DNA from: an uncultured Candidatus Saccharibacteria bacterium
Lineage (GTDB): Bacteria; Patescibacteriota; Minisyncoccia; Phycocordibacterales; UBA2163
DNA length: 64,000 nucleotides
Direction: 5' to 3'
Assembly (NCBI GenBank): GCA_964626705.1
Contig: CAZVGL010000001.1
Span: 87,643-151,642, forward strand
Part shown: positions 1-64,000 of the stretch, in pieces
How the letters are laid out: each line of letters begins with the position of its first letter
Numbering within the stretch: the stretch's first letter is position 1
The notes under the pieces: model-generated
What the model saw: the letters and a program-made list of their open reading frames with translations, nothing else
Told to the model about the DNA's origin: nothing
Databases searched by the model: none
Translations under genes and position numbers: made by a program

Positions 1-650
1 TGTATGTTGTTCCTACGCTTACAAAAACTTTTAATGAGCTTGGTATGGATTTGCCAACTAGTACTAGAGCCATAATAGCAATAAGTGAATTTCTTACGAA
101 CAATACTATTACAGCACTATTCGTAGTTATACTATTTGGAGTCGTGGCAGTTTTAAGCTTTCGTTCAAAGAAAGGAAAAAGAATATTTGATTATGTAATA
201 CTTCGTATACCTATTATCTCTAATATCGCACGCGAGACAAATTCAGCAAGAACAACTCGTACATTGTCGTCTCTCTTGTCTTCTGGTGTAGAAGTTGTAA
301 ATGCTTTATCTATTACAAGAGATGTCGTGCAAAACTCTTATTATAAAGAGGTGCTTGAGCAGGCTAAAAAAGACATACAGAAAGGAAATCCATTGTCGAA
401 ATCATTTATGGTAAGTGAACGTATTTACCCAATACTCGTGTCTGAGATGATAGCTGTTGGTGAAGAGACTGGTCAATTGTCAGAAATGCTTCAGCAAATT
501 GCAGAGTTCTATGAAAATGAAGTTGAGCAAAAAACAAAAAACATATCCACAATCATTGAGCCGTTCTTAATGGTATTTATCGGTATAGTTGTAGGTTTTT
601 TCGCTATTTCTATGGTCTCTCCAATCTACTCTATCTCTTCAGGGATATAA
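1..650 (+). CDS. pilC: Type IV pilus / T2SS inner-membrane platform protein (PilC/GspF family), C-terminal portion; the 5' end lies outside the window
   Basis: The frame is open to the window edge. There is a GspF-domain helix pair (..IAVGEETGQLSEMLQQIAEFYE..) and a C-terminal TM segment. Prepilin genes follow directly. Confidence 0.8.
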   Translation, partial: YVVPTLTKTFNELGMDLPTSTRAIIAISEFLTNNTITALFVVILFGVVAVLSFRSKKGKRIFDYVILRIPIISNIARETNSARTTRTLSSLLSSGVEVVNALSITRDVVQNSYYKEVLEQAKKDIQKGNPLSKSFMVSERIYPILVSEMIAVGEETGQLSEMLQQIAEFYENEVEQKTKNISTIIEPFLMVFIGIVVGFFAISMVSPIYSISSGI

Positions 651-676
651 GAATAATTTTTTGCTACAATTAAAAG

Positions 677-1147
677 ATGAAAATAAAAACTAACAAAGGT
701 TCTTCTTTTACAGAAATACTAGTCATTATTGCTATATCTGTTCTTATTGTTGGCGGGGTAACCGCATCTTTTTCTGTTTTTAATAAAAGTCAAAATATAA
801 AAGGTGCGGTAAGCGAAATATCCTCCGAGCTTGATGAGGCACGTGCTTTAACTCTTGCGTCGTATGACAATACGGTATATGGAGTACATATAGAGTCAGA
901 TAAAGTTACCCTTTTTAAAGGCGATACATATTCTTCAGTTAGTGCAGATAATGAAGTTACAGAGCTTTCACCAAGAGTGTCTATCTCCGGTATTTCTTTG
1001 TCTGGTGGTGGAGATGACGTAATATTTCAGAGATTGACAGGTAAGACTGATCAATATGGCACCCTGACCGTTTCTTTAATCTCAGATATTACAGAAACAA
1101 AAGTGATCACCATACAAGAATCAGGGATAATAGAGTCTGATATATGA
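677..1147 (+). CDS. Type IV prepilin-like minor pilin
   Basis: The N-terminus KG|SSFTEILVIIAISVLIVGG has a class III signal peptide with Glu at +5 and a hydrophobic helix. It sits in tandem with other pilins. Confidence 0.65.
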   Translation: MKIKTNKGSSFTEILVIIAISVLIVGGVTASFSVFNKSQNIKGAVSEISSELDEARALTLASYDNTVYGVHIESDKVTLFKGDTYSSVSADNEVTELSPRVSISGISLSGGGDDVIFQRLTGKTDQYGTLTVSLISDITETKVITIQESGIIESDI

Positions 1148-1650
1148 TATTAAAACATAAACATAACAATGGCTTAGGGCTGATAGAAATAATTATAGGA
1201 ACAGCGATCATTTCTTTGTCTCTTGTTGGTCTTGTGACGGCTTTCAATGTATTTATGCGTACAGGTCTTTCAAATACAAATAAGATACAAGCAACATATA
1301 TTATGGAAGAAGGAGTCGAAGCTATAAGGTATTTAAGGGATGGTGGATATTCTTCAAATATAAATACACTAATTTCCGGAGTGCCGTATTATCTTTTATT
1401 TGATGGGTCGAACTGGAGTACAACTATTACGAGTAGTCTGATCGATAATAAATTTGATAGAACTATAACTATTGCGGATGTGTATCGTAGAGATTCAGAT
1501 GACGACATAGTAGATATATTATCTTCTGATCCAAAAACTCTTGATGGTAGTACTGTTCAAGCTACTGTTAAAGTTATGTGGGATGGCTTAGGAATAGCTC
1601 AAGAGGAGATAAGTTCAATAATATATCTTACAGATTTTTTTAATAATTAA
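1144..1650 (+). CDS. Type IV prepilin-like minor pilin / pseudopilin
   Basis: N-terminus NNG|LGLIEIIIGTAIISL matches the prepilin peptidase motif G|xxLIE. It overlaps the upstream gene by 4 nt. Confidence 0.65.
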   Translation: MILKHKHNNGLGLIEIIIGTAIISLSLVGLVTAFNVFMRTGLSNTNKIQATYIMEEGVEAIRYLRDGGYSSNINTLISGVPYYLLFDGSNWSTTITSSLIDNKFDRTITIADVYRRDSDDDIVDILSSDPKTLDGSTVQATVKVMWDGLGIAQEEISSIIYLTDFFNN

Positions 1651-1653
1651 TTT

Positions 1654-2151
1654 ATGGAATTTAAAAAGTTAAAAACAAAAGGATTTTCATTGCTTGAGTC
1701 GCTTGTATATATAGCAATATTGTCTGTAATGACGGTTATAATAATAAACATACTTATCTCAACCGCTAGCTCTTACGGTATGTTGCGACTTACAAGAAGT
1801 ATAAACAGCTCAGCCATATCATCTCTTGAAAGAATGACACGAGAAATAAAATCAGCAGATGATATCTCTGTAGCAGGAAGTGTTTTTGATACTCATCCAG
1901 GAAAGCTAGTAATAAATATTGGGTCTACAACAAGAGAATTTTATATTGATACTGGGGTGCTTAAAATAAAAGAAGATGACGTAGATAAAGGAGCTATAAC
2001 AAGAGATGGTATTACTGTAGATAGTATGGTGCTTAAGAATCTTGATAACGGCACCTCCAAAGCTATTCGAATAGAAATGACTCTTTTGGGGACACATCGC
2101 AATAGCACGATTACAAAGAAATTTTATTCTTTTGCTGTCTTAAGAAATTAA
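1654..2151 (+). CDS. Type IV prepilin-like minor pilin
   Basis: N-terminus KG|FSLLESLVYIAILSV has Glu at +5 followed by a hydrophobic helix. Confidence 0.7.
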   Translation: MEFKKLKTKGFSLLESLVYIAILSVMTVIIINILISTASSYGMLRLTRSINSSAISSLERMTREIKSADDISVAGSVFDTHPGKLVINIGSTTREFYIDTGVLKIKEDDVDKGAITRDGITVDSMVLKNLDNGTSKAIRIEMTLLGTHRNSTITKKFYSFAVLRN

Positions 2152-2152
2152 T

Positions 2153-3454
2153 ATGATAAAAAGATCAAATTATAAAAATAAAAAGATATTAACTAATGGC
2201 GGGCAAGCGATGATGATAGCTGTGATGTTTTTTCTTTCAGGAAGTCTTATTGTGCTAGGTGGTGTTGTATCTCCTGTGCTTAAGGATGTAAAAATTACAC
2301 GTAGCGTAATGGAGTCTAAACAAAGCATCTATATTTCAGAAAGTGGTGTAGAGGATTTGGTATATCGTGTAAAGAATGATATGAATTTTTCTAATACAGA
2401 AAATATTACTACAGGTGATGTTTCTGCAACAACTACAATAACAACAGTTGGTAGTAATAGGGAAGTTGTTTCTGTTGGAGATAAGGATAGTGTTATAAGA
2501 ATAATGAAAGCTGTCATTTCAGCTGGAGCAGGGGCTTCGTTTAACTATGCTCTACAAGCAGGAGATGGAGGTGTGGAGATGGAGAGTTATTCATATGTAT
2601 CTGGCAATGTTTTTTCTAATACTGAAATTGAAGGAGAGAGTTCAAATGTGGTTGATGGTGATGTAGTATCAGCAGGACCAGATGGACTTATAGATGATTT
2701 GAGCGTGACAGGAAGTGGATATGCTAATACTATAAGCGATTCCACTATTGATGTAGATGCTTATTATCAAAGTATTTCCGATACAGACGTGGGAGGGATG
2801 TCATACCCTGGAAGTCCAGACCAAACAACAGGAACTATGCCGATCTCTGATTCTCTTATAACTGACATTGAAACAGATGCTGCAAACGGAGGTACGATAA
2901 GTTCACCATGTCCTTATATTATAGATTCAGATGTAACACTTGGGCCTATTAAGATTAATTGTGATCTAGAAATAAATGATACTTCAGTGGTTACATTAGA
3001 GGGGAATATATGGGTTGTTGGAGATATTATTATGCGAAACTCAGCAATTATACAAATAGCGCCATCTTTGGGAGGAGATAGTGTTGTTGTGGTTGCTGAT
3101 GACCCTTTGGATAGAGAAGATAGTAGTACAATCTCTATTAAAAATAGCGTAACATTTGTAGGGTCTGGTTCGGAAGGTTCTTATGTAGTTATGATTTCGC
3201 AAAACAATGATGCAGAAAACGGAGGAGGTGAGGAAGCTATCGAAGTTAAAAACAGTGTCAGCGGAGATCTTGTTGTGTATGCTCCACACGGTAAAATCCA
3301 GATAAAAAACAGTGCTTATTCAAATGGAGCAGCTGGTTATGAGGTGGAGCTGAACAATAGCGGACACATAGATTATAATCCAGAGTTAACTAATCTGTTG
3401 TTTGCCGGAGACCTAGATGGTGGATTTAATTTAGATAGCTGGTTGGAGATTTAA
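2153..3454 (+). CDS. PilX-N-domain pilus assembly / minor pilin-associated protein
   Basis: The N-terminal GGQAMMIAVMFFLSGSLIVLGG helix is PilX_N-like. The rest is a large Ser/Thr/Asp/Gly-rich exposed domain. It is the last gene of the pilin cluster. Confidence 0.55.
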   Translation: MIKRSNYKNKKILTNGGQAMMIAVMFFLSGSLIVLGGVVSPVLKDVKITRSVMESKQSIYISESGVEDLVYRVKNDMNFSNTENITTGDVSATTTITTVGSNREVVSVGDKDSVIRIMKAVISAGAGASFNYALQAGDGGVEMESYSYVSGNVFSNTEIEGESSNVVDGDVVSAGPDGLIDDLSVTGSGYANTISDSTIDVDAYYQSISDTDVGGMSYPGSPDQTTGTMPISDSLITDIETDAANGGTISSPCPYIIDSDVTLGPIKINCDLEINDTSVVTLEGNIWVVGDIIMRNSAIIQIAPSLGGDSVVVVADDPLDREDSSTISIKNSVTFVGSGSEGSYVVMISQNNDAENGGGEEAIEVKNSVSGDLVVYAPHGKIQIKNSAYSNGAAGYEVELNNSGHIDYNPELTNLLFAGDLDGGFNLDSWLEI

Positions 3455-3471
3455 TGTGATAATATATAAAT

Positions 3472-4254
3472 ATGACTAAAAATAAGAAACTTATTATAGC
3501 TAATTGGAAACTTAATCCAAAGACTTTGAAAGATGCGAAAAAGCTTTTTTCTGATATTAAAAAGGTTGGAAGTACGACTAGAAATATACAAACGGTAATA
3601 TGTTCACCATCTATATATATAAATGAACTTAACAAAATGTATTCTGGACATAGAGTAGAAGTAGGAGCGCAGGACGTGTTTTGGGAGAATGAAGGTTCAC
3701 ACACAGGAGAGATCTCACCTGTCGCACTTAAAAGTGTGGGTGCAAAGTATGTGATAATAGGACATTCAGAAAGAAGGGCTCTTGGAGAAACTAATGTTGA
3801 TGTAAATAAAAAAGTAGTCGCGACCCTTAAAGAAGGGTTGAATGTAGTTTTGTGTATTGGAGAAAGTAAGAGAGATTCGCAGGCGCTTTATCTTAAATTT
3901 TTACAAGAAGAGCTAGAAAGTGCACTTATTGGTGTGCCCAAAAACCATCTTAAAAATTTGATAGTTACATATGAACCAGTGTGGGCAATAGGGAAAACTG
4001 CAGGCGATGCTGTGTCGTCACATCAGATGCATGAAATGTCCATTTTTATAAAAAAGATCTTAATAGGTTTGTATGGAAAGAATACAATGCAAAATGTGCC
4101 TATAATATACGGCGGTTCTGCAGAGCCAGGTAATGTAAGAGAATTGTTAGATAAAGGAGAGGTAGATGGTTTCCTTGTAGGGCATGCATCTCTTAAGGCG
4201 AGTGAGTTTAATGAAATTCTAAAAATAACAAATGAAAAAAATCCAAGAATCTAA
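3472..4254 (+). CDS. tpiA: Triosephosphate isomerase
   Basis: Motifs IIANWKLN, GHSERR, YEPVWAIGTG-like (VTYEPVWAIGKT) and YGGS are present; length 260 aa. Confidence 0.93.
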   Translation: MTKNKKLIIANWKLNPKTLKDAKKLFSDIKKVGSTTRNIQTVICSPSIYINELNKMYSGHRVEVGAQDVFWENEGSHTGEISPVALKSVGAKYVIIGHSERRALGETNVDVNKKVVATLKEGLNVVLCIGESKRDSQALYLKFLQEELESALIGVPKNHLKNLIVTYEPVWAIGKTAGDAVSSHQMHEMSIFIKKILIGLYGKNTMQNVPIIYGGSAEPGNVRELLDKGEVDGFLVGHASLKASEFNEILKITNEKNPRI

Positions 4255-5350
4255 AGATTTAAAAGGTAAAAAGGTGCTTTTAAGAAGTACTCTTAATGTT
4301 CCTATAAAGAATGAGAAAATAATTAATGATTTTCGCTTAAGAGCATCTTTAAAGACAATTAATTTTTTAAGAGATTCTGGCGCAAAAGTCATACTGATTG
4401 GTCATATAGGAAGAGGTCCTGAGTCACTACTTCCTGTATTTGAATATTTTAAAACTCAAATACCAACAATATCTTTTACACAAGAAGTATTGGGAGAAAA
4501 AACTAATTCTGCAATAGAGCAAATGAACGACGGTGACATAGTTATGCTTGAAAATCTAAGAGTAGATGATAGAGAGGTTGTAAATGATGATAGTTTTGCA
4601 AAAGAGCTTGCAGGTCTTGCAGATTTTTATGTAAATGACGCATTCTCTGTGTCACATAGAGAGCACGCTTCTGTTGTAGGTGTGCCAAAATATTTAGAAA
4701 GTTTTATAGGGATTTTGTTTCAAGAAGAGATGGATGAATTGTCGGAAGCGATAAATCCTCCAGCAGGGTCGCTTTGTATTTTAGGTGGTGCTAAGTTTAA
4801 TACAAAAGAGCCTATTATAAAAAAGATGATTAGCAAGTACGATAAAATATTTGTATTTGGCGCACTTGCTAATGACCTTTTTAAAGCGCGAGGTTTTAAT
4901 ATTGGAGTATCTTTGTCTTCAGATGTAGGTATTGATGTAAAAGAATTGGTACAAAATGAGAAAATCATAATACCATCTGACGTCACAGTTGAGAACAAAG
5001 AGGGTATATTTGTAAAAAAGCCAAATGAAGTATTGGCTGGTGATAATATAGTAGATGCAGGGCCAGAGACCATAGAAGGTCTTTCAAAAATAATTAATGA
5101 TGCTAAATTTATTTTATGGAACGGACCTCTTGGAGAGTATGAAAGAGGATTTGGTAAACATACAGAGCTTGTTGCACAAGTTATTGCAAATTCACCTGCA
5201 AAAACTCTAATAGGAGGAGGAGATACTATCGCCTCAACAGAGCATCTTGGGCTTGATGATAAATTCTCATTCATCTCTACAGCTGGTGGTGCAATGCTTA
5301 AGTTCTTGCTTGATGGCACGCTTGTTGGTATAGAAGTACTTAGAGATTAA
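4232..5350 (+). CDS. pgk: Phosphoglycerate kinase
   Basis: The N-terminus GKKVLLRSTLNVPI and hinge motifs are PGK-like; length 372 aa. It overlaps tpiA by 23 nt, consistent with translational coupling. Confidence 0.92.
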   Translation: MKKIQESKDLKGKKVLLRSTLNVPIKNEKIINDFRLRASLKTINFLRDSGAKVILIGHIGRGPESLLPVFEYFKTQIPTISFTQEVLGEKTNSAIEQMNDGDIVMLENLRVDDREVVNDDSFAKELAGLADFYVNDAFSVSHREHASVVGVPKYLESFIGILFQEEMDELSEAINPPAGSLCILGGAKFNTKEPIIKKMISKYDKIFVFGALANDLFKARGFNIGVSLSSDVGIDVKELVQNEKIIIPSDVTVENKEGIFVKKPNEVLAGDNIVDAGPETIEGLSKIINDAKFILWNGPLGEYERGFGKHTELVAQVIANSPAKTLIGGGDTIASTEHLGLDDKFSFISTAGGAMLKFLLDGTLVGIEVLRD

Positions 5351-5702
5351 TCTTAATTTTTTGTGCATTACCTTCAAAATCTTTTTTGTCACCCTTTGCT
5401 TCTTGTGGGTCTGGGAATATCCAAGTGTGCGCATGAGGAATCTCTTCTCCAACCACTTTCATATGTATAGCCTCTGTGCCAAATACTCCTTGCATTGCTT
5501 TGGCTATTTTTTGTACTACAAGTGAGTAGTTATCATAGTTTGGTATATCCCATACAAAACGATAGTGGTTTTTAGGGATTACTTGTACATGTCCGGGGGA
5601 TTGAGGGTTTATGTCAAGAAAAGCAAGGATATCAGAATCTTCATATACTTTGTGTGAAGGTATTTCTTCATTTATTATTTTGCAAAATAAGCAGTTATTC
5701 AT
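5340..5702 (-). CDS. HIT-family (histidine triad) nucleotide hydrolase
   Basis: MNNCLFCKIINEEIPSHKVYEDSDILAFLDINPQSPGHVQVIPKNHY plus the histidine-triad region IPHAHTWIFP. I moved the start to the internal Met at 5700-5702. The longer ORF to 5825 has no support and would approach the start of recJ. Confidence 0.8.
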   Translation of the reverse strand: MNNCLFCKIINEEIPSHKVYEDSDILAFLDINPQSPGHVQVIPKNHYRFVWDIPNYDNYSLVVQKIAKAMQGVFGTEAIHMKVVGEEIPHAHTWIFPDPQEAKGDKKDFEGNAQKIKINL

Positions 5703-5792
5703 GACTCTATTATAGCAAACGCTCCTCAAGGTCGCACCTTTGCTTCGCACAAGGAACGACCTTGTTCCGCGGTAATATGTTAAAATACGTAG

Positions 5793-7499
5793 ATGTCTAA
5801 ATATCCTATTCGTGAAGCAGTGCACGAAAATGATCTAAGTGAATTAAAAGAATATGGGGAGTTGATGCAACAACTTCTTTTTTATCGTGGTATTAAGACT
5901 AGGGATGAAGCGCGAGAGTTTCTCAATCCAAACTATGATACTCATGTACACGATCCATTTCTTTTGAAGAATATGAACAAAGCAGTAGAGAGAATACTTT
6001 CTGCTATAGAGAAAAAAGAGAAAATAGTTATCTATAGTGACTATGATTGCGATGGTATACCAGGCGGTGTAGTACTTCATGATTTTTTTAAAAAGATTGA
6101 GTATGAGAACGTAAGTAATCACATACCACATAGGCACGATGACGGTTATGGTTTTCACGCATCGGCAGTTGAAGAGTTCACGAAAGATAATGTGAAATTA
6201 ATTATCACAGTCGATTGTGGTATTGCAGATATAGAAACAGTAGAAAAAGCAAACGAGCTTGGTGTAGATGTGATAATTACTGACCATCATCTTGTTGGAA
6301 AGAAATTGCCAGATGCGTATGCAGTAATAGATCACAAACAAGATGGTGATGAATATCCAGATAAAAATATCTCTGGTGCAGGAGTGGCTTTTAAGCTTGT
6401 GCAAGCTTTAATACAAAAAGGAGATTTTGATATAAAAGAAGGTTGGGAAAAGTGGCTACTTGATATGGTGGGACTTGCAACAGTTGCTGACATGGTGCCT
6501 CTTATAGGAGAGAATAGGTCATTTGCCCACTTCGGTTTGAAAGTTCTACGTAAGTCGCCAAGGGTTGGGCTCATGAAGCTTTGTAAAAAAATAAAAGTAA
6601 ATCAAAAAGAAATAACAGAAGATGATATAGGGTTTATGATAGCTCCTCGTATCAATGCAGCTTCACGTATGGATTTGCCATATGATGCCTTTAAACTTCT
6701 TGTGACAGATGATGAGGTGCATGCAGGTGAGCTGTCTACGTATTTGGATAAAATAAATAACGAGAGAAAAGGTGTTGTAGCAAGTATTGTGAAAGAGATA
6801 AAAAAGAATATCAAAGCTTTAGATGATTTAGATAATGTAATAGTGATGGGTAATCCAGATTGGAAACCAGCACTTTTAGGACTTGTTGCAAATTCCATTG
6901 CTGAAGAGTATGACAAGCCGGTATTCCTTTGGGGGAGAGACGGTGGTGATGTGTTAAAAGGGTCTTGTAGGTCAGATGGCAAAGTAAACCTTGTTAGTAT
7001 GATGGAGATGGTAAAAGAGTCTTTTATAGGTTTTGGTGGGCATGCATATGCTGGAGGGTTTTCTATTAAGACAGAAGATGTACATACTCTTGGAAAGGTT
7101 TTGAGTGATGTGTACGAGAAAGCAAAAAAGTATCATGCAGACAATGTAGAAGAGATTTTTATAGACAAACATCTTGAAGTAGATGATGTGAGTTGGAATA
7201 CATATAGTGTTGTGGAAAAGTTTGCACCATTTGGTGTTGGTAATCCTAAACCACTTTTTCTATTCAACAGCATTTTAATTGACGAAGTTAATCATTTTGG
7301 TAAAGAGAAGAATCATCTTAAGCTTGAGTTTAAGAAAAATAATGGAAAGGTGGTTTCTGCAATAGCATTTTTTAAAACTAATGAAAGTTTTGAGAAGGCT
7401 CTAGAGAAGGGTGAAAGGATAAATTTGGTAGCAACTATGGAAAAATCAATGTTTCGTAACTTCCCAAAACTTCGATTGAGAATAGTAGACATTATTTAA
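5793..7499 (+). CDS. recJ: Single-stranded-DNA-specific exonuclease RecJ
   Basis: DHH motifs (YSDYDCDGIPGG, ITDHH) and a DHHA1 Gly-rich motif (GFGGHAYAGGF) are present; length 568 aa. Confidence 0.88.
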   Translation: MSKYPIREAVHENDLSELKEYGELMQQLLFYRGIKTRDEAREFLNPNYDTHVHDPFLLKNMNKAVERILSAIEKKEKIVIYSDYDCDGIPGGVVLHDFFKKIEYENVSNHIPHRHDDGYGFHASAVEEFTKDNVKLIITVDCGIADIETVEKANELGVDVIITDHHLVGKKLPDAYAVIDHKQDGDEYPDKNISGAGVAFKLVQALIQKGDFDIKEGWEKWLLDMVGLATVADMVPLIGENRSFAHFGLKVLRKSPRVGLMKLCKKIKVNQKEITEDDIGFMIAPRINAASRMDLPYDAFKLLVTDDEVHAGELSTYLDKINNERKGVVASIVKEIKKNIKALDDLDNVIVMGNPDWKPALLGLVANSIAEEYDKPVFLWGRDGGDVLKGSCRSDGKVNLVSMMEMVKESFIGFGGHAYAGGFSIKTEDVHTLGKVLSDVYEKAKKYHADNVEEIFIDKHLEVDDVSWNTYSVVEKFAPFGVGNPKPLFLFNSILIDEVNHFGKEKNHLKLEFKKNNGKVVSAIAFFKTNESFEKALEKGERINLVATMEKSMFRNFPKLRLRIVDII

Positions 7500-7610
7500 T
7501 GTTTCGTGAAATACATTTTTTCAAAAGTCCTCGGACTCCCTCGCTACGCTCGGCCAGACTTTTAAAAAAGTATATTTCACTCCACTAAGTATTAATGATA
7601 ATATGTTGTT

Positions 7611-8033
7611 ATGAAAGAAAAAATTACAATCTATACAGACGGAGGCTCACGCGGTAACCCAGGTCCGGCAGGTATCGGAGCTGTAGTTTTAGGGGTTGAA
7701 AACAAGGTTTTAAAAGAAGTTTCAAAGTTTCTTGGTAAGCAAACAAATAACTATGCAGAATACGAAGCTGTAGTAGAAGGTTTGCATGCGGTTAAAAAAA
7801 TACTTGGTAAATCGCTTAAGAATTTTGATATTGAGGTAAAGATGGACAGCCAGCTTGTGGCGCGCCAGCTCTCAGGCGAGTATCAGATAAAAGAAGAAAC
7901 ACTATTTGGACAATTTATAAAAATCCACAACATGCAGGTTAAAGATTTTCCACAAATCACATTCACATACATTCCTCGTGAACAAAACAAAGAAGCGGAC
8001 AGACTTGCAAATGAGGCAATGGATAAAGGATAA
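7611..8033 (+). CDS. rnhA: Ribonuclease HI
   Basis: IYTDGGSRGNPGPAGIGAVV is the RNase H fold signature, and the DEDD residue positions are present. Confidence 0.88.
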   Translation: MKEKITIYTDGGSRGNPGPAGIGAVVLGVENKVLKEVSKFLGKQTNNYAEYEAVVEGLHAVKKILGKSLKNFDIEVKMDSQLVARQLSGEYQIKEETLFGQFIKIHNMQVKDFPQITFTYIPREQNKEADRLANEAMDKG

Positions 8034-8035
8034 AA

Positions 8036-9487
8036 ATGAAACAAAATTATTTATATATCCTGATAGGTGGGTTTGCAGTGGGTATATTATTTCGGTCATT
8101 TTTTAATCTAGGTTTATCTTTCTCAATCTTTCTAATCGCACTTTCGGGTGTGATTTTTCTTTTTTATTATTTAAATAAAAACAAAGGACAGTCCTTTGTG
8201 TGGATAAGTATCTTTATACTTTTTGCTGGTGTTGGAGTATTGCGGTTTGATGTTGCAGATTTAAATAAGGGAAGTCTTGTGCTTGATGAAGTAGTAGGAC
8301 AAGAGGTTGTGTTAGAGGGGGTTGTCGTAGATGAGCCAGATGAGAGGGAAAATAATACGAGGCTAATTGTTAATTTCATTGATACTGGTAGTAAGGCTAT
8401 TATCACAGCAGATATACACCCAAGGTTTTCATATGGAGATAAAGTGAGTATAAATGGGGAGTTATTGAAGCCTAAAAATTTTGTAGGAGAAGACGGTGAT
8501 AGTTTTGACTATGTATCATATCTTGCAAAAGATGAGATCTTTTATCAAATGTTTTATCCAAATGTTGAGCTCATCTCAAGCGGACATGGCAATATTATAA
8601 AGCGCAATTTATTTGCATTTAAGCGTGTGTTTCTGGAGAAAGTAAGTAGAGTGATTCCTGATCCGCAAAGCTCGCTTCTAGGTGGGCTGGTAGTTGGGGC
8701 AAAGCAGTCGCTTGGTGAGGAGCTCCAAGAAGATTTTAGAAAAACTGGGATTATACACATTGTTGTTCTTTCTGGATATAACGTGACAATTGTTGCAGAA
8801 GCAATAATGCGTTTCTTTTCTTTCTTGCCGTATATGTTTGGTATCTCCGTCGGGGTAGTGTCTATTATTTTCTTTGCTATTATGACCGGAGGGTCTGCGA
8901 CCATAGTCCGTGCTTCTATGATGGCCATATTTGTATTGCTTGCACGCGCTACAGGAAGGACGCAGACTATAACGCGAGCATTGTTCTTAGCGGGTTTTCT
9001 GATGCTCTTGCACAATCCAAAAATCTTAGTCTTTGATTCTTCTTTTCAGCTTTCATTTACTGCAACACTTGCGCTTATATATTTAGCACCGAAGATAGAA
9101 AAACATTTTCATTTAGTACCCACTAGGTTTCAGCTAAGAGAATTCGCAGTCGCAACAGTTGCGACGCAGATCTTTGTATTGCCGATGATTCTTTACAAGA
9201 TGGGAACGCTCTCACTCGTAGCGCTTCCGGTGAATCTTCTTATATTAGTATTTGTACCGATAACTATGCTTTTTGGTTTTGTCACAGGCATGCTCGGATT
9301 CATCTCTACAGTCTTCTCATTACCATTTGCATTTATAACAAATTTTCTACTTACGTATCAGCTTAAAGTTGTAGACATTTTCGCATCACTACCATTTGCA
9401 TCTATAGAAATAAACTACTTCCCGATATGGATAGCAGTCCTAATTTACATAATCTACGGATTATTTCTGTGGAAGTGGAAAGATTAA
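8036..9487 (+). CDS. comEC: ComEC/Rec2 DNA-uptake channel, core only (DUF4131 + competence domain, no MBL domain)
   Basis: It is a polytopic membrane protein. The conserved ComEC block LLGGLVVGAKQSLGEELQEDFRKTGIIHIVVLSGYNVTIV is present. It carries one in-frame palindromic insert at 8181-8199. Confidence 0.82.
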   Translation: MKQNYLYILIGGFAVGILFRSFFNLGLSFSIFLIALSGVIFLFYYLNKNKGQSFVWISIFILFAGVGVLRFDVADLNKGSLVLDEVVGQEVVLEGVVVDEPDERENNTRLIVNFIDTGSKAIITADIHPRFSYGDKVSINGELLKPKNFVGEDGDSFDYVSYLAKDEIFYQMFYPNVELISSGHGNIIKRNLFAFKRVFLEKVSRVIPDPQSSLLGGLVVGAKQSLGEELQEDFRKTGIIHIVVLSGYNVTIVAEAIMRFFSFLPYMFGISVGVVSIIFFAIMTGGSATIVRASMMAIFVLLARATGRTQTITRALFLAGFLMLLHNPKILVFDSSFQLSFTATLALIYLAPKIEKHFHLVPTRFQLREFAVATVATQIFVLPMILYKMGTLSLVALPVNLLILVFVPITMLFGFVTGMLGFISTVFSLPFAFITNFLLTYQLKVVDIFASLPFASIEINYFPIWIAVLIYIIYGLFLWKWKD

Positions 9488-9518
9488 AAAAGCCACCGCT
9501 GTCGGGTGGCTCTTTTTC
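9486..9518. terminator. Bidirectional rho-independent terminator between comEC and the SOD gene
   Basis: The hairpin AGCCACC-GCTGTCG-GGTGGCT is flanked by an A-run and a T-run. Confidence 0.7.
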
Positions 9519-9538
9519 TTTCTTCTATTCTAATTATC

Positions 9539-10123
9539 TTATTTAGAATTAGCGTAGTTAAACATCTTCTCTGGGAAGTCCCAGTTTACATTGTTTAAGA
9601 ATGCGTCTATGTATTTACCTTTTTCTGCTGGTAGATAGTCTACCATAAATGCATGCTCCCACATGTCCATTGCAAGGATTATTGGAAGTCCGGAAAGTGT
9701 ACCGAGTTCGTGGTCACCCGTCCATGCGATATGGGGAGTTTGTGCTTTAGGGTCCCAGTAGAGAACTGTCCAACCAATACCACGGCTTTTACCAACTGCT
9801 TTGAAGTGTTCTATGAACCCGTCCCATGAACCGTATTTCTCTGACAATACTTTTACAAGATCTGAATCTTGATTAACTTCTTTTGCTCCACCAACGAGCG
9901 CGCTGAAATAATATTCATGCATTCGCATACCGTCAAACTCAAAGCTAAATCTCCTACGAAGTTCTGCAACTACATAGTCATCCCCCTTAAGTTCCTGTAT
10001 CTTCTCGTGAATAAGGTTTACGTGCTTTACATACCCAGCATAAAGCCCCAAATGAGCTTTGATTTGTTCTTCAGATATTCCTTCTAATGTTCCTATATTA
10101 AATTGTTGTTCTTTATATGTCAT
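9539..10123 (-). CDS. sodA: Fe/Mn-family superoxide dismutase
   Basis: The C-terminal DMWEHAFMVDY matches the SOD D/H metal-ligand motif, and the internal MHEYYFSAL region carries a His ligand. The ORF track starts at a TTG at 10159. I placed the start at the ATG at 10123 (the ATG at 10132 is an alternative); the 5' end is uncertain. Confidence 0.72.
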   Translation of the reverse strand: MTYKEQQFNIGTLEGISEEQIKAHLGLYAGYVKHVNLIHEKIQELKGDDYVVAELRRRFSFEFDGMRMHEYYFSALVGGAKEVNQDSDLVKVLSEKYGSWDGFIEHFKAVGKSRGIGWTVLYWDPKAQTPHIAWTGDHELGTLSGLPIILAMDMWEHAFMVDYLPAEKGKYIDAFLNNVNWDFPEKMFNYANSK

Positions 10124-10146
10124 AAGGTACATTATATAATTTACTA

Positions 10147-11001
10147 ATGTCATATGCAAAAAAGAGTATAAAGCTTTATCTTTTACTAGGACTCTTCATA
10201 TTAAATATTTTTATTTGGTCTATTATTTTTGGATCTGAAGGTGGCAAGCTTACTGTTGCATTTTTAGATGTCGGGCAGGGGGACGCAGTATATATAGAAG
10301 CGCCAAATGGTAATCAAGTTCTTATAGATGCAGGAAGTAGTAAGGCGGTGTTGAGACAGTTGGGCAAAGTTATGCCGTTTTATGATCGCTCTATAGATGT
10401 AGTTATAGCGACTCACCCTGACAAAGATCATATCGGCGGGCTTCCAGATGTGCTAGCAAGATATGACGTGGATTTTATATTAGACTCTGGAAGAGCTGGT
10501 GCTAGTGCAACATATAAAGAACTTTATACGCTAGTAGATGCATTAGGCGTGCAAAGTATTCAAGCAAAACGTGGAATGGTAGTAATGTTAGATGACGATG
10601 TTCATTTAAATATTTTATTCCCTGATAGAGACGTGCCGGAGCTTGAGAGTAATACTGCATCTGTAATAGCACAGCTTGTGTATGGCGAGACGGAGTTTAT
10701 GCTCACGGGCGACTCGCCAAAAGCTATTGAGAGTTATTTGGTAATGTTAGACGGTGGAAACTTAGAAAGTGATGTATTAAAAGTAGGACACCATGGATCT
10801 AAGACTTCAAGCGCAGAGGTTTTTATAGGATATGTTCAACCAAAGTACTCTGTAATATCTGCAGACAGGAATAACAAATACGGACACCCACATAAAGAAG
10901 TCATAAATACATTAGAACAATTTGGCTCAGTAATATTAAGCACCGGAGATAGCGGAATAATAGTTTTTGAATCAGACGGAGAGAATGTTTTTCTTAAATA
11001 A
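10147..11001 (+). CDS. Stand-alone ComEC-type metallo-beta-lactamase-fold hydrolase with an N-terminal membrane anchor
   Basis: AFLDVGQGDAVYIEAPNGNQVLIDAG...ATHPDKDHIGG is the ComEC C-terminal MBL-domain signature. There is an N-terminal TM helix. Confidence 0.8.
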   Translation: MSYAKKSIKLYLLLGLFILNIFIWSIIFGSEGGKLTVAFLDVGQGDAVYIEAPNGNQVLIDAGSSKAVLRQLGKVMPFYDRSIDVVIATHPDKDHIGGLPDVLARYDVDFILDSGRAGASATYKELYTLVDALGVQSIQAKRGMVVMLDDDVHLNILFPDRDVPELESNTASVIAQLVYGETEFMLTGDSPKAIESYLVMLDGGNLESDVLKVGHHGSKTSSAEVFIGYVQPKYSVISADRNNKYGHPHKEVINTLEQFGSVILSTGDSGIIVFESDGENVFLK

Positions 11002-11033
11002 AAAATCTCCCTAATTAATTAGGGAGATTTTTA
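11001..11033. terminator. Bidirectional terminator between the MBL gene and rpmB
   Basis: AAAAATCTCCCTAATTAATTAGGGAGATTTTT is a perfect hairpin. Confidence 0.75.
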
Positions 11034-11270
11034 AATAAGTCCTGCTTTTTTTAATGTGGCGTAAGCACCGTTCTTTTTGATCGTCTTGATAGCTTTTGTT
11101 GAGATCTCAAGTATCATACTCTTTTTGAGTTCAGGTATATAAATTTTCTTTTTCTGGAGGTTTGGATACCTTCGTACTTTACCTACTGGGTTGAACTGGG
11201 TAGCACGAACACGGTTGCTGTATCTTCCAGCAACTTTCGAACCTTTTTGAGTTATCGGGCAAGTTTTCAT
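11031..11270 (-). CDS. rpmB: 50S ribosomal protein bL28
   Basis: MKTCPITQKGSKVAGRYSNRVRATQFNPVGKVRRYPNLQKK.. matches bL28. I placed the start at the internal Met (11268-11270). The 141-aa ORF-track version would overlap the next gene and carries an unrelated N-terminus. Confidence 0.85.
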   Translation of the reverse strand: MKTCPITQKGSKVAGRYSNRVRATQFNPVGKVRRYPNLQKKKIYIPELKKSMILEISTKAIKTIKKNGAYATLKKAGLI

Positions 11271-11312
11271 ATTTATGTTTGTTGGTTGATATGATATCAT
11301 AAAAGCTACTAT

Positions 11313-11963
11313 ATGCAACCTGATTTCATATTTATAATAATAATACTTATATTTTCCGTAGTGATACATGAAGTAGCACATGGTTATGCTGCTAACTACT
11401 TGGGCGACCCAACGGCGCGTTTGGCAGGCAGACTTACTCTTAACCCTATAAAACACTTGGATATGATGGGGTCTATTATTATCCCAGCCATACTTATACT
11501 CACAAGTGCTGGATTTATTTTTGGTTGGGCAAAGCCAGTACCATATAATCCGTATAATCTACGAAAGGGTGGCAAATGGGCAGAGGCGATAGTCGCAGGA
11601 GCAGGGCCAGCTTCGAACTTTCTTATAGCGATAATATTTGGGCTTTTGCTTAGGTTCGGTATCGTGTTTGGTTTTGCTACTGTACCTTTTATACAAATAG
11701 CTGGGATAATAGTTTTTGTAAACATAATGCTTGGCGTGTTTAACCTTATACCCATACCACCACTGGACGGCTCAAAGGTTCTTGCGGGCATACTTCCGTA
11801 TGATGCAGGGCAGGCATATAGAAGATTTCAAGACAATATATCTCGGTATGGTTTTATTGGAATAATCGGATTTTTATTTATATTTATCTGGATCCTTGGC
11901 CCTATTTTTGTAAAATTAGTTTCTTTAATCTTCTCACTCATAACAGGGTTGCCTTTCTTTTAG
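11313..11963 (+). CDS. Site-2 protease (M50)-like membrane Zn-metalloprotease (COG1994-type)
   Basis: HEVAH (HExxH) lies inside a TM helix and there are multiple TM segments; length 216 aa. Confidence 0.6.
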   Translation: MQPDFIFIIIILIFSVVIHEVAHGYAANYLGDPTARLAGRLTLNPIKHLDMMGSIIIPAILILTSAGFIFGWAKPVPYNPYNLRKGGKWAEAIVAGAGPASNFLIAIIFGLLLRFGIVFGFATVPFIQIAGIIVFVNIMLGVFNLIPIPPLDGSKVLAGILPYDAGQAYRRFQDNISRYGFIGIIGFLFIFIWILGPIFVKLVSLIFSLITGLPFF

Positions 11964-12132
11964 TACTTGACAAGATAGTCAAAGTGTGCTAGTATATAGG
12001 CATAATACATCGGGTGTTATTTGATCTTTTATTTTTTTGATTTTTTAGCCGAAAGGGGTTAAAAATGAAATATTTATTTACTTTACTTATTGTTGCGATT
12101 ACTTTTGTTTTTTCAACTCAAAATTCTTTTGC
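11901..12132 (+). repeat. 232-bp direct repeat, copy 1 (3' end of the protease gene + promoter + RBS + signal-peptide coding region)
   Basis: It is identical to 13021-13252 by visual alignment. Confidence 0.9.
11967..11995 (+). promoter_or_regulatory. Predicted sigma70-like promoter (TTGACA-N17-TAGTAT), copy 1
   Basis: Near-consensus hexamers lie inside the duplicated 232-bp block upstream of the 12065 gene. Confidence 0.5.
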
Positions 12133-12922
12133 ACTTGTTCCTCCTGTTGAAAGTTTTCAACAACAGGAAGTACAGACCTCTAATTCCACGAGCTGTTATT
12201 TGGAATTAGAAACAGCTTTAGAAGAATTCTGTAAGGATTTCGTAGTTGAGGGATCGGTTGTTGAAGTGTCTATAAATACTATAGACGCTAATCTTATTCG
12301 TTCGAGAGACGATTCCGATAGGGCTATAAGCTTGGAAGTGTCTGTAAATTCACAACAGAAAGTTATATTCTTTGATTCTCTAATGGATGATAAGAAGGAA
12401 GAGGATAGATTAAAAGAGAATTTAAGATTGCATTTTCTGGCAGAAGAATATGTTGCTGGAGCAACAGCTGAGAGAATTAATGAGATTTTACATGAAGTAG
12501 AAGAGATGGAAGAAGATATGCAGAACCTCTTTCGACAGATTAGTGGGGAGATGATGGACGATAAAAATAACGAAGATAGGTTAAAATTGATTCTAAAGTC
12601 TCGTTTAACAAGTCATTTTTCTCAAGATGAAAAAAATGAGGCTAGTGATTCTTTTAATACTCTATTAGATAAATTAGAGTATTTTGTAAAAGAGAATTCA
12701 TTAGAAGGATTGTCTTTCCAGGAATTAGGAGAGAAATACACTTTAATTCTTGATTACAGGAGCCAGATTTTTGGAAATCTAGAGTATGTAATACTGTATG
12801 AGACTGTTGGTCTCATTACTCTGGAGTGTGCTAAAGAATTACGGACGCAGTTAAATGAACTGTTATCCGGTTTCAAAGAAACTTCAGACCAAGTATTGCA
12901 AATCCTGAAAGAATCGAAGTAG
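12065..12922 (+). CDS. Secreted acidic coiled-coil protein of unknown function (paralog A)
   Basis: Signal peptide MKYLFTLLIVAITFVFSTQNSFA. The internal duplication MDDKKEEDRLKENLRLHF / MDDKNNEDRLKLILKSRL is visible. An RBS AAAGGGG precedes the ATG. Confidence 0.6.
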   Translation: MKYLFTLLIVAITFVFSTQNSFALVPPVESFQQQEVQTSNSTSCYLELETALEEFCKDFVVEGSVVEVSINTIDANLIRSRDDSDRAISLEVSVNSQQKVIFFDSLMDDKKEEDRLKENLRLHFLAEEYVAGATAERINEILHEVEEMEEDMQNLFRQISGEMMDDKNNEDRLKLILKSRLTSHFSQDEKNEASDSFNTLLDKLEYFVKENSLEGLSFQELGEKYTLILDYRSQIFGNLEYVILYETVGLITLECAKELRTQLNELLSGFKETSDQVLQILKESK

Positions 12923-13000
12923 TAAACTGCAGATGAAGAAGATAAGCAGCTAATGTAGTCCAATGTTGGATTTACCTCTTAGCTGTTTTATTTTTGTCTG

Positions 13001-13024
13001 TTGCACCCAAAAAGGGCACGCCGA
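13001..13024 (+). repeat. Truncated solo copy of the TTGCAC structured-repeat family (head only) abutting copy 2 of the 232-bp duplication
   Basis: TTGCACCCAAAAAGGGCACGCCGA matches the unit heads at 13648, 13707 and 21562. Confidence 0.7.
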
Positions 13025-13252
13025 TTTTTGTAAAATTAGTTTCTTTAATCTTCTCACTCATAACAGGGTTGCCTTTCTTTTAGTACTTGACAAGATAGTC
13101 AAAGTGTGCTAGTATATAGGCATAATACATCGGGTGTTATTTGATCTTTTATTTTTTTGATTTTTTAGCCGAAAGGGGTTAAAAATGAAATATTTATTTA
13201 CTTTACTTATTGTTGCGATTACTTTTGTTTTTTCAACTCAAAATTCTTTTGC
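13021..13252 (+). repeat. 232-bp direct repeat, copy 2
   Basis: It is identical to 11901-12132 and carries the same promoter (TTGACA at 13087, TAGTAT at 13110), RBS and signal-peptide codons. Confidence 0.9.
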
Positions 13253-13598
13253 TTTGAATCATACCAGTTTCGAAGGTCTCACAAAGGAGTCTTCCATAGA
13301 AGATGTGGAAAAGATGCTTGATAAAGAGATAAAAGTCATTAATAACAAAAAAATCAATTTAAATAAAGAAAATATTCTTGTAAACCTTAAAAAGGCAAAT
13401 AAGAGTGTCGCTGAAGCAAGAAGTATCCTTTCTGGCGCAATATCAGAGCGTTACAAGATAGCGCTAGAATATGTAAAAATTTTAGCTGAAGAATTTCCTA
13501 CTGTTTCAAAAAAGAGAAAGGTGGAGATATTGGAAACTGTAAGAAAGGCAAAAATGACAGAGGAATTCTTAGCGGAAAGGTTTAAGGTTAAAGAATAG
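13185..13598 (+). CDS. Secreted small helical protein of unknown function (paralog B; same signal peptide, unrelated mature part)
   Basis: The first 23 aa are identical to paralog A. It is followed by the terminator at 13611-13647. Confidence 0.6.
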   Translation: MKYLFTLLIVAITFVFSTQNSFALNHTSFEGLTKESSIEDVEKMLDKEIKVINNKKINLNKENILVNLKKANKSVAEARSILSGAISERYKIALEYVKILAEEFPTVSKKRKVEILETVRKAKMTEEFLAERFKVKE

Positions 13599-13610
13599 TT
13601 TGAGTTTTAA

Positions 13611-13647
13611 AGGACTTGATACCGCGTATGTATCAAGCCTTTTTTAT
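13611..13647 (+). terminator. Rho-independent terminator
   Basis: AGGACTTGATACCGCGTATGTATCAAGCCT followed by TTTTTT. Confidence 0.7.
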
Positions 13648-13889
13648 TTGCACCCAAAAAGGGTACTGCAATCTGCAAATCAATCACTACGTTCTTGAGC
13701 AAACCGTTGCACCCAAAGGGCACGCCGGTTTGTAGCTGATCACTCCGTTCTCAGACAAACCGTTGCACCCAAAGGGCACGCCGGTTTGTGGCCAATCGCT
13801 TTGCTCTTGGACAAACCGTTGCACCTAAAGGGCACTGCAATCTACAAATCAATCGCTATCGCTCTTGAGTAGATTGGTTGCATTTTTTT
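13648..13889 (+). repeat. Tandem array of four structured repeat units of 56-59 bp (order B-A-A-B) plus a terminal TTGCAT, immediately upstream of rpsL
   Basis: The units start at 13648, 13707, 13763 and 13819. Each begins TTGCACC(C/T)AAAGGG(C/T)AC and ends ...AAACCG / GATTGG. The A units carry the inverted repeat CGGTTTGT-N21-ACAAACCG. The final TTGCAT at 13878 can serve as a -35 for rpsL. Confidence 0.85.
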
Positions 13890-13948
13890 GGCTTTGTAGT
13901 ATATTGTATCTACTCGCTAAGCGGGTTTTTTTATAAAAATACAAAGAA

Positions 13949-14356
13949 ATGTCCACAATTAACCAATTGGTAAAAAAGAAGAGAAAAAAAGAAGCCACAA
14001 AGTCAAAGACTGTGGCGCTTTCACGTGGTTTTAATACATTGAAGAATAAGCCGGTTTTCTATAATTCACCATTTAAAAGAGGTGTATGTATAAAGGTAAT
14101 GACAAAGACTCCAAAGAAACCTAACTCTGCTGTGCGAAAGGTGGCAAGAGTGCGACTTACAAACGGTATGGAGGTTACTGCATATATTCCAGGAATGGGG
14201 CATAATTTGCAGGAGCACTCAGTAGTACTTCTGCGTGGTGGACGTGTAAAAGATATTGGACTACGATACACTGTGGTACGAGGAAAGCTTGACGCAGGTG
14301 GAGTAGAGAAAAGAAATAGAGGAAGAAGTAAGTACGGTACTAAAAAACCTAAATAA
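13949..14356 (+). CDS. rpsL: 30S ribosomal protein uS12
   Basis: [33 protein letters not shown]; length 135 aa. Confidence 0.96.
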
Positions 14357-14365
14357 ATTTAAATA

Positions 14366-14836
14366 ATGAGAAGAAAAATTAAAAGAAGAAAAGAGGTTGA
14401 TGGAGACTCAGTATATGGGTCTGTTAAACTTACTAAATTTATCAACTACGTAATGCAAGACGGTAAGAAAAACACTGCGCGTAAAGTAGTTTACGATACT
14501 CTTGAAGAGATAAAAACTAAAGAAAAGACAGATAAACCGGAGGTTCTTTTTGAAACAGCTCTTGATAATGTGGGGCCAAACATGGAAGTACGTTCACGAA
14601 GAGTAGGAGGTGCTAACTATCAGGTTCCTAGAGAAGTGCGTCCAGAAAGAAGGATGTTGCTTTCAATGCGATGGATAATAGGTGCAGCACAAGCAAAGAA
14701 AGGATCTCCTATGTATAAAAGGCTTGCAGAAGAGCTTATACTTGCTAGTAAAAACGAAGGTGAAGCATTCAAGAAGAAAGAAAACGTACACAAAATGGCA
14801 GAGTCTAACAAAGCCTTTGCACACTTTGCTTGGTAA
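14366..14836 (+). CDS. rpsG: 30S ribosomal protein uS7
   Basis: S7 family; length 156 aa; follows rpsL. Confidence 0.95.
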   Translation: MRRKIKRRKEVDGDSVYGSVKLTKFINYVMQDGKKNTARKVVYDTLEEIKTKEKTDKPEVLFETALDNVGPNMEVRSRRVGGANYQVPREVRPERRMLLSMRWIIGAAQAKKGSPMYKRLAEELILASKNEGEAFKKKENVHKMAESNKAFAHFAW

Positions 14837-14893
14837 TAAAATGTCCGGGGGCATTTTGTTCATGTTTTAATATTTTTAATTTAGATAACGTTT

Positions 14894-17038
14894 ATGGAAA
14901 GAGATTATCCACTAGAGAGAGTAAGAAACACAGGTATCATCGCACACATTGATGCCGGTAAAACTACGACAACAGAACGTGTGCTGTTTTATACTGGAGT
15001 ATCACACAAGATAGGAGAAGTGCACGAAGGAGAAGCTACTATGGACTGGATGGAGCAAGAGCAAGAGCGAGGTATTACTATTACTTCTGCTGCTACGACA
15101 GCTTTTTGGACTCCAACATATGCAGATAAAGGAGATGACAGTAATAAATATCGTTTTAATATTATCGACACACCAGGTCACGTGGACTTTACAGTGGAAG
15201 TAGAACGGTCTCTAAAGGTGCTTGATGGTGGAGTGGTGGTGTTTGATGGAGTAGCGGGAGTAGAACCACAGTCTGAAACTGTATGGCGACAGGCAGACAA
15301 ATACTCTGTACCAAGAATTTGTTTTATAAATAAAATAGATAGAACTGGTGCATCTTTCGAAAGGTCATACCAGACTATCTTAGACAGACTTACAAAAAAC
15401 GCAGTACGAATGCAGATACCTATAGGAGAAGAAGAAAATATGGAAGGTGTTGTGGACTTGCTTAAGATGAAAGCCTACTACTTTGAAGGTCAGATGGGTA
15501 TGGAAGTAAGAGAAGACGAAGTGCCAGAAAACTTAAAAGCTGAAGCAGAAAAGTTTAGAGGGGAACTTATAGAAAAAGCAGTTGAGAATGATGAAGTTCT
15601 TATGAATGACTATCTAGAAGGAAAAGAGATCCCAGTAGACAGCATAAAAAAAGCTATAAGAAAGGCAACAATTGCGAATCAGTTCGTGCCAGTGTTTACA
15701 GGTACTGCTTTGAAGAATAAAGGGGTACAGCTTGTGCTGGACGCTGTTATCGACTACTTGCCATCACCACTTGATATCCCGGCAGTTAAGGGTATTGATC
15801 CAAAGACAGAAGAAGAGATAGAAAGAAAAGCATCAGATGATGAGCCTTTTGCAGCACTTGCTTTCAAACTCCAGACGGATCCATTTGTAGGACAGCTTAC
15901 TTATTTCCGTGTGTATTCAGGTACGCTTGAAGCTGGTTCTTATGTTTACAATACAACAACAGGTAATAAAGAAAGAGTGGGACGAATCTTGCGTATGCAT
16001 GCCAACTCTCGTGAAGAAGTAAAGAAGGTTTATGCGGGAGAGATAGCGGCGGCTGTAGGACTTAAAGACACAAAGACCTCAGATACCTTGTCTGACGAGA
16101 CTAATCAAATAATATTAGATAGGATAGAGTTCCCAGAGCCCGTGGTAAACCTAAAGATAGAACCAAAGACAAAAGCCGACCAAGAGAAAATGGGTATCGC
16201 TCTTAAAAAACTTTCAGATGAAGATCCTACATTTAGAATATCTACAGATACCGAGACAATGGAAACTATTATTGCAGGTATGGGTGAGCTTCACTTGGAT
16301 ATTCTAGTAGACAGGATGAAAAGAGAGTTTAATGTAGAAGCAAATATCGGTAAGCCACAAGTAGCATATAAAGAAACTATTCAGAAAGAAGCAGAAGCAG
16401 AAGTAAAATACATAAAGCAGTCAGGTGGTCGCGGACAGTATGGTCATGTGAAGATTAAGATCAAGCCGCTTGAAGCTATAGAAGAAGATGCAAAGATACC
16501 TAAGAATGTTACAAGAGAAGAGGGGTATGAGTTTATAAACAGTATTAAAGGTGGAGTTATTCCTATGGAATACATACCTGCTGTTTCTAAGGGTGTTAAA
16601 GAAGGTATGCAAAGAGGTATTGTGGCGGGATATAAGCTTGTAGATATATCAGTAGACCTATTTGATGGTTCTTTCCATGATGTAGACTCATCTGAGATCG
16701 CTTTCAAGATCGCAGGGTCACAAGCGTTCCAGCAAGCAGCTGCAAAAGCAAAGCCTGTACTACTTGAACCTATTATGAAAGTAGAAGTGGTAACTCCAGA
16801 GCAGTTCATGGGAGACGTAACAGGTAACCTAAGTTCAAAACGTGGACAAGTAGAAAGTATGGAAGATAGGGGGATGCTAAAGGTGGTAAATGCTAAAGTA
16901 CCACTTTCAGAGATGTTTGGTTACACTACAACACTCCGCTCAATGACAGAAGGACGAGCATCGTCAACTATGGAGTTTGACCACTATGAAGTAGTGCCAC
17001 AAAATGTAGCAGAAGAGATCAAAGAAGCGAGAGGGTAA
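14894..17038 (+). CDS. fusA: Elongation factor G
   Basis: [21 protein letters not shown] and NKIDR motifs; length 714 aa. Confidence 0.97.
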
Positions 17039-17066
17039 TATAATATAAAAAATGAAAATGATAAAA

Positions 17067-17105
17067 GGGAGCTAGGCACAAATGTGCTTAGCTCCCTTGT
17101 TGGTT
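17067..17105. terminator. Bidirectional terminator between fusA and the permease gene
   Basis: GGGAGCTAGGCACAAATGTGCTTAGCTCCC forms a 13/14-bp stem. Confidence 0.7.
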
Positions 17106-17122
17106 TAAAAAACAAATTAAAA

Positions 17123-18577
17123 TTAATATTTTGACAAGAATAACAATAAAGCAATACTCCCAGCGCAACTTATTATAATGAAGGGTATATACGGTAAATG
17201 TGTTCTAAACCTATATACTCCTTTACTTATACTCATTACTGCTACTCCTGCCACTGATCCGATTGGTAATAAATTACATCCTATCCCAGTAGAGAGAGCA
17301 AATAGAAGCCATTGTAATAGATTCATGTCCAGTTTATCTATGTTTAGTACGGCATATACTACTGGCACACTCCCAAATAGGGCAGAAAATGCACCCATTG
17401 AGATATTTACCGCAGTGTGGCTATACGAATCGTACAAGTTACCAACTACAGTTTCGAAGAAACCTATATACTCTAGACCACCTATCATAGGAAGAACGCC
17501 ACAAATAAACAGAAGAGCATCAAACTCTATTCTCTTTATTCGTCTCGAGACTATATTATCTTCTTCATCATTTTCATCATCGTCGGCAACTTCTTCTTTG
17601 CATTTTATTAACTTCATCATGTTTGGGATACCGCAAATAAAATGAAGAGCGTTGAAGTCTACTTCTTTACTTATGCTTTCCTCTTTAGATTTCCCATTTC
17701 GTCTCTTGTCTTTCATAAAGAACGATTTGGCTAAATATGTTAGACCACATAACATACCCAGATACGGAGGAAGGTGGAAGAAATGATGAAAACATACCCC
17801 TGTTCCTATTGTAAGAAGGAAGCATATCATTGCTCTATAAGCACCAGGTTTCATTTTGCGCACATTTAGTGATTCTTGACTCCCATTTCCTGGGCAACCT
17901 TTTGGGACAAACCAAACGGTGAGCATTGTGAATATAATCCAACAGACAATAGCGGGTGCGGCTAATGATTTTACAAATTCTGCAGTAGGTATTTTGTCTG
18001 CAACCCACAACATTAGAAGGGTGATATCTCCAAAAGGACTCCAAGCACCACCAGCATTAGATGCCAGTATAATACCAACACTCGTGGGTATTAGAAACTT
18101 TATGTTTTTTCTCTCAACTGTAAAAGCGACATTCGCCATAAGCATAGCGCTTGTCAGATTGTCCAAAACAGGAGACATACAAAACGTTAAAAACCCTGTC
18201 ATAACAAATAGCCATCTGTAACTACGCTGTTTCTTTTTTAGTCGGTCACTTAGATTATCGAAAACACCTAAATAAGTTAAGGTGTTAACATATATCATGG
18301 CGACCATAAGGAAGAAGAATAGCTCTCCTATGCTGGCTGTCATCTTAATTCTAAACCACTCATTGATTTCAGAATGATTTATAAACCCGTGTACTCCTAT
18401 ACAAAGCCAGATAATACCGGACGCAGACATTACTGGTATAAACTTATTAAGACTTATCGTCTTTTCAAGTATAACCAGAATGAATGCTGTCATTGCTATT
18501 CCTAATATGAAATAGCTCAGCATATGGTTCTCTAGCCATATACTACTGTTGATTAAATCGTTGTTGTGTATTTCCAT
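17123..18577 (-). CDS. ArsB/NhaD/CitMHS-superfamily ion transporter with a large central cytoplasmic loop
   Basis: About 12 TM helices and an acidic central loop (..EEVADDDENDEEDN..). The RBS AAAGGGGG lies 5 nt before the ATG at 18577; the ORF track begins 2 codons earlier. Confidence 0.5.
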   Translation of the reverse strand: MEIHNNDLINSSIWLENHMLSYFILGIAMTAFILVILEKTISLNKFIPVMSASGIIWLCIGVHGFINHSEINEWFRIKMTASIGELFFFLMVAMIYVNTLTYLGVFDNLSDRLKKKQRSYRWLFVMTGFLTFCMSPVLDNLTSAMLMANVAFTVERKNIKFLIPTSVGIILASNAGGAWSPFGDITLLMLWVADKIPTAEFVKSLAAPAIVCWIIFTMLTVWFVPKGCPGNGSQESLNVRKMKPGAYRAMICFLLTIGTGVCFHHFFHLPPYLGMLCGLTYLAKSFFMKDKRRNGKSKEESISKEVDFNALHFICGIPNMMKLIKCKEEVADDDENDEEDNIVSRRIKRIEFDALLFICGVLPMIGGLEYIGFFETVVGNLYDSYSHTAVNISMGAFSALFGSVPVVYAVLNIDKLDMNLLQWLLFALSTGIGCNLLPIGSVAGVAVMSISKGVYRFRTHLPYIPFIIISCAGSIALLLFLSKY

Positions 18578-18725
18578 ACACACCCCCTTTCAAAGAAGTT
18601 AAAGTGTAATTTTTAATTTAATTTTCGATTCTCAAGGTGCTGCAAACCTGCATAGTTGTAACATATTCAGCCCCTTGGCGCAATTATTCTGAACATGTGA
18701 ACGTCGCACGTCCAACTACAGGTAC

Positions 18726-18757
18726 TATGATTAACCCAAGTGGTACAGTTAACTGTA
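18726..18757 (+). promoter_or_regulatory. Perfect 14-bp stem-loop in a divergent intergenic region
   Basis: CCCAAGTGGTACAG-TTAA-CTGTACCACTTGGG. There is no convergent gene for it to terminate. Confidence 0.4.
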
Positions 18758-18875
18758 CCACTTGGGACTTTCTGTTTAATTTGCTATTTTTTGAGATTTT
18801 CGTAGACTTGTGAGTAGTAAGTTGTTTTTATCAAGATCTAATTTTTTTAAGAAATTTAGAGAAGGAGGTTTTAAG

Positions 18876-19076
18876 ATGGATGACGCAGGAATGAGCAAAG
18901 GACTTATGTGGTTTCATGCAATCGTTCCAGCACTATTATTTTTTGGCTGTATAGGAGTTGTTGTATGGGCTTCTTTTGAAAGAGGTAAGAAAAAAGAATT
19001 AAAAAAAGAAAATAACAAATTAAAGAATGATGTAAACAGGCTTGAACGAGGGATATTAAGAAGTGATCACTGTTAA
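18876..19076 (+). CDS. Small single-TM protein with a C-terminal coiled coil (hypothetical)
   Basis: The RBS GAAGGAGG lies 7 nt upstream of the ATG at 18876. TM helix AIVPALLFFGCIGVVVWASF. The ORF-track start at 18810 is an upstream extension without an RBS. Confidence 0.5.
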   Translation: MDDAGMSKGLMWFHAIVPALLFFGCIGVVVWASFERGKKKELKKENNKLKNDVNRLERGILRSDHC

Positions 19077-19100
19077 TTTTTTTTGAAACGGAGATGACCA

Positions 19101-19373
19101 ATGATAGAACTACTTGATCATATGTATTCTGCAAATGATGAGCAAATGACGTATTTGGCAAAAAGGATAATAGAGGGATCTGAAGTAACAATTGGGTATA
19201 AAGAAGAAAAGGCTTGGCTTGATAAATATACTGAGAGACAGCTAGGGATACCTTTTGACTTTGCGGAGCTGTATTTGAAACTAGGCATAATCGAGTGTCA
19301 TTCTGGCAATAATGATACCTGGGAACGGCATTATCTATTTCCTTATGAAAGGGCTTCAAGAATCACTTTTTAG
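19101..19373 (+). CDS. Hypothetical protein (90 aa)
   Basis: The RBS GGAG lies 7 nt upstream. It has no recognisable family and is adjacent to the 18876 gene. Confidence 0.4.
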   Translation: MIELLDHMYSANDEQMTYLAKRIIEGSEVTIGYKEEKAWLDKYTERQLGIPFDFAELYLKLGIIECHSGNNDTWERHYLFPYERASRITF

Positions 19374-19574
19374 TTGCGCTTTATCAAAAAGTAGGGCAGA
19401 GGACTCACTAGTACGAGTTTTCTGCCTATTTTTATATTATATCTTGCGCTTTTATTTATGTTCTGGTACTATATATCACATATCGCCTTGTGCGCTTTTT
19501 GTTATGCGCGCGAGCTTTGTCGCTAAAAAGGGGGGATATTGGTAAATTTATTAATTATTAATACATAAATTATT

Positions 19575-20768
19575 ATGGCAGAAGCTTTTGACAGGTCAAA
19601 ACCTCACGTAAACGTAGGTACAATTGGCCACGTTGACCACGGAAAAACAACTTTGACTGCAGCTATCTTGCACGTTCTACAACTTGCAGGAATGACAGTT
19701 AAGATGAAAAAGGTTGACGAAATCGACGGTGCTCCAGAAGAAAAAGCACGAGGTATTACTATCTCACTTTCTCACAACGAGTACGCAACAGACGCTCGGC
19801 ATTATGCGCACATTGATGCACCTGGTCACGCCGACTATATTAAAAACATGATCACAGGAGCCGCACAGATGGACGGCGCTATTCTTGTGGTTGCAGCATC
19901 TGACGGTGTAATGCCTCAGACAAGAGAGCACATCTTGCTTGCAAAGCAGGTTGGTGTGCCAAAGATTATCGTATTTCTTAACAAAGTTGATCAGGTTGAC
20001 GACAATGACCTAGTAGACCTTGTAGAAGAAGAAGTTCGTGAACTTCTTACACAATACGAGTTTGATGGAGAAAACGCTCCAGTTATTCGCGGTTCAGGAC
20101 TTAAAGCTCTTGACGCAACATCAATGGATGACGAATGGGCAAAGAAAGTTATGGAACTTGCAACAGCTCTTGACGAATACATCCCACTTCCAGTAAGAGA
20201 GATGGATAAACCATTCCTAATGCCTATTGAGGACATCTTCTCAATCGAAGGACGAGGTGCGGTTGTAACAGGAAGGATCGAAAGAGGTGTAGTGAAGGTA
20301 GGTGAAGAAATCGAGATAGTTGGTATTAAAGAAACATCAAAAACTACAGTTACAGGTATCGAGATGTTTAATAAGCAGCTTGAAGAAGGTCAGGCTGGAG
20401 ACAATGCTGGTATCTTGGTTCGTGGTCTTAAAAAAGAAGAGATTCACAGAGGACAAGTGCTTGCAAAACCAGGTTCTGTAACACCTCATACTGAGTTTGA
20501 AGCAGAAGCTTACGTTCTTAAAAAAGAAGAAGGAGGACGACACACACCATTCTTTACAGGTTATAAGCCACAGTTCTACATCAGAACAACTGATGTAACA
20601 GGAGAGGCAACTTTACCTGAAGGAACAGAGATGGTAATGCCTGGAGACACAACAACATTCACAGTGAAGCTGGTATCACCAGTTGCCCTTGAAGAAAAGC
20701 AAAAGTTTGCTATTCGAGAAGGAGGTAAGACTGTCGGTGCCGGAGTTGTGACAAAGATCATTGCGTAA
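19575..20768 (+). CDS. tuf: Elongation factor Tu
   Basis: [21 protein letters not shown] and NKVD motifs; length 397 aa. Confidence 0.97.
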
Positions 20769-20776
20769 ACTTAAAT

Positions 20777-21148
20777 ATGACAACAGCGACAACTAAAACT
20801 AAAAAAGCGCCTGCTAAGAAAAAAGCGTCAAAAAAAGACGAAGCGCCTAAGATCCGAATCCGTGTTCGTGCATACGAGCATAAGATTTTGGACAGTTCTA
20901 TAAAACAAATTATAGACACAGTGCTTCGTTTTGATGCAAAGATAGTAGGACCTATACCGCTTCCAACAGAGATCAAGAAGTATACTGTAAACCGTGCATC
21001 ATTTGTTTACAAAGATGCTCGTGAGCAGTTTGAGATGAGAGTTCATAAAAGGGTTATAGATATCCTTAGCCCATCTCCAAAGATCATAGAAGCGCTCACA
21101 AACATGAGCTTACCGTCTGGAGTCAATATCGACATAAAGATGGTTTAA
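20777..21148 (+). CDS. rpsJ: 30S ribosomal protein uS10 with a ~25-aa Lys/Ala-rich N-terminal extension
   Basis: IRIRVRAYEHKILDSS...VNRASFVYKDAREQFEMRVHKR is the S10 core. It is preceded by TTATTKTKKAPAKKKASKKDEAPK. Confidence 0.93.
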   Translation: MTTATTKTKKAPAKKKASKKDEAPKIRIRVRAYEHKILDSSIKQIIDTVLRFDAKIVGPIPLPTEIKKYTVNRASFVYKDAREQFEMRVHKRVIDILSPSPKIIEALTNMSLPSGVNIDIKMV

Positions 21149-21160
21149 ACTAAGATACAA

Positions 21161-21193
21161 AAACCCCGCAGGCTCAGCCTGCGGGGTTTTTGA
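21161..21193 (+). terminator. Strong rho-independent terminator directly after rpsJ
   Basis: CCCCGCAGGC-TCAG-CCTGCGGGG followed by TTTTTG. Confidence 0.85.
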
Positions 21194-21287
21194 TTTGCTT
21201 TACAAAATGATCTGACTATGGCAAACTATCATCTGGTAGTAAAACGTTGTACTCTATTTTAATCAATCTTTGTAAAGAGGAGGCTCA

Positions 21288-21464
21288 ATGTCAGTATCAA
21301 AAAAGACAAAGAAGAAACCTATTGAGAAAGAAGAATTTTTCATCGGTGTGTGTAATGAATGCGGAAACGAAACCGTAAAAGTTTCAAGCCTTGTTATAAA
21401 ACATTGGACGGATAAATGTAAGATCGGCAGTTGTGATGGGAGATACACTTACATCGAGGTTTGA
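21288..21464 (+). CDS. Unannotated 58-aa Cys4 zinc-ribbon-like protein (the ORF track missed it because it is under 60 aa)
   Basis: A perfect RBS AAGAGGAGG lies 6 nt before the ATG. Translation: MSVSKKTKKKPIEKEEFFIGVCNECGNETVKVSSLVIKHWTDKCKIGSCDGRYTYIEV (CxxC...CxxxxC). The minus-strand ORF at 21263-21448 is its antisense shadow. Confidence 0.6.
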   Translation: MSVSKKTKKKPIEKEEFFIGVCNECGNETVKVSSLVIKHWTDKCKIGSCDGRYTYIEV

Positions 21465-21561
21465 TATCTAATCAGTAAAAAAAGTTTATAATCAGTTACG
21501 CTCGCATACCCTGCATCATAGTGGGTTTGCGAGCATTTTTTTGTATAAAATCACCAAAATC

Positions 21562-21762
21562 TTGCACCCAAAGGGCACGCCGGTTTGTGGCTGATCACTC
21601 CGTTCTCAGACAAACCGTTGCACCCAAAGGGTACTTGCAATTTGCTAGGCCAATCGCTACGCTTTTGGGCAAATTGGTTGCACGACTCGGATTAGACAGC
21701 CTCCATGCACGCCGGTTTGTGGCTGATCACTCCGTTCTCAGACAAACCGTTGCATTTTATTG
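21562..21762 (+). repeat. Second tandem array of the TTGCAC structured-repeat family (units of 56, 60 and 72 bp plus a terminal TTGCAT) immediately upstream of rplC
   Basis: Unit 1 (21562-21617) differs from unit 2 of the rpsL array at one position. Unit 3 carries a 25-nt insert after the head. The array ends in TTGCAT, which forms a -35. Confidence 0.85.
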
Positions 21763-21778
21763 AGTATTATAGTACTAT
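21750..21778 (+). promoter_or_regulatory. Predicted promoter TTGCAT-N17-TACTAT for the rplC sub-operon
   Basis: The hexamers and spacing fit. The -35 is the terminal repeat head. Confidence 0.5.
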
Positions 21779-21793
21779 ACAATCACTTATTTA

Positions 21794-21815
21794 GAAGCTC
21801 GTAGCTTCTTTTTTG
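21794..21815 (+). promoter_or_regulatory. Leader hairpin GAAGCTCGTAGCTTC plus U-run, 8 nt before the rplC ATG
   Basis: The same motif recurs before rpsS (24576-24598). It looks like an attenuator or r-protein operator. Confidence 0.45.
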
Positions 21816-21822
21816 TTGAAAT

Positions 21823-22419
21823 ATGGCTAAGTTTATCATAGGCACAAAACAAAATATGACTCAGATCTTCGATACGGAAGGGCGAGTTCACCCAGCAACT
21901 GTTATAAATGCAGAGCCTACTTCAGTGACTCAGATAAAGAACAAAGAAAAAGACGGCTATGAAGCTGTGCAGGTGGGTTATGGAGAAAGAAAAGAAAAGA
22001 ACATAAACAATGCTCAGAAAACAAAAGGAAACTTTGAAGGTTTTAAAGAATTCATCGGTGCTGGGGAACTTAAAGTTGGCGACAAGATCGACATCTCAAG
22101 TTTTGCAGAAGGAGAAGAAATAGAGATCTCTTCTATTTCAAAAGGTAAAGGTTTTCAAGGTGTAGTAAAGCGTCATGGTTTTCACGGAGGACGACGTTCA
22201 CATGGTCAGAAGCATTCGGAAAGAGAGCCAGGTTCTATTGGTGCAACAGGTCCACAAAGAGTATTTAAAGGAAAAAAGATGGGTGGCCGTATGGGAAGTG
22301 ATAGAGTGACTTTGAAAAAAGTTGAAATACTTCAGATCGACAAAGACAATAATCAGCTTGTAGTAAGAGGTGCGGTACCTGGAAGAAGAGGGACTGTAAT
22401 AGAAATAAGCGCGCAATAA
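21823..22419 (+). CDS. rplC: 50S ribosomal protein uL3
   Basis: L3 family; length 198 aa. Confidence 0.95.
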   Translation: MAKFIIGTKQNMTQIFDTEGRVHPATVINAEPTSVTQIKNKEKDGYEAVQVGYGERKEKNINNAQKTKGNFEGFKEFIGAGELKVGDKIDISSFAEGEEIEISSISKGKGFQGVVKRHGFHGGRRSHGQKHSEREPGSIGATGPQRVFKGKKMGGRMGSDRVTLKKVEILQIDKDNNQLVVRGAVPGRRGTVIEISAQ

Positions 22420-22431
22420 TTTTAATATTAT

Positions 22432-23154
22432 ATGGAAACTAAAGTATACAATTTAGAAGGAAAAGAAACTGGAAAGGTATCATTACCCGAAAGTGTTTTT
22501 GGTTTACCATGGAATGATGACCTAGTGCATCAGGTGGTTGTATCTCAGCAGAGTAATTTGCGAACTCCTATAGCTCATACTAAAGATAGAAGTGAAGTAC
22601 GAGGTGGTGGTAGAAAACCATGGCGTCAGAAAGGTACTGGGCAATCTCGACATGGGTCAAGAAGATCTCCTATATGGCGTGGAGGAGGTATTACTTTTGG
22701 TCCTCGTAACGATAAGGATTATGGTAAGAAGATCAACAAGAAGATGAAAGCAAAAGCGCTTCTCACAATACTTTCACGAAAGTTCAAAGACGGTGAAATA
22801 ATATTCGTAGATTCACTTTCATTTGCAGAACCAAAGACGGCTAAAGCAAAAGAAGTTGTCACTAATCTTTCAAAGATAGCCGGGTTTGATACACTTGCTA
22901 CAAAGCGAAAAAACGCAGCATTGTTTGCACTTGGTACTAAAGACAAAAATACAGAAAAGAGTTTTCAGAACTTTGGAAGTATTTCAGTTGATGAAGCTCG
23001 TAACCTAGACCCACTTGATATTCTTACATACAAATATCTAATAGTTTCAGAGCCTAAAAATATAGTTAATTTCTTAGAAAGTAAATTACCAAAAAAAGAA
23101 GTGGCTAAAAAGGAAGTTAAAGCTGAAGTAAAGAAAGAGGTAAATAAAAAATAA
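22432..23154 (+). CDS. rplD: 50S ribosomal protein uL4 with a Lys-rich C-terminal tail
   Basis: L4 family; the tail reads ..KKEVAKKEVKAEVKKEVNKK. Confidence 0.94.
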   Translation: METKVYNLEGKETGKVSLPESVFGLPWNDDLVHQVVVSQQSNLRTPIAHTKDRSEVRGGGRKPWRQKGTGQSRHGSRRSPIWRGGGITFGPRNDKDYGKKINKKMKAKALLTILSRKFKDGEIIFVDSLSFAEPKTAKAKEVVTNLSKIAGFDTLATKRKNAALFALGTKDKNTEKSFQNFGSISVDEARNLDPLDILTYKYLIVSEPKNIVNFLESKLPKKEVAKKEVKAEVKKEVNKK

Positions 23155-23155
23155 T

Positions 23156-23566
23156 ATGGCATTGTTTGGATCAAAAAAGAAAAAAGAGGTTGCAGATAAA
23201 CCTAAAAAGGAGGTTAAAGCAGTGAAAAAAGCTGTAGCTAAAGCTCCTGCAGTTGCTGTGAAGCCACAAGCTAAAGGTGCTGATGGTATGTTTGCTCATA
23301 TTTTAGTACAGCCACGTATTACTGAGAAAGCTACTGAAAAGGCAGAGACTGGCGTATATGTATTTGAAGTTGCAACAAATGCTACAAAGAAAGAAATAGG
23401 AAGTGCTGTAAAGCATTATTACAATGTGACACCTATTAAAGTAAATATTGTAAAGATCCCTTCAAAGAAGATAACTTCAAGAACTACTCGTAAAACAGGT
23501 ACAAGACCTGGAGGTAAGAAAGCATATGTCTTTCTTAAAGAGGGGGATAAAATAGAGATTGTATAA
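23156..23566 (+). CDS. rplW: 50S ribosomal protein uL23 with a ~40-aa Lys/Ala-rich N-terminal extension
   Basis: The core AHILVQPRITEKAT..YVFEV is L23. Confidence 0.93.
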   Translation: MALFGSKKKKEVADKPKKEVKAVKKAVAKAPAVAVKPQAKGADGMFAHILVQPRITEKATEKAETGVYVFEVATNATKKEIGSAVKHYYNVTPIKVNIVKIPSKKITSRTTRKTGTRPGGKKAYVFLKEGDKIEIV

Positions 23567-23575
23567 TAAATTTTT

Positions 23576-24418
23576 ATGAAGAAATATAAACCAACAACAC
23601 CAGGAAGACGAGGAATGACAGGTATTTCATATCGAGATATTTTAACTACGTCAAAACCATATAAGCCACTGACTCGTGGTGTTAATCGTTCTGTGGGGCG
23701 AAACAGTGACGGTAGGATAACAACTCGACACAAAGGCGGAGGGCATAAAAGAGTGTGGAGAGAAATAAGTTTTAAATACGACAAACGAGAAGTTGTAGGG
23801 ACTTTGACAACTATTGAATATGATCCAAACAGATCAGGATTCATATCACTTGTATCATACAAAGATGGAGAAAAGAGATATGTACTTCTTCCACAGACAA
23901 TGAAGGTTGGCGACACTATAGTAGCTTCAGCTGAAGCTAAAGTGAAAGTAGGTAATTCATTACCACTTAATAAGATCCCTGTAGGTACTTTTGTATACAA
24001 TGTAGAGATCAAGCCAGACAGTGGTGCAAAGATCGCACGTTCAGCTGGTAACTATGCAGAGGTTATTGCAAACGACGGTGGCTTCGTACACTTGAAGATG
24101 CCATCATCTGAGATACGAAAAGTAAGTGAAAAAGCTTGGGCATCTGTTGGTGAAGTAAGTAATGACGAACATAGGCTTGTGAACATCGGTAAGGCAGGGC
24201 GAGCACGATGGATGGGGAGACGGCCGACAGTGCGTGGTTCTGCTATGAACCCAGTAGACCACCCACATGGTGGTGGAGAAGGGCATGCAGGCCGTGGACG
24301 ACGACGAGCTATCTCTAAATGGGGTAAGCCGACAGGTAAAGGACAGAAGTCACGAAAACCTAAGAAATATTCAAATCAACTTATCGTTAAAAGAAGAAAA
24401 GTTGGAAAGAAAAGATAA
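23576..24418 (+). CDS. rplB: 50S ribosomal protein uL2
   Basis: L2 family; length 280 aa; HPHGGGEG motif. Confidence 0.96.
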   Translation: MKKYKPTTPGRRGMTGISYRDILTTSKPYKPLTRGVNRSVGRNSDGRITTRHKGGGHKRVWREISFKYDKREVVGTLTTIEYDPNRSGFISLVSYKDGEKRYVLLPQTMKVGDTIVASAEAKVKVGNSLPLNKIPVGTFVYNVEIKPDSGAKIARSAGNYAEVIANDGGFVHLKMPSSEIRKVSEKAWASVGEVSNDEHRLVNIGKAGRARWMGRRPTVRGSAMNPVDHPHGGGEGHAGRGRRRAISKWGKPTGKGQKSRKPKKYSNQLIVKRRKVGKKR

Positions 24419-24427
24419 TATTAAAAA

Positions 24428-24464
24428 CAAAAACACCGAGGTTTAACCTCGGTGTTTTTGTTTG
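24428..24464 (+). terminator. Rho-independent terminator after rplB
   Basis: AAACACCGAGG-TTTAA-CCTCGGTGTTT followed by TTG. Confidence 0.85.
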
Positions 24465-24541
24465 TTACGTAGCATGTTACGTAACAAAAAGCTGTTAAAT
24501 AGCTTATCTTATGTTGAAATGAGGGATTTAGCTGTTTTTTG

Positions 24542-24570
24542 TTGACATTGCGCTGTAATTTGGTAATATT
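24542..24570 (+). promoter_or_regulatory. Predicted promoter TTGACA-N16-TAATAT for the rpsS sub-operon
   Basis: It has a consensus -35 and a near-consensus -10. Confidence 0.55.
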
Positions 24571-24575
24571 CTGTA

Positions 24576-24598
24576 AAGCTCGTAGGAGCTTGTTTTTA
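24576..24598 (+). promoter_or_regulatory. Leader hairpin AAGCTCGTAGGAGCTT plus U-run before rpsS
   Basis: The sequence and position match the rplC leader hairpin. Confidence 0.45.
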
Positions 24599-24607
24599 TA
24601 GTTAAAT

Positions 24608-24952
24608 ATGTCACGATCACTCAAAAAAGGTCCATATGTAGATGAAAAGCTTCTCAAGAAGGTTGAGGGCAAGAAACCCGACGAAGTCAAAGGGCCTATT
24701 AAGACGTGGGCACGACGAAGTCAGATATCACCTGAGATGGTGGGCTTTACATTTGGTGTTCATAACGGAAAGGAGCATATAGAAGTGTTTGTTTCTGAAG
24801 AAATGGTGGGACATAGACTTGGAGAGTTTTCAGCTTCAAAGAAGTTCTTGCGACATGGAGGTAAAATACAAAAAGAACTCGATCAGAAAAAGAAAGAATC
24901 AGAAATAACAGCAGCTAAAGCAGCTAAAGAAGCAGGAGACTCTAAGAAATAA
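24608..24952 (+). CDS. rpsS: 30S ribosomal protein uS19 with a Lys/Ala-rich C-terminal extension
   Basis: The N-terminus [20 protein letters not shown] is S19. Confidence 0.94.
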
Positions 24953-24957
24953 TTATC

Positions 24958-25392
24958 ATGAAAGCACTTCTTAAAAACTATAGACAAGCACCACGTAAAG
25001 TTCGCCTTATTGCAAACCTTGTTCGTGGTAAGAAAGTTGATAGAGCTCTTATACTTCTATCTGCTACAGATAAAAAGGCAACACTACCTTTTAAGAAGTT
25101 AGTAGAGTCTGCAATAGCAAATGCAAAAAGTTCAGGTGCTAAATCTGAAGATTTGATAGTAAAAGAAATACAGGTAAACGAAGGTATAGTTTTCAAAAGA
25201 TACAAGCCACGAGCGCGCGGTAGGGCTTCAGCAATACGAAAAAAGACAAGTCACATCTCTGTTATTTTAGAAGAAGGAAAGAAGAAGGTTGAAAAAGCAA
25301 AAGTTGAGACTAAAAAGACAGAGGTTAAAAAGGTTGCAAAGAAGGCCGAATCTGTAAAGAAATCAGCAGTTAAGAAAACAGTTAAAAAATAA
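24958..25392 (+). CDS. rplV: 50S ribosomal protein uL22 with a Lys-rich C-terminal tail
   Basis: L22 family; length 144 aa. Confidence 0.93.
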   Translation: MKALLKNYRQAPRKVRLIANLVRGKKVDRALILLSATDKKATLPFKKLVESAIANAKSSGAKSEDLIVKEIQVNEGIVFKRYKPRARGRASAIRKKTSHISVILEEGKKKVEKAKVETKKTEVKKVAKKAESVKKSAVKKTVKK

Positions 25393-25393
25393 T

Positions 25394-26062
25394 ATGACAC
25401 ATACAGTACATCCATATGCACATAGACTAGGTATTTTAAGAGATTGGAAATCTCGATGGTTTTCTGCTGATCCAAAACGATATCGTGAATTTATAAAATG
25501 CGACACTACTATAAGACAATTTTTACAAAAGAGACTGCGAGGATTTTATATAAGTTCTATTGAGATAGAGCGAGGAGAAAAGAAATTAAGAATTATTATA
25601 AAGACATCACGTCCTGGTATGATCATCGGACGAAGTGGGGACGGTGCTACAAAACTTAAAAACGACATTGAAAAAGTTATCGCAAAGCTTAGCCTTACAG
25701 ACAAACAGGATATAAAACTTGATATAGAAGAAGTTAAGAACCCTGAATCCAATGCTGCTATAGTAGGGCAGATGGTAGCTGAAGCTCTTGAGAAGAGGAT
25801 GACATTTAGACGTGTGCTAAAACAAACTGTAGAGAAGGTTATGGCAAATCGTGATGTGGTAGGAGTGAGGATCGTCCTTGGAGGGCGCTTGGGAGGAGCT
25901 GAGATGGCACGAAAGGAACAAATCAAGAAAGGGCGTATCCCACTTCAGACTTTTAGAGCGGATATTGATTTTACGCGAGAAAAAGCATATCTTCCATATG
26001 GAGTGATAGGTATCAAGGTATGGATATATAAAGGAGATGTTTTTGCTGATGGTAAGAAATAA
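25394..26062 (+). CDS. rpsC: 30S ribosomal protein uS3
   Basis: Has a KH domain; length 222 aa. Confidence 0.95.
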   Translation: MTHTVHPYAHRLGILRDWKSRWFSADPKRYREFIKCDTTIRQFLQKRLRGFYISSIEIERGEKKLRIIIKTSRPGMIIGRSGDGATKLKNDIEKVIAKLSLTDKQDIKLDIEEVKNPESNAAIVGQMVAEALEKRMTFRRVLKQTVEKVMANRDVVGVRIVLGGRLGGAEMARKEQIKKGRIPLQTFRADIDFTREKAYLPYGVIGIKVWIYKGDVFADGKK

Positions 26063-26072
26063 TAATTAAAAT

Positions 26073-26492
26073 ATGTTATTCCCAAAGAAAGTAAAATATA
26101 GGAAGTGGCAAACAAGCCGCAAGAATCCTAAAAAGATCAGTCCAGCAACACGTGGCAACACTCTTGCTTTTGGCTCTTTTGGCCTGAAGTCTATGAAGGC
26201 TGTTCGCATAAGGTCAAACCAGATCGAAGCTGCACGAAGAGTGATCTCAAGAGCTATGGGAAAAAACGGAAGAATATGGACACGTGTATTCCCAGACCGA
26301 CCTTATACTGCAAAAGCAGCTGAGGTAGGTATGGGTAAAGGAAAGGGTGACCTGCAAGGGTATGAGTTCCCAGTACTTCCAGGGCATATACTTTTTGAGA
26401 TAGACGGTGTAGATGAAGCTATTGCACGTGAAGCGCTTAGGAAGGCAACTGCAAAGCTACCGCTTACAGCTAAAGTAATAAGTAGAGTTTAA
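26073..26492 (+). CDS. rplP: 50S ribosomal protein uL16
   Basis: L16 family; length 139 aa. Confidence 0.95.
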   Translation: MLFPKKVKYRKWQTSRKNPKKISPATRGNTLAFGSFGLKSMKAVRIRSNQIEAARRVISRAMGKNGRIWTRVFPDRPYTAKAAEVGMGKGKGDLQGYEFPVLPGHILFEIDGVDEAIAREALRKATAKLPLTAKVISRV

Positions 26493-26500
26493 ATATTAAT

Positions 26501-26692
26501 ATGGCAAAGAAAATAGATTTAAAAAATAAGAGTGATAAAGATTTACAGAAAGATCTCGCAGACAAACGAGAGAATGTTCGTACATTTCGATTTGGTGTTG
26601 CAGGAAGTAAGGTGCGTAATGTAAAAGAAGCGAAGAATATAAAGAGAGGTATTGCGCAGATCCTAACTGAAATAAGTTCAAGAAATAAATAA
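26501..26692 (+). CDS. rpmC: 50S ribosomal protein uL29
   Basis: L29 family; length 63 aa. Confidence 0.92.
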   Translation: MAKKIDLKNKSDKDLQKDLADKRENVRTFRFGVAGSKVRNVKEAKNIKRGIAQILTEISSRNK

Positions 26693-26693
26693 T

Positions 26694-26954
26694 ATGGAAA
26701 ATAAGACAGAACAAAAAAATATTGTAAAAAAACAAAAAACACTTTCTGGTGTGGTTGTTTCAGACAAGATGACAGACACAGCTGTCGTTGCTGTAGAGAG
26801 GTATGTAAAACACCCTAAGTATGGTAAGTTCATAAAGCGAGTAAAAAGGTATAAAGCTCACGATAAGGACAATCAGCATAAAGTGGGTGAAAAGGTAAGT
26901 ATAGAACAAACACGACCTATCTCTAAAGACAAGACTTTTAAGATAATAAATTAA
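26694..26954 (+). CDS. rpsQ: 30S ribosomal protein uS17
   Basis: S17 family; length 86 aa. Confidence 0.93.
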   Translation: MENKTEQKNIVKKQKTLSGVVVSDKMTDTAVVAVERYVKHPKYGKFIKRVKRYKAHDKDNQHKVGEKVSIEQTRPISKDKTFKIIN

Positions 26955-26955
26955 T

Positions 26956-27327
26956 ATGATACAGCCACAAACATTAGTAAAAGTGACAGACAACTCCGGA
27001 GCGAAGATCGGGCGAGTTTTCAAAGTGCTCGGAGGTTCAAAAAAACGATATGCACGAATAGGTGATATCGTGGTTTTGTCTGTACAGACTGCAGAGCCTA
27101 GAAAGATGGTTAAAAAGAAGGAAGTACTAAGGGCTGTTGTGGTAAGACAAAAACAGCCTTTCCGAAGAAAAGATGGTTCATATATTTCATTTGATGAGAA
27201 CTCTGTTGTGATAATAGATAAAGAAAAGAAGGAACCAAAAGCAGGACGAGTCTTCGGACCTATCCCTAGAGAGATAGGTGAGCTTGGATATCAGAAGATA
27301 GTGTCACTTGCACCTGAAGTAGTATAA
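26956..27327 (+). CDS. rplN: 50S ribosomal protein uL14
   Basis: MIQPQTLVKVTDNSGAK..; length 123 aa. Confidence 0.96.
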   Translation: MIQPQTLVKVTDNSGAKIGRVFKVLGGSKKRYARIGDIVVLSVQTAEPRKMVKKKEVLRAVVVRQKQPFRRKDGSYISFDENSVVIIDKEKKEPKAGRVFGPIPREIGELGYQKIVSLAPEVV

Positions 27328-27332
27328 ATATT

Positions 27333-27548
27333 ATGAAAATAAAAAAAGACGACAAAGTAAAAATAATCGCTGGGAAAGACAAAGGTAAAACTGGAAAGGT
27401 TTTACGTGCTATTCCTGACAATGATCAGATAATAGTGGAGGGTGTTAATATAAAAAAACGACATCAGAAGCCTACAAAAAGTAATCAGAAAGGGCAGATA
27501 GTAGACAAGACAACACCAATACATGTTTCAAATGCTAAGAAGATATAA
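27333..27548 (+). CDS. rplX: 50S ribosomal protein uL24 (short, KOW domain)
   Basis: KVKIIAGKDKGKTGKV is the KOW motif; length 71 aa. Confidence 0.9.
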   Translation: MKIKKDDKVKIIAGKDKGKTGKVLRAIPDNDQIIVEGVNIKKRHQKPTKSNQKGQIVDKTTPIHVSNAKKI

Positions 27549-27550
27549 AT

Positions 27551-28099
27551 ATGATTCATATAAAAGATAGACAAAAGAATACGTTTGATAATTTGAAAGA
27601 GACTTTCAAATATACAAATGTGATGCAGACACCAAAGATAGAAAAGGTGGTTATTTCAGCTGGTATTGGTTCTGTAAAAGATAAAAACAAAATCAAGACT
27701 ATAAAAGATAGACTCGCACGTATAACAGGGCAGAAAGAAGCAGCAAGAGCTGCAAAGAAATCTATAGCTACATTTAAGACACGAGAGGGTGACATACTAG
27801 GGTATCAGGTTACACTACGAGGTCAGAGAATGTATGACTTCTTAGATAGGCTTATTCATATCGCAATACCACGAACAAGAGACTTTAGAGGGCTCGACAT
27901 AAAAGGTATAGATGAGATGGGCAACTTCACTATGGGTATTAAAGAACACACGATCTTCCCAGAAACTTCAGATGAAGATCTAAAAGATGTGTTTGGATTT
28001 GCTATAACTTTTGTTACAACAGCTAAAAATAAAGAAGAAGCAAAAGAGTATTTCAAGAGTTTAGGTTTCCCATTTAAAAAGGAAGAAGAAAAAGCTTAA
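27551..28099 (+). CDS. rplE: 50S ribosomal protein uL5
   Basis: L5 family; length 182 aa. Confidence 0.95.
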   Translation: MIHIKDRQKNTFDNLKETFKYTNVMQTPKIEKVVISAGIGSVKDKNKIKTIKDRLARITGQKEAARAAKKSIATFKTREGDILGYQVTLRGQRMYDFLDRLIHIAIPRTRDFRGLDIKGIDEMGNFTMGIKEHTIFPETSDEDLKDVFGFAITFVTTAKNKEEAKEYFKSLGFPFKKEEEKA

Positions 28100-28109
28100 A
28101 AATCAAAAT

Positions 28110-28152
28110 AAAACAACCCCGTCGCTTGCAAGCGACGGGGTTGTTTTATTTT
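28110..28152 (+). terminator. Strong terminator after rplE; the ribosomal cluster ends here
   Basis: AAAACAACCCCGTCGCTTGCAAGCGACGGGGTTGTTTT. Confidence 0.85.
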
Positions 28153-28238
28153 GATTTTGTGGTATTCTAATCAACAGTAAATTAGCCCAATTCATTATTG
28201 TAGTATTTTTAGTCTTTGTATAATATGGAGGTGTGAAG

Positions 28239-28445
28239 ATGCAGACTACAACGAAAAAGGTTTTAGTTCATTTTGTCGAAGGAGAAATGGTAAATTGTTA
28301 CGATACATCGTGTGATGGCTGTAATGGACCGGATTGTTTTTTGAATGAGGGCCTGATTGCTGATAGCGACCTTACACGTAAAGATCCTGCATTTTGTTAT
28401 GCGGGCAATTCCGTGAATTTTTCAGAACTACTAAAGCCAGCTTAG
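28239..28445 (+). CDS. Small Cys-rich protein or peptide (68 aa) of unknown function
   Basis: The RBS GGAGG lies 7 nt before the ATG at 28239. Six Cys residues are present: NCYDTSCDGCNGPDCF...FCYAG. Confidence 0.45.
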   Translation: MQTTTKKVLVHFVEGEMVNCYDTSCDGCNGPDCFLNEGLIADSDLTRKDPAFCYAGNSVNFSELLKPA

Positions 28446-28568
28446 GTATAGGTAAAGACGTATAGATAAAATAGCCCGATTTTTCTCATTACGAGAGAGA
28501 TTGGGCTATTCTCTTATCTAACGACTTTTTGGGAATTCTGTGGTTATATAACAATATAGAATAGAAAT

Positions 28569-30884
28569 ATGAAGAGAGTTTTAATATTTTCAACATCATA
28601 TAGCCCTCTTATGGGCGGAGCGGAGGTCGCTTTAAAAGAGATAACAAATCGACTTGGATCGGAGGATTTTTGTATTACTGACACAAAGGACAGTCCTTTG
28701 TCACCACAAAGGACTGTCCTTTGTGGTGAACTTTGCTTTGACATGATTACGATGCGATATGACAAAGCTCTACCTAAGTTTGAAAGTATAGGGAATATAA
28801 ATGTACATAGAGTTTCATCTTCTAAATTATTCTTTCCATTTTTTGCATACTTTAAAGCGCTGAAGCTTCATAGGAAAAACAAATACGACATAGTATGGTC
28901 CATGATGGCAGGTAGGAACGGTTTCGCTAGTTTATTTTTCAAACTTACACATAAGAAAGTTAAATATCTTTTAACTCTACAAGAAGGAGATCGTTTAAGC
29001 TATCCAAAAGAACGTGCAGGGATTCTTTGGTTTGCAGTTGGCGGCTTGTTTAAAAAAGTTTTTACAGAAGCAGATTTTATACAGGTGATTTCTAAATACT
29101 TAGGTCAGTGGGCGCATGACATGGGGTATAGAGGTGAGATAGAGATTGTGCCAAATGGTGCAGATTTAGAAAAGTTTAAGGACGGTGACTCACAAAAAAA
29201 GAATCAAGAATTAAGAAAAGAGTTAGGGATTGGAGAAAATGAAAAAGTGATCATTACAACTTCAAGGCTTGTAGAGAAAAATGCTATCAATGACATTATA
29301 CGGACTCTTACATTTTTGCCTGATAATTATAAATTACTAATAGCTGGTAGGGGGGATCTTTTCTATGAACTTAGAAAACTTACAGATGATCTACAGCTTA
29401 CAAAAAGAGTGTTATTTCTTGGAAATATAGAACATGAGCAATTACCTCAATATTTGCACATTTCTGATGTATTTGTACGCCCATCGCTCTCTGAGGGACT
29501 TGGGATCTCGTTTATTGAGGCTATGGCGGCTTCTGTGCCTGTTATAGCGACCGAAGTAGGCGGAATCACCGATTTCCTTAAAAATGGCAAAACAGGGCTA
29601 TTTTGCGGTATCCATGACCCAAGAGGAATATCTGAGAAAATAGAGCTTTTGATGAAAGATAATACGTTACGTGAGGGTCTTATCAAGAATGCTTTAGAGA
29701 TGGTAGAGAAAACTTATGACTGGAACTTGATAGTAAAAGACATGAAAGAAAAAGTTTTTGATAAGTTTGAAGTAAGAAGAAGTGTTTTAATTACTACAGG
29801 AATATTCCCCCCAGATATCGGTGGGCCTGCTACGTATTCCAAATTGCTTTTAGATAAATTACCAAAACATGAGCTTGATGTAAAAGTGTTAAGTTTTGGT
29901 GAAGTAAGGCACATGCCGAAAATAATTCGGCATGTCGTTTACTTTTTTAAAATTTTAAACAGAAGTAGGGGTGTTGATATTATTTATGCACAAGATCCTG
30001 TAAGTGTAGGTTTTCCGTCTGCTGCTGCATCTTACGTTTTACGAAAGAAGTTTTTACTGAAAGTTGTAGGTGATTATGCATGGGAGCAGTTTAGTGTTGA
30101 AAATAATAATTTTATAACCCCAGAAGAATTTCAGAATGGAAAATATGATTTGAAAACAGAAGTAAGAAGAAAGATTGAACGATGGGTAGGAAATATTGCA
30201 AATAGAATAATCGTACCAAGTAAATACCTCAAAAAAATAGTCTCAATGTGGGAAGTGAAAGAGGAGAAGATACAAGTAATCCATAATGGTATCGTTTTGA
30301 ATAAAGATTATGGAGATAAAGAGACGTTAAGAAAGCTCCTGCAGTTTGAAGGGAATCTTATAATAACAACAGGGAGGCTTGTACCATGGAAAGGTTTTGA
30401 TACATTGATAAAAATCTTCCCAGAGATAAAAAAGAAATTTAAAGATGCTAAACTTATAATAGTTGGTTCTGGTCCACAAATGAATCATTTACAAAAACTT
30501 ATCGATGAAAAAGGCCTTGATGAAGATATAGCTCTAACTGGAAAGCTAGATAATGATTTAGTTATGCGATATAAAAAAGTTTCAGATGTGTTTGTATTAA
30601 ATACAGCTTATGAAGGTATGTCACATCATATACTGGAGGTTATGAATGTTGGTATACCCATAGTTACGACAAATGTTGGTGGTAATCCAGAACTTATTGA
30701 AAACGGAAAAACTGGTTTACTTACTGAGTATAATAATGAAAAAGAATTAGAAAAAGCTATTATAAGGTTATTAGATGATAAAGATTATGGTAACAGGCTT
30801 GCAGGAGAAGCTAAGAAAAAGGTGCAGGAGTTTAGTGAAGAAAGAATGATGGAAGAAACAGCTAATATGTTAAAAACAATATGA
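28569..30884 (+). CDS. Tandem double GT4-family glycosyltransferase (two GT-B modules, 771 aa)
   Basis: There are two EX7E-type GT1/GT4 C-terminal motifs (..SEGLGISFIEAMAASVPVIATEVGG.. and ..EGMSHHILEVMNVGIPIVTTNVGG..). A 42-bp in-frame double palindrome lies at 28683-28724. Confidence 0.8.
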   Translation: MKRVLIFSTSYSPLMGGAEVALKEITNRLGSEDFCITDTKDSPLSPQRTVLCGELCFDMITMRYDKALPKFESIGNINVHRVSSSKLFFPFFAYFKALKLHRKNKYDIVWSMMAGRNGFASLFFKLTHKKVKYLLTLQEGDRLSYPKERAGILWFAVGGLFKKVFTEADFIQVISKYLGQWAHDMGYRGEIEIVPNGADLEKFKDGDSQKKNQELRKELGIGENEKVIITTSRLVEKNAINDIIRTLTFLPDNYKLLIAGRGDLFYELRKLTDDLQLTKRVLFLGNIEHEQLPQYLHISDVFVRPSLSEGLGISFIEAMAASVPVIATEVGGITDFLKNGKTGLFCGIHDPRGISEKIELLMKDNTLREGLIKNALEMVEKTYDWNLIVKDMKEKVFDKFEVRRSVLITTGIFPPDIGGPATYSKLLLDKLPKHELDVKVLSFGEVRHMPKIIRHVVYFFKILNRSRGVDIIYAQDPVSVGFPSAAASYVLRKKFLLKVVGDYAWEQFSVENNNFITPEEFQNGKYDLKTEVRRKIERWVGNIANRIIVPSKYLKKIVSMWEVKEEKIQVIHNGIVLNKDYGDKETLRKLLQFEGNLIITTGRLVPWKGFDTLIKIFPEIKKKFKDAKLIIVGSGPQMNHLQKLIDEKGLDEDIALTGKLDNDLVMRYKKVSDVFVLNTAYEGMSHHILEVMNVGIPIVTTNVGGNPELIENGKTGLLTEYNNEKELEKAIIRLLDDKDYGNRLAGEAKKKVQEFSEERMMEETANMLKTI
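28683..28724. repeat. Two copies of the 19-bp palindrome ACAAAGGAC(A/T)GTCCTTTGT separated by CACC, in frame within the glycosyltransferase gene
   Basis: The sequence is a perfect inverted repeat with no stop codon in any frame. It encodes TKDSPLSPQRTVLC. Confidence 0.9.
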
Positions 30885-31963
30885 GAGTTTTAATGCTCAG
30901 CATAGACAAAAAAATATTTGAAGAAGAGTCTGATGCAAGAGCTCGTATGATAGAGTACGGGGAGCTTTTTGATGAGCTGCATATAGTCGTACATACGAAA
31001 AAAGGGTTTGATAATTCGCAAATATCTTCAAATGTATTTTTGTATCCAACAAACACTATGTCGAAGTTTTTTTATTTTTCTGGTGCATATAAGATATGTA
31101 AAAAGGTTATCGAAAATAATTCCATTGATATAATCACATCTCAAGACGCTTTTACGAACTTAGTTGCAGTTAGGCTAAAAAAGAAATTTAAAAATATTAA
31201 ACTTCAAGTACAAATACATACAGACTTTTTATCTAGAAAGTTTAGAAAAGAATCTATGAAGAATTTTTTTAGATACAAAGGTTATGTTAAGGGTATTAAA
31301 AGTGCAGATTACATTCGTGTAGTGTCAGAGAGTATGAAAAATAAGATAATAAGTAAGTTTGGTATAGAAACTTCAAAGATTGCTGCGCTCCCAATATTTG
31401 TAGACATAGAAAAAATAAAAAATACTACTATTACAGTAGATCTACATAAAAAGTATCCGCAGTTTGAGAAAATCATTCTGATGGCGTCTAGATTAGAGAA
31501 AGAAAAGAACATACAACTTGCAATATCTGCTATGGAAGATGTGGTAGAAAAATATCCAGAAACAGGACTTGTGATAGTTGGAAGTGGAAGTGAGTTAAAA
31601 AATTTAAAGTCTCGAGTATTAAACCTCAAATTACAAGACAATGTAATATTTGAAAGATGGCAAGATAAAGAAATAATTTATTCATATTACAAAACTACAG
31701 ACCTCTTTTTGATAACTTCAGATTATGAAGGGTATGGCCTAACTATAGTAGAAGCATTGGCTTCAAACTTGCCTGTACTTTCTACAGACGTGGGTGTGGC
31801 ACGAGAAGCTGGGGCATATATCACAGAGCGTGACAATTTGGCTCAGAATATAGTTAAATATATTGAAAGCAACCAAAAAACAGTAGAATTAACTAATTAT
31901 CCGTATAAAAACAAGCAAGAATATCTAGATAAATTTAAGCAATCCTTCATATGCGCCTTCTAA
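30881..31963 (+). CDS. GT4-family glycosyltransferase
   Basis: The C-terminal DLFLITSDYEGYGLTIVEALASNLPVLSTDVG is a GT-B motif. Confidence 0.75.
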   Translation: MRVLMLSIDKKIFEEESDARARMIEYGELFDELHIVVHTKKGFDNSQISSNVFLYPTNTMSKFFYFSGAYKICKKVIENNSIDIITSQDAFTNLVAVRLKKKFKNIKLQVQIHTDFLSRKFRKESMKNFFRYKGYVKGIKSADYIRVVSESMKNKIISKFGIETSKIAALPIFVDIEKIKNTTITVDLHKKYPQFEKIILMASRLEKEKNIQLAISAMEDVVEKYPETGLVIVGSGSELKNLKSRVLNLKLQDNVIFERWQDKEIIYSYYKTTDLFLITSDYEGYGLTIVEALASNLPVLSTDVGVAREAGAYITERDNLAQNIVKYIESNQKTVELTNYPYKNKQEYLDKFKQSFICAF

Positions 31964-32997
31964 TAGTTACACAAAAAGTAGACAAGAATGATGATAATCT
32001 TGGTTTTTTTCACCGATGGATTTTAGAGTTTGCAAAGCATTACGAGTTTATAACGATCATTGCACTTGGAGTTGGTGAGTACGATTTACCAGATAATGTT
32101 AAAGTTCTTTCTCTTGGTAAAGAGAGAGGTGCATCAAAGATAGAATATCTTATTAATTTCTATAAATACATCTGGAGTGAGCATAAAAACTACGACGCAG
32201 TATTTGTACATATGAATCCGATCTATGTAGTATTAGGCGGGCTGTTATGGAAGTCTTGGAAGAAAAAGGTAGGACTTTGGTATACGCATAAATCAGTTGA
32301 TACAAAACTTCGTATTGCAGAAGGCTGGGTGGACTATATTTTTACCGCGTCTGATAAAAGTTTTCGTATGCGAAGTAAAAAGCTGCATATAATGGGGCAT
32401 GGGATAGATGCAGACGAATTTAAAGTAAACAAAGGACTGTCCTTTGTCGCTACAAAAGACAGTCCTTTGTTAATATCTAACAAAATAAATATTTTACATA
32501 TTGGACGTATTTCTCGTTCCAAAAATATACATTTATTTGTTAAGTTTGCTGAAATACTAAAAAACAAAGGAGTAAAGTTTCAGATAAATATCGTTGGTGG
32601 TGCAATAACAAAAGAAGATAAAGGATATTTGGAAATATTACAGAAAAATATTTTAAATAAAGAGCTGGCAGAATATTTTAATTTTCTTGGACCTATGGCG
32701 CCACATGAAAGAAGTTTTCGTTTTATAGAAAATGATATTTTTATAAACCTAAGCGATACAGGAAGTATGGATAAGACGGTGCTTGAAGCAATGCTTTCTG
32801 GAATACAAGTCTTGGTGTCAAATGAAGCATTCATGAATATCTTGCCAAGTGAAAACAAAACAACAAAAGATCCAGAAAGGATCGCGAAAGATATACAGCG
32901 GATTATAGGTGTTACACCGAACCCATCTCTGCGAGGATATGTATTAAAAGAACATAATCTTAGTAATTTAATATTAGCAATAGTTAAAACATATTAA
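31951..32997 (+). CDS. GT4-like glycosyltransferase
   Basis: The C-terminal GSMDKTVLEAMLSGIQVLVSNE motif is present. A 42-bp double palindrome lies at 32438-32479. Confidence 0.65.
   Translation: MRLLIVTQKVDKNDDNLGFFHRWILEFAKHYEFITIIALGVGEYDLPDNVKVLSLGKERGASKIEYLINFYKYIWSEHKNYDAVFVHMNPIYVVLGGLLWKSWKKKVGLWYTHKSVDTKLRIAEGWVDYIFTASDKSFRMRSKKLHIMGHGIDADEFKVNKGLSFVATKDSPLLISNKINILHIGRISRSKNIHLFVKFAEILKNKGVKFQINIVGGAITKEDKGYLEILQKNILNKELAEYFNFLGPMAPHERSFRFIENDIFINLSDTGSMDKTVLEAMLSGIQVLVSNEAFMNILPSENKTTKDPERIAKDIQRIIGVTPNPSLRGYVLKEHNLSNLILAIVKTY
32438..32479. repeat. Two copies of the same palindrome family (ACAAAGGACTGTCCTTTGT, CGCT, ACAAAAGACAGTCCTTTGT), in frame within the glycosyltransferase gene
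   Basis: It encodes NKGLSFVATKDSPL. The second copy has one mismatch. Confidence 0.9.
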
Positions 32998-33016
32998 CTT
33001 TGGTATATTTAACATC

Positions 33017-34120
33017 ATGAAAATAGGTATTATAGTCGAGCCATATGAAGAGCAAAATACGTCAGGTATTTCGTATTCTATTTTAAGTCAAACAAAAGGT
33101 CTTTTAGAGTTGGATCATGAAAATGAGTATATTATATATACATCAAAACCGTTTAAGAAAGAGCGTCTTAGTGGGAATGCAAGGAATATACTTGTTCCAA
33201 AGTCGTTTCTCGGAAAGAATCTTTGGTTCTTAAAAAACAGCTTTTTCAACAAATCTGTTGTACCTGATGTGCTTATCTTTAACATGCCACTTTTGCCACT
33301 CGTGTTACCAAAGAGCATTAAGACAGTGCCGATATTTCTTGAGCTTGTTTATAAGGCGCCAAAGGGTTTGAGTTTGAAAAGAAAGATCCTGATGGTAATA
33401 CAAAAATCTTTCGTTGCATCTGCAATAAAAAGAGCAATATTTATAGTTACACCATCAAATGCTACAAGAAACGACCTGTTAAGTTATTATAGAGGTGTAG
33501 ATGAAAATAAAGTTAAGAATATTTATATAGGCTTTCATACTCTTGATGGGTATGATGATGAATCTCGGCTCGATGAATTAAAAGACCCATACTTTTTGTT
33601 TATAGGTAGAGTAAAGTTTAAGAAAAATGTACACAATATGATCGAAGGTTTTATAATCTTCAAGGGTAAATACAAAACAGATCATAAATTTTATTTGGCA
33701 GGACTTTCAGATGGTAAATACAAAAAAGACCTTGAAGAAAGAGCGAAAAAGAGTGGTATAGAGAAAGATCTCATTTTTGGAGGGTTTGTATCAGATAGTG
33801 ATAAGTATCGTTTATATAAAAATACCGATGCATTAGTTTTCTCTACACTAAAAGAAGGGTTTGGTATGCCTGTAATTGAGGCAATGAGCCTGGGTGCACC
33901 TGTTATCACATCTAACAGGCCACCGCTAAATGAGATATCAAACAATGCTGCAATGTTGGTTGATCCAGAGAATCCAGAAGATATTGCAAAAGCAATGAGT
34001 GAGATAGTTATGAATAATGATTTACGAGAAGAGCTTATAAAAAGAGGAAAAGAAAATGCGAAACTATTTTCTTGGGAAAAGCATGCAGAGGGACTATTTA
34101 ATATAATTAAATCTATTTAA
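33017..34120 (+). CDS. GT4-family glycosyltransferase
   Basis: KEGFGMPVIEAMSLGAPVITSNRPPLNEI. Confidence 0.78.
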   Translation: MKIGIIVEPYEEQNTSGISYSILSQTKGLLELDHENEYIIYTSKPFKKERLSGNARNILVPKSFLGKNLWFLKNSFFNKSVVPDVLIFNMPLLPLVLPKSIKTVPIFLELVYKAPKGLSLKRKILMVIQKSFVASAIKRAIFIVTPSNATRNDLLSYYRGVDENKVKNIYIGFHTLDGYDDESRLDELKDPYFLFIGRVKFKKNVHNMIEGFIIFKGKYKTDHKFYLAGLSDGKYKKDLEERAKKSGIEKDLIFGGFVSDSDKYRLYKNTDALVFSTLKEGFGMPVIEAMSLGAPVITSNRPPLNEISNNAAMLVDPENPEDIAKAMSEIVMNNDLREELIKRGKENAKLFSWEKHAEGLFNIIKSI

Positions 34121-34121
34121 T

Positions 34122-34727
34122 ATGAAAAAAGAATCTTGGACAGAAAAAATATATACACGAAATGGTATTAAGAGAGACGACATACTCTCTGGTTTAAAAG
34201 TTATTGATATAGGGTGTGGACATCATAAGTTTCCACAGTCGACAGGTATAGATGTCGTAAAAGAGTCTGGAGCGGATATCATACATAATGCAGAAGATAC
34301 GCCATGGCCTATTGAGGATAATTCATATGATCTAGTTTTTACTAATCACTTTCTTGAACATTTAGATAATCAGTTAGAGTTTTTTGAAGAAGTAACCCGC
34401 ATCTTAAAGCCAGGGGGTAGGATTATTGTACAAGTGCCGTACTTTCGTCATATAGATGCATATACCGACATCACACATAAGCGATTCTTTACATCACGTA
34501 CTTTGGATTACTTTTTGGTTGAATCTAAGCGTTCCGGATATCATTACAGTAAGTCTCTTTTCACAAAAATAGGGTTCTGGCATGGTTGGCCGTCCAGATC
34601 AAACAATCCTTTGGTGCGTCTTTTTAAATGGTTTATTATGCGACACTATCGTTTCTATGATCAATATTTGTCACTTTTATTGCCTGTACCGTGTTTAACT
34701 TGGGAGTTAGAGGTTATAAAGAATTAG
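34122..34727 (+). CDS. Class I SAM-dependent methyltransferase
   Basis: Motif I VIDIGCGHH and post-I LKPGGRIIVQVP. Confidence 0.75.
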   Translation: MKKESWTEKIYTRNGIKRDDILSGLKVIDIGCGHHKFPQSTGIDVVKESGADIIHNAEDTPWPIEDNSYDLVFTNHFLEHLDNQLEFFEEVTRILKPGGRIIVQVPYFRHIDAYTDITHKRFFTSRTLDYFLVESKRSGYHYSKSLFTKIGFWHGWPSRSNNPLVRLFKWFIMRHYRFYDQYLSLLLPVPCLTWELEVIKN

Positions 34728-34732
34728 CTATT

Positions 34733-35824
34733 ATGAGTGACGATCAAAAAAGAAAAATATTATCTATATATGTTCCAAAACATTTAGTTAAAAAAGGATT
34801 ACGTTACTCGACACTCCTATATCCTTTTTGGGGTGTATGGCAAAAAGCTGAATCACATATTCAGACTGCGATGTTTAAGCAAAACAATTTTGATCCGAGC
34901 TATTATTCAATAGTGGAAGACCCTACCGTGGCTGATTATGTTTTTATGCCACATAATTATTGGACTCTTTTAAAAAAACACCCTGAGCTTATACAAGAGT
35001 ATGTAAAAGAGGCAAAGAAGTATGATAAGCCACTTCTAATAGATGCAATAGGGGATAAGATGGATATCATTAATATATCAAACTCTGTTGTATTGCGTTA
35101 TGCATATTATAAAAGTAAGTTAAAAGAAAGTGATGTTATAGTCCCTGTTTTTACTGAGGATTTGCTAGCTTCATATAAAGAAGGAAAGCTTGCAATACGA
35201 GATAAGAGAGAGCGTCCAAGTGTTGGTTTTACTGGTTGGGCATCACTGCCTTTCTTTAAATATCCAAAGACTCATATAAAAGATTTACCGTTATTTATTT
35301 TGAGTTTTTTTACTTCGAAGTTTAACATGTACAGAAAAGGAGTTATCTTACGTAGTAGAGCTTTAAAGATACTTGAATCATCAAAAAGTATTGATACAAA
35401 TTTTATTTACAGAAATTCATTTTCTGGAAATACTGCAACAGCGCAGAAAGATATAGTTACTTTACGTAAAGAGTTTGTTGATAATATTTTTGATTCTGAT
35501 TACACCCTTTGTATAAGAGGGGACGCAAACCAATCAACCAGGTTTTTTGAGACGCTAAATTTAGGACGAATACCGTTTTTTGTTGATACAGATATTGTGT
35601 TGCCATTAGAGAACATAATTAATTACAAAGAGTTTTGTATATACATGGACTATCGTGATATAAAAAGCGTTACTAAAGTTTTAACTGATTTTCACAGATC
35701 TGTATCCTTCGAGAAGTTTAAAGATATGCAAATAAAGGCTAGAGAAACTTATGACAAATACCTCCGAATGGACGTATATACTAAATATTTAATGGAAGAA
35801 CTAAAAGAAAAAGTAAGGTCTTAA
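34733..35824 (+). CDS. Exostosin (GT47)-like glycosyltransferase
   Basis: The C-terminal TLCIRGDANQSTRFFETLNLGRIPFFVDTDIVLPLE matches the exostosin signature C-x-RG..S.R..E.L..G.IPV...D...LPF. The start is uncertain: the ORF track begins at 34691, overlapping the upstream gene, and I chose the Met at 34733. Confidence 0.5.
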   Translation: MSDDQKRKILSIYVPKHLVKKGLRYSTLLYPFWGVWQKAESHIQTAMFKQNNFDPSYYSIVEDPTVADYVFMPHNYWTLLKKHPELIQEYVKEAKKYDKPLLIDAIGDKMDIINISNSVVLRYAYYKSKLKESDVIVPVFTEDLLASYKEGKLAIRDKRERPSVGFTGWASLPFFKYPKTHIKDLPLFILSFFTSKFNMYRKGVILRSRALKILESSKSIDTNFIYRNSFSGNTATAQKDIVTLRKEFVDNIFDSDYTLCIRGDANQSTRFFETLNLGRIPFFVDTDIVLPLENIINYKEFCIYMDYRDIKSVTKVLTDFHRSVSFEKFKDMQIKARETYDKYLRMDVYTKYLMEELKEKVRS

Positions 35825-35938
35825 TATTGTTGACTTTTACTCAAAAACCTTTAATCTAAAGCACAGAATTACGTAATAGTACGTAATCGAAAATATAGGT
35901 CTTTTTATCATTATATAAAGAAAGGAGAAGGGGGAATT

Positions 35939-37408
35939 ATGGATAAAAGAATTTGTCTTGTAATACCACCAGCAGCATTCCTCCTTAGTCAGAGGGTGTT
36001 CATGTATCTTGGAATATTAAAGATAGCAGCTGTGCTTGAGAAAGCAGAATGGAAAGTAGAAATGCTAGATCTTTCTGGCATAAGTAATTTCAATGAAGTT
36101 GCGATAGAGCATGCAAAAACTTCCAAAGCTAAGATTTTTGGATTCACTGCCACAACTGCACAGGTTCCTGTAATTATTGATATTGTAAATGCAATAAAAA
36201 CAGTTAGACCAGATATAAAAACAATCCTTGGTGGTCCTCACGTTGCGATAACATATGCAGCTTACAAAGCTTACAAAGCTGGAAAAGATGGAGTCAACAA
36301 CAGGACTGTAAAAGAAATGGGAGAGCTTAAAGATTCATTCGACACTGTAATCGCAGGGGATGGAGAAAAGGCAATTTTTGAAGCAATTAAACCAGACGCG
36401 CCTAAGATCATAGACGCAGATGACGTTGACTCAAGTCTTTTTCTTACAAGTGAAGAATTAAATTCTTTGCCGTTTCCGGCAAGGCATCTTATCGATGTAG
36501 ATACTTATAAGTATTCGATAGATGGAGTGTCTGCATTGTCACTTATCTCTCAGCTAGGGTGCCCGTTTAATTGTAGTTTCTGTGGAGGAAGAAAATCTCC
36601 AATGTTACGTAAGACAAGAGAGCGTACACCAGAGAATGTTGTTGAAGAAATGGTTCACATGTATAAAACTTTTGGACGTAAAGGTTTTATGTTCTATGAC
36701 GATGAGCTTAATGTGAGTAAGCAAATGACTCATCTAATGAACCTAATCGCTTTAAAACAAGAAGAGCTTGGAGTAAAGTGGTGTCTTCGCGGTTTTATCA
36801 AATCCCATCTTTTTACAGAAGAACAAGCTCGTGTGATGTACAAAGCTGGTTTCAGATGGATCTTAGTTGGTTTTGAATCAGGTTCACCTAAAATATTGGA
36901 AGCTATTAATAAAAGAGCTACATGTGAGCAGAATACACGATGTATTGAAATCGCTCATAAGTATGGACTCAAGGTTAAAGCTCTTATGTCAGTAGGTCAT
37001 CCTGGGGAATCTATTGAAACAATAGAGGATACAAAGGATTGGATCTTAAAGGTAAAACCAGACGACGTTGATTTTTCTTTAATAGCCCCATTTCCAGGTA
37101 CTGAGTATTATGATCAAGCTGTTTTAGAAGAAGATGTATGGGTATACGTTTGTAAGAAGACAAATGGGAGGCTTTATCAGACTGTAAGTGCTGAGAATTC
37201 AGGATTTTATAAAGGTAAACCAGGTCAATATAAGTCTTGTGTTTATACTGACCAAATGTCTTCTACCGAACTAGTTGTGGCGCGTGATGAAATAGAGAAT
37301 AAGATTCGTGAAGAATTGAATCTCCAGTTTAACCCAAGTGCTGCAGCTAAAATGTATGACCATTCTATGGGACAGTTACCAACTTTTATTCTCCGAACAA
37401 CAAATTAA
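35939..37408 (+). CDS. B12-binding-domain radical SAM enzyme (class B)
   Basis: CPFNCSFCGG is the CxxxCxxC motif. There is an N-terminal Rossmann-like B12-binding region. The RBS AAAGGAGAAGGGGG is present. Confidence 0.85.
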   Translation: MDKRICLVIPPAAFLLSQRVFMYLGILKIAAVLEKAEWKVEMLDLSGISNFNEVAIEHAKTSKAKIFGFTATTAQVPVIIDIVNAIKTVRPDIKTILGGPHVAITYAAYKAYKAGKDGVNNRTVKEMGELKDSFDTVIAGDGEKAIFEAIKPDAPKIIDADDVDSSLFLTSEELNSLPFPARHLIDVDTYKYSIDGVSALSLISQLGCPFNCSFCGGRKSPMLRKTRERTPENVVEEMVHMYKTFGRKGFMFYDDELNVSKQMTHLMNLIALKQEELGVKWCLRGFIKSHLFTEEQARVMYKAGFRWILVGFESGSPKILEAINKRATCEQNTRCIEIAHKYGLKVKALMSVGHPGESIETIEDTKDWILKVKPDDVDFSLIAPFPGTEYYDQAVLEEDVWVYVCKKTNGRLYQTVSAENSGFYKGKPGQYKSCVYTDQMSSTELVVARDEIENKIREELNLQFNPSAAAKMYDHSMGQLPTFILRTTN

Positions 37409-37410
37409 GT

Positions 37411-37447
37411 CCCCGCTATCTACTTTAAGATAGCGGGGCATCTTTGT
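37411..37447 (+). terminator. Terminator-like hairpin after the radical SAM gene
   Basis: CCCCGCTATCT-ACTTTA-AGATAGCGGGG forms an 11-bp stem. Confidence 0.6.
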
Positions 37448-37486
37448 AACATTTGCTTGTTTGTATGGTTATATTAGACTTAAAGT

Positions 37487-38563
37487 ATGATAGAAAATAT
37501 AGGTAAAATAAGAGTGTGTTTCTTTGGGTTTTATGACTCAAATTACAGTAGAAATAGAATAATGATGAAAGGACTCCGCGCGAATGGAGTCTCTGTTTTT
37601 GAGTGCAAAAGTGAGATGGTTGGCATAGCAAAATATATCGATCTTGCAAAAAAACATTGGAAGATAAGAAAAGACTACGATGTACTTTTTGTCGCATACC
37701 CTGGGTACATGGCAATACTTCTTGCAAAACTTATAACGCGTAAAAAAATAATGTACGATGCCTTCTTTTCTATATATGATTCAGTTGTTAACGACAGAGC
37801 TGTCGCAAGAAAGTTTAGCATAAGAGGATTTTATCATTGGTGTATTGATTATTTGTCTTGTGCTGTAGCAGATAAAATTATTCTAGATACAAATGCAAAC
37901 ATAGATTATTTTGTTAAAACTTTCGGTATTTCAAGAAATAAGTTTATAAAAGTGCTTGTCGGGTCTGACGATGATTTGATATTTCCGAAAGATGTAAAAA
38001 AGAAATCAGAAGATTTTCTGGTTCATTTTCATGGTGGTTTTAACCCTATGCAGGGGGTTTTATGTATTATAAAAGCTATTAATATTTTAAAGGATGAAAA
38101 TATTAAATTTAGGTTTGTTGGTAGGGGGCAAGAGCATAAATATGCTATAAACCTTGTAGAAAAGTTTGGCTTAAATAATATTGAATTTGTATCAAAAAAA
38201 GTTTCCTACGAACAGTTAAATGAATACATGAATGAGTCCGATCTATGTCTAGGTATTTTTGGTAATAACTCTAAAGCAAATATCGTAATACCAAATAAAG
38301 CTTACGAAGCCTTGGCTGTAAGAAAGCCACTGATCACACGCGACTCAAAGGCTATAAAAGAGCTTTTTGTAGATGGCGTACATTGTGTATTTTGTAAGCC
38401 AAACGACCCAGAAGATTTAGCAAGTAAAATAATGTTATTGTATAAGGATAAAGAATTGCGTGATAAAGTGGCTGAAAATGGCTATGATTTGTTTTTAGAT
38501 AAGCTTACTCCTAAGCTACTTACTAAGGATTTGCCAAAGCACTTGGAAGAACTTAATAAATAA
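37487..38563 (+). CDS. GT-B glycosyltransferase (GT4-like)
   Basis: The C-terminal nucleotide-sugar binding half (..FHGGFNPMQGV.., ..KAYEALAVRKPLITRD..) is present. Confidence 0.65.
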   Translation: MIENIGKIRVCFFGFYDSNYSRNRIMMKGLRANGVSVFECKSEMVGIAKYIDLAKKHWKIRKDYDVLFVAYPGYMAILLAKLITRKKIMYDAFFSIYDSVVNDRAVARKFSIRGFYHWCIDYLSCAVADKIILDTNANIDYFVKTFGISRNKFIKVLVGSDDDLIFPKDVKKKSEDFLVHFHGGFNPMQGVLCIIKAINILKDENIKFRFVGRGQEHKYAINLVEKFGLNNIEFVSKKVSYEQLNEYMNESDLCLGIFGNNSKANIVIPNKAYEALAVRKPLITRDSKAIKELFVDGVHCVFCKPNDPEDLASKIMLLYKDKELRDKVAENGYDLFLDKLTPKLLTKDLPKHLEELNK

Positions 38564-38568
38564 ATAAT

Positions 38569-39183
38569 ATGACAACTTGGGATAAATTTTACAAAGAAAA
38601 AATAACACAGATTTTTACTGATAAAAAATCAGTCATTGATATAGGTGGTGGTTTAAGAGTGTTAAAAAATCAAGGTAATAAATATGAAAAGAAAAATAAA
38701 TGGATCGTACCATTATTAGAAAAAGTTGATTATAAGATATTGGATCCGGTTGCAGATTTTAATCCAGATATTGTGGGAGATATTCACGATCTTCCTTTTG
38801 GTGATGATACGCAAGAAGCCGTAATATGCAATGCTGTTCTAGAGCACGTAGAAGATCCAGCTAAAGCAAGTTCTGAAATGTACAGAGTTCTTAAGCAAGG
38901 CGGGTATTTGTTTGTATATGTTCCATTCCTTTATTATTATCATGCTGAGCGTGGATACTATAAAGATTATTGGCGCTTCACAGAGGATTCTTTAAGGTAC
39001 ATGTTTAAAGATTTCTCACATTTTGAGATTCAAGGAGTAAGAGGCGCTTTTGAAACTTGGATTTATATAAGCCCTCTTGGTAGATATAAAGCATTAACAA
39101 CAATAGCAGGGTTTTTAGATAAGGTTTTTAAAAAAAATAAAAGTAAGCAAGTAAGTGGGCACTATCTTTTCTTAATAAAATGA
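38569..39183 (+). CDS. Class I SAM-dependent methyltransferase (type 11)
   Basis: VIDIGGG..DPDIVGDIHDLPFGDDTQEAVICNAVLEHVEDP..LKQGGYLFVYVP. Confidence 0.75.
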   Translation: MTTWDKFYKEKITQIFTDKKSVIDIGGGLRVLKNQGNKYEKKNKWIVPLLEKVDYKILDPVADFNPDIVGDIHDLPFGDDTQEAVICNAVLEHVEDPAKASSEMYRVLKQGGYLFVYVPFLYYYHAERGYYKDYWRFTEDSLRYMFKDFSHFEIQGVRGAFETWIYISPLGRYKALTTIAGFLDKVFKKNKSKQVSGHYLFLIK

Positions 39184-40271
39184 AATTAATATATATTGCA
39201 AATTCCCGCATGCCAACAGAGAAAGCGCATGGTATCCAAATAGCAAAAACATGCGAAGCTTTTGCGAATACTGGTGTTCAAGTAGAGCTTGTTATACCGT
39301 GGAGGATGAGCCCCATAAAAAAAGATATATTTGAGTACTATGACGTGAAAAGAAACTTCAAGGCTGTTACACTACCTTCTGTAGATTTTGTTAATTTTAA
39401 GCGTATAGGTTTTATTATCAATACTGTAGTTTTTAGTATAGTAAATTTTTGGTATCTAATCTTTAAAAAGGCAGATGTTTTCTACTCTCGTGATGAAATG
39501 CCACTGTACTTTATAGGTCTTTTTAGAAAGAGCGCTGTATACGAGGCGCATCTTCCTAGGTTTAATTTCTTCATTAAACATAGTAATAGTAAAATTATTA
39601 CTATTACAGAAGGTTTAAAACAATTCTATGCTAGTAAAGGGGTTGGTGGCGATAGGATGAGTGTTGCACCAGATGCAGTAGATATAGACAAGTTTAAAGT
39701 AGAGCTTAAGAAGTCAGAAGTCAGAGAAAGACTTAATATACTAACTGACAAAAAAGTTGTTATGTATATCGGCAGATTAGATAGATGGAAAGGAGCTGAA
39801 ACACTACTTAAAGCATCACGAAACTTAAAAGATGTACAAGTGGTTATAATAGGAGAAGGTAAAGAGGGGGTGAGACTAAAGGCAGAATATAAAGACGTTA
39901 TATTCTGTGGTATGTTGCCGTATCGGGACTTGGCATATAATCAACAGGCTGCAGATGTGCTTGTGGTCCCTAATTCTGGTAAGAGTGAAGTGTCGCGTTT
40001 ATATACGTCACCACTTAAGGTTTTTGCTCATATGACATCAAAAATCCCTATTGTTGCATCCGACCTGCCTTCTATAAGAGAGGTTTTAAACGAATCAAGT
40101 GCGGTGCTTGTTGAGCCAGACGATTCAGAGAAATTAGCAGAAGGTATTAAAAAAGTACTAGATGACTCTGTTTTTGCTAAAAATATTTCAGAAAAAGCAT
40201 ATAAAGATGTACAAGAATATAGTTGGGACAAAAGAGTAGGGAATATACTTAAATTTGTAGAAAATGATTAA
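39180..40271 (+). CDS. GT4-family glycosyltransferase
   Basis: GT-B C-terminal domain; overlaps the upstream gene by 4 nt. Confidence 0.72.
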   Translation: MKLIYIANSRMPTEKAHGIQIAKTCEAFANTGVQVELVIPWRMSPIKKDIFEYYDVKRNFKAVTLPSVDFVNFKRIGFIINTVVFSIVNFWYLIFKKADVFYSRDEMPLYFIGLFRKSAVYEAHLPRFNFFIKHSNSKIITITEGLKQFYASKGVGGDRMSVAPDAVDIDKFKVELKKSEVRERLNILTDKKVVMYIGRLDRWKGAETLLKASRNLKDVQVVIIGEGKEGVRLKAEYKDVIFCGMLPYRDLAYNQQAADVLVVPNSGKSEVSRLYTSPLKVFAHMTSKIPIVASDLPSIREVLNESSAVLVEPDDSEKLAEGIKKVLDDSVFAKNISEKAYKDVQEYSWDKRVGNILKFVEND

Positions 40272-40914
40272 AGATTTGCTGACAAAAAAAATAACACGAG
40301 ATATTTTAGATAAGTTCTTGTTAAAAAATAGTTCAGAAAAACTCACTTTAGATCTGGGTTGTTCTGGCTCACCATACTCCAAATATTTTAAAAATAGAAT
40401 AGGTTTTGATATAAAGGAAGGGGTAGGTGTTGATGTTGTAGGTGATGCTCACAACTTACCTTTTGAAGACAGTAAGTTTGATATTGTGCTGTGTACCGAA
40501 GTGTTAGAACATTTACATACACCACAGTTGGCTATCTCTGAAATGAAGAGGGTGTTAAAGAGTGGCGGTAAGCTTATCCTTACAACACGCTTTATTTTTC
40601 CGATCCATGACGCACCGCATGATTATTATAGATATACAAAATACGGCTTAAAACATCTATTTAAAGACTGGGAAGTACTGTCTTTGGAGGAAGAGGTGAA
40701 TACAATAAATACATTATCTGTTTTACTTCAAAGGATTGGTTATCAAACTCAATTGAAGATGAATAGCTTATCAAAAGTATTTATCTTTCTGCTTTCTAAA
40801 ATAGTTACATTGTTTTCTTTTTTAATAAAGAAAGAATATGAAGACATAGAAAGGTCAGTAGAAGAGAGCTATATTATGACATCTGGGTATTACATAGTTT
40901 GTAAGAAAAAATAA
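40264..40914 (+). CDS. Class I SAM-dependent methyltransferase (type 11)
   Basis: LDLGCSGSPY..VGDAHNLPFEDSKFDIVLCTEVLEHLHTP..LKSGGKLILTT. Confidence 0.75.
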   Translation: MIKDLLTKKITRDILDKFLLKNSSEKLTLDLGCSGSPYSKYFKNRIGFDIKEGVGVDVVGDAHNLPFEDSKFDIVLCTEVLEHLHTPQLAISEMKRVLKSGGKLILTTRFIFPIHDAPHDYYRYTKYGLKHLFKDWEVLSLEEEVNTINTLSVLLQRIGYQTQLKMNSLSKVFIFLLSKIVTLFSFLIKKEYEDIERSVEESYIMTSGYYIVCKKK

Positions 40915-40915
40915 T

Positions 40916-42034
40916 ATGAGAGTACTCATAATCACGCATACATTAGAAAAAAAATCTGGATGGGGGAGATATTCCACTGACGTTATTAGTGCGCTTATAG
41001 AAAATGATGTAGAAATCGTAGTTATATGTAATAAAGTTAATAAAGACTTTCCAAATATAAAGCAGTTTGCAATATTACCAGAGCCTTTTTTGTTTAGGAG
41101 GAATTATCTGGGGGTAATTTTCTATTTTATAAAGTTTTTAAAAATAAGAAAAAAAATAGGAAGTGTTAATATTGTCCATTGTTTTGTGGAGCCGTATGCA
41201 TTTTTCACATTTTTTGTATCGTGGATTCTTAGAGCACGATATGTAATAACTATACATGGGTCATTTGGCGTAAAAAGTTTCTACAATAGTTTATATAAAT
41301 TAATACAAATATTTTCCTATGAAAATGCATATAAGATTATTTGTATAAGTAATTATACTAAAAATAGAGTCACACAGTATGTCAAACTTAACAACATAGA
41401 GATTATACCAAATGGTATAGATATAAAACAATTTAATTCTTTAGAAGAACTTACGCAAACAAAAGAAGACACCATTCTAGGAGTAGGGGGGCTTAAGGAG
41501 AGAAAAGGATTTGATATTGTAATAAAAGCTGTAAACCTAGTTAAAAAAGATATACCAGGAATAAAATATTACATAGTGGGTACTCAAGAAGATAAAAAAT
41601 ATTTTTCATATTTAAGTGGTCTTATAAAAAAAAATGGATTGGAAGACAATATTTCTTTTCTTAAAGAGATAAGTGATAGTAAACTTAAGGAATTATACAG
41701 AAGGTCAAAAATATTAGTATTAACACCTGTTAGTAGTAAATATAATTTTGAAGGGTTTGGTTTAACATATTTAGAAGCAAATGCCAGCGGATTACCTGTT
41801 ATAGGGTCGTATGATAATGGAGGAGAAGATGCTATAAAGTATGGATATAATGGATTTCTTACTAAGCCACGAGATGAAAGAGACATAGCAGAGAAAATAG
41901 TAACTTTATTAAAAAATGATGGTTTATATAGTAATATGGTAAAAAATTCAGAAAAATGGGCGAAAAGCTTTTTATGGAAAGATATTGTAAAAAAATATAT
42001 AAATATGTATGAAAAATCTAATTCTACAAGATGA
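40916..42034 (+). CDS. GT4-family glycosyltransferase
   Basis: GFGLTYLEANASGLPVIGSYDNGGEDAI. Confidence 0.78.
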   Translation: MRVLIITHTLEKKSGWGRYSTDVISALIENDVEIVVICNKVNKDFPNIKQFAILPEPFLFRRNYLGVIFYFIKFLKIRKKIGSVNIVHCFVEPYAFFTFFVSWILRARYVITIHGSFGVKSFYNSLYKLIQIFSYENAYKIICISNYTKNRVTQYVKLNNIEIIPNGIDIKQFNSLEELTQTKEDTILGVGGLKERKGFDIVIKAVNLVKKDIPGIKYYIVGTQEDKKYFSYLSGLIKKNGLEDNISFLKEISDSKLKELYRRSKILVLTPVSSKYNFEGFGLTYLEANASGLPVIGSYDNGGEDAIKYGYNGFLTKPRDERDIAEKIVTLLKNDGLYSNMVKNSEKWAKSFLWKDIVKKYINMYEKSNSTR

Positions 42035-43271
42035 TTTTCCACCAGAAAGTTTTGGCGGAGCAGGAAACACCGTATTTAGTCTTGCAAAAGAACTTAAGAA
42101 AAAAGGTGAGGATGTTCGTATTATTACATCTACCCAAAACAGAGAAGATGAAGGAGAGGTAGAATATGAGGGGTTAAAAATTCACCGTATATATTCTAAC
42201 TACCATGTTAGATGGAGAGCGTATTTGAGCTTATACAATCCGTCTGTGGTACGAAAAGTTAAGCAAATAATGTTAGATTTTAAACCAGATATTGTTCATG
42301 CAAATAACATTCATTCTCATATTTCATACAAAACCCTCAAAGTGTCAAAACAGTCTGGCGCAAAAGTGATCCTTACAGCACATGACGTAATGCTGTTTCA
42401 TTACGGTAAGTTTACAGAGTACATTGATCCAAAAAAAATAAGTTGCGATTCTAATTATAAGATCAGTCCATGGACACAATTTAAGGTGCATAAAAGGCGC
42501 TATAATCCGTTTCGTAATATTATCATTCGGTATTATTTAAAATATTGTGATGGTGTCTATGCAGTAAGTAATGAATTAAAGAAAGTCCTTGAGCAAAACA
42601 ATATTAAAAATGTTGAAGTTGTTTATAATGGCATTGATACTAAAGTATGGACACCTCAAATTGCGGTAAAAGGTCTTTCCTCGGGGAACGAAGTGTACGG
42701 AGGTGAGTCCTTGAGGAGTAATTTGAATCTAACAGACAGAAAAGTTGTCTTACAGGTTGGCAGATTGAGTTGGACAAAGGGAAGTATGCAGATTATCGAG
42801 ATAATGAATTTGGTCAAAAAAAGTGTATCAAATTCAGTTTTGGTTATAGCTTCAAACAAAGATATTTATGGAAAAGAAATAGAGAGAGTCGCAAAAAAGT
42901 CTGGTGTAGAAATAGTCTTTACAGGGTGGCTTGATAGTGCAGATCTGCGTAATGTGTACAGCATGTCTGATGTGGTGGTGTTTCCGTCAGTGTGTTTTGA
43001 TACTTTTGGTATGGTTAATATTGAAGCTATGGCTATGAAAAAGCCAGTTGTTGCAACATGCTTTGGGGGTTCAAAAGAGGTTGTTGAAGAGGGTATAACA
43101 GGGTATATTAGGAATCCATACGATACAGAAAGCTTTGCAGAAGCCGTAAGTGATTTACTCGAGTCTCCTAGAAAAGCAGAAGAGTTTGGTGAAAGAGGGA
43201 GAAAGAGAGTTGAAGAAAACTTTACACTTAAGAAACAGGTTAATGTGTACATAGATATTTATAAAAGATAA
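42009..43271 (+). CDS. GT4-family glycosyltransferase
   Basis: FGMVNIEAMAMKKPVVATCFGGSKEVVEEGITG. Confidence 0.78.
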   Translation: MKNLILQDDFPPESFGGAGNTVFSLAKELKKKGEDVRIITSTQNREDEGEVEYEGLKIHRIYSNYHVRWRAYLSLYNPSVVRKVKQIMLDFKPDIVHANNIHSHISYKTLKVSKQSGAKVILTAHDVMLFHYGKFTEYIDPKKISCDSNYKISPWTQFKVHKRRYNPFRNIIIRYYLKYCDGVYAVSNELKKVLEQNNIKNVEVVYNGIDTKVWTPQIAVKGLSSGNEVYGGESLRSNLNLTDRKVVLQVGRLSWTKGSMQIIEIMNLVKKSVSNSVLVIASNKDIYGKEIERVAKKSGVEIVFTGWLDSADLRNVYSMSDVVVFPSVCFDTFGMVNIEAMAMKKPVVATCFGGSKEVVEEGITGYIRNPYDTESFAEAVSDLLESPRKAEEFGERGRKRVEENFTLKKQVNVYIDIYKR

Positions 43272-43272
43272 T

Positions 43273-44304
43273 ATGCTTTATATTTTTACAAAATCAACAA
43301 GAAACGCAGGTGGTTCACGCCACAGAGCTTTTCTTGTTGCTGATTTTTTGAAGAAAGAGGGTTATGAATCAAAGCTTATAGTACCTGCAGTCTATAATAA
43401 AGATGTCAGTAGATTCAAAGCTCGTTTAATATATTTAAAAACAATTTTTTCACTTAGAAAAAAAGACGTGGTGTTTCTACAAAATCCTATTTTTAGTACA
43501 TATTTTATTATCGCTATTATAATAGTGAAGATAGTTTTTCGTCCTACGATTATTTTTGATTTTGATGATGCTACTTGGGTCCAGAACTCTATTGCGCCAA
43601 AAGTATTAGCGATGTTTTCTGATAAGTTTATTGTGGCGAGCCATCACCTTGCAAAGTGGTCTTGGATTCGTAGTAAACCAGTCATGGTAATGTCGAATTT
43701 GGTTGATTATTCTCTTGCAGAGAAATATAAAGTCGTAAAAGATAGCGACAAGGTTGTGATAGGTTGGATTGGTGGTGCTGAAAAAAGTATTAAGAACTTG
43801 GAACTATTAGTACCCGTCCTACAAAAACTAGCAGATAAAAAATTACCAATAATATTTAAAATAGTTGGAGCAGGACACTCTGGTAAGGTTCAAGATATGT
43901 TTGATGCTACGGGTGTTGAAACAGAGTATGTTGAAACACTTGATTGGGGTAAAGAAGGTGAGATACAAAAGGTAAACAATTCCTTCGATATAGGAGTTTG
44001 TCCGCTTTTAGATAATGATTCAAACAAAGCAAGGTGTAGTTTAAAAGTGCTTGATTATATGGCGTCAGGAGTACCTGTGGTTATATCACCAGTCGGGGAG
44101 AATAAGTATTTTATAGAAGGGGAAGTGGGAGGTTTTTTACCTAAAAATGAAGACGAATGGGTAGAGGATCTAGAGAGGTTAATACTAGACAATGAGCTTA
44201 GAGAGAGGAAGGGTAGAGAAGCAAAAGAAAGACTTATTAAAAACTATAGTTATCAAGGTAATATGGGAAAATATATTGATTATTTAGGACTTAATTCTAA
44301 GTAA
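43273..44304 (+). CDS. GT-B glycosyltransferase (GT4-like)
   Basis: LKVLDYMASGVPVVISPVGEN. Confidence 0.65.
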   Translation: MLYIFTKSTRNAGGSRHRAFLVADFLKKEGYESKLIVPAVYNKDVSRFKARLIYLKTIFSLRKKDVVFLQNPIFSTYFIIAIIIVKIVFRPTIIFDFDDATWVQNSIAPKVLAMFSDKFIVASHHLAKWSWIRSKPVMVMSNLVDYSLAEKYKVVKDSDKVVIGWIGGAEKSIKNLELLVPVLQKLADKKLPIIFKIVGAGHSGKVQDMFDATGVETEYVETLDWGKEGEIQKVNNSFDIGVCPLLDNDSNKARCSLKVLDYMASGVPVVISPVGENKYFIEGEVGGFLPKNEDEWVEDLERLILDNELRERKGREAKERLIKNYSYQGNMGKYIDYLGLNSK

Positions 44305-45246
44305 ATTCTTTATTTTTGTTTTAATTCCGTGTTTACGCATTATTTTATATAAGTTTTTTACATATATAGCTTCTGTCTCTGTACACGTATCAGAACTAAT
44401 ATATTTTTGGACTAGGTGTTTATACCAACTCAAAGCATTAAAAAGCTCAAAGATTGAAAGCGGTTTATTATTAACGAAATTCACAAGATTTATCAGTTTC
44501 TTTCTGGGTATATTTATAAAACGTGCAACACTGCGAGCATTTACATCTAGAGCTCGTTGTTCTTGTATAGGTTGTGTGTGAGACATTTGTGTTACTGATT
44601 CTGGTTGTATTCTGTGTTGCGTAAGTATTGTTGGAATATTTACACATTTTTTACCGCGCAATAAAAGTCTGTCCCACAGATCATAATCTTCCACATACAG
44701 ATAGTTATTATCAAGACCACCAATTTCTACAACAACACTTTTTATTAATGTAACAGCTGACATAACAAATTGTATTTGAAGAAGAATGGGAAACTTAATT
44801 TCCTCGTGTGTAAGTGGTTTTTTCTTTTTGCCGATTATCTCTCCGCTTTCATCTATTAGTTCAACATAGCTACCAACAAAATCTATATCCTTGTTAGATT
44901 CTAAGAATTCAACTTGTGTAGTAAGTCGGTCGGGGAGAGCGACATCGTCTGAGTCTAGGATCGCAAGGTATTTACCAAGCGATTTTTCAATAGCGACATT
45001 TCTTGCTATCACAGAACCGGAATTCTTATCTAGTCGCATTGATTTAATACGATTATCCTTCTTTTTATATGAATCTATAATCTCTGCAGTTCTGTCATTT
45101 GAAACATCGTCGGCAATAATAAGTTCCCAATTAGAATATGTTTGAGATAAAATACTCTCTATTGCTTCAGCGATATATTTATCCGCATTATATGCAGCCA
45201 TTATTACTGACACAAGAGGTTTATTGTTTTTTATATTTGTATCCAT
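44284..45246 (-). CDS. GT2-family glycosyltransferase
   Basis: VSVIMAAYNADKYIAEAIESILSQTYSNWELIIADDVSNDRT is the GT-A DxD region. Confidence 0.82.
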   Translation of the reverse strand: MDTNIKNNKPLVSVIMAAYNADKYIAEAIESILSQTYSNWELIIADDVSNDRTAEIIDSYKKKDNRIKSMRLDKNSGSVIARNVAIEKSLGKYLAILDSDDVALPDRLTTQVEFLESNKDIDFVGSYVELIDESGEIIGKKKKPLTHEEIKFPILLQIQFVMSAVTLIKSVVVEIGGLDNNYLYVEDYDLWDRLLLRGKKCVNIPTILTQHRIQPESVTQMSHTQPIQEQRALDVNARSVARFINIPRKKLINLVNFVNNKPLSIFELFNALSWYKHLVQKYISSDTCTETEAIYVKNLYKIMRKHGIKTKIKNLLRIKS

Positions 45247-46097
45247 GTTGGTGGTACGATGTCATCGTTCGAAAGTTTTGGATCTTTAAACCATGGTGTA
45301 GATGGTGTAATAACCACTTTATCTTTACGAGGGTCGAGCCATGCACCCCACCAGCTAAAAGTACTGTTTGACGTAATATGTCGTCCACACATACTCATAA
45401 GGACTAATTCCTCCCAGTCTTTTAGGTTATATCCTGATACAAAAATCATTTTATGTGGTGTTTTTAGGTTCTCTTTTACCCACCCTATGTCGTCAGAAAA
45501 TACAAAGATCTCTGGGTCATTAAGTCCTTCTACAGCTTTTGAGATCGCACTGTGATAGTAATCCAAGCTACATGAGCCAAGCACTGCAGCAACTTTTTTA
45601 TCTGTAACATAATTACCGCGACGAATATGAAGAGATATGCTCGATTCGCTCATTTTATCACCAATTTCCTTTGCAACAGGGCTTATAGTTTCGCGAGTGG
45701 TGAACTCTTTTCGCACAATGTCTTCAATACCATCAAGATATTTTTCACTTTGCCAATTACCATCAAGGTATACAGATTTTTTTATATTAAGTATTTCGGG
45801 GTTGAAATTAAATTTTTCCTCTTTAATATAAACAGGGTCGTCAACCGTAGGTTTTTTATTGAAAAATGAGACAAAACTTTTTTTCTTTACACTTTTTTTA
45901 AATTTTTCTATTTCTTCTGCTGTCGCAATATTTTCTTTAATATTTAAACTTTTTAGACTATAGTTATGCCACTCATAATCTGCAAAATCAGAAATATCTA
46001 ATTTAAGTTCCATATTGTTTCTTTCAGCAAGATTTTTACCAAGTGCATACTGAAACATTTGGTTACCAAGTCCACCAATTATTTTTGTTATAATCAT
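45231..46097 (-). CDS. GT11-family alpha-1,2-fucosyl/colitosyl-transferase
   Basis: IIGGLGNQMFQYA is the GT11 motif I. It sits beside a GDP-deoxyhexose pathway. Confidence 0.82.
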   Translation of the reverse strand: MIITKIIGGLGNQMFQYALGKNLAERNNMELKLDISDFADYEWHNYSLKSLNIKENIATAEEIEKFKKSVKKKSFVSFFNKKPTVDDPVYIKEEKFNFNPEILNIKKSVYLDGNWQSEKYLDGIEDIVRKEFTTRETISPVAKEIGDKMSESSISLHIRRGNYVTDKKVAAVLGSCSLDYYHSAISKAVEGLNDPEIFVFSDDIGWVKENLKTPHKMIFVSGYNLKDWEELVLMSMCGRHITSNSTFSWWGAWLDPRKDKVVITPSTPWFKDPKLSNDDIVPPTWIQI

Positions 46098-46100
46098 ATT

Positions 46101-47303
46101 TTATTTTAAACAATTAATTATTGTATTTACATCATTTTTTGTAAGTTCAGGATAATTACCACAATAAAAACCATTTTCGTGTAGAAAATCTGCATTTGGT
46201 AAATCAAATGTTTCCTCCACATATTTTTTATAGAATGGTTGCTTTTGTATATTGCCAGCAATCATTGGCCGTACTTCAATACCTGCGTCTGAAAATCTTT
46301 TCACATATTTTTCTCTTAGTTTAGGAGTTTTACATATTATAGGTGTTGCAAATGGAGATAGTGAACGTATATGCCCATGTTCTAATGGTATTATATCGAC
46401 ATTGTTTTTCATAGCTTTTTCTATTTGCAGGAAGTTTTTTAGACGTTTGTTAATGTTTTTGTCTAGGAATTTAAGTTGAGTTAACCCAAGAAACCCTGTT
46501 ATTTCAGTAGGACGAACATTGAAAGCTAGGTCATAAAATATATATTTGGACTCAAACTCTGATCCGATATTGTATTTTTTACGCCATTTCTTTTGTTGTT
46601 TAAGCGACAGGTCTCTGTCCCAACCATTTGCTCTCACTATACGAAGCATTTCCGCAAGATCGTTGTCATTAGTACACACCATACCTCCCTCTATTGTAGA
46701 CATATGGTGTGCTACAAAAAAAGAAAAACTTGATCCTATCCCAAAATTTCCGGTTTTATTTGTTTTAAGCTTGGTTCCGAGAGCTTCACAGTTATCTTCA
46801 ATAAGAATAATCTTGTTTGTTTTACAAATCCTTTTTATTTTTTCCAGATCACCTGAAAACCCCAATGCATTAGTTATAAAAAGAGCTTCAAGTTTCTTTT
46901 TTTTGAGGCTGTCTGTCAAGTTATTAGACATGACATTAAGTGTTTCTACATTGCAGTCAATAACAACTGGTTTCATTCCAAGCTGGATTATTGGCATTAC
47001 GTTCGTTGCCCATGTAAGGGCAGAGAAGCCGACCGAGTCACCGTCTTTTAGTTTGCCAAGATTTTTGAGCGCTTGTAACATTGCCAAATTTGCACTACCA
47101 CCACTATTAAAAAGCACAGCCTCTTTACGGTCTTGTTTTTTAGCAAAAGCTTTCTCAAATTTTGTACAGGTATTACCCATACTTAGTTTATCTGTTTTTA
47201 ATATAAAATCAGCTAGGGCTTTTTTTGTTGCACGTTCATTTAAGAACGCGTTTTTCATCAGGGGTATCATTTTTAGTTTATTTATAAATTCTTCTTGTAC
47301 CAC
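46101..47303 (-). CDS. colD: GDP-4-keto-6-deoxy-D-mannose 3-dehydratase (ColD-like; DegT/DnrJ fold with His replacing the PLP-lysine)
   Basis: The motif SFFVAHHMSTIEGG aligns with the DegT family SFHxxKxxxxEGG with His at the Lys position. Strong block matches to E. coli ColD as I recall it (ILIEDNCEALG, FNSGGSANLAMLQAL, IEVRPMIAGN). There is no E1-type Fe-S Cys cluster. Confidence 0.75.
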   Translation of the reverse strand: MVQEEFINKLKMIPLMKNAFLNERATKKALADFILKTDKLSMGNTCTKFEKAFAKKQDRKEAVLFNSGGSANLAMLQALKNLGKLKDGDSVGFSALTWATNVMPIIQLGMKPVVIDCNVETLNVMSNNLTDSLKKKKLEALFITNALGFSGDLEKIKRICKTNKIILIEDNCEALGTKLKTNKTGNFGIGSSFSFFVAHHMSTIEGGMVCTNDNDLAEMLRIVRANGWDRDLSLKQQKKWRKKYNIGSEFESKYIFYDLAFNVRPTEITGFLGLTQLKFLDKNINKRLKNFLQIEKAMKNNVDIIPLEHGHIRSLSPFATPIICKTPKLREKYVKRFSDAGIEVRPMIAGNIQKQPFYKKYVEETFDLPNADFLHENGFYCGNYPELTKNDVNTIINCLK

Positions 47304-48217
47304 TTATATGTTAATTCTACCCCTTTGTCAAGAGAAGTTTTATGTTTCCATCCTAATTTACTGAGTTTTGATACATCGAGCAGCTTTCTTGGTGCACCGT
47401 CTGGTTTTGTAGTATCCCACACGATATCTCCTTCGTAGCCGGCTACTCTTTTTATAAGTTCAGCAAGATTTTTTATTGTAATATCTTCACCTGTTCCAAT
47501 GTTTAATATTTCCAAATCATCGTAATTCTCCATGACAAACATGCAAGCATCCGCAAGATCATCCACATAAAGAAACTCACGATATGCAGAACCGGTTCCC
47601 CACATTGTTACAGAAGGATCTTTAGAATTTTTTGCATTATCAAACTTCTTTATAAAAGCTGGTATGACGTGGGAGCTTTCCAAGTCAAAGTTATCACCAA
47701 CTCCGTATATGTTCGTAGGCATAACGCTAATAAAATTTAATCCATATTGTTTTTTGTATGCTTGGCATAGTTCAATACCAGCAATCTTTGCTATAGAATA
47801 TGCTTTGTTTGTTTCCTCTGGTTTACCTGTTAGAAAGCACTCTTCCTTCATTGGCTGTTCTGCTCGTCCTGGATACACGCAAGAGCTTCCTAAAAACAAA
47901 AGCTTCTTTACATTTGAAAGTCGAGCACTTTCAATTACATTGAGCTCAATAGAAAGGTTGTCACGAATAAAGTCTGCAGGGTACGTTTTGTTTGCCATAA
48001 TACCACCTACTTTTGCCGCAGAGAGGAATACAAATTCAGGTTTTTCTTTCATAAAAAACTCTAAGACATCTTTTTGGTTTGTTAGGTCGAGTTCTTTTCG
48101 TGTACGTGTGACTATGTTCTCAAAACCTTTTTTTTCTAAAAGTCGTACTATGGAAGAACCAACAAGACCTTTGTGTCCTGCAACATAAACCTTTGATTTT
48201 TTATTCATTTTTTCCAT
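47282..48217 (-). CDS. GDP-L-fucose synthase / GDP-L-colitose synthase family (Fcl/ColC, GMER)
   Basis: VYVAGHKGLVGSS..AAKVGGI..YPADFI..LLFLGSSCVYP..KPDGAPRKLLD is collinear with Fcl; length 311 aa. Confidence 0.9.
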   Translation of the reverse strand: MEKMNKKSKVYVAGHKGLVGSSIVRLLEKKGFENIVTRTRKELDLTNQKDVLEFFMKEKPEFVFLSAAKVGGIMANKTYPADFIRDNLSIELNVIESARLSNVKKLLFLGSSCVYPGRAEQPMKEECFLTGKPEETNKAYSIAKIAGIELCQAYKKQYGLNFISVMPTNIYGVGDNFDLESSHVIPAFIKKFDNAKNSKDPSVTMWGTGSAYREFLYVDDLADACMFVMENYDDLEILNIGTGEDITIKNLAELIKRVAGYEGDIVWDTTKPDGAPRKLLDVSKLSKLGWKHKTSLDKGVELTYKWYKKNL

Positions 48218-48223
48218 ATATTC

Positions 48224-49477
48224 TTATTCTACCAGATTATTTATTTTAAGCTGTTCTATAAAATCTTTTACTCTATGAAATGTCGTATGACTTTCAAACA
48301 CTTCACTCTGGGCTATTAAAGCACGCTCTATACCAATATCTGGATTATTTATAATCATTTCAAAATATTTTCTATATTCTTTTGGATTTTTAGCTACGAA
48401 CAGTGCTTTTTCTGAAAATAGTTTTGGTAGTATCTTTGCGTCGTCTATGATTTGTGGGACACCACATGCAGCAAGTTGGTATGTGCGTTCATTTACTTCA
48501 CACGCGGTATTTATTTGTTCTTCTAGATGTATATTTAATCCTATTTTACTTCGTGCGTAGACATATCTATCTCTGTCACGATTAAAATTAAAGTCTTTGA
48601 TTTGTTTCCAACCAGGTCCATCAATTAGTCCAGAATACTTTGAAACAATTGGAAGCATGTACTTAATATATCGCTTTGCTTTTGATTTGTTTGTAGATGC
48701 AATAAATGCATAGTTTGTATCTTTTTCTGTATCTGGAATAGTGTAGTAGTGAAGTATATTTGCACCAAAAGGTATAGATAAGGCCTTATAGCCAGCTTCA
48801 AAGAATGGTTTATATTCTTTTTGGGTATTTGTATAATCAATATCGCGGTAGTTGTAGTAAAAGCTAATTTTATGTTCTTTCGCCCAAATCAAGCGCTCTT
48901 TAAGCGGGGGATTGTTGTTTTCAGGAGATGCTGTTAGTCCTATACTTAGTTTATTGTTTTCTCTATATTTTGCTATAGCATCCCAATCAATCCTCTCAAG
49001 GTATGCTCTATAGTCGCTGGTTATAAATACATTTGGTTTAAATTCATCAAGAGCTTGTTTGGTGGAATCGTCCCAGCCGAGTATCCTCGTTGGTATCCCT
49101 ATAAACTTAAAACTCTCTGCGAAATTTGTAAAAAGTGAAAAACCTGCAGGTGATGAGTTTGACTCTGGAACATGAATAAGTATCCTTACATTACTTTTTC
49201 CAAGTAAGATATCTTTAAACTCTTTTTCTATTTTTTGTTTTAATTCATAGCCTTGTCTTACAAGTGGGTCATCGCTATTTAAATATAATTCTTCTTTTTC
49301 AAGAATGTCTTTCTTTTTAAGATTGTCTTCTGCTGTCCGTAATACTTCTTTGCGATTCAGCCACGTATTCTTATTGATTTTGCTTTCAAATGCAAACATA
49401 AACCAAAACGGATCTGGTTTACCTATAATTTTTTTTATAAAGTGTTTTATAAATCTTATGTTGTATTCAACGTTCAT
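48224..49477 (-). CDS. CgeB/DUF3880-like GT-B-fold protein (putative glycosyltransferase)
   Basis: The C-terminal EVNERTYQLAACGVPQIIDD is an EX7E-like motif; length 417 aa. Confidence 0.4.
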   Translation of the reverse strand: MNVEYNIRFIKHFIKKIIGKPDPFWFMFAFESKINKNTWLNRKEVLRTAEDNLKKKDILEKEELYLNSDDPLVRQGYELKQKIEKEFKDILLGKSNVRILIHVPESNSSPAGFSLFTNFAESFKFIGIPTRILGWDDSTKQALDEFKPNVFITSDYRAYLERIDWDAIAKYRENNKLSIGLTASPENNNPPLKERLIWAKEHKISFYYNYRDIDYTNTQKEYKPFFEAGYKALSIPFGANILHYYTIPDTEKDTNYAFIASTNKSKAKRYIKYMLPIVSKYSGLIDGPGWKQIKDFNFNRDRDRYVYARSKIGLNIHLEEQINTACEVNERTYQLAACGVPQIIDDAKILPKLFSEKALFVAKNPKEYRKYFEMIINNPDIGIERALIAQSEVFESHTTFHRVKDFIEQLKINNLVE

Positions 49478-49482
49478 ATTTT

Positions 49483-51300
49483 TTACTCCTTATTTATTCT
49501 ATGAAAATACGAATCTTTGTTTTTTAACATTTCAGAAGGTTTTCCGATTTCAACAATTCTATTTTTATCTATCACAGCAAGACTGTCAGCATTCTTAACT
49601 GTTGATGGACGATGAGCTATTATTATGACAGTTAATTTCCCACGTAGATTCTCTATAGTTTCTAATATGAGCGCTTGAGACTCATTATCAAGTGCACTTG
49701 TTGCTTCATCTAACACAAGTATCTTTGGATTACGTGCCAAGATCCTTGCAAGGACAATACGTTGACGTTGTCCTCCTGAGAGCCTTGTTCCACGTTCTCC
49801 CACCATTGTATCAAGCCCTTCATCTAGTGATTTAATAAAGTCGTGAATATTTGCCATTTCCATAGCACGATTCACATCTTCGTCGCTTATATCTTCAGAG
49901 TAAAAGGTTATGTTATTACGAACAGTGTCGTTTAGAAGAAAGATATCTTGTGATACATATCCTATGTTTTCCCGCCATTCTTTTGTATTGATCTCGCGTA
50001 TATCAGTCTTATCAAGAAGGATTTTTCCAGATTCTGGTTCTATAAGTCTTAGTAGTAGATCTACAATAGTTGTTTTTCCAGACCCAGATGGCCCAACAAT
50101 ACCAGTTATCTCACCTTTTTTTACAGTAAGGTTTATGTTTTGGAGAGCAGGGTCTTTTTTGTGATAAGAGAAAGACACATCTTCAAATGTTATAGCGTCA
50201 CTGAGTTTAAAAGGAGTTGTTCCAGTATTTTTTTCTTTATTTATTTTTGTTTCTTCTTCATACTCCATAACAGTTTTTAAAAATGGGTAGTGTTCATTTA
50301 GTGTATGAAGTTGCCCTTGCCCTTGTTGTATATAAGCAAATATTTTATTGATGGAATATATGACCACAGCAAAAGTCGCAAATGCAAATCCCGCAGTAGT
50401 GTGAGAAAATGCAAATAGAATAAGTATCAAAAGTATAGCGATAGGTTGCATTGCAGCGTTCGTAAAGATTGAGAGAGTTGCTATTTGTATTGTCAGCTTC
50501 TTCCATTTTTCAAATATATTTTGTGCTTTATCTGCAATCTTGTCTTCAACAGACATTGCTTTAAGTGTTTTTATTCCTGTCATGCTTTCGTTTATAAGGT
50601 TTGAACCTTCTTTCATCACTAGACCGCTCTTATGTGCAGTAGCTCTTGAACGATGCACTAGTGGCTTGAATACAAAAAACATGACTCCTCCTGCAGAGAG
50701 TGTGGCTATTGTGATAATGACTGAGATATTAAGAGCTATGGTGCTGTATATGATCACATTTACAGCAAGGATCACTATGCCAGTAGTTAGGTTAAGAAGC
50801 ACTGCTCCGGAGTTAATGTCATAAGAGAGTATTTTCTCAAGATGTCCAATGCGTTGTTTGGAAAGGTACGTCCATGAAGCGTTCAGTGTGTGGTTAAGTA
50901 GTCTGACTCTTGTCTCTTTTACATATGAATTCATGATGTTCTCGGTAATATATCTAGAGAAAAAAGTCGCAAATGCTTTAAATATAAAAATTATTGCGAT
51001 AAATATCAAAACATAATTTAATGCAAAAGGTATGTGGAATACGTCAAATACACCACTGATTGTTTTAGTGATTATGTTTGTTGAAGCACCACCGTCTTCA
51101 GCAAGAAAAGAGAAAAGAGGAATGATAGCTGTTATCCCGATACCTTCTAGTATACCACTTAGAAAACCAAGCCCTAAAAGGACTATTATTTTTTTTCTAT
51201 ATCCGGCAAAAGCTTTGTTTGTAAGACGAAATATCGCAATGAAGCGATTCTCGGCGAAAAATCCACCTTTATTTTTTTGTTTTGTTATAGTAGTTTCCAC
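49483..51300 (-). CDS. ABC exporter, fused TMD-NBD (MsbA/PglK-like; candidate lipid-linked glycan flippase)
   Basis: Six N-terminal TM helices, Walker A GPSGSGKTT, signature LSGGQRQRIVLAR and Walker B ILVLDEATSALD. Confidence 0.9.
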   Translation of the reverse strand: METTITKQKNKGGFFAENRFIAIFRLTNKAFAGYRKKIIVLLGLGFLSGILEGIGITAIIPLFSFLAEDGGASTNIITKTISGVFDVFHIPFALNYVLIFIAIIFIFKAFATFFSRYITENIMNSYVKETRVRLLNHTLNASWTYLSKQRIGHLEKILSYDINSGAVLLNLTTGIVILAVNVIIYSTIALNISVIITIATLSAGGVMFFVFKPLVHRSRATAHKSGLVMKEGSNLINESMTGIKTLKAMSVEDKIADKAQNIFEKWKKLTIQIATLSIFTNAAMQPIAILLILILFAFSHTTAGFAFATFAVVIYSINKIFAYIQQGQGQLHTLNEHYPFLKTVMEYEEETKINKEKNTGTTPFKLSDAITFEDVSFSYHKKDPALQNINLTVKKGEITGIVGPSGSGKTTIVDLLLRLIEPESGKILLDKTDIREINTKEWRENIGYVSQDIFLLNDTVRNNITFYSEDISDEDVNRAMEMANIHDFIKSLDEGLDTMVGERGTRLSGGQRQRIVLARILARNPKILVLDEATSALDNESQALILETIENLRGKLTVIIIAHRPSTVKNADSLAVIDKNRIVEIGKPSEMLKNKDSYFHRINKE

Positions 51301-51499
51301 GTTTTTATATACTGTGTATTATAGTTGAAATTCAAGAAAATACCCAGCTTTATACTACCTGATATAACTACTTGTATGTAAATATGTTTCTTGACAAGCC
51401 AGTATTAATATGTTAATTTCCCTTCAGTTAGTCCGTCACAAAAGTGGCTTTTACATACAGTCGAAACATTTATTTTGAAAAAAAGAGGAGGATTAATTA

Positions 51500-52246
51500 A
51501 TGGAAAATGGTGTTATTTTAGTAACGACAGTTTCTGGAAAAAGTCTCGATGAATTAAGAATAAAGCTTGCGTTGAAGATGATAGGTGAAGTGGTAAAGCA
51601 TGGTTATAGGATTGTCGTAGTTGATGGTTCGCCGATTGATAGTGATATAGATGATGCATTAAAAAGTGCTGGCTGTGGTCTGATTCACTATGAACGTGAA
51701 ATTAAAAAAGGTATGGGAGCTTCACGACGACAGTGTATTAGGAAAGCTCTTGAGTTAGGTGCGAAGATCGTGATATGGCTTGAACCGGAGAAATACACAG
51801 TAGTACAGTATCTCGCTAAGTGCGTTGAAGTAATGCTGGAAGATGGTTATGATATCGTTGTACCATTTAGAGAGACTCTGGACTCATATCCAGATTATCA
51901 ACACTCGTCCGAATTGCGTGCCAGTAGGGAGATAGGAAGTATCATTGGAAGACATGATCTAGATACAATGTTTGGTCCGAGGGTTATGAGTAGAAAAGCG
52001 GCAGAATTATTTTTAAATTATGTCGGCGAAGAAGGTTACGATAACTGGGAAATACTCTTTATCCCAATTCTCTGGGCGATCAGAGACGGTATGAGTATCG
52101 GTTCCTGCGTTACCACTTATGTTCATCCGCCAGAACAGACTAAAGCTGAACAAGGGGATGAGTGGAATAGCAAGAGAGACAAGCAGCGCAGAAACATTGT
52201 AAAAACACTAAAAGCGGAAGCAAACAAGTGCGGAGCCCTTGCATGA
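51500..52246 (+). CDS. Divergent GT-A-fold (GT2-like) protein, hypothetical
   Basis: RIVVVDGSPIDSD and KGMGASRRQCIRKALELGAKIVIWLEPE resemble the GT2 core with EPE in place of DxD. Strong RBS AGAGGAGG. GC content is visibly higher than in neighbouring genes. Confidence 0.4.
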   Translation: MENGVILVTTVSGKSLDELRIKLALKMIGEVVKHGYRIVVVDGSPIDSDIDDALKSAGCGLIHYEREIKKGMGASRRQCIRKALELGAKIVIWLEPEKYTVVQYLAKCVEVMLEDGYDIVVPFRETLDSYPDYQHSSELRASREIGSIIGRHDLDTMFGPRVMSRKAAELFLNYVGEEGYDNWEILFIPILWAIRDGMSIGSCVTTYVHPPEQTKAEQGDEWNSKRDKQRRNIVKTLKAEANKCGALA

Positions 52247-52286
52247 GTTCTTTTAAGTTTTTAAATCAAAGTGGTATATAGAATAG

Positions 52287-52327
52287 GTCGCGAATTTCCA
52301 GTTGTATTTGGAAATTCGCGATTTTTT
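52287..52327. terminator. Bidirectional terminator between the 51500 gene and gmd
   Basis: TCGCGAATTTCCAG-TTGTAT-TTGGAAATTCGCGA followed by TTTTTT. Confidence 0.8.
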
Positions 52328-52342
52328 GTAGAAATATTTTTA

Positions 52343-53338
52343 TTATTTTATATTATGCACTTTCAAATCATCTTCAACCATGATTTTTACCAAGTCATCA
52401 AACTTTGTTTTTGGTTCCCATTTAAGTTTTTCTTTTGCTTTAGATATATCTGCAATAAGTGCATCAACTTCTGTTGGTCTGTAATAGCGTGAATCAATCT
52501 CTACATAATCTTCCCAATTAGAGATACCTACATGTTTAAAGGCTGTCTCAACAAACTCTTTTACAGAGTGCGCTTCACCCGTCCCTATAACATAGTCATC
52601 AGGTTCTTCTTGTTGAAGCATAAGCCATGCAGCCTCCATGTATTCAGGAGCATAACCCCAGTCACGACGAGCATCTAGGTTTCCAAGATATATTTTCTTA
52701 TCAAGACCTGCTTTTATGCGAGCTACACTTCGGGTTATTTTTTTTGTTACGAAGGTTTCACCGCGTCTTTCGCTTTCGTGGTTAAAAAGTATCCCATTCA
52801 CTGCAAATATACCGTAAGCTTCTCTGTAGTTTACTGTTGTATGATATGCGAAAACTTTTGCGCAACCGTACGGACTTCTTGGATGAAATACAGTGCTTTC
52901 ATTTTGTGGAGGTTTGGATGAGCCAAACATCTCACTTGATGACGCCTGATAAAACTTAATTTTTTTATCAGTCTGTTCTTGAAAATCTTTTATAGCTTCT
53001 AATATGCGGATTGTCCCAAGGCCTGTTATGTCAGATGTGTACTCTGGAGCGTCAAAAGATATCCTCACATGTGATTGTGCGCCAAGGTTATATATTTCAT
53101 CTGGTTTAATATCAAAAATCAACTTTCTTATATTTCCTGCATCTGAAAGATCACCATAGTGGAGAATAAACCGTGCATTTTCGATGTGCGGATCTTGGAA
53201 TAAATGATCAATCCTTTTTGTATTAAAAGTACTTGCACGACGAATAATCCCATGCACTTCGTAACCTTTTCCTAATAGGATTTCAGATAAATATGATCCA
53301 TCTTGTCCTGTAATTCCTGTAATTAGTGCTTTTTTCAT
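52343..53338 (-). CDS. gmd: GDP-mannose 4,6-dehydratase
   Basis: The N-terminus [33 protein letters not shown] is a GMD hallmark; length 331 aa. Confidence 0.93.
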
Positions 53339-53430
53339 ATGATGCTTAATATAACCACAAGTATATCAGGTTAGTTTCTAATACCAAACGTAAATTTGTG
53401 AGACTTATATATAGTGCTATAATATTCAGA

Positions 53431-55647
53431 ATGAATAAAATACTAAAATATGCGTTACTTATAGGCATATTCCTAATACCTTTTATACCGTTTGTAATTT
53501 CTGACACTATGTTTTTTCCGTTTATTACGGGGAAGAATTTTGCTTTTAGGATTTTAGTAGAACTTCTATTAGGCGGATGGGCAATACTTGCTGTATTTGA
53601 TAAAGCATATCGACCTAAATTCTCTTGGCTTTTAATATCTATATTGTCTTTTGTTAGCATTATCGCTATTGCAGACATATTCGGCGCAAACCCATTTAAG
53701 AGTATTTGGTCAAACTTCGAAAGAATGGAAGGACTGCTTACATTAGTACATCTTCTCGGATACTTTGTTGTTGCAGGTTTGATGTTGAACACTGAGAAGC
53801 TTTGGAATTGGTTCTGGAATACAACAGTTGCAGTGAGTGCGATCATTGGTATCTATGGTTTGTTGCAACTTGCAGGGAAGATCACAATCAACCAAGGTGG
53901 AGTGAGGCTTGATGCTACACTCGGCAATGCGTCTTATTTAGCTATTTACATGTTATTTCATGTGTTCATAACAGCGTTTCTATTGGTAAGATGCCTGCCC
54001 GCCAAACATACTGATGGGTATGTGGCGGGGCGTGGTGCATCATGGGTAAGATATCTTTACAGTGCTGTAATAATCTTACAGCTTGTGATTCTTTACTTTA
54101 CAGCAACAAGAGGCGCACTCATTGGAATAGTTGGTGGAATATTTTTAACCACATTACTTATCGCACTTCTTGAGAAGAAAAGAAAAAGACTTCGAAAGTT
54201 GTCGATCGGTATTTTAGCAATCGTTGTGGTCTTTACTGGAATATTTTTCTTAGTAAAAGATGCAGAATTTGCAAATAAAAGTGGAACACTTGGTCGTCTT
54301 TCGTCTATCTCATTAGAGGAAGGAGCGACTCGCTTTACTATTTGGGGTATGGCTCTACAGGGTGTGAAAGAACGTCCATTACTCGGGTGGGGGCAAGAAA
54401 ACTTTAACTTTGTATTTAATAAATATTACGAACCATCTCTTTATGCACAAGAACAGTGGTTTGATAGGGTGCACAACATCTTTTTCGACTGGCTTATAGC
54501 GGGAGGTATTTTAGGTTTTCTTGCGTATATTTCTATACCAATATTCATGCTTTATTATTTATGGCGTCGGCTTGAAATAGATCTTTCCGTTACAGAAAAA
54601 AGCATATTCACCGGTTTGCTTGCGGGTTATTTCTTCCACAATATGTTTGTTTTTGACAATATTATAAGCTACATCTTATTCTTCTCTGTTGCTGCGTATA
54701 TATACACACATTCGACTGTGATACGAAAGAAAGGTATAGCAATGGGTGATGAAGAATTGGGAAGCAGGAGTGGAGATGGCATGAAGAGAGTTGCTGTGTC
54801 GTTTATTATTGTAGCAGTAATCTTCTCTCTATACTTCTTTAATATAAAAGGTATGGCAACTGCGAAAGATATTATTAGGAGTATCTCACCACAAACAGGA
54901 GGTGTGGATGTAAATATAGCAAGTTTTGAAAAAGCGGCATCATATGATGTTGTTGGTAAGCAAGAGATAGCAGAACAGATGGTAACCACAGCGCTTAATG
55001 TAAGAGGTCAAAATGCAGACATAGAAATACAAACAAAGTTTTTTGAACTAGCAAATAAAGAGATGTCAGCTCTTATTGAAGAAGTGCCAAATGACGCACG
55101 ATTACGTATCTTCTACGGAGCATTCTTAACTCAGTTTAATTTATATGACGAAGCTCTACCTCATCTTAAAAAAGCGGTTGAGCTTTCCCCAAATAAACAA
55201 ACTATCAGGTTTGAGCTCGGTACAGCATATCTGAACTTAGGGGAGCTTGATAAAGCACTTGAGATTTTCAAAGATGCTTATGAGCTTGATACTAATTTTA
55301 AAAATGCAGAGATAATATATAGGGTGGGTGCTATATACGCTAATAAAGAAGCGCAAGTAGATGCTGTGCTCGGACCTATTTCAGACGAGGACAGAACAGA
55401 AGGTAGGATTATAAATGCATATACACGTGCGGGAAGAGTAGGTGATGTCGTTAAGTCCTGGGAGCTTTCTGTAGAAAAGAACCCTGAAAACCCACAGTTT
55501 CATATATCATTAGCTGCAGCATATCTGCAAGTAGGTAGAAGAAGTGAGGCTGTAGATGAGATACAAAAAGCAATAGACTTAGATCCAAACTTTAAAGAAC
55601 AGGGAGAATTTTTCATAAAAGAGATAAAAGCAGGAAGAAATCCATAG
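53431..55647 (+). CDS. Wzy_C/O-antigen-ligase-family polytopic membrane protein with a C-terminal TPR-repeat domain (candidate glycan ligase or O-oligosaccharyltransferase)
   Basis: About 11 TM helices over the first ~430 aa, then TPR repeats (..ALPHLKKAVELSPNKQ..LGELDKALEIFKDAYELD..). I preferred the ATG at 53431, which has a TATAAT box 8 nt upstream, over the GTG at 53398. Confidence 0.7.
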   Translation: MNKILKYALLIGIFLIPFIPFVISDTMFFPFITGKNFAFRILVELLLGGWAILAVFDKAYRPKFSWLLISILSFVSIIAIADIFGANPFKSIWSNFERMEGLLTLVHLLGYFVVAGLMLNTEKLWNWFWNTTVAVSAIIGIYGLLQLAGKITINQGGVRLDATLGNASYLAIYMLFHVFITAFLLVRCLPAKHTDGYVAGRGASWVRYLYSAVIILQLVILYFTATRGALIGIVGGIFLTTLLIALLEKKRKRLRKLSIGILAIVVVFTGIFFLVKDAEFANKSGTLGRLSSISLEEGATRFTIWGMALQGVKERPLLGWGQENFNFVFNKYYEPSLYAQEQWFDRVHNIFFDWLIAGGILGFLAYISIPIFMLYYLWRRLEIDLSVTEKSIFTGLLAGYFFHNMFVFDNIISYILFFSVAAYIYTHSTVIRKKGIAMGDEELGSRSGDGMKRVAVSFIIVAVIFSLYFFNIKGMATAKDIIRSISPQTGGVDVNIASFEKAASYDVVGKQEIAEQMVTTALNVRGQNADIEIQTKFFELANKEMSALIEEVPNDARLRIFYGAFLTQFNLYDEALPHLKKAVELSPNKQTIRFELGTAYLNLGELDKALEIFKDAYELDTNFKNAEIIYRVGAIYANKEAQVDAVLGPISDEDRTEGRIINAYTRAGRVGDVVKSWELSVEKNPENPQFHISLAAAYLQVGRRSEAVDEIQKAIDLDPNFKEQGEFFIKEIKAGRNP

Positions 55648-55664
55648 AGGTAGAAGGTAAAAGA

Positions 55665-55693
55665 AAATACCGCCGTGAGGCGGTGTTTTCTTA
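55665..55693 (+). terminator. Rho-independent terminator
   Basis: AAAATACCGCC-GTGA-GGCGGTGTTTTCTT. Confidence 0.8.
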
Positions 55694-55868
55694 GACTTTC
55701 GTTAGAGCCACTCTAAAGTGGCACTCACATAGGTAGTATAGCAAATATTAGAAAATAGTCAAGTTTTTTATATGTGCTAAAATATAAGCATGTATAAACA
55801 GTCCTGTCTCGTAACAATATAGGACACATAAATAATGTGTTTCAAGGTTAGTGTAAATAAATACTTAC

Positions 55869-57728
55869 ATGATTTTAAATAACAAATCTCAATATAAAGA
55901 AAAAGTGTCCGTAACTTCGTACGGGGTAAAAATCTCAATCCTCATTGCAATACTTTTTTTAATATTTTCTCCACAAGCAACTAGCGCTGATATTACTACA
56001 GGATTAGTTGGTCATTGGAAAATGGACGACAATACAGCAAGTGCGGTTGTTACTGATGACGGTAGTGGTGGTAATAATGCCACAATGAAAGGAACTAATC
56101 CTAATACATCAGACCGTACAGTGGCTGGTAATATAAGTACAGCATTGGATTTCAACGGTAGTGATAATTACGGAGATTTAGGAGATATAACTGATTTTGA
56201 ACTCACGGTACCCTTCTCTATGGCAGCATGGGTCAACATAGACGAATTACCTGCAGTTGCGCCTACAATACTTTCAAAATATGCTTCTGCTGGCGCTTAT
56301 AGAGAATGGTTTTGGGTTATTCATTCTGCTGATAACAAGCAAAGATTTTTTAAATCATCTACTGGTAGTGGAGGATACGAAACATTAATAGCAAATACAG
56401 CTTTTGTCTCAGATGATGTAGGTAGCTGGATTCACCTAGCACTTACAGTTGACTCAGATGGGAATTGGGAATTTTATCATAACGGAACTAGTGATGGTAC
56501 AGGAACCTTTACATCTACAACTATTTTTGCCGGTCCAGCAAAAGCTCATATAGGTGCGGTAGATTCTTCATCTTCCTCTCCGGATCTATTTTTTAATGGC
56601 GCATTAGATGATGTGCGTCTTTATACAAGAGAATTAAGTACAGACGACATCACCGAACTCTACACCTACACAGGAGTAGCAGAAACCACCACCCCCACCG
56701 ACACCTCCTCCCCCCACCACACAGCAGGAGTACCACCAACAGTAACAGAAGTAAAAACAACCTCCATAACAGACACCACAGCCACAGTAACATGGACAAC
56801 AGACAAAGAAGCACACGGAGAGGTATACTACGGTACAGACCTAAGTCCAACAGACGTAAAAGCAGACTGGACACCAATGAAAGACCACAGTATTGAACTT
56901 AGTAATCTACAACCTCAAACAACATACCACTATTCAGTAAGATCAAAAGACATAGCAAATAACTCTGCTTTAACATACTCAGATAGGTTCTCTTTCACTA
57001 CACTAGGTACACCAGATATAGAGCCACCAAGTACACCTAAATACTTAAGATCACGCTCTATATCACCATCTATCATTGACCTATCATGGAGTGAGTCAGT
57101 AGATAACAATAACGGTGTAATATACTCTATATTAAGAAATGACATACTAATAGCTACAATAGTAAATAACTCCTTCAGAGATGATAGTCTACAACCAAAT
57201 ACAGAGTACAAATACACTATTACAGCTATAGATGCTTCAGACAATGAATCATCACAAGTTACCGTTACAGAGAAGACAAGACGTAATGGATCAAAGACAT
57301 ACTCCAGTACATCCTTTGACGATACACCTCCTGAGACACCTAGGAATCTGCGGGCGGTTGTTGTGAGTGATAGTAGGGTTGATTTGAAGTGGAGTAAGTC
57401 TGAAGATGATGTGAAGGTGTGGGGGTATAATGTGTTTCGGGGCGGGGTTCTTGTAGATAATGTAATAAAAAGTAAATATAAAGATCGTGATCTTTCTCCT
57501 AACACCACATACACATACTCCGTATCTGCTTTTGATGTTTCAGACAATGAATCTAACAAATCTTTCAAGGCAGAAGCCACCACACTCTTAAAAGAAGAGT
57601 CAAACTACTGTTCTGCTCTTCAAAAAAGAAGTAGTATTAAAAATGATTCATTATCATACGGAGGAATATTGTTGAGTAAAATACGAAATATAACTGTTAC
57701 AGCATTATCGTTGTGTTGGAATAAATAG
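55869..57728 (+). CDS. Secreted or surface protein: signal/anchor + LamG (concanavalin-A-like) domain + Pro/Thr linker + 3x fibronectin type III domains
   Basis: N-terminal hydrophobic segment. The LamG_3-like region reads LVGHWKMDDN..ALDFNGSDNYGDLG..FSMAAWVN. Three FN3 modules each end in ..Y.Y.V.A.D.S.NES. Confidence 0.65.
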   Translation: MILNNKSQYKEKVSVTSYGVKISILIAILFLIFSPQATSADITTGLVGHWKMDDNTASAVVTDDGSGGNNATMKGTNPNTSDRTVAGNISTALDFNGSDNYGDLGDITDFELTVPFSMAAWVNIDELPAVAPTILSKYASAGAYREWFWVIHSADNKQRFFKSSTGSGGYETLIANTAFVSDDVGSWIHLALTVDSDGNWEFYHNGTSDGTGTFTSTTIFAGPAKAHIGAVDSSSSSPDLFFNGALDDVRLYTRELSTDDITELYTYTGVAETTTPTDTSSPHHTAGVPPTVTEVKTTSITDTTATVTWTTDKEAHGEVYYGTDLSPTDVKADWTPMKDHSIELSNLQPQTTYHYSVRSKDIANNSALTYSDRFSFTTLGTPDIEPPSTPKYLRSRSISPSIIDLSWSESVDNNNGVIYSILRNDILIATIVNNSFRDDSLQPNTEYKYTITAIDASDNESSQVTVTEKTRRNGSKTYSSTSFDDTPPETPRNLRAVVVSDSRVDLKWSKSEDDVKVWGYNVFRGGVLVDNVIKSKYKDRDLSPNTTYTYSVSAFDVSDNESNKSFKAEATTLLKEESNYCSALQKRSSIKNDSLSYGGILLSKIRNITVTALSLCWNK

Positions 57729-57850
57729 GTGACACACTATAATAAATGTATTACTATAGTACTGATTGTTTCAAGCTACGACCGGCGTCGGCACTCACAT
57801 AGACTTTTATTGGAGCTCGCTCTCGCCGGTCATAGCTTGACGGAATTATT

Positions 57851-58792
57851 ATGGAAATAGAACAAAATATCTCTTTAAAAGAATTAACAACATTTATGGT
57901 CGGCGGTAATGCCGACTATTTTTGTAGGGTTTCTTCTGCGGATGAACTTAAAGAAGCTGTAACTTTTGCTAAAGAAAAAAAGCTAGACATTTTTATTTTG
58001 GGTAGCGGTTCTAATATTTTAGTATCTGATGATGGATTTAATGGATTAGTAATAAAAATTGAACTAAAAGGAATTGTCTTTGAGGATAATAAAATAAGTG
58101 CAGGTGCAGGGGAGAGTTGGGACGATGTGGTTAAGTTGTCTGTAGAAAAAGATTTGTACGGAATAGAAAACATGTCTTTTATTCCAGGAACGATAAGCGC
58201 AGGTGTCGTAGGAAATATCGGTGCATATGGTAGTGAGATAAAAGATATCGTGGAATATGTAGAAGTGTTTGATATGAATAATCTTAAAACTTTTGTTTTG
58301 AATAAAGAAGAATGCCAGTTTGATTATAGAAATAGTATTTTTAAAATAAATAAAAATTACGTAGTTACGAAAGTGTGTTTAAATCTTTTAGAAAATGGAG
58401 AACTAAATACGTCATATAAAGATGTGCAGAATTATTTTGAAAAAAACAATACTTCATTAACATTAAAAAACATAAGACAAGCCATAGGTGAGATAAGAAA
58501 TAATAAGTTTCCTGATCTAAATAAGTACGGTACTGCAGGCTCTTTTTTTAAAAACCCTATTATAGATGGTAATAAAATACATCTAGCTAAATTATTAGAT
58601 GAGTTAGGACTTAAAGGGTATAAAGAAGGTGATGTGGCACTTTATGAAAAACAGCCACTCATTGTTGTAAATTTGGGTGGTGCAAATGCGCAAGAAATAA
58701 AAAACTTTACAAACAATGTAGCGCAAAAAGTTTTTGAAAAATTAAATATAAAAATATATCCAGAAATAATTTTTGTAGGAAAATTTACTTAA
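57851..58792 (+). CDS. murB: UDP-N-acetylenolpyruvoylglucosamine reductase
   Basis: FAD-binding PCMH region FMVGGNADYF..ILGSGSNILVSDDGFNGLVIKI; length 313 aa. Confidence 0.88.
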   Translation: MEIEQNISLKELTTFMVGGNADYFCRVSSADELKEAVTFAKEKKLDIFILGSGSNILVSDDGFNGLVIKIELKGIVFEDNKISAGAGESWDDVVKLSVEKDLYGIENMSFIPGTISAGVVGNIGAYGSEIKDIVEYVEVFDMNNLKTFVLNKEECQFDYRNSIFKINKNYVVTKVCLNLLENGELNTSYKDVQNYFEKNNTSLTLKNIRQAIGEIRNNKFPDLNKYGTAGSFFKNPIIDGNKIHLAKLLDELGLKGYKEGDVALYEKQPLIVVNLGGANAQEIKNFTNNVAQKVFEKLNIKIYPEIIFVGKFT

Positions 58793-58994
58793 AAAAAGTT
58801 TTTAAAGTTATCCACACTTTTTTTAAAAAAATATTGTTTTAACTTTTTTTGTATTAGATAATATAAGTAAACACACGCAACACATTTATTTTTAGTTTTG
58901 TAAAATAAATTTTAAAAATAAAAATATTGGTCGGGAGTTGTTGTTGTTTGATTATTAACTCGAAATATAATTGTAATTGATCAATTAAAATAAT

Positions 58995-59264
58995 ATGGCA
59001 ACAAAAAGAAAAGCTGCAAAGCGAAAGCCAGCTAAAAAGCGAGTAGTAAAAAGAAAAGCAGCTCCAAAGAAAAAAGTAGCAAAGCGAAAGCCAGCTAAAA
59101 GGAAAGCAGCACCAAAGAAAAAGAAGGCTGCTCCAAAGCGAAAGCCAGCTAAAAGGAAAGCAGCACCAAAGAAAAAGAAGGCTGCTCCAAAGCGAAAAGC
59201 TGCAAAGCGAAAGCCAGCTAAAAAGAAAGCTGCAAAAAGGAAGCCAGCTCGACGACGACGATAA
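58995..59264 (+). CDS. Histone-H1-like Lys/Ala/Pro-rich basic protein (89 aa)
   Basis: It consists almost entirely of KRKPAKRKAAPKKKKAAPK repeats and is encoded with two exact 54-bp tandem repeats (59081-59188). A terminator lies downstream. The minus-strand ORF at 58854-59360 is its mirror artefact. There is no clear RBS. Confidence 0.5.
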   Translation: MATKRKAAKRKPAKKRVVKRKAAPKKKVAKRKPAKRKAAPKKKKAAPKRKPAKRKAAPKKKKAAPKRKAAKRKPAKKKAAKRKPARRRR

Positions 59265-59280
59265 TTTTGTCATTCGGATA

Positions 59281-59316
59281 AAACAAAGCCCCGTATATAC
59301 GGGGCTTTGTTTTTGT
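59281..59316 (+). terminator. Rho-independent terminator
   Basis: AAACAAAGCCCCGTATATACGGGGCTTTGTTTTTG. Confidence 0.8.
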
Positions 59317-59346
59317 GTTAAAATGGGGGAATTATTACGTTTTATT

Positions 59347-61845
59347 ATGTTTAAACTCAAGAAATTATTTGGAGATGAGAATAAGAAGGCGCTTAAAGCG
59401 TTAGGTCTTGTTGTTGAGAAGGTTAATTCTTTTGAAGATAGTATTTCTGTATTATCTGACGATGCTTTAAAAGGTAAAACTATAGAATTTAAAGAAAGGC
59501 TCTCAAAAGGGGAATCCCTTGATGATCTATTGCCCGAGGCTTATGCGGTGGTACGTGAAGCTGCAAAGCGTAATTTAGATCAACGACATTTCGATGTACA
59601 GCTTATGGGAGGTGTAGTCCTTCATCAAGGCAATATCGCTGAGATGAGGACAGGAGAAGGTAAGACATTAGTAGCCACACTCCCTGTATATTTAAATGCT
59701 CTCTCTGGAAAAGGTGTGCATGTTATTACAGTAAATGATTATCTTTCAAGACGTGATGCCGTATGGATGGGGCAAATCTATAACTTCCTAGGTCTTTCCG
59801 TGGGTATTATTAACCACGAGTCTTCTTTTATATATGATCCTGAGCATAAAGAGTTAGATGAAGAGCGTGACGAAACCGGTTCTTTTAAGGTGGTTGATGA
59901 GTTTATGCGTCCAGTCTCTCGTAAGGAGGCTTATGCTGCTGATATTACATATGGTACAAACAATGAGTTTGGTTTTGATTATTTACGTGACAATATTGAA
60001 TACGAACCAGCAAACCTTCGTCAAAGAGGACATAATTTTGCAATAGTTGATGAGATAGACTCTATTTTAATAGATGAAGCACGAACACCTCTTATTATCT
60101 CAGCTCCAGCTCAAGAGTCAGGTAACTTATATGCACAGTTCAGTAAAATAGCAGGTCAGTTAAATAAAGATGAAGATTTTGAAGTGGATGAAAAAATGCG
60201 TGCAGCATCGCTAACTGATGAAGGTGTAGAAAAAGCCGAAAAGATACTGGGGGTTGATAATATTTATACAGAAAAAGGAGTCAAATTTGTGCATCACCTA
60301 GAGACTGCAGTTCGCGCCAAAGCTTTGTTTGAAAAAGATAAAGATTACGTTGTTAAAGATGGAGAGGTTATTATTGTGGATGAATTTACAGGTCGTATGC
60401 AACCCGGAAGGCGTTGGTCAGAAGGATTGCATCAAGCAATGGAAGCAAAAGAGGGAGTTGAGGTGCAAAGAGAATCTAGAACATTTGCATCTATTACATT
60501 TCAAAACTATTTTAGAATGTACAGCAAGCTTTCCGGTATGACAGGAACAGCTATTACTTCAGAAGAGGAATTTTATAGTGTGTACGGACTTCATACTATA
60601 GCTATGCCGACAAATATACCTGTTAAAAGGATCGACAATGGAGACCTTATTTTCCAGACAGAAAAAGGTAAGTTTAAAGCTATTGCAAGAACTGTAAAAG
60701 AGCTTAATGAAAAAGGTCAGCCTGTGCTTATAGGTACTGCATCGATTGAAAAGAATGAGCTTTTAAGTGCATATTTAACACGCGAAGGTATACCGCATGA
60801 AGTTTTAAATGCTAAAAAGCATGAACAAGAAGGTGAGGTGGTAGCTCAAGCAGGTCATAAAGGTAGGGTGACTATTGCTACAAACATGGCAGGGCGTGGT
60901 GTGGACATCAAGCTCGGAGGGAACCCTGGGTCACAAGAGAAGTATGAAGAAGTGAAGAAGCTCGGTGGTTTGTTTGTACTTGGTACTGAGCGACATGAAG
61001 CTAGACGAATAGATAATCAGCTTCGAGGGCGTTCTGGTAGACAGGGGGATGAAGGAGAGACACAATTTTTTGTTTCTCTTGAAGATTCACTTATGCGCGT
61101 ATTTGCATCTGACATGATAAAAAAGATGATGGGGCGTTTCGGTATAGCAGAAGATGAGCCAATACAAAATTCTCTTATAACACGTTCCCTTGAATCTGCT
61201 CAAACAAAGATAGAAGGATTTAATTTTGATTCAAGAAAACACATACTCGAATATGACGATATTATGAATCAGCAACGTTCTGCGGTTTATGATAGACGAA
61301 GAAAGATAATGCTTGGTACCAAAGATGAAATAAGAAAAGAACTCGAAGAATTAATTGTAGAAGATGAAGGTATACAAAAAATAGTAGAAAGTAAAGAAGC
61401 ACAACTTGGTGAGGAACAGTTTTTAAATACATTTAGAAAGTTAACTCTTCAAGTTATAGATATGCTTTGGGTGGAGCATTTGGAGGTTATGGATTATACA
61501 CGAGGCTCTGTGAACTTGCGTGCTTATGGTCAGAGAGACCCTCTAATAGAATATAAAAAAGAAGGTCTGAGGCTTTTCAAAGATATGGAAATGTCTATAG
61601 ATGACAATGTACTTAAACTTTTGCCAAACATTGGTGGAGAAGCTTTTACACAAGAGAGACAGAAAGTGAAAGAAATACATGAAGAAGGAAGTATTCTGGC
61701 AAAACAACCACAAAAACCACAAGACCCAATTGCGACAGATAGTTCAACAGACAAGACACATACACCATCAGGCGAAAAGATAGGTCGTAATGATCCTTGC
61801 TACTGCGGCTCCGGTAAAAAATTCAAGAAGTGTCATGGGGAATAA
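59347..61845 (+). CDS. secA: Preprotein translocase ATPase SecA
   Basis: DEAD-like motor motifs and the C-terminal zinc finger CYCGSGKKFKKCHG are present. The start is either the ATG at 59347 (MFKLKKLFGD, SecA-like) or the ATG at 59323; I chose 59347 by homology. Confidence 0.93.
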   Translation: MFKLKKLFGDENKKALKALGLVVEKVNSFEDSISVLSDDALKGKTIEFKERLSKGESLDDLLPEAYAVVREAAKRNLDQRHFDVQLMGGVVLHQGNIAEMRTGEGKTLVATLPVYLNALSGKGVHVITVNDYLSRRDAVWMGQIYNFLGLSVGIINHESSFIYDPEHKELDEERDETGSFKVVDEFMRPVSRKEAYAADITYGTNNEFGFDYLRDNIEYEPANLRQRGHNFAIVDEIDSILIDEARTPLIISAPAQESGNLYAQFSKIAGQLNKDEDFEVDEKMRAASLTDEGVEKAEKILGVDNIYTEKGVKFVHHLETAVRAKALFEKDKDYVVKDGEVIIVDEFTGRMQPGRRWSEGLHQAMEAKEGVEVQRESRTFASITFQNYFRMYSKLSGMTGTAITSEEEFYSVYGLHTIAMPTNIPVKRIDNGDLIFQTEKGKFKAIARTVKELNEKGQPVLIGTASIEKNELLSAYLTREGIPHEVLNAKKHEQEGEVVAQAGHKGRVTIATNMAGRGVDIKLGGNPGSQEKYEEVKKLGGLFVLGTERHEARRIDNQLRGRSGRQGDEGETQFFVSLEDSLMRVFASDMIKKMMGRFGIAEDEPIQNSLITRSLESAQTKIEGFNFDSRKHILEYDDIMNQQRSAVYDRRRKIMLGTKDEIRKELEELIVEDEGIQKIVESKEAQLGEEQFLNTFRKLTLQVIDMLWVEHLEVMDYTRGSVNLRAYGQRDPLIEYKKEGLRLFKDMEMSIDDNVLKLLPNIGGEAFTQERQKVKEIHEEGSILAKQPQKPQDPIATDSSTDKTHTPSGEKIGRNDPCYCGSGKKFKKCHGE

Positions 61846-61931
61846 ATAGATTTAAATATCTAAGAAAATTAAAGTCTTAATAAAAAATAGATAGCTTTAA
61901 ATAATGACTAATTTACCATATAATACTTATT

Positions 61932-63362
61932 ATGAGTAAATATATACCAACAATAGGGCTTGAGATACATGCAGAGCTGAATACAAAGACTAAGATGTTC
62001 TGTAGTTCCAAAAACGACCCAGATGAAGTAAAACCTAATATAAATATATGCCCAGTGTGTATGGCACACCCTGGGACGCTTCCTGTTATCAATAAACAGG
62101 CTGTTAAACATGTTTTAACAGTAGGAGTGGCTTTAGGAGGTAAATTAGCTGATTTCACAGAGTTTGACCGCAAAAATTACTTTTATCCAGATATTCCAAA
62201 AGGGTATCAAATAAGTCAGTATAAATACCCGCTTGTTTCAGGTGGTAATTTGGCTGGAGTTGAGATAACAAGAGTGCATTTGGAGGAAGATACTGCCAAA
62301 TCAACTCACGAAGACAGTTACAGCTTAATAGACTTCAATAGAGCTGGAGTACCTCTTATGGAGCTTGTGACAGAGCCTGTAGTGAAAGATGCTAAACAAG
62401 CAGGTCAATTTGCCAAAGAGCTACAGCTTTTATTGCGTACACTAGGAGTGGGGGAGGCAAATATGGAGAAGGGTGAGATGCGTGTCGAGGCAAATATCTC
62501 GGTTAGGCGAGACGAAAGTGAAAGCTTCGGAACAAAGGTAGAAGTGAAAAACCTCAATTCATTTAAGGTGGTTGAGAAAGCAATAGAGTATGAAATAAAA
62601 AGACAAAGCAATTTGCTTGACGAAGGTGGTGAAGTAATACAAGAGACACGAGGTTGGGATGAAGTAAAACAGCAAACTTTCTCACAAAGAATAAAAGAAG
62701 GTTCAGCTGACTATAGATATTTTCCAGACCCAGATCTTCCAAAACTTTATATAAATAAAATAGAAGAATTTTCGGAAAATCTTCTAAAGAATAGTTTGCC
62801 AGAGTTGCCGTGGGACAGGCGAGAGAGGTATAAAATAAAATTTGATATCAAAGAAGAAGATGCAGATATGTTTGTAAAAGATGAATTCCTTTCAAAACTT
62901 TTTGATGCTGTAATAAGTAAGTTCGATGGTGATAAGAAACTTATCAAAACTGCTTCCAACTACATCACATCTGATATAGCAGGACTTGTAAAAGTTGACG
63001 ACTCTCTGGAAGGGAAACTTCATAAAAATATTTCTGCAGAAAGTTTTGCACAGTTGATGTCGATGATTCATAAAAACGAAATCTCATCAAGAGGAGCAAA
63101 AGATATTTTAGCACAGATGTATGAGAGTGGAGGAGCGCCAAGTAAGATTGCAGAAGAGAAAAATCTGTTTCAAAAAAGCGACGAAGGTGAACTTAAAGAA
63201 ATCGTAGCTAAGATAATCTTAGAGAATGAAAAAGTTGTTAACGAGTTTAAAAACGGAAAGCAGGCTGGGTTACAATTTCTAGTGGGGCAGGGTATGAAAG
63301 CTACAAAAGGATCGGCTAATCCAGAAGTGCTTAAAAAACTTTTTGTTGAGGTAATTAGATAA
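61932..63362 (+). CDS. gatB: Asp-tRNA(Asn)/Glu-tRNA(Gln) amidotransferase subunit B
   Basis: IGLEIHAELNTKTKMFC...CPVCMAHPGTLPV is the GatB N-terminus; length 476 aa. Confidence 0.93.
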   Translation: MSKYIPTIGLEIHAELNTKTKMFCSSKNDPDEVKPNINICPVCMAHPGTLPVINKQAVKHVLTVGVALGGKLADFTEFDRKNYFYPDIPKGYQISQYKYPLVSGGNLAGVEITRVHLEEDTAKSTHEDSYSLIDFNRAGVPLMELVTEPVVKDAKQAGQFAKELQLLLRTLGVGEANMEKGEMRVEANISVRRDESESFGTKVEVKNLNSFKVVEKAIEYEIKRQSNLLDEGGEVIQETRGWDEVKQQTFSQRIKEGSADYRYFPDPDLPKLYINKIEEFSENLLKNSLPELPWDRRERYKIKFDIKEEDADMFVKDEFLSKLFDAVISKFDGDKKLIKTASNYITSDIAGLVKVDDSLEGKLHKNISAESFAQLMSMIHKNEISSRGAKDILAQMYESGGAPSKIAEEKNLFQKSDEGELKEIVAKIILENEKVVNEFKNGKQAGLQFLVGQGMKATKGSANPEVLKKLFVEVIR

Positions 63363-63566
63363 TATACTCACATAGCTTTTTCTCAAAAGCACACATAAAT
63401 TTGTCTCTACAAATTTTGCTCTGCTCGTTTCGTTGAGACGAAACTGCGCAAGGCTTTTGAGTAAAACTATGCTTCGTATTACCGTTAGGGAACTAGCGGT
63501 TTTTTGGACTTTTCCACATATGCTAATTACATAGTATTTTGAGGGTAGAGTATAATAATAAGTAAT

Positions 63567-64000
63567 ATGGATGAACTAATATTTGCAGGAAATAAGTATA
63601 TCTCGTCTAAACGAGCGTCAAAGCTTACAGGATACACAACCGACTATATCGGGCAGATGTGCCGTGGTGACAAAATGGATTGTCGTCTTGTTGGTAGAAA
63701 CTGGTACATCAACGAAGAGGTGGTAAAAGCGCAGAAAAAGAGTTTCAAAAAAGAACAATTAAAAGAAGATAAGCGGGCGATAGAATATAAAAAACTTGAT
63801 TTAGATCCAATGTACTATAGCGATGACTTTCGTTCTAACGATATAAAAGTAAACAAATCAGCCGCAGTTATAGATGTAGAAGATGATAGTGATGTAGAAA
63901 TTAAGATCGAAGAGGGTGCACCCGAAGAAGTAAAAAAAGATACGCTCTCAGTATTGCATATGGTAGAGAGCCCAGTGGTTGATTTGAGAGATACAAAGCA
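63567..64000 (+). CDS. Hypothetical protein; the 3' end lies beyond the window
   Basis: The open frame MDELIFAGNKYISSKRASKLTGYTTDYIGQMCRGDKMDCRLVGRNWYINEE.. runs to the window edge. The N-terminus is basic and possibly HTH-like, followed by an acidic tail. Confidence 0.4.
   Translation, partial: MDELIFAGNKYISSKRASKLTGYTTDYIGQMCRGDKMDCRLVGRNWYINEEVVKAQKKSFKKEQLKEDKRAIEYKKLDLDPMYYSDDFRSNDIKVNKSAAVIDVEDDSDVEIKIEEGAPEEVKKDTLSVLHMVESPVVDLRDTK

Follow-up and report, generated by a model that had tools for sequence, protein, structure and literature searches.

A palindrome within comEC as a probable REP-like element of a RAYT-associated repeat family in Patescibacteria

A REP/REPIN-type origin is proposed for the 19-nt palindrome within the comEC gene of this Patescibacteria genome, by which the palindrome is a solo copy of a repeat family of the phylum that is partnered by a RAYT-like HUH/Y1 transposase; we assign this reading a probability of about 0.8. 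The reading draws on the comEC locus, on four further copies in the window (the whole 64-kb stretch of DNA that was analysed), on copies dispersed in related metagenome-assembled genomes (MAGs), and on a transposase gene that the same palindrome brackets in relatives.

The comEC palindrome and its loop across orthologues

The host gene and the element are as follows:

8036..9487, + strand: comEC, short, 483 aa; Pfam DUF4131 and Competence, metallo-beta-lactamase domain absent
8181..8199, no strand assigned: solo REP-like palindrome, encoding K-G-Q-S-F-V between N-terminal hydrophobic segments 2 and 3 of ComEC

The sequence ACAAAGGACAGTCCTTTGT at 8181-8199, within the ComEC ORF (8036-9487), is a perfect palindrome (9+1+9, centre A), and the protein reads ..NKNKGQSFVWIS.. 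(also ..YYLNKNKGQSFVWIS..) across it. The initial annotation described a single palindrome in frame in comEC at this position, and the coordinates, the Pfam assignment (DUF4131, E = 5.8e-17; Competence, E = 2.8e-48) and the count of one copy in the gene all agree with it. A homologue search returned 3455 sequences, the closest of which bear the name ComEC/Rec2 of Paceibacteria/Patescibacteria, and an RNase H gene lies upstream of comEC in a synteny that is kept in relatives. A ComEC that is 100% identical to that of the window, motif peptide included (P0001), comes from three independent contigs, and a glycosyltransferase bearing a doublet of the same motif (see below) is present on at least 24 contigs (JGI, ENA, Logan, and NCBI assemblies); thus, neither the comEC copy nor the doublet copies are assembly artefacts.

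The motif falls in a short, K-rich loop immediately before the last hydrophobic/transmembrane (TM) segment that precedes the OB-fold. This loop had been taken to be periplasmic; the N-loop/OB-fold of Bacillus subtilis ComEC is extracellular according to PhoA/LacZ fusions (PMC5031224), so by analogy the motif loop, just before the preceding TM segment, is probably cytoplasmic instead. For the comEC singlet, the structure predicted for single-stranded DNA has a stem of 8 bp and a loop of 3 nt (-6.5 kcal/mol, z = -3.4), and the corresponding site of an orthologue that lacks the element (P0002) gave no significant structure on folding.

An orthologue alignment, the check that had been suggested for this site, reveals a variable loop in which the element is present or absent among close orthologues. 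Of the 37 orthologues compared, with identities of 59-100%, those on deep branches all carry a short basic loop at the motif site; in the clade with identities of about 75% or more, the loop is found empty (P0002, P0004, P0006, P0007), with a singlet (the window, P0010, P0009), with a doublet (P0005, P0008, P0012), or decayed. Sister taxa are unlike in loop state in a neighbour-joining tree without bootstrap support, for which reason the patchy sister-taxon pattern is indicative only. Given these states among close orthologues, the site appears to have been repeatedly gained or lost. Symmetry is retained in the variants: P0008 has two copies of AAAGGTCAGACCTTT, for example, and P0005 has CAGCAAGGACCGTCCTTGCTG. 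When the ComEC sites were aligned by gene coordinates, 93.9% of cells paired and both sides changed in three of nine pairs; the covariation score was reached by 0 of 500 shuffles, and slid controls pair at 35-67%. The palindrome outlasts changes in the peptide that it encodes, so that it is the nucleic acid that is constrained or re-seeded.

The window copy is not a clean insertion. The window ComEC is only 2 aa longer than its 'empty' orthologues, the site of the latter (ACAAAAAAGCTTTTAT) is already arm-like, and no target-site duplication is visible when the two are compared. In several orthologues a related palindrome (CCAAGGACGGTCCTTGG, read NPRTVLGQS) occupies a second site, within the OB-fold loop, where the window ComEC has none. 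As far as ComEC is concerned, the element is probably just a passenger that the short loop tolerates.

Further copies in the window and across Patescibacteria

The same 19-mer, with A or T at its centre, recurs in the window at 28683, 28706, and 32429, together with a one-mismatch copy at 32452, and no further near-copies were found in the 64 kb. The resulting five sites compare with an expectation of 0.01 from 100 dinucleotide-preserving shuffles of the window, none of which reached the observed count. The four copies outside comEC form two tight doublets with 4-nt spacers, each within a GT4 glycosyltransferase ORF:

28683..28724, no strand assigned: inverted doublet, REPIN-like, in frame in the N-terminal GT4 domain of a 771-aa glycosyltransferase ORF (28569-30884)
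32429..32470, no strand assigned: inverted doublet, in frame in the interdomain loop of a 348-aa GT4 glycosyltransferase ORF (31951-32997)

In the first doublet, copy 1 (28683-28701, centre A) and copy 2 (28706-28724, centre T) are separated by CACC, and copy 2 lies within a longer palindrome of 27 nt (28702-28728); the pair is predicted to form a single 20-bp hairpin (-23.5 kcal/mol, z = -7.9). The syntenic orthologue of the 771-aa glycosyltransferase in a relative has 737 aa. The second doublet comprises copy 1 (32429-32447, centre T), the spacer CGCT, and copy 2 (32452-32470, centre A, one mismatch), with a single long hairpin predicted at -18.1 kcal/mol (z = -8.8). Complementary centre bases within both doublets indicate that the copies are inverted. 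The second doublet is absent from all 18 aligned orthologues of the 348-aa protein, the closest of which (81% identical) is 9 aa shorter, and is therefore a lineage-specific gain.

Two broader claims of the initial annotation also hold. The element is not confined to the glycan island, the same 19-mer being present in comEC and in the glycosyltransferase region; and it is dispersed, related MAGs holding up to 12 exact copies each on different contigs. A scan of one genome per species recovered the exact 19-mer in 34 loci, nearly all from Patescibacteria/CPR MAGs (labelled Saccharibacteria, Howlettbacteria, Adlerbacteria, Taylorbacteria, Minisyncoccia, or unclassified), and the sequence is common to a dozen Patescibacteria MAGs of several classes. 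Exact copies number 12, 8, 7, and 4 in the four richest MAGs, at 2-7 loci per MAG and on different contigs. Eight genomes have tight doublets, with 1-6 nt between the copies, and seven of these eight doublets are inverted. One MAG with the 19-mer bears the depositor's label Pseudomonadales. Single exact matches were also recorded in Hamadaea, Desulfobacula, and a deltaproteobacterium, and these three non-CPR matches are probably due to chance or unrelated.

As its letters show, all six frames of the 19-mer are free of stop codons, and its in-frame copies yield the peptides KG[QL]SFV, TKD[SC]PL, and QRTVLC. All five window copies are inside ORFs, at least 13 copies of other MAGs lie well inside long ORFs, and all 10 of the host ORFs tested in other MAGs are Pfam-verified genes: RNase II/R, UvrC (two MAGs), a P-type ATPase, MgsA, an O-antigen ligase, TsaD, an endo/exonuclease-phosphatase family member, a metallo-beta-lactamase-fold protein, and a methyltransferase. 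Other copies lie between genes, or provide the stop codon of one (TTG TAA). Copies use all three frames and both orientations, in unrelated genes.

Several familiar categories were considered for the motif and set aside. A CRISPR array is ruled out by the irregular spacing, and an intrinsic terminator by the intragenic copies and by the palindrome having no T-run after it. A peptide motif is ruled out by the use of three frames and both strands, by the intergenic copies, and by peptides that change while the palindrome is kept. Searches against Rfam, one of the whole window at the gathering threshold and one of 8100-8300 at E <= 1, produced no match that approached the gathering score of any family, and a tRNA scan of the window found none. 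A scan of viral contigs for the motif returned 0 matches, and so gives no sign of a phage origin.

Association with a RAYT-like gene in relatives

In locus L025, seven motif copies lie around and within a 231-aa ORF that passes the Pfam Y1_Tnp model, and in five MAGs tblastn detects homologous ORFs adjacent to the motif. Among 85 motif-selected loci (after the addition of 51 from a metagenome scan), 17 contain such an ORF, representing about seven lineages at 32-100% identity. Typically, 13 nt separate the upstream motif from the start codon of the gene and 3 nt separate the stop codon from the downstream motif, and none of the fetched loci with the gene has more than one copy of it. The proteins are about 220-235 aa long, with a C-terminal extension. 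Their sole NCBIfam match is REP_Tyr_transpos (NF047646; E = 1e-6 to 1e-13), with scores of 28-51 bits that lie below the equivalog cut-off of 80 bits; we therefore regard them as a distant branch of that family.

The N-H-x-H (HUH) and Y-x-H-x-N-P motifs are invariant in the family alignment. In a Foldseek search of the PDB with an AlphaFold model (pLDDT 85.5), the match ranked first is 4ER8, the complex of E. coli TnpA-REP with a REP hairpin (probability 1.00; TM 0.60, on the target), ahead of the TnpA proteins of IS608 and ISDra2. A profile search of the PDB yielded weak matches, all of them to Y1 transposases and all insignificant (E = 0.15-0.37); a match to a TetR protein (CmeR) from a single-sequence search was discarded as spurious. 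The catalytic motifs together with the 4ER8 match point to a distant RAYT-type Y1 transposase, referred to as RAYT below.

The palindrome is also built into the gene. L025-type RAYT genes contain a conserved internal copy at a fixed position, read KY(K/R/Q)G(Q/R)(S/T)F, whose DNA remains truly palindromic even with altered flanks (e.g., CCCCAAAGGACAGTCCTTTGGGG), and they end in a further copy, read TKDSPL-stop. The flanks of the motif are symmetric and lineage-dependent (T..A, TTA..TAA, GTA..TAC), with no common asymmetric tetranucleotide seen.

Three RAYT homologues picked by protein similarity only (Paceibacterota, P0336; Adlerbacteria GW2011, P0286; Minisyncoccia, P0334) served as an unbiased check on this association. 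In all three, palindromes of this design stand upstream of the gene and at its stop codon, and two of the homologues (P0336 and P0334) have the conserved internal palindrome as well; the sequences are lineage-specific (ATATCAAGGACGGTCCTCGATAT, TGCGAAGGTCWGACCTTCGCA, and CTTCAAGGACSGTCCTTGAAG). Dispersed copies within 10 kb either side were not seen at these three loci. Across eight RAYT lineages, the palindrome at the 3' end of the gene has an invariant core, AAGG.C.G.CCTT, and outer arms that covary: 91.7% of cells pair in sequence windows that were centred on the palindrome, both sides change in 7 of 12 pairs, 0 of 500 shuffles reach the score, and slid controls pair at 33-47%. The covariation, here and at the ComEC site, could reflect re-seeding or gene conversion by lineage-specific variants rather than selection on each hairpin.

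The gene order recA-ftsK...RAYT...rplJ-rplL-MS channel is kept in Paceibacterota, Adlerbacteria, and Minisyncoccia, and rplJ-rplL is also downstream of RAYT in L025. This conserved synteny argues for vertical inheritance, and the gene is apparently single-copy, as judged from the fetched loci; RAYTs are described in the same terms, as vertically inherited and single-copy (10.1101/2022.05.22.493013). In the 64-kb window, tblastn with seven RAYT variants (L025, L013, L022, L007, L097, L099, and L101) gave no significant match, and nor did the genes of the RAYT neighborhood of L097 (L10, L12, MscS, FtsK, RecA, and others); the window thus holds neither a RAYT nor its syntenic site. We infer that the genome from which the window derives has, or had, such a RAYT.

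Mode of spread, known systems, and implications

By analogy with E. coli TnpA-REP and the TnpA of IS200/IS605, the palindrome, or the approximately 20-bp doublet hairpin, would extrude in single-stranded DNA, where RAYT may recognise, cut, and rejoin it, and so seed new copies; the dispersed copies would then have been mobilised by RAYT. We know of no direct demonstration that RAYTs mobilise REPs in vivo, even in model organisms. Since the genomes are compact and the 19-mer is free of stop codons, copies that preserve the frame in tolerant protein loops could survive, as short peptides such as KGQSFV, TKDSPL, or QRTVLC. The ComEC TM2-TM3 loop would be one such tolerant site, repeatedly gained, lost, or reshaped.

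A different origin, which we regard as unlikely, would make the hairpins locally functional (in translation pausing, mRNA stability, or replication) and subject to site-by-site selection, with spread by gene conversion or template switching and with RAYT as a mere neighbor or regulator. Compensatory changes that maintain palindromy, the fixed position of the hairpin inside the RAYT gene, and the 'empty' ComEC site, which already has AAAAGCTTTT arms and shows no clean insertion, are all compatible with local function. Against it, copies occupy every frame, both orientations, intergenic sites, and unrelated genes; their presence is patchy among close orthologues; and some other reason would have to be found for the close flanking of a TnpA-REP-like gene by the palindromes in many lineages.

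It is more doubtful still that the palindrome-RAYT-palindrome unit is an active insertion sequence of the IS200/IS605 type, of which the solo and doublet palindromes would be MITE-like end remnants. Hairpins do bracket the gene in the manner of IS200/IS605 left and right ends, IS608 and ISDra2 TnpA are among the structural matches, and the cassette lies on opposite sides of a shared neighbor gene in L007 and L013; however, the position beside rplJ-rplL is conserved in three lineages plus L025, multiple RAYT copies were seen at no fetched locus, and the best structural match is TnpA-REP rather than the TnpA of an insertion sequence. Both kinds of enzyme are HUH/Y1 transposases, and the recognition of subterminal single-stranded hairpins that is known for IS608 and ISDra2 may, by analogy, apply to the CPR enzyme. 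Unlike those elements, the CPR unit has flanking hairpins with the same core sequence, a syntenic gene with no tnpB among the called genes of the RAYT loci, and hairpins that are also dispersed as solo copies and doublets.

That the motif is a DNA uptake sequence of the competence machinery is hardly credible. Its location in comEC and its over-representation in several CPR genomes would fit such a role, but comEC is just one among many host genes, and the motif is a perfect palindrome with compensatory lineage variants that brackets a transposase gene. The uptake sequences of Neisseriaceae and Pasteurellaceae are far denser than five copies per 64 kb, and the motif does not conform to the DUS/USS pattern taken as the standard here (non-palindromic, about 10-12 nt, about one copy per kb, and uniform within a lineage). 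An operator or recognition site bound by a protein dimer (of a regulator or of a restriction-modification system), for which the symmetry of the site and its invariant GG.C.G.CC core speak, or else chance or an assembly artefact, deserves equally little credence in view of the in-frame intragenic positions, the doublet gaps of only 1-6 nt, the RAYT association, the independent assemblies, and the chance expectation of 0.01.

The REP/REPIN-RAYT origin thus remains the preferred reading, and on this reading the CPR system would be a variant of the systems described from E. coli and Pseudomonas (Gammaproteobacteria; PMC3116915; PMC3337134; PDB 4ER8). It shares with them short palindromes in many copies per genome, inverted doublets that form one long hairpin, a vertically inherited HUH/Y1 gene flanked by the same palindromes (here seen in relatives), a palindrome sequence that co-varies with the transposase lineage, and a protein whose best structural match is TnpA-REP. 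It differs from them in its host, which belongs to the Patescibacteria; in its very short, fully symmetric units of 19-27 nt, in which no asymmetric flank like the 5' GTAG cleavage tetranucleotide of E. coli REPs was seen; and in a protein that scores below the NCBIfam RAYT cut-off. REPs are by definition extragenic, whereas many copies here, in the window and in other MAGs, are intragenic and in frame. In addition, the RAYT gene often carries an internal copy at a conserved site and ends in one, and a single 19-mer is shared across several classes. A full-text literature search found no paper linking RAYTs or REPINs to Patescibacteria.

Another precedent for in-frame palindromes is provided by the Rickettsia palindromic elements (RPEs), repeats of about 100-150 bp that lie within genes of a reduced genome and add peptides to otherwise conserved proteins; to our knowledge, they have no cognate transposase. 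The CPR elements share the in-frame intragenic location, but at 19-48 nt and with their tie to a RAYT-like gene they are not RPEs (RPEs are mentioned in PMC1779305 and PMC10969869).

REP/REPIN-RAYT systems are known mainly from Proteobacteria and are defined as extragenic, and the same logic is seen here in ultra-small, host-dependent Patescibacteria, in which intergenic space is scarce and the repeats persist inside genes as short in-frame peptides. This accounts for the length polymorphisms of CPR proteins and for the odd peptides that recur in them (KGQSFV, TKDSPL, PRTVLG), which might otherwise be mistaken for functional motifs or alignment noise. The repeats also offer a marker for CPR strain typing and MAG binning, and, with a 19-nt target, an enzyme of about 220 aa, and the target within the gene for the enzyme, a compact test system for hairpin recognition and spread by RAYTs. 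If the model is correct, the source genome would hold a RAYT bracketed by ACAAAGGACWGTCCTTTGT, as well as tens of dispersed copies.

More tentatively, Patescibacteria may possess an ancient, vertically inherited RAYT-REP system in which minimal, stop-free, symmetric hairpins routinely enter genes in frame and rewrite loops (as in ComEC, glycosyltransferases, UvrC, and RNase R), while the RAYT gene keeps its own target at fixed positions. If so, the fixed target copies in the RAYT gene (upstream, at the stop codon, and often internal) would suggest autoregulation or cis-preference, and the repeats would be more than selfish DNA, supplying variation to the loops of proteins of the envelope, of DNA uptake, and of DNA repair.

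The comEC locus and its two palindrome sites

In the ComEC orthologues that lack the 19-nt element ('empty' orthologues), the site that corresponds to the window copy reads ACAAAAAAGCTTTTAT and contains the palindrome AAAAGCTTTT (window 8181-8199 vs. L035:620-640, an orthologous locus). Compared with this empty site, the window copy is only 6 nt longer, and there is no evidence of a target-site duplication. Of the seven orthologous contigs compared, six retain the pairing of comEC with an RNase H gene; in the other, L041, the two genes are separated by a Trypsin_2 gene.

Window 7611-8033: RNase H gene (RVT_3/RNase_H), directly upstream of comEC

ComEC has another palindrome hot spot, in its OB-fold loop, where the sequence is TCCAAGGGTAACCCTTGGA or TCCAAGGACGGTCCTTGGA. 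At this position, NPRTVLGQS-like peptides are encoded in six orthologues (P0009, P0010, P0011, P0019, P0020, and P0022). The window ComEC has no OB-fold-loop palindrome (equivalent place ~8390-8410).

L039:850-868 and L040:1361-1379: OB-fold-loop palindrome in comEC orthologues

Copies in other genes and other palindromes

Two different MAGs encode a UvrC that contains the element as a doublet (L008:2563-2603 and L015:513-553), with the GIY-YIG/UVR region on one side and the RNase H-like domain on the other; this inter-domain position could be a further recurrent tolerant site. Frame usage among intragenic copies is unequal (KG[QL]SFV ~11, TKD[SC]PL ~6, and QRTVLC 1, with copies within a doublet being non-independent), which may reflect selection against the frame containing Arg and Cys. 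The exact 19-mer was also identified outside the CPR, as one copy each in a Desulfobacula and a deltaproteobacterial MAG (L004:5345 and L014:827), within a homologous ORF of ~350 aa (..GQ[KR]HKGQSFVFKS..).

A different palindrome of the same design as the 19-mer element, GTAGAAGTCWGACTTCTAC, forms an intergenic doublet in Paceibacteria GCA_046757385.1, and may be the second of two repeat families in that genome. Two perfect GC-rich palindromes in the window, each with a flanking A-run and T-run, resemble bidirectional intrinsic terminators and have no relation to the 19-mer repeat family.

L038:280-298 and 320-338: GTAGAAGTCWGACTTCTAC doublet, between recJ and rnhA
Window 21166-21184 and 24435-24453: GC-rich palindromes, aaaccCCGCAGGCTCAGCCTGCGGggttt and aaaacACCGAGGTTTAACCTCGGTgtttt

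Palindromes and gene order at RAYT-like genes

Across Paceibacterota, Adlerbacteria, and Minisyncoccia (L097, L099-L102), the RAYT-like gene lies in a conserved order, recA-ftsK...large ORF...RAYT...rplJ-rplL-MS channel, of which the rplJ-rplL part is present in L025. In Adlerbacteria GW2011, a LAGLIDADG homing-endonuclease ORF (L100:19466-19909) is encoded ~9 kb downstream of the RAYT gene, and may be located within an rRNA intron; such introns are common in CPR.

Most of the RAYT-like genes examined have a conserved internal copy of the palindrome ~170 nt into the gene, which reads KYKGQSF. Genes of the L025 type additionally end within a palindrome copy, read as TKDSPL*. These internal and terminal copies may serve in autoregulation or cis-recognition.

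L025:765-783, L053, L022, L097:10171, and L101:10177: RAYT-internal palindrome copy

For the more divergent RAYT type, the regions L007:1969-3459 and L013:3397-4893 share a neighbouring gene of 271/272 aa (66% identical), which is encoded upstream of the RAYT gene in L013 and downstream of it in L007. This opposite placement hints that the REP-RAYT-REP cassette is locally rearranged or mobile.

Follow-up and report, generated by a model that had tools for sequence, protein, structure and literature searches.

The described systems that come closest to the repeat reported here are REP/BIME sequences, the PATEs of the IS200/IS605 family, MITEs, the pneumococcal BOX element and, on the regulatory side, the UP element and Fis sites of rrn P1. 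The repeat occurs in two arrays, upstream of rpsL and of rplC, within a 64,000-nucleotide stretch of DNA (the window) from an uncultured Candidatus Saccharibacteria bacterium. Its units share with REP/BIME sequences that they are short, intergenic, non-coding imperfect palindromes, often lying just past terminators, and that they form clusters and sub-families with compensatory stem changes. They differ in having no conserved GTAG or CGTC tag by the stem in an alignment of nine units (GTAG is only incidental, in the B-type arm GTAGATTG and in unit 2), in being very low-copy as against the tens to hundreds of dispersed REP copies per genome, in being strictly direct rather than alternating, and in including an unpaired 17-nt head as part of the unit. 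No RAYT (Y1 transposase) was found among Pfam-called genes in about 100 kb of the genome.

PATEs resemble the units in their lack of terminal inverted repeats, their sub-terminal hairpin handle, their fixed 4-5-nt target and their strand-specific orientation; IS608 integrates next to TTAC and ISDra2 next to TTGAT. The same insertion pattern is found here, TTGCA standing before all units and 8 of 8 loci being co-oriented with genes. However, each unit has one major hairpin, whereas IS200/IS605 elements have distinct left-end and right-end hairpins, and the target-like pentamer is also the unit's own 3' end, a double role that would explain tandem growth. Neither tnpA nor tnpB was seen in the DNA examined. 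MITEs (e.g., Neisseria Correia) are likewise small and non-autonomous, have short direct-repeat flanks and become part of promoters, but MITEs carry inverted repeats at their termini, and a DDE transposase generates their target-site duplication, TA or other, whereas here the inverted repeat is internal and the head unpartnered. The BOX element (boxA-boxB(n)-boxC), to which no sequence relationship is expected, is similarly modular, intergenic and structured, with a variable number of direct tandem sub-units of ~45-60 bp, and differs in its distinct terminal modules and its >100 copies per genome. The UP element and Fis sites too are repeated upstream modules abutting the -35 of ribosomal promoters; they are, however, conserved among relatives and A/T-rich or protein-site-like, whereas the present units are missing in relatives and defined by a covarying hairpin. 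An integron attC was also considered and rejected: GTTGCAC fits GTTRRRY at 6 of 7 positions, but the unit holds no R'' partner (RYYYAAC) and no ORFs lie between units; neither the Pfam scan of 10 window ORFs nor the gene tables around rpsL showed an integrase. We classify the repeat as a low-copy, -35-associated, tandem small structured intergenic repeat, outside the defining features of REP, MITE, PATE, attC and BOX.

According to the original prediction, an element of this sort had not been described ahead of ribosomal operons, and this agrees with our database and literature searches. Rfam 15 gave no gathering-score match in the window, with only chance-level matches around the rpsL array at E up to 10, and a full-text literature search for the motif (both strands, DNA and RNA) returned nothing relevant.

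Array anatomy at the putative rpsL and rplC promoters

Array 1 consists of four units, head-to-tail on the + strand at 13648-13877, with lengths of 59, 56, 56 and 59 bp, as expected from the four consecutive units of 56-59 bp originally described before rpsL; it is placed, also as described, between the terminator of an accessory gene and rpsL (13949). Tandem Repeats Finder assigns it a period of 56 and a score of 210. The second array that had been noted upstream of rplC (array 2) comprises three units, at 21562-21749 on the + strand, and the solo head noted at 13001 proved to be part of a decayed unit, located after the terminator of a 285-aa accessory gene. The features are as follows (bit scores are those of the covariance model).

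13001-13068, + strand: decayed solo unit, with remnants of the head (TTGCACCCAAAAAGGGCAC) and of the left arm (GCCGATTTTTGT); covariance model R1, 19.7 bits, E = 0.008 (13001-13044)
13615-13645, + strand: intrinsic terminator (stem 13615-13637, then a T run) of a 137-aa accessory gene, directly before array 1
13648-13706, + strand: array 1 unit 1, 59 bp; 19-nt head, B-type left arm CAATCTGC, A-type right arm GCAAACCG, inner stem TCAA/TTGA; 51.5 bits
13707-13762, + strand: array 1 unit 2, A type, 56 bp; head, then CGGTTTGT / CTGA-TCACTCCGTTC-TCAG / ACAAACCG; 87.5 bits
13763-13818, + strand: array 1 unit 3, A type, 56 bp; inner stem CCAA/TTGG, loop TCGCTTTGCTC; 60.5 bits
13819-13877, + strand: array 1 unit 4, B type, 59 bp; head TTGCACCTAAAGGGCAC, outer stem CAATCTAC/GTAGATTG, inner stem TCAA/TTGA; 72.2 bits
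13878-13905, + strand: putative rpsL promoter; -35 TTGCAT (13878-13883), 16-nt spacer, -10 TATATT (13900-13905), kept in seven array-free relatives
13912-13932, + strand: leader hairpin plus U run in the rpsL 5' UTR, a conserved context feature outside the repeat
21562-21617, + strand: array 2 unit 1, A type, 1 nt different from array 1 unit 2; 87.1 bits
21618-21677, + strand: array 2 unit 2, C type; outer stem CAATTTGC/GCAAATTG, inner stem CCAA/TTGG; 48.8 bits
21678-21749, + strand: array 2 unit 3, A-type hairpin with aberrant head TTGCAC-[23 nt]-GCAC; 65.5 bits
21750-21778, + strand: putative rplC promoter; -35 TTGCAT (21750), 17-nt spacer, -10 TACTAT (21773), kept in array-free relatives
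21793-21814, + strand: leader hairpin plus U run in the rplC 5' UTR, a context feature

A head shared by all four units of array 1 had been proposed; unit 1 has AAAAA in place of AAA, giving a head of 19 nt. The aberrant head of array 2 carries its 23 nt in place of CCAAAGG. Chance is excluded as a source of the repeated head, which is matched five times in the window with three or fewer mismatches against an expectation of 0.08, and a covariance-model search of the whole window with filters off returned the seven array units and the decayed one at 13001, and no others. The 350 bp upstream of rpsL are identical across eight independent assemblies, so array 1 is not an assembly artefact.

Each array runs into a putative promoter that we infer from its conservation in relatives. 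At rpsL, the terminal TTGCAT does lie at -35 spacing from TATATT, as first described. A generic consensus scan skips both promoters because TTGCAT agrees with TTGACA at only three of six positions. The -35 hexamer of this lineage has the pentamer TTGCA at its core, and in each array the final copy forms the promoter -35; TTGCA stands on both sides of every unit, and units account for 11 of the 14 intergenic occurrences on the + strand of the window. The two array-bearing promoters, 8 kb apart, otherwise have only TTGCAT in common.

The units had been suggested to be iterated -35 or transcription-factor modules. What remains of the first suggestion is that a -35 core is indeed repeated, the last copy serving as promoter -35, but the units themselves lack a -10 partner. 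Iterated sigma-70 promoters were accordingly rejected, no promoter-like site being called in either array and only the terminal TTGCAT having a -10; by eye, the sequence 17 nt past each TTGCAC is TTGTAG, TTGTGG or CTACAA. A sigma-54 promoter (GGCACG-N4-TTGC) was dismissed by eye on the GG-N10-GC spacing, which the units do not have, and coding potential on the unit lengths of 56 and 59 nt, which are not multiples of 3. No tRNA or tmRNA was found.

Unit structure and covariation

A unit reads, in order, 17-nt head (TTGCACCCAAAGGGCAC), 1-3 nt, 8-bp outer stem, 2-4-nt bulge on the 5' side, 4-bp inner stem and loop, followed by the complementary arms, an optional G, and TTGCA, with which the next head or the -35 box begins. 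The inverted repeat begins 19-20 nt inside the 5' end of the unit, and no inverted counterpart of the head exists at the 3' end. The loop, of 11-13 nt, has the consensus TCRCT-N2-3-GYTC. The hairpin had been credited to variant A only, which is not the case: unit 4 of array 1, of variant B, has its own compensatory 8-bp stem, and a third version is present in the middle unit of array 2. There are three such stem sub-families (A, B and C) with compensatory arms, mixed inside arrays, and the inner stem covaries as well (CTGA/TCAG, CCAA/TTGG and TCAA/TTGA).

Covariation of the stem pairing, which the original prediction had put forward as a check, is evident in the nine-unit alignment (two units coming from other contigs), where pairing holds in 95.6% of cells and 8 of the 12 hairpin pairs are changed on both sides; in a control in which the partner was slid by 1-3 columns, pairing falls to 25-47%. 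Every unit adopts the hairpin when folded as single-stranded DNA. Arms that change while staying complementary are not what a sequence-specific binder of duplex DNA selects, which speaks against the transcription-factor part of the earlier suggestion. Unit 1 of array 1 is a chimera with a B left arm and an A right arm; on the + strand its outer stem contains mismatches, and on the - strand it pairs through G.T alone.

The two strands are not equivalent in folding. The minus strand folds better than the plus strand (z = -5.5 vs. -2.3), and its version of the 17-nt head makes a 6-bp hairpin that includes tandem G.U pairs. The G.U evidence is divided, unit 1 pointing to the minus strand, and L131 (a contig described below) and the head of unit 4 to the plus strand.

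Mimicry of, or complementarity to, rRNA was rejected, since against the E. coli rrn operon and the rRNAs of L140 (also below) the head and loops did not outscore shuffled sequences. The 23-nt insert of the aberrant head matches E. coli 23S at 17 of 23 positions (shuffle fraction 0.003), a weak match that we put down to noise after multiple testing. An identity with boxA was likewise discarded as a loose resemblance that is not conserved in B and C units.

Array-free relatives and copies at other loci

By its best EF-G matches, as these are named at source, the bacterium belongs to the Patescibacteria (Parcubacteria/Paceibacteria). The str/S10 region was compared in seven relatives whose EF-G is 87-97% identical (L126-L129 and L132-L134). 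All seven keep the rpsL promoter as TTGCAT-N16-TATATT (or TACACT), the rplC promoter as TTGCAT-N17-TACTAT, and the small hairpin with U run in the 5' UTR, and none has a repeat unit at either promoter. Two of them align with the window on both array flanks, L126 at rpsL (where it also has a homologue of the terminator at 13615-13645) and L127 at rplC, with gaps of about 230 bp and 188 bp, respectively, exactly between ...TTGCA and the promoter spacer. TTGCA occurs once at these empty sites, as against TTGCA-[array]-TTGCA in the window, so the arrays were gained on the window's own branch, at the -35 pentamer; the inserted DNA is flanked by a duplicated TTGCA. We read the arrays as precise, lineage-specific insertions at the -35 TTGCA, the pentamer being duplicated at both ends, and on this comparison of sequences they have the look of a small mobile repeat that arrived recently rather than of a conserved ribosomal regulator. 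The flanking TTGCA is compatible with a target duplication of 5 bp, and also with an element that itself terminates in the fixed pentamer and inserts 3' of it; the repeated TTGCA could equally be a 5-bp microhomology used in recombination.

Copies exist beyond the window as well. A metagenome search with the pattern head, N13-20, ATCRCT, N16-23, TTGCA, which has TTGCA built in at both ends, found two single units, at L130:514-575, upstream of an ORF for a short membrane protein that we take to be SecG-like, and at L131:60-121, directly 3' of a PAP2 gene. The stems of both are compensatory and new (CAGTTTAC/GTAAACTG and TAGTTTGT/ACAAACTG), and in each a perfect TATAAT, which the pattern did not demand, lies 16 nt past the terminal TTGCA. 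The L131 PAP2 protein is only 56% identical to P0159, the PAP2 protein that we assign to the window organism because P0159 and the window EF-G lie on one 296,901-bp contig. The unit after PAP2 is absent in L141 and L142, relatives of L131 (the 72% relative included), at a site that is not strictly orthologous as the downstream gene differs.

L140, 20.5 kb around P0159 and probably from the same genome as the window, carries 23S, 5S and 16S genes, with a diverged unit in the 23S-5S spacer (4148-4233, 42.5 bits) that has an expanded head, TTCCACC-[26]-GGTGGAC, and the hairpin CTGTTTGC / TCAC-TCGCTACGCTC-GTGA / GCAAACAG; the 16S and 23S promoters of L140 have no unit. The rpsL and rpsS 5' UTRs of L126 carry another kind of insert, a repeat of ~190 nt that ends in a headless hairpin of unit architecture with an identical loop, GATTTTCT-AA-CCAC-TCACTCCGTTC-GCGG-AGAAAATC. 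These spacer and 5' UTR copies are certainly transcribed. On L126, L127, L130 and L131, Rfam gave only sub-threshold matches elsewhere on the contigs (e.g., an L10 leader in L127).

At each of the eight independent loci the repeat runs in the direction of local transcription. Ribosomal genes are next to three of this genome's four loci and to both L126 hairpin copies, a neighbourhood that may point to function rather than tolerance. Copy number is low, with seven intact, one diverged and one decayed unit in about 100 kb sampled by covariance model (filters off on the window and L140, default filters on L136 and L137); the 18 kb flanking the window contained no copy.

Competing readings and the 17-nt head

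The original prediction left two readings side by side, regulatory modules or a small mobile repeat, and the latter is the better supported. In its favor are the absence of units in the seven relatives, their presence at several loci and contigs, the compensatory sub-families and the TTGCA bounds; the low copy number, the lack of terminal inverted repeats and the lack of a consistent GTAG do not fit it, and the nine copies counted above are far from the thousands that it was expected to show. We favor only tentatively, and short of thinking it probable, a reading of the units as a hairpin repeat of the REP/MITE/IS200-PATE kind, small, modular and non-autonomous, whose copies insert beside TTGCA and build up in tandem. 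The repeat would be about 51-57 bp long, non-coding and made of two modules, the 17-nt head and the two-part hairpin with conserved loop. Such modularity is visible in the hairpin without head of the L126 repeat and in the head without hairpin of multi-copy intergenic repeats in other phyla. Copies would have integrated beside TTGCA in this lineage, leaving the pentanucleotide on both sides of each unit; where the site was TTGCA(T), the -35 core of the lineage's strong promoters, insertion would rebuild the -35 before the old spacer and -10, and the promoter would survive. Each new copy would add a TTGCA and so permit head-to-tail growth by re-insertion or unequal crossing-over, of which the mixing of sub-families A, B and C and the A/B chimera would be traces. 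The hairpin may serve as the handle for a trans-acting enzyme, probably in single-stranded DNA, the best analogy being HUH/Y1-type transposases (IS200/IS605, RAYT), to whose elements the one-orientation rule, the lack of terminal inverted repeats and the TTGCA ends make the repeat nearest in style. No transposase or recombinase was found by Pfam on 10 window ORFs or in the gene tables of ~40 kb more, probably of the same genome. The effect on rpsL and rplC expression would presumably be small, with a G+C-richer hairpin arm replacing the A/T-rich upstream flank. Tolerance, with the insertion rebuilding the -35 box, most simply explains the -35 location, and is consistent with the unit-borne majority of intergenic TTGCA on the + strand.

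That the units are instead a cis-regulatory upstream module, with the head and/or hairpin binding a protein that tunes strong promoters in the manner of Fis/UP at rrn P1, and with units multiplied here so that transcription of rpsL and rplC is raised or insulated, seems unlikely to us. Units do end exactly at the -35 TTGCA in four independent promoters, two of which (L130 and L131) have the perfect TATAAT lying outside what the search pattern required; they are enriched by ribosomal loci (rpsL, rplC, the 23S-5S spacer and the L126 rpsL and rpsS leaders) and strictly oriented, and the invariant 17-nt head suggests sequence-specific recognition. Yet the same promoters are unit-free in seven close relatives, so units are dispensable; the hairpin arms vary while staying complementary, unlike an operator; the rRNA-spacer and 5' UTR copies are away from promoters; and the 16S and 23S promoters of L140 do without a unit. 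Presence and absence in relatives, near-identical units at unrelated promoters, mixed sub-families, a recombinant unit and copies in other organisms all argue for a spreading modular repeat over a conserved regulator. Copies within pre-rRNA (L140) and in the L126 rpsL and rpsS 5' UTRs, together with a covariation pattern typical of RNA and the co-orientation of every copy with transcription, raise a further reading, which we regard as doubtful, in which the repeat is a structured RNA that works in transcripts, for example in their processing or stability or in antitermination. Such an RNA would be transcribed by upstream read-through or from the minus strand, whose better folding and head hairpin with tandem G.U pairs could be cited for it, as could the 3' half of the loop, CGCTCTTGRACAA, loosely boxA-like, the organism's own rrn leaders having CTTTGAYAATTRAA. 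However, the window arrays, lying between terminators and conserved promoters, are probably poorly transcribed, the G.U evidence is divided between strands, B and C units do not conserve the boxA-like stretch, which overlaps a variable arm, and the element has no Rfam family and is missing from relatives.

Simpler origins fare worse than these two rivals, which retain real weight. The head-to-tail layout with its 5-bp junction repeat and the recombinant unit 1 would suit a purely local tandem duplication of promoter-proximal DNA by replication slippage, with neither mobility nor function, but the same units stand at two promoters separated by 8 kb and with nothing but TTGCAT otherwise in common, copies occur in the rRNA spacer and on contigs of two other organisms, and three compensatory stem sub-families are mixed within one array; the multi-locus, multi-genome distribution largely refutes slippage, which we consider very improbable. 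Short, regularly spaced direct repeats with hairpin potential are also a mark of CRISPR-like mini-arrays and of type III toxin-antitoxin repeat RNA, and the head presumably resembles the hairpin part of some type I-C CRISPR repeats. Here the would-be spacers are mutually homologous, each of them being the conserved hairpin itself, the arrays have no cas or toxin gene as a neighbour (rpsL and rplC lie downstream), and no Rfam CRISPR-DR family matches; unit anatomy refutes this reading, to which we give practically no chance.

Mobile and repeated DNA is poorly charted in the tiny, compact genomes of CPR/Patescibacteria, and in this case a small repeat would have entered the cell's two most conserved operon promoters without destroying them, the -35 being rebuilt. 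It would be a clean natural example of selfish DNA living inside essential regulatory DNA, possibly co-opted, and the matched empty promoters of relatives allow a direct comparison of promoter architecture with and without an upstream insert. A broader and decidedly long-shot proposal is that the head TTGCACCCAAAGGGCAC is a pan-bacterial handle of an HUH-like ssDNA- or RNA-binding machinery that seeds repeats in CPR, Bacillales, Lachnospiraceae, Chloroflexota and Proteobacteria, coupled here to a second hairpin, with the two together homing to the -35 TTGCA of ribosomal promoters, the most active ones, and to rRNA spacers. If true, the combined head and hairpin would be the first promoter-box-targeting repeat, and if the head holds against proper controls, a shared recognition system would lie behind REP-like repeats in very different bacteria.

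We also scanned a genome collection with the bare 17-mer head, which is no measure of the spread of the full unit; the matches listed were mostly non-CPR and included no CPR copy. Among them, multi-copy non-coding repeats of ~180-275 bp, located beside unrelated housekeeping genes, contain the head, with at least 6 loci in Alkalibacillus silvisoli, at least 7 in a Caldilineaceae MAG and at least 13 in several Lachnospiraceae; shorter multi-copy occurrences are seen, again among the matches listed, in Paludifilum, Brevibacillus and Gallionellaceae. About 0.2 to 1 repeat families carrying a given 17-mer are roughly expected by chance, and the sequences here were selected by motif. None of these head-bearing repeats has an Rfam match at the repeat, and two of them showed no similarity in plasmid and phage collections; the viral scans gave 0 matches and 1 match. 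In Gallionellaceae and a gammaproteobacterial MAG, the head falls within GTAG-tagged REPIN-like palindromes. One Lachnospiraceae family has CACTCCGTTTC, nearly the loop of A units, 19 nt past the head (17 nt past the head in the window).

Leader hairpins and the unlinked rRNA genes

At every ribosomal promoter that we examined (putative promoters of rpsL, rplC and rpsS in the window, and of the 16S and 23S genes on L140, a 20.5-kb sequence probably from the window's own genome), a short G+C hairpin followed by a run of 5–7 U lies within about 10 nt on the 3' side:

Window 13912-13932, leader hairpin and U run
Window 21793-21814, leader hairpin and U run
Window 24575-24597, leader hairpin and U run
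L140, upstream of the 16S gene and of the 23S gene, leader hairpin and U run

The leader hairpins of rpsL, rplC and rpsS are kept in most or all of seven relatives, and in the two rRNA leaders of L140 the hairpin and U run are followed by a boxA-like CTTTGAYAATTRAA. The hairpin with its U run resembles a terminator or attenuator placed close to the promoter.

The rRNA genes of L140 are unlinked, with about 9 kb of protein-coding genes separating the 23S-5S pair from the 16S gene, and a partial second 5S-like copy lies 3' of the 5S gene:

L140:608-4392, 23S-5S pair
L140:4400-4500, stretch 3' of the 5S gene
L140:13139-14608, 16S gene

The terminator past the partial 5S-like copy, CCGCTGTTTGCC-TTT-GGCAAACAGCGG, shares its arm sequence with the hairpin of the repeat unit in the 23S-5S spacer.

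Repeats in a relative and in other phyla

In L126, from a relative of the window organism (EF-G 95% identical), a separate structured repeat of about 190 nt is present in the rpsL and rpsS 5' UTRs, inserted after TTTTTATAG, with abbreviated versions in front of the M50 peptidase gene and of rpsG:

L126:6385-6582, fuller copy
L126:20178-20373, fuller copy
L126:3250-3449, partial copy
L126:6990-7070, partial copy

Its long hairpins sequester G-rich segments resembling Shine–Dalgarno sequences (RNA fold z = -4.9), and a final hairpin stands directly 5' of the ATG; Rfam gave no match for this repeat.

Among the genome-collection matches listed, loci L009-L125, the 17-mer head of the unit, TTGCACCYAAAGGGYAC, is contained in multi-copy intergenic repeats of other bacteria, namely Bacillales, Lachnospiraceae, Caldilineaceae, Gallionellaceae and other Proteobacteria; examples are:

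L018:1026-1302, repeat with the 17-mer
L110:3994-4270, repeat with the 17-mer
L014, L046, L054 and L067, repeats with the 17-mer

There it often sits atop a short stem, and some single elements hold a duplicate or an inverted copy of it; one Lachnospiraceae repeat family has members with and without it, the difference being a 17-nt indel.

On L130, a metagenome contig of another organism, positions 405-513, just 5' of the single unit, contain a long-range inverted repeat of 14 bp. Its arms, CAGCACCACTTTTG ... CAAAAGTGGTGCTG, are separated by about 80 nt, and it may be a further small element or structured RNA.

Genes in and around the ribosomal cluster

When the window is compared with L126-L134, the small accessory genes that lie between conserved ribosomal genes (at M50-rpsL, rpsG-fusA, fusA-tuf, rpsJ-rplC and rplB-rpsS) differ from relative to relative:

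Window 12065-13598, accessory-gene region
Window 21288-21464, accessory-gene region

Among them, each with its own terminator, are genes for ParE/YafQ toxins and for secreted or membrane proteins, as well as a zinc-ribbon-like ORF of 58 aa, and the gaps that they occupy look like gene-insertion hot spots. Past rplE, the S10/spc cluster gives way to long non-ribosomal ORFs over about 23 kb (window 28569-51300); the ORF at the same position in the relatives L128 and L129 encodes a 740-760-aa multi-domain glycosyltransferase. The S10 gene (window 20777-21148), whose product begins with a Lys-rich extension of about 22 aa, is transcribed with tuf rather than heading the S10 operon, and rplC has its own putative promoter.

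Just 5' of secA, an 89-aa protein (window 58995-59264, + strand) consists almost wholly of Lys/Ala/Pro/Arg repeats (AKRKPAKRKAAPKKKK...), with a DNA period of 54 nt, a composition that suggests a histone-H1-like or nucleoid protein.

What the first reader, a model, noticed from the sequence alone, without database searches (positions are those of the whole stretch)
21288..21464. Unannotated 58-aa Cys4 zinc-ribbon-like ORF with a perfect Shine-Dalgarno between rpsJ and rplC
AAGAGGAGG lies 6 nt before the ATG, which is by far the strongest RBS near the ribosomal genes. The product MSVSKKTKKKPIEKEEFFIGVCNECGNETVKVSSLVIKHWTDKCKIGSCDGRYTYIEV has a CxxC pair and a CxxxxC pair typical of a zinc ribbon and a basic N-terminus. 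It does not resemble L36, L33, L28 or S14. Its position inside the ribosomal cluster suggests a ribosome-associated or regulatory small protein. It lies below the 60-aa ORF-track cutoff, and the annotated minus-strand ORF at 21263-21448 is its antisense shadow.
Basis: seen in the sequence. Interest (0 to 1): 0.55.

Follow-up and report, generated by a model that had tools for sequence, protein, structure and literature searches.

The report
Small accessory four-cysteine protein gene
The 58-codon reading frame between two ribosomal protein genes is very probably a real gene for a tiny metal-binding protein, but it looks like a strain-variable accessory gene that sits in a swap-prone gap of the ribosomal gene cluster rather than a part of the ribosome.

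Summary
The ORF at 21288-21464 (+) is there as described. It has a GGAGG Shine-Dalgarno, 4 nt (not 6) before the ATG. It lies in a 674-bp rpsJ-rplC spacer of a Parcubacteria (CPR) genome.

It is very likely a real gene.
- It has its own promoter-like element and is flanked by two strong intrinsic terminators.
- Its frame has the best codon score of the six.
- One true homologue exists among 1.84 billion representative proteins (59 aa, 45% identical). It lies downstream of rpsJ in a relative whose S10 is 92% identical. The Shine-Dalgarno spacing, promoter, terminator, four Cys and an HW pair are all conserved.

Public gene callers already list it as "hypothetical protein".

The ribosome-associated reading is not supported.
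- The neighbouring ribosomal genes have no Shine-Dalgarno.
- The gene is transcriptionally insulated from them.
- It evolves fast: dN 0.55, against S10 at 92% and L3 at 85% identity.
- The basic N-terminus is acidic in the homologue.
- The gene is absent from four of the six closest relatives, and not seen in a fifth whose contig ends early. It is also absent from about 160 other Parcubacteria loci.
- In those relatives the same spacer holds unrelated cargo: a toxin-antitoxin pair, small membrane peptides, PEP-CTERM-like proteins, or nothing.

It matches no known family. The zinc-ribbon fold is plausible but weakly supported.

Verdict: an orphan small Cys4 protein in a hypervariable slot. Modest interest.

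The parts
21158..21192 (+). Intrinsic terminator closing tuf-rpsJ. It is a 16-bp perfect stem that reads as a terminator on both strands, and it insulates the small gene from upstream transcription.
   Evidence: RNA fold -31.3 kcal/mol, z = -7.5. A homologous hairpin follows rpsJ in L087, L172 and L177.
21199..21227 (+). Promoter-like element: TTTACA, 17 nt, CAAACT, with TG two bases before the second hexamer.
   Evidence: single match in the window. It is 78% identical over 55 nt to the region upstream of the homologue in L087, while the surrounding spacer does not align. The same TT(G/T)ACAAA...TAnnnT layout precedes the other accessory genes of this slot in L087, L168, L172 and L174. Function as a promoter is inferred.
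21275..21283 (+). Shine-Dalgarno AAGAGGAGG, 4 nt before the ATG.
   Evidence: The L087 homologue has GGGAGGAGG with the same 4-nt spacing.
21288..21464 (+). 58-aa ORF (stop codon included) for a Cys4 mini-protein. The Cys are C22, C25, C44 and C49. Other conserved residues: E13, E15, F17, G20, E28, T29, K31, V32, S33, L35, V36, H39, W40, K45, G51, Y53, Y55.
21500..21542 (+). Intrinsic terminator of the small gene: stem GCUCGCA.ACCC/GGGUUUGCGAGC followed by a U-run.
   Evidence: RNA fold -22.1 kcal/mol, z = -4.1. The stem is conserved base for base in L087, with a different loop.
21263..21448 (-). 61-aa antisense ORF. It is a shadow of the plus-strand gene and not a gene.
   Evidence: Codon score -0.06 against +0.15 for the plus frame. 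The antisense frames in L087 are interrupted by stops.
21562..21754 (+). Neighbouring feature, not part of the gene. It is an array of about three TTGCA-bounded hairpin repeat units inserted just upstream of the rplC promoter.
21750..21815 (+). Neighbouring feature. It comprises the putative rplC promoter (TTGCAT, 17 nt, TACTAT) and a leader hairpin with a T-run that ends 7 nt before the rplC ATG. This suggests that rplC starts a new transcription unit.
   Evidence: The sequence is nearly identical in L177, and TTGCAT-N16/17-TAnnnT recurs before rplC and rpsL in relatives. Promoter function is inferred.

Best explanation
The ORF is a real, independently expressed gene for a 58-residue cytoplasmic mini-protein.

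Expression. Transcription starts at its own sigma-70-type promoter (TTTACA-N17-CAAACT). That promoter lies just after the terminator that ends tuf-rpsJ. Transcription stops at a dedicated intrinsic terminator about 40 nt after the stop codon. The mRNA is therefore a roughly 300-nt monocistronic unit that is not part of the ribosomal operon. Translation uses a strong Shine-Dalgarno, unlike the Shine-Dalgarno-less ribosomal genes around it.

Protein. It most likely folds around one metal ion, probably Zn, held by C22, C25, C44 and C49. The fold would be a zinc-ribbon-like beta mini-domain. The conserved patch (ET.KVS.LV, HW, CK, G.Y.Y) would be the core and binding face. The N-terminal 12 residues are a variable tail.

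Biology. It is an accessory, strain-variable gene in a hypervariable slot between the rpsJ terminator and the rplC promoter. In close relatives that slot carries unrelated cargo or nothing. My best guess at molecular action is a small adaptor or regulator that binds a nucleic acid or a partner protein. It may serve a conflict or niche function, as the toxin-antitoxin and membrane-peptide cargo of the same slot does in relatives. It is not a ribosome component.

Shown: the ORF, the Shine-Dalgarno, the terminators, the conserved promoter-like motif, a syntenic homologue with conserved Cys, patchy distribution, and fast divergence.
Inferred: transcription start, metal binding, the fold, and the binding function.
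For: Gene reality:
- phmmer against 1.84 billion representatives found exactly one credible relative, P0003 (59 aa, E = 4e-5 library-wide). Pairwise BLASTP gives 45% identity, E = 3e-13.
- P0003 is encoded on L087, between rpsJ (S10 92% identical) and rplC.
- Alignment gaps are whole codons. All four Cys plus HW are invariant.
- 9 of 20 identical degenerate residues use different codons, against 28% in S10 and 35% in L3. The conserved residues are therefore held at the protein level.
- Differences per codon position are 26/20/32.
- The codon score of the frame is +0.15. It is the best of six frames and above all 3000 off-frame windows.
- GGAGG with an ORF of this length has P = 0.007 by chance.

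Self-contained unit:
- Terminators flank it on both sides.
- The promoter-like motif and the terminator stem are conserved in L087, while the rest of the spacer is unalignable.

Accessory status, from the rpsJ-rplC spacer content in relatives (S10 identity in brackets):
- L177 (98%): four unrelated genes in 4.3 kb.
- L169-172 (96%): one 65-aa Cys-rich membrane peptide.
- L174 (93%): an MNT/HepT toxin-antitoxin pair plus a 59-aa membrane peptide.
- L087 (92%): a 163-aa gene, the homologue, and a 173-aa gene.
- L175 (91%) and L176 (89%): empty.
- No homologue was found in 160 other Parcubacteria S10 loci. 24 of 131 of them have spacers longer than 600 bp holding diverse ORFs.

Fold:
- AlphaFold2 gives mean pLDDT 77, with strands at 17-22 and 52-57.
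- The top Foldseek hits are all zinc-ribbon modules: eS27, bL33, MCM, and FmdB-type.
Against: - There is only one homologue, so the conservation evidence rests on a single pair, and dS is saturated.
- Overall dN is high (0.55), so much of the protein is weakly constrained.
- The Cys spacing is atypical for zinc ribbons: C-x4-C in the second pair, and C-x2-C against C-x4-C in the first.
- No expression, metal or partner data exist.
- Nothing in the neighbourhood points to a specific target, so the binding function is a guess.
- The codon score is in the lowest 7% of real-gene windows.
Confidence: 0.6

Rival explanations
1. One reading: a lineage-specific ribosome-associated zinc-ribbon protein, or an autoregulator of the S10 cluster. 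It would be placed there because it works with the ribosome, in the way that eS27, eL43 or bL33 bind rRNA with a zinc ribbon and a basic tail.
For: - It lies between rpsJ and rplC in two species.
- The N-terminus of the window protein is lysine-rich.
- NCBIfam gives a sub-threshold match to eL43 (E = 0.06, 13.7 bits).
- The best Foldseek PDB hits are archaeal eS27 chains and bacterial bL33 (E = 0.26 to 1).
Against: - All of these matches are far below significance. The eL43 cut-off is 95.8 bits, and zinc ribbons match each other generically.
- The basic tail is not conserved: the homologue is acidic there and has net charge about -3.
- The gene is absent from four of the six closest relatives and from 160 further Parcubacteria loci.
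- It has its own promoter and terminators and a Shine-Dalgarno, unlike every ribosomal gene nearby.
- It is 45% identical between species where S10 is 92% and L3 is 85% identical.
- The same spacer holds toxin-antitoxin genes and membrane peptides in relatives, so position carries no functional information.
Confidence: 0.07
2. A component of an inter-genomic conflict system, such as a small antitoxin-like, anti-phage or anti-defence protein. It would be carried as a mobile cassette, with its surface under diversifying selection.
For: - The slot is hypervariable among near relatives, and in L174 it holds an MNT/HepT toxin-antitoxin pair.
- dN is high while only the ligand and core positions stay fixed.
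- The flanking promoter and terminator are better conserved than the coding sequence.
- Small hairpin repeats of variable copy number lie next to it.
Against: - There are no hits in PADLOC, PHROGs, phage genomes or IMG/VR.
- The window has no partner gene; the gene stands alone.
- There is no recombinase or recognisable mobile-element end around it.
- With two sequences, diversifying selection cannot be told apart from relaxed constraint.
Confidence: 0.2
3. Not a functional gene. It would be a chance or decaying ORF in a long AT-rich spacer, with the homologue reflecting shared ancestry of non-coding DNA.
For: - ORFs of this length are common by chance in such a spacer (P = 0.38).
- The family has only two members.
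- The codon score is low for a real gene.
- dN is high.
Against: - DNA across the ORF is too diverged for blastn, yet the protein alignment is significant and gapped only in whole codons.
- Length, start, Shine-Dalgarno spacing and stop are conserved.
- All four Cys and HW are conserved despite synonymous turnover.
- The antisense and other frames are closed in L087.
- Shine-Dalgarno plus ORF has P = 0.007 by chance.
Confidence: 0.07
4. A secreted or modified Cys-rich peptide (bacteriocin- or RiPP-like precursor). The variable N-terminus would be a leader and the Cys would form disulfide or thioether bridges instead of binding a metal.
For: - A variable N-terminal 12 residues are followed by a conserved Cys-, Ser- and Thr-containing core.
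- The homologue has a weak Pfam hit to the conotoxin precursor family (E = 0.045).
- Relatives carry small Cys-containing peptides in the same slot.
Against: - There is no signal peptide or double-glycine leader.
- There is no modifying enzyme, transporter or immunity gene nearby; the neighbours are rpsJ and rplC.
- The Pfam hit is below threshold (14.4 bits against 21.6).
- A two-plus-two Cys layout with flanking beta strands is the usual pattern of metal knuckles.
Confidence: 0.04

Closest known systems
One-domain zinc-finger micro-proteins of prokaryotes (for example the Haloferax volcanii C(P)XCG proteins; PMC6562870, known to me from its title and abstract only)
   Same: Both are under 70 aa. 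Both consist of a single mini-domain with two Cys pairs. Both are stand-alone genes, often lineage-restricted, with functions that cannot be deduced from sequence.
   Different: No sequence relationship was detected. The pairs here are C-x2/4-C and C-x4-C, not CPXCG. The organism is a CPR bacterium, not a haloarchaeon.
Zinc-ribbon ribosomal proteins (archaeal/eukaryotic eS27 and eL43; bacterial bL33, bL36, uS14)
   Same: Similar size, four metal-ligand positions, and a gene located in a ribosomal cluster. These are the best, though non-significant, fold and profile matches.
   Different: It fails every family threshold. It is not conserved across related genomes. Its charge is not conserved. 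Its transcription and translation-initiation signals differ from those of the ribosomal genes. It evolves about ten times faster in dN.
FmdB/CxxC_CxxC_SSSS-type and other small phage or bacterial zinc-ribbon regulators
   Same: Foldseek against viral models ranks such small zinc ribbons near the top (TM 0.5-0.6). They are also small stand-alone proteins.
   Different: The E-values are not significant (0.02 to 0.5). There is no Pfam or PHROG hit, and the Cys spacing differs.
Variable accessory-gene hotspots flanked by conserved core genes (genomic islets or integration hotspots; named from general knowledge)
   Same: The flanks (rpsJ terminator, rplC promoter) are conserved while the cargo differs between close relatives. 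The cargo includes a toxin-antitoxin pair.
   Different: The scale is very small: single small genes, each with its own promoter and terminator. No integrase, tRNA or attachment site was recognised. It lies inside the ribosomal protein cluster.

Membership tests
Zinc-ribbon fold group | Four metal ligands arranged as two pairs separated by roughly 15-20 residues | tested here: met
   C22/C25 and C44/C49 are 18 residues apart, and all four are invariant in the homologue.
Zinc-ribbon fold group | Each pair forms a canonical CxxC (often CPxCG) knuckle | tested here: not met
   The second pair is C-x4-C in both proteins. The first pair is C-x2-C in the window protein and C-x4-C in the homologue.
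Zinc-ribbon fold group | Knuckles carried on beta hairpins that form a small antiparallel sheet, with structural similarity to known ribbons | tested here: inconclusive
Zinc-ribbon fold group | Binds one Zn ion | not testable with these tools
   This needs metal analysis of purified protein.
Ribosomal proteins (bL36, bL33, bL28, uS14, eS27, eL43) | Sequence matches the family profile above its curated threshold | tested here: not met
   Pfam gave no hit at E up to 10. NCBIfam eL43 scored 13.7 bits against a cut-off of 95.8. A PDB sequence-profile search gave no hit at E up to 10.
Ribosomal proteins (bL36, bL33, bL28, uS14, eS27, eL43) | Present throughout related genomes | tested here: not met
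   It was found in only 2 lineages. It is absent from L177, L169-172, L175 and L176. It was not seen in L174, whose contig ends before rplC. It is absent from 160 other Parcubacteria S10 loci.
Ribosomal proteins (bL36, bL33, bL28, uS14, eS27, eL43) | Expressed as part of ribosomal operons, with the same initiation signals | tested here: not met
   It has its own promoter-like motif and is flanked by terminators. It has a strong Shine-Dalgarno, whereas 17 translation-apparatus genes nearby (ribosomal protein genes plus fusA and tuf) have none.
Ribosomal proteins (bL36, bL33, bL28, uS14, eS27, eL43) | Physically part of the ribosome | not testable with these tools
   This needs ribosome purification with mass spectrometry, or cryo-EM.
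Known anti-phage defence or phage protein families | Profile match in PADLOC or PHROGs, or a homologue in phage genomes | tested here: not met
   PADLOC gave none and PHROGs gave none. tblastn against 50,697 phage records gave none, as did IMG/VR.
Integron-type gene cassette | A promoterless ORF followed by an attC site, next to an integrase | tested here: not met
   The ORF has its own conserved promoter-like motif and a terminator. The adjacent hairpin repeats are TTGCA-bounded and lack the attC core. They also occur before rpsL with no cassette logic. The window was not searched for an integrase.

The most novel reading that the evidence does not exclude
The rpsJ-rplC gap of this Parcubacteria clade is a dedicated exchange slot. 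Short, self-expressed gene cassettes (promoter, Shine-Dalgarno, small ORF, terminator) are swapped there between strains. The TTGCA-bounded 56-nt hairpin elements next to the slot would serve as the recombination or insertion substrates. The Cys4 protein would be one circulating cargo, evolving under diversifying selection. A less likely alternative, also not excluded, is that the protein is a clade-specific ribosome accessory factor.
Probability: 0.12. Interest if true: 0.6.

Novelty: new member of a known kind. Interest (0 to 1): 0.27.

Why it matters
If the gene is expressed, it adds one more orphan family to the many small Cys-rich proteins of candidate-phyla-radiation bacteria. That has limited consequence on its own.

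The context is more useful than the protein. It shows that in these reduced genomes the ribosomal protein cluster is not a single insulated operon. It is cut by terminators and promoters into units, and the gaps between them tolerate fast turnover of small accessory genes. Those accessory genes use Shine-Dalgarno initiation, while the core translation genes do not.

This warns against inferring function from position inside ribosomal clusters in CPR genomes. It also offers a compact natural system for studying Shine-Dalgarno-dependent against Shine-Dalgarno-independent initiation in one organism.

Tried and rejected
- Family scans (Pfam, NCBIfam, PHROGs, PADLOC) of the protein, its homologue and the neighbouring cargo of L087 gave nothing above threshold.
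- A PDB sequence-profile search gave no hit.
- The word-indexed search of 5.8 billion proteins, run with the single sequence and with the two-sequence profile, returned only the two known members.
- Pattern scans with the two-sequence profile found no relative in JGI metagenome contigs or IMG/VR.
- tblastn and HMM scans found no further member in 80 GTDB and 80 metagenome S10 loci, or in ten loci of the closest S10 relatives.
- There is no paralogue in the window.
- Polymorphism-based dN/dS was impossible. Six other assemblies of the same strain have no difference in the ORF or the spacer.
- Pairwise dN/dS with the homologue failed because dS is saturated.
- Rfam (E up to 1) and tRNA scans of the spacer found only sub-threshold hits, centred on or adjoining the terminator hairpins.
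- I considered that the shared TTTACAAA motif marks a cassette-specific regulatory site. I rejected this because the same layout precedes other accessory genes, for example the four genes in L168. It is more simply this clade's promoter consensus.
- I considered an integron-like attC reading of the hairpin repeats. I rejected it as a membership claim (see the membership test).

Full report
**1. What is in the sequence**

The ORF at 21288-21464 (+) encodes MSVSKKTKKKPIEKEEFFIGVCNECGNETVKVSSLVIKHWTDKCKIGSCDGRYTYIEV. It lies in a 674-bp spacer between rpsJ (20777-21148) and rplC (21823-22419). AAGAGGAGG occupies 21275-21283, so the gap to the ATG is 4 nt, not 6.

The spacer has a clear layout:
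- a perfect 16-bp hairpin with a T-run at 21158-21192, reading as a terminator on both strands (-31.3 kcal/mol, z = -7.5);
- a promoter-like TTTACA-N17-CAAACT with an upstream TG at 21199-21227;
- the Shine-Dalgarno and the ORF;
- a second terminator hairpin at 21500-21542 (z = -4.1);
- an array of TTGCA-bounded hairpin repeats at 21562-21754;
- a TTGCAT-N17-TACTAT promoter-like site, followed by a short hairpin with a T-run that ends 7 nt before the rplC ATG.

No tRNA and no Rfam family reaches threshold in the spacer.

S10 relatives place the organism in Parcubacteria/Paceibacteria, in the CPR.

**2. Is it more than chance?**

An ATG ORF of at least 58 aa in a spacer of this size and composition arises in 38% of Markov simulations. 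Combined with GGAGG 3-10 nt upstream, it arises in 0.7%.

The codon-usage log-odds of the frame is +0.15. It is the best of the six frames and above all 3000 off-frame windows from real genes, but it sits in the lowest 7% of in-frame windows. The antisense ORF at 21263-21448 scores -0.06.

None of fusA, tuf, rpsJ, rplC, rplD, rplW, rplB, rpsS, rplV, rpsC, rplP, rpmC, rpsQ, rplN, rplX, rpsL or rpsG has a Shine-Dalgarno. They have A/T-rich leaders. A minority of other genes in the window do carry GGAGG.

**3. Public records**

The identical 58-aa protein is already called as a gene, "hypothetical protein", in NCBI, JGI, ENA and Logan assemblies on at least 24 contigs. Six of these contigs are 99.7-99.9% identical to the window. 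They have no difference in the ORF or the spacer, so they give no polymorphism information.

**4. Homologues**

The word-indexed search of 5.8 billion proteins found only the protein itself. An exhaustive phmmer run against 1.84 billion representatives found one credible relative, P0003 (59 aa, E = 4e-5). The other hits were low-complexity repeat proteins.

Pairwise, P0003 is 45% identical over 47 residues (E = 3e-13). The invariant residues are E13, E15, F17, G20, C22, C25, E28, T29, K31, V32, S33, L35, V36, H39, W40, C44, K45, C49, G51, Y53 and Y55.

P0003 is encoded on the 2.8-kb contig L087.
- The contig begins with an rpsJ whose product is 92% identical to the window's, and it ends in rplC (85% identical).
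- Its rpsJ-rplC spacer is 1.9 kb and holds three separate small units: a 163-aa ORF, the homologue, and a 173-aa membrane protein. Each has its own promoter-like site, and terminator hairpins were read after the first two.
- The homologue has GGGAGGAGG 4 nt before its ATG.
- Its upstream region is 78% identical over 55 nt, including the TTTACA-N17-CAAACT motif.
- Its terminator has the same stem sequence with a different loop.
- The coding DNA itself is too diverged for blastn.

**5. Selection**

- Alignment gaps are whole codons.
- Differences per codon position are 26/20/32 of 56.
- 9 of 20 identical degenerate residues use different codons, against 28% in S10 and 35% in L3. The conserved residues are therefore maintained at the protein level despite synonymous turnover.
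- All antisense frames in L087 contain stops.
- dN is 0.55 and dS is saturated. S10 and L3 have dN of 0.04-0.09 and omega of about 0.06-0.14. The protein therefore evolves roughly ten times faster than its neighbours outside about 22 fixed positions.

**6. Distribution and the nature of the site**

No homologue was detected in 80 GTDB loci or 80 metagenome loci centred on S10 relatives at 52-87% identity. Among 131 of these loci that contain both S10 and L3, the median gap is 118 bp. However, 24 have gaps longer than 600 bp and 13 have gaps longer than 1 kb, filled with unrelated ORFs.

I then fetched the closest S10 relatives and read their spacers:

| Locus | S10 identity | rpsJ-rplC spacer content |
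|---|---|---|
| L177/L168 | 98% | Four unrelated genes, three with weak PEP-CTERM/exosortase-domain hits, in 4.3 kb |
| L169-172 | 96% | One 65-aa Cys-rich membrane peptide in 525 bp |
| L174 | 93% | A nucleotidyltransferase/HepT toxin-antitoxin pair plus a 59-aa membrane peptide (contig ends before rplC) |
| L087 | 92% | The homologue plus two other genes |
| L175 | 91% | Nothing (244 bp) |
| L176 | 89% | Nothing (149 bp) |

The flanks are conserved throughout: the rpsJ terminator on one side, and the rplC promoter and leader on the other. The slot is therefore hypervariable and the Cys4 gene is patchily distributed.

The TT(G/T)ACAAA...TAnnnT layout that precedes the gene also precedes the other cargo genes. 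I read it as this clade's ordinary promoter form, not as a special signal.

**7. Fold and families**

- Pfam, PHROGs and PADLOC gave no hit.
- NCBIfam gave eL43 at E = 0.06, 13.7 bits against a cut-off of 95.8.
- A PDB sequence-profile search gave none.
- Phage genomes and IMG/VR gave none.
- AlphaFold2 with the two-sequence alignment gave a best model of mean pLDDT 77, with strands at 17-22 and 52-57 and a short helix at 34-37. The five models ranged from 77 to 43.
- The same run with the homologue first gave pLDDT 48, with strands at equivalent positions.
- The best Foldseek hits were all small zinc-ribbon modules: archaeal eS27, bL33, the MCM N-terminal ribbon, and FmdB-type phage proteins. 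Their E-values were 0.02 to 1.

A Cys4 metal-binding mini-domain of zinc-ribbon type is therefore plausible but not demonstrated. The C-x4-C spacing is atypical. The window protein has a lysine-rich N-terminus and net charge about +3. The homologue has an acidic N-terminus and net charge about -3.

**8. Interpretation**

The evidence supports a real, self-contained, monocistronic gene for a small Cys4 protein. It is one of several alternative cargos of a swap-prone gap in the ribosomal gene cluster.

The evidence speaks against a ribosomal or operon-regulatory role:
- the gene is transcriptionally insulated;
- its translation-initiation signal differs from that of the ribosomal genes;
- its charge is not conserved;
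- it diverges fast;
- its presence is patchy;
- the cargo at the same site in relatives is unrelated.

The molecular function cannot be read from the data. My committed guess is a small metal-stabilised adaptor or regulator that binds a nucleic acid or a partner protein through the conserved face, possibly in a conflict or niche role (confidence in that last step about 0.3).

Rival readings and my estimates:
- conflict-system component: 0.2;
- ribosome-associated protein: 0.07;
- non-functional ORF: 0.07;
- secreted Cys-rich peptide: 0.04.

**9. Novelty and score**

This is a new two-member orphan family of a familiar kind, the small one-domain Cys4 proteins (compare PMC6562870). It is ordinary for CPR genomes, which are rich in such orphans. 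Interest is modest at 0.27.

The context is more noteworthy than the protein:
- Shine-Dalgarno-less core genes sit next to Shine-Dalgarno-led accessory genes;
- the rpsJ-rplC slot is hypervariable;
- the TTGCA-bounded hairpin repeats vary in copy number at the rplC promoter: 0, 1 or 3 between relatives.

Noticed in passing
window 13648-13882 and 21562-21754 (partial unit at 13001-13030); L177 6400-6490: A family of units of about 56 nt, each bounded by TTGCA, forms a conserved two-part hairpin. On 6 units, RNAalifold predicts 19 pairs, 9 of them with compensatory changes. The arrays sit just upstream of the rpsL and rplC promoters, and the last TTGCA(T) doubles as the -35 box. The same site has 0 units in L087, L172 and L174 (AAAATCTTGCATTTTTTG), 1 unit in L177 and about 3 in the window. 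This suggests a small mobile or expanding element that duplicates or targets TTGCA. There is no Rfam match.
   Followed up: partly
window 13949-27400 (start sites listed): All 17 ribosomal-protein and elongation-factor genes examined lack a Shine-Dalgarno and have A/T-rich leaders. Several orphan small ORFs (21288, 18876, 28239) and a minority of larger genes carry GGAGG. Two translation-initiation regimes appear to coexist in one genome.
   Followed up: partly
window 28233-28445 and 28569-30884: A second Shine-Dalgarno-led, Cys-rich small ORF (68-70 aa, containing ...CYDTSCDGCNGPDC...) follows directly after rplE. After it comes a 771-aa ORF that looks like a glycosyltransferase by eye (no family scan was run). 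The ribosomal cluster is therefore interrupted here too.
   Followed up: no
window 20504-20741 (3' end of tuf): The only differences between the window and six other assemblies of the same strain, over up to 12 kb, are 8-14 substitutions. All are synonymous and all cluster in 240 bp at the end of tuf. This pattern suggests recombination or gene conversion with another tuf allele, or a strain-mixture assembly effect. There is no second tuf copy in the window.
   Followed up: partly
window 21793-21815 and 13905-13930; L087 2262-2282: A short GC hairpin with a T-run lies in the leaders of rplC and rpsL (its T-run ends 7 nt before the rplC ATG). In L087 the rplC leader carries the hairpin sequence that the window uses before rpsL (TACTCGCTAAGCGGGTTTTTT). 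These may be attenuator-type leaders of the ribosomal operons.
   Followed up: no
window 18810-19373: Two orphan ORFs with no Pfam match lie between a CitMHS transporter gene and tuf. One is 88 aa, or 66 aa from an internal ATG with AGAAGGAGG. The other is 90 aa. This looks like another small-gene insertion point within the str/S10 region.
   Followed up: no
window 12065-12922 and 13185-13598: Two ORFs (285 aa and 137 aa) share an identical 23-residue N-terminus that looks like a signal peptide, and identical upstream sequence over the 30 nt inspected. This points to a recent partial duplication upstream of rpsL.
   Followed up: no
L174 1740-1830 and L168 2243-2330: In two relatives a conserved stretch of about 80 nt, containing two AAGGAG-like boxes, lies between the rpsJ stop and its terminator. 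It is absent from the window.
   Followed up: no

Follow-up and report, generated by a model that had tools for sequence, protein, structure and literature searches.

What the tandem repeats directly upstream of the rplC promoter are, and how they came to lie there, is the question raised by this locus. In the 64,000-nt stretch of DNA analysed here (the window), three hairpin-forming units abut the -35 box of rplC. A sequence-only reading of the window had noticed that this array and a second one upstream of rpsL both precede a ribosomal-protein promoter, and had argued for a shared regulatory role such as growth-rate control, by analogy with the Fis/UP arrays of rRNA promoters. Little repetitive or mobile DNA is expected in the small genomes of candidate-phyla-radiation (CPR) bacteria, whose promoters have hardly been characterised; a literature search returned no description of such repeats in CPR bacteria.

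The array was present at 21562-21762 as described in that reading, and belongs to the same family as the rpsL array. It is made of three head-to-tail units of 56, 60 and 72 nt, which occupy positions 21562-21749. The features of both sites are given below.

13001-13023, + strand: truncated, head-only unit, TTGCACCCAAAAAGGGCACGCCG
13648-13877, + strand: sister array upstream of rpsL, four units of the same family
13648, 13707, 13763 and 13819, + strand: starts of the rpsL-array units (hybrid, A, A' and B', respectively)
13878-13905, + strand: rpsL promoter, TTGCAT-N16-TATATT, directly 3' of the array
21500-21542, + strand: terminator hairpin and T-run from fold prediction, stem 21500-21534 then ATTTTTTT
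21562-21617, + strand: unit 1, A-type, 56 nt, head TTGCACCCAAAGGGCAC at 21562-21578
21618-21677, + strand: unit 2, B-type, 60 nt, head TTGCACCCAAAGGGTAC
21678-21749, + strand: unit 3, long-head variant, 72 nt, altered head
21750-21778, + strand: rplC promoter, TTGCAT (21750-21755)-N17-TACTAT (21773-21778)
21793-21815, + strand: leader hairpin and T-run, AGAAGCTCGTAGCTTCT, called as terminator-like and also found in the related locus L164

The general unit begins with a 17-nt head, TTGCAC-CCAAAGG-GCAC, which is followed by 2-3 nt and then by the tail. In the tail, a left arm of 8 nt, a bulge of 2-4 nt and an inner arm of 4 nt lead to a loop of 11-12 nt; the second inner arm and the right arm follow, and after an optional G the next TTGCA begins. 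The tail forms a hairpin of 37-39 nt (8 + 4 + 2 bp), and the unit boundaries fall between the G and the first T of GTTGCAY, just past this hairpin with its 2-nt unpaired bulge. The loop core TC(G/A)CT..CG(C/T)TC is conserved, while the stem sequences vary freely with pairing kept. A mini-stem inside the head (CCC/GGG) has only 3 bp and no covariation; one robust hairpin is found, at the 3' end of the unit. The family was recovered by Tandem Repeats Finder and by a separate repeat search, and the 17-nt head, for which 1.5e-6 occurrences are expected in the window, was observed four times exactly and twice with one mismatch. The GC content of the arrays is 50-54%, against 36% for the genome.

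In unit 1, the outer stem pairs 21581-21588 with 21610-21617 (CGGTTTGT/ACAAACCG) and the inner stem 21591-21594 with 21606-21609 (CTGA/TCAG). As had been noticed from the sequence, this unit is nearly identical to the second unit of the rpsL array (13707-13762), with 55 of 56 positions in common, and unit 2 is a B-type variant: its stems, CAATTTGC/GCAAATTG and CCAA/TTGG, are compensatory variants of those of unit 1, different but still self-complementary. Unit 3 had been described as carrying a 25-nt insert between head and tail. Extra sequence is indeed present, but the string quoted, GACTCGGATTAGACAGCCTCCATGCAC, is 27 nt long, and its placement had to be revised: 24 nt replace the head core CCAAAGGG, a net gain of 16 nt, with TTGCAC and GCAC kept. 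The order in unit 3 is TTGCAC, the 24 nt (GACTCGGATTAGACAGCCTCCATG), CAC and an A-type tail identical to that of unit 1.

When eight units were aligned, 97.8% of the alignment cells were standard pairs, and changes on both sides were observed in 9 of the 14 hairpin pairs. None of 500 shuffles was as good as the observed pairing, and slid controls paired at 26-48%. Over all loci, eight distinct and fully complementary versions of the outer stem were found: the two given above for units 1 and 2, and in addition CAATCTAC/GTAGATTG, CAGTTTAC/GTAAACTG, CAGTTTGT/ACAAACTG, CGCCTTGT/ACAAGGCG, CAATAATA/TATTATTG and GATTTTCT/AGAAAATC. The sole non-pairing unit is the one starting at 13648 in the rpsL array, which combines a B-type left arm with an A-type right arm; such hybrid arms are the mark left when units recombine with one another. 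Neither DNA strand folds better than the other (z about -4), and with two G.U pairs on the + strand and one on the - strand the counts do not set the folding strand.

The rplC array lies between a terminator and a promoter. The terminator at 21500-21542 belongs to an upstream ORF encoding a Cys-rich protein of 58 aa (21288-21464), which itself follows rpsJ (20777-21148). On the other side, the rplC promoter begins immediately after unit 3, and of the two pentamers on either side of the array its TTGCA is the right-hand one; TACTAT ends 45 nt before the rplC ATG at 21823. Given this position between an upstream terminator and a promoter, the arrays are probably not transcribed. The leader hairpin at 21793-21815 is part of the promoter module and not of the repeat.

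The placement just described also bears on whether the units could act as structured RNAs, either as stem-loop TIGR guide arrays or as some other small RNA or leader element. The stem-loop tigRNAs of a Patescibacteria TasR are about 54 nt long, and TIGR arrays are common in CPR bacteria (bioRxiv 10.64898/2026.09.09.750476; PMC12045711). The present units are similar in that they too are stem-loops, each of about 56 nt, repeated in tandem in the genome of a CPR bacterium, their stems varying and their loop being conserved. However, TIGR recognition requires two boxC(CNA)-9 nt-boxD(YG) intervals not more than 15 nt apart within a stem of at least 5 bp (bioRxiv 10.64898/2026.09.09.750476), and a TIGRFinder-style test on both strands of both arrays found no pair of boxC-N9-boxD intervals inside a stem. 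Furthermore, the loops are too short (21-23 nt, against at least 28 nt required), the would-be spacers are identical between units, and no Nop or Tas gene was found in the 57 ORFs of the window or, by precomputed Pfam annotation, in the flanking loci L169-L174. Rfam gave no match at the gathering threshold for the window and none at E<=1 for the two arrays. A structured-RNA function is therefore highly improbable.

The ORF track contains an 80-aa frame (21521-21763) which the earlier reading had taken for the array read in one frame. A search among 5.8 billion proteins found no homolog at E<=1e-3, and Pfam gave only a sub-threshold match, so that this ORF is spurious, as proposed. The same search, which was also meant to bring out other arrays miscalled as genes, yielded none.

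The array had further been said to end in a good sigma70-like promoter. This assignment held: TTGCAT-N17-TACTAT directly follows unit 3 and the motif is conserved in orthologs, although a promoter scan with the E. coli consensus left it uncalled in this CPR host, because the -35 box matches that consensus at 3 of 6 positions. TTGCAT-N16/17-TAnnnT was found at the same place in all the orthologous rplC, rpsL and rpsB upstream regions examined. Four intergenic promoters of the TTGCAT type are present in the window (rpsL, rplC, rpmB and sodA).

Three other signals were considered and set aside. Internal promoters were rejected, as no -10 box occurs 16-18 nt past any internal TTGCAC. The sigma54-like GGCAC-N5-TTTGT lacks the -12 GC, and its spacing differs between A- and B-type units. 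The likeness of the A-type loop (GATCACTCC) to the 3' end of 16S rRNA was dismissed, since it is not kept in the other units.

If the arrays were an established part of ribosomal-protein control, they would be expected in related organisms, just as relatives share the A/T-rich Fis/UP arrays of rRNA P1 promoters, to which alpha-CTD and Fis bind. Loci of L3 relatives were fetched (L157, L163 (92%), L164 (89%), L158-L160 (86%), L161/L162 (78% identical)). In about 140 kb of loci L157-L164, searches with nhmmer and a covariance model found no full unit and one hairpin-only match, in L164. The rplC promoter is free of any unit in five relatives (L157, L163, L164, L158-L160 and L161/L162), and so is the rpsL promoter in the three of them that cover rpsL (L157, L158/L159 and L161).

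Alignment of the empty sites places the array precisely. In L164, the rpsJ terminator is followed by TTGCATTTTATTGAGTATTATAGTACTATACAA, 33 nt that are identical to positions 21750-21782 of the window, and no array is present. In L157, the region upstream of rplC reads ATCTAAAATCACGAAAATG-TTGCAT-TTTTTGGGGATTATAG-TACACT (the flank is also given as AAAATCACGAAAATG-TTGCAT), whereas in the window it reads TATAAAATCACCAAAATC-TTGCAC-(3 units)-TTGCAT (flank also given as AAAATCACCAAAATC). The promoter motif is likewise conserved in L157, L158 and L163. The sequence to the left of the array, through TTGCA, and that to its right, beginning with TTGCA, are both orthologous to one uninterrupted promoter; the rplC array has therefore been inserted precisely at the -35 pentamer and has TTGCA on each side. 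The rpsL site shows the same insertion pattern when compared with the empty orthologs in L157 and L158. Judged from these alignments, the array did not belong to the ancestral control region of rplC and appears to be a recent insertion. Signs of recent copying are the 98% identity between units of the two arrays, their GC contrast and the breaks that they cause in assemblies.

These data weigh on the cis-regulatory explanation, according to which a factor would bind the heads or hairpins and couple rpsL and rplC transcription to growth rate. Several observations agree with it: as at the Fis/UP promoters, repeats lie directly upstream of the -35 box of translation-machinery genes; the window arrays and the copies found at rpsB (see below) abut this box in sense orientation; head and loop core are conserved in sequence across species; and two of the four TTGCAT promoters of the window bear arrays, both at ribosomal-protein operons. 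However, the arrays are absent from close relatives at orthologous rplC and rpsL promoters whose promoter and leader are conserved, they are GC-rich hairpins rather than A/T-rich tracts, and one unit is a non-pairing hybrid. The comparison of array length among related genomes, which the sequence-only reading had proposed as a check, gave 0 units at rplC and rpsL and 0 to 3 at rpsB. Other copies stand at secG, within a 5'UTR and, in reverse orientation, within an ORF. The shared, conserved role proposed earlier is thus not supported, and we regard a cis-regulatory function as unlikely, though the units may affect promoter strength. That the closest relatives possess the same promoter without the repeat points to a mobile element and not to a conserved regulator.

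The distribution of the family was followed in this genome and beyond. In about 84 kb of this genome, eight copies occur at three sites; the 10 kb on each side of the window contain no additional copies. An exact scan with the 17-nt head gave 69 genome, 78 metagenome and one viral contig matches, which is about the chance level; among viral sequences, nothing beyond chance-level or doubtful matches (e.g. L179, L191) was obtained with the loop 17-mer or with a degenerate form of the head. By profile search, true relatives of the unit were found on only four metagenome contigs (L103, L107, L132 and L141). All four occurrences adjoin a TTGCAW-N16/17-TAnnnT promoter, that of a secG-like gene in L103, that of another gene in L107 and that of rpsB in L132 and L141. 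The rpsB promoter was then compared in five species (S2 74-88% identical) and in L194 (S2 85% identical to that of L132), and its copy number was found to vary from 0 to 3 across related species:

L141, rpsB promoter: three units
L132, rpsB promoter: one unit and a remnant
L165/L166, rpsB promoter: tail-only copy
L167, rpsB promoter: degenerate stretch
L168 and L194, rpsB promoter: none

These copies support the earlier suggestion that head and tail are separable modules. The head alone is found at 13001-13023, where it is joined to the left end of the second copy of an exactly duplicated 232-nt segment; the tail alone is found in L165/L166 and in L164, where a hairpin-only copy lies in the 5'UTR of rpsS (loop core TCACTCCGTTC); and the long-head variant is common to unit 3 of the window, L141 and L167. 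The L167 long-head unit shows homology to unit 3 over its whole length. It lies in reverse at the 5' end of a gene for a PhdYeFM-like antitoxin, as an in-frame insert of 75 nt flanked by direct repeats containing TTTCA; the insert is absent from the L194 ortholog. Rickettsia palindromic elements (RPE), which are mostly intragenic and about 100-150 nt long, resemble this copy as small palindromes in frame inside an ORF, but most copies of the present family are associated with promoters and are about 56 nt long. A second palindrome family of this genome also sits in frame inside ORFs.

TTGCA stands at the left boundary of all promoter-linked copies, TTTCA taking its place in L167. The flanking direct repeats are longer, 10-12 nt, in L167 and around a hicAB cassette in L163, and these would also fit recombination or template switching. 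The 5-nt flanking TTGCA is ambiguous, as a target duplication and a target next to an identical element end are indistinguishable.

Could the arrays have arisen in place, by local slippage or unequal crossing-over of a promoter-upstream hairpin and gene conversion between rpsL and rplC? In relatives, the promoters and leaders of the two genes are paralogous modules (nearly identical over about 50 nt in L158), the hybrid unit attests recombination inside an array, and the units of the two arrays are 98% identical, all of which would fit an origin without mobility. However, TTGCA is all that the left flanks of the two arrays have in common, the head and tail recur in other species beside unrelated genes and, in reverse, within an ORF, and the relatives do not contain a single "seed" unit at their rplC or rpsL promoters. 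A purely local origin is consequently very unlikely.

The explanation which we favour, and which we hold to be fairly probable, is that the array consists of a small non-autonomous hairpin insertion element of the REP/MITE-like kind, which takes TTGCA as target and regenerates the -35 box. The element is about 51-56 nt long, non-coding, and found in Paceibacteria-like CPR bacteria. Units are located at unrelated genes in several species, with an orientation fixed relative to TTGCA. As the right-hand TTGCA leaves an intact -35 box at the correct spacing from the -10 box, the element would be tolerated before essential operons.

In this scheme, an enzyme supplied in trans would recognise the head together with the folded hairpin and so move the element. 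Conserved head and loop, freely co-varying stems, the lack of terminal inverted repeats, one constant orientation with respect to the 5-nt target and the location of target and hairpin on the G-rich strand (the + strand, skew +0.15) point to an enzyme acting on a folded single strand. This enzyme could be an HUH/Y1 transposase that works on single strands, as in the IS200/IS605-RAYT group, or else a tyrosine recombinase whose site is folded. Integration would take place next to TTGCA, and the regenerated -35 box would let the element persist before ribosomal-protein operons. With the G-rich strand read as the leading strand, TTGCA and the hairpin would lie on the lagging-strand template, as single-strand transposition would prefer, an arrangement that is weakly suggestive of this mechanism. 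None of the 57 window ORFs scanned encodes a transposase, RAYT, recombinase or Nop protein. Arrays may lengthen when further copies insert into the regenerated TTGCA and when units cross over unequally, as the unit with hybrid arms at 13648 suggests. If rplC or rpsL expression is affected, this would be a by-product, for example of displaced upstream A-tracts or of cruciform-prone DNA beside the -35 box.

The apparent link with ribosomal-protein genes would be explained by a preference for promoters of the TTGCAT type. Four of the six unbiased occurrences are at ribosomal-protein promoters, which exceeds what neutral insertion at random TTGCA sites would give, so that target preference or selection must be invoked.

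The tyrosine recombinase deserves attention in its own right. The units could be attC-like folded sites for an integron- or Xer-like enzyme with TTGCA(Y) as crossover core, units and small cassettes being exchanged at mimics of the -35 box. The boundary within GTTGCAY, after a structured hairpin of variable sequence with a 2-nt bulge, would suit such a site, as would the inverted TGCAA at the 5' foot of the hairpin in B-type units. Moreover, different small cassettes occupy the rpsJ-rplC spacer in different relatives, and at the rplC promoter of L163 a hicAB cassette that ends in a hairpin is flanked by AATCTTGCATT direct repeats. However, this hicAB case may be an unrelated promoter duplication, most units carry no cargo, and no integrase is encoded among the window ORFs. 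The R''/R' consensus RYYYAAC/GTTRRRY is not followed in A-type units either: GTTGCAC matches GTTRRRY at 6 of 7 positions, but these units offer no RYYYAAC partner, and the units were accordingly rejected as integron attC sites proper. An attC-like mechanism is thus a serious alternative, although we judge it quite unlikely.

Returning to the favoured hairpin insertion element, its closest counterparts are the REP/BIME and IS200/IS605 families. Like these, the units are short, non-coding, intergenic hairpins formed by imperfect palindromes; the sequence that precedes the stem is conserved, terminal inverted repeats are lacking, the orientation relative to a short target is specific, copies are clustered and stems co-vary. 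The unit tail of 37-39 nt falls within the 20-40 nt of the imperfect palindromes that form REP stem-loops, and the units, in one orientation at a specific target and without terminal inverted repeats, are placed as IS200/IS605 elements are at their 4-5-nt targets. In REP/RAYT palindromes, a conserved GTAG or CGTC tetranucleotide is found at one end (PMC3733652). In contrast, the stem of the present units is preceded by GCAC and then GC, TG or GG, and GTAG appears only as a stem variant of the unit at 13819. Unlike REP sequences, the units of both arrays and of L141 all run head-to-tail on one strand without inverted pairs, and they are located at the -35 box 5' of genes and not at 3' ends, in a CPR host. 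Furthermore, a unit seems to have one hairpin and a 17-nt head in place of two subterminal hairpins. REP families have many copies and a cognate RAYT gene with REPs on its flanks; in the about 84 kb of this genome that were covered there are eight units, and the 57 window ORFs scanned include no RAYT or TnpA (Y1) transposase.

A DDE-derived MITE was rejected, as the ends (CCCAAAGGG... and ...ACAAACCG) are not inverted repeats; TTGCA on both sides could be a 5-bp target-site duplication, but is ambiguous. With one solid hairpin and no terminal inverted repeats, the element fits no characterised transposon class cleanly. Modular small repeats are known from other bacteria, namely BOX of Streptococcus pneumoniae (boxA-boxB(n)-boxC), RUP and Correia/NEMIS. 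The arrays resemble BOX in their tandemly reiterated module of about 45-60 nt, intergenic site near a promoter, stable predicted structure and possible side effects on expression, but they have no sequence relation to it and no flanking A and C boxes, and their insertion is precise at the -35 box and regenerates the pentamer. The element is best placed in the known class of small bacterial intergenic repeats, where its promoter-box target and its CPR host are unusual.

A broader proposal, possible but doubtful, is that the units represent an undescribed class of site-specific hairpin element in CPR (Paceibacteria) genomes. Such an element would seek out the TTGCA -35 box of strong housekeeping promoters, perhaps by way of the single-stranded or underwound DNA upstream of highly active promoters, would restore the box as it inserts and could stack into arrays. 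It would be a "promoter-safe" selfish element, whose copy number could also tune the output of ribosomal-protein operons through supercoiling-sensitive cruciforms.

Insertion at a -35 box with its regeneration is an unusual route of persistence for selfish DNA before essential genes, and it may make expression differ from strain to strain. The comparisons also provide a definition of the ribosomal-protein promoter of this clade, TTGCAT-N16/17-TAnnnT followed by a 5' hairpin and U-run. If the mobilising enzyme were found, the recognition of a five-base target and a hairpin could be of interest as a site-specific integration system.

The L3 homologs are named Candidatus Pacebacteria/Paceibacteria and Patescibacteria. 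The same organism, with identical arrays, was found in at least 25 metagenome assemblies, and no copy-number variation was seen among eight of its contigs. Two independent assemblies (L076 and L077) break at the array. This is of practical concern, as the arrays interrupt assemblies in the ribosomal-protein marker cluster that is used for CPR phylogeny and binning, and create spurious ORFs.

Immediately downstream of the -10 element, each of three ribosomal-protein promoters in the window is followed by a terminator-like leader hairpin with a T-run:

13912-13932, leader hairpin of rpsL
21793-21815, leader hairpin of rplC
about 24575-24597, leader hairpin of rpsS

This hairpin was kept at the equivalent positions in the related loci L157, L158, L163 and L164, with compensatory changes in the stem, of which the versions ACTCGC-TAAG-CGGGT, ACTTGC-TTTG-GCGAGT and ACTTGC-GGAA-GCGAGT were observed. 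None of the three leader hairpins matched an Rfam entry. They could be 5' stabilisers or attenuators of the ribosomal-protein operons, and for a role in conserved regulation the leader hairpin is a better candidate than the repeat arrays.

In L164, the 5'UTR of rpsS is longer than that of the window by an insert of about 170 nt (L164 3225-3400) containing two hairpins. The second of these shares its loop core, TCACTCCGTTC, with the tail of the A-type repeat, and is accompanied neither by the repeat head nor by flanking TTGCA.

A spacer between rpsJ and rplC is normally absent in bacteria; in this clade it is a variable hot spot, found at the following positions:

window 21149-21561, with a 58-aa Cys-rich ORF
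L157 9477-10000, with a different small ORF
L163 5020-5941, with a hicAB toxin-antitoxin pair between copies of the 11-nt direct repeat AATCTTGCATT
L164 331-455, with a terminator only, as in L158

Upstream of the rpsL array, an exact duplication of 232 nt was found:

11901-12132, first copy
13021-13252, second copy
13001-13023, junction

The duplicated segment comprises the final 63 nt of the gene for an M50 peptidase, a promoter of the form TTGACA-N17-TAGTAT and a signal-peptide start; the last is common to two secreted proteins that otherwise differ, encoded by ORFs 12065-12922 and 13185-13598. At the junction, a truncated repeat head is joined to the left of the second copy with TTTGT microhomology, and this looks like a recent rearrangement within a repeat unit.

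A second small repeat family is formed by the 19-nt perfect palindrome ACAAAGGACWGTCCTTTGT, of which five copies were observed in the window against none expected:

8181-8199, palindrome site
28683-28724, palindrome site
32429-32470, palindrome site

Every copy in the window is hosted by an ORF, either comEC or one of two glycosyltransferase genes. Within the 28569-30884 gene, the palindrome belongs to a 21-aa in-frame insert (CITDTKDSPLSPQRTVLCGEL) that is missing from the orthologs in L158 and L161; in this respect it resembles the in-frame palindromic insertions of the Rickettsia palindromic elements.

The str operon is split between fusA and tuf (17123-19545), where a CitMHS-family transporter gene on the reverse strand intervenes together with several small ORFs, the latter without family matches. 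Past rplE, the ribosomal cluster gives way to a large glycosyltransferase/methyltransferase (surface polysaccharide) region where the remainder of the spc operon would be expected. Upstream of secA, a Lys/Ala-rich ORF of 89 aa (58995-59264), for which no Pfam match was obtained, is made of tandem repeats of 54 nt and shorter, giving an AKKAAxK-type, histone H1-like low complexity.
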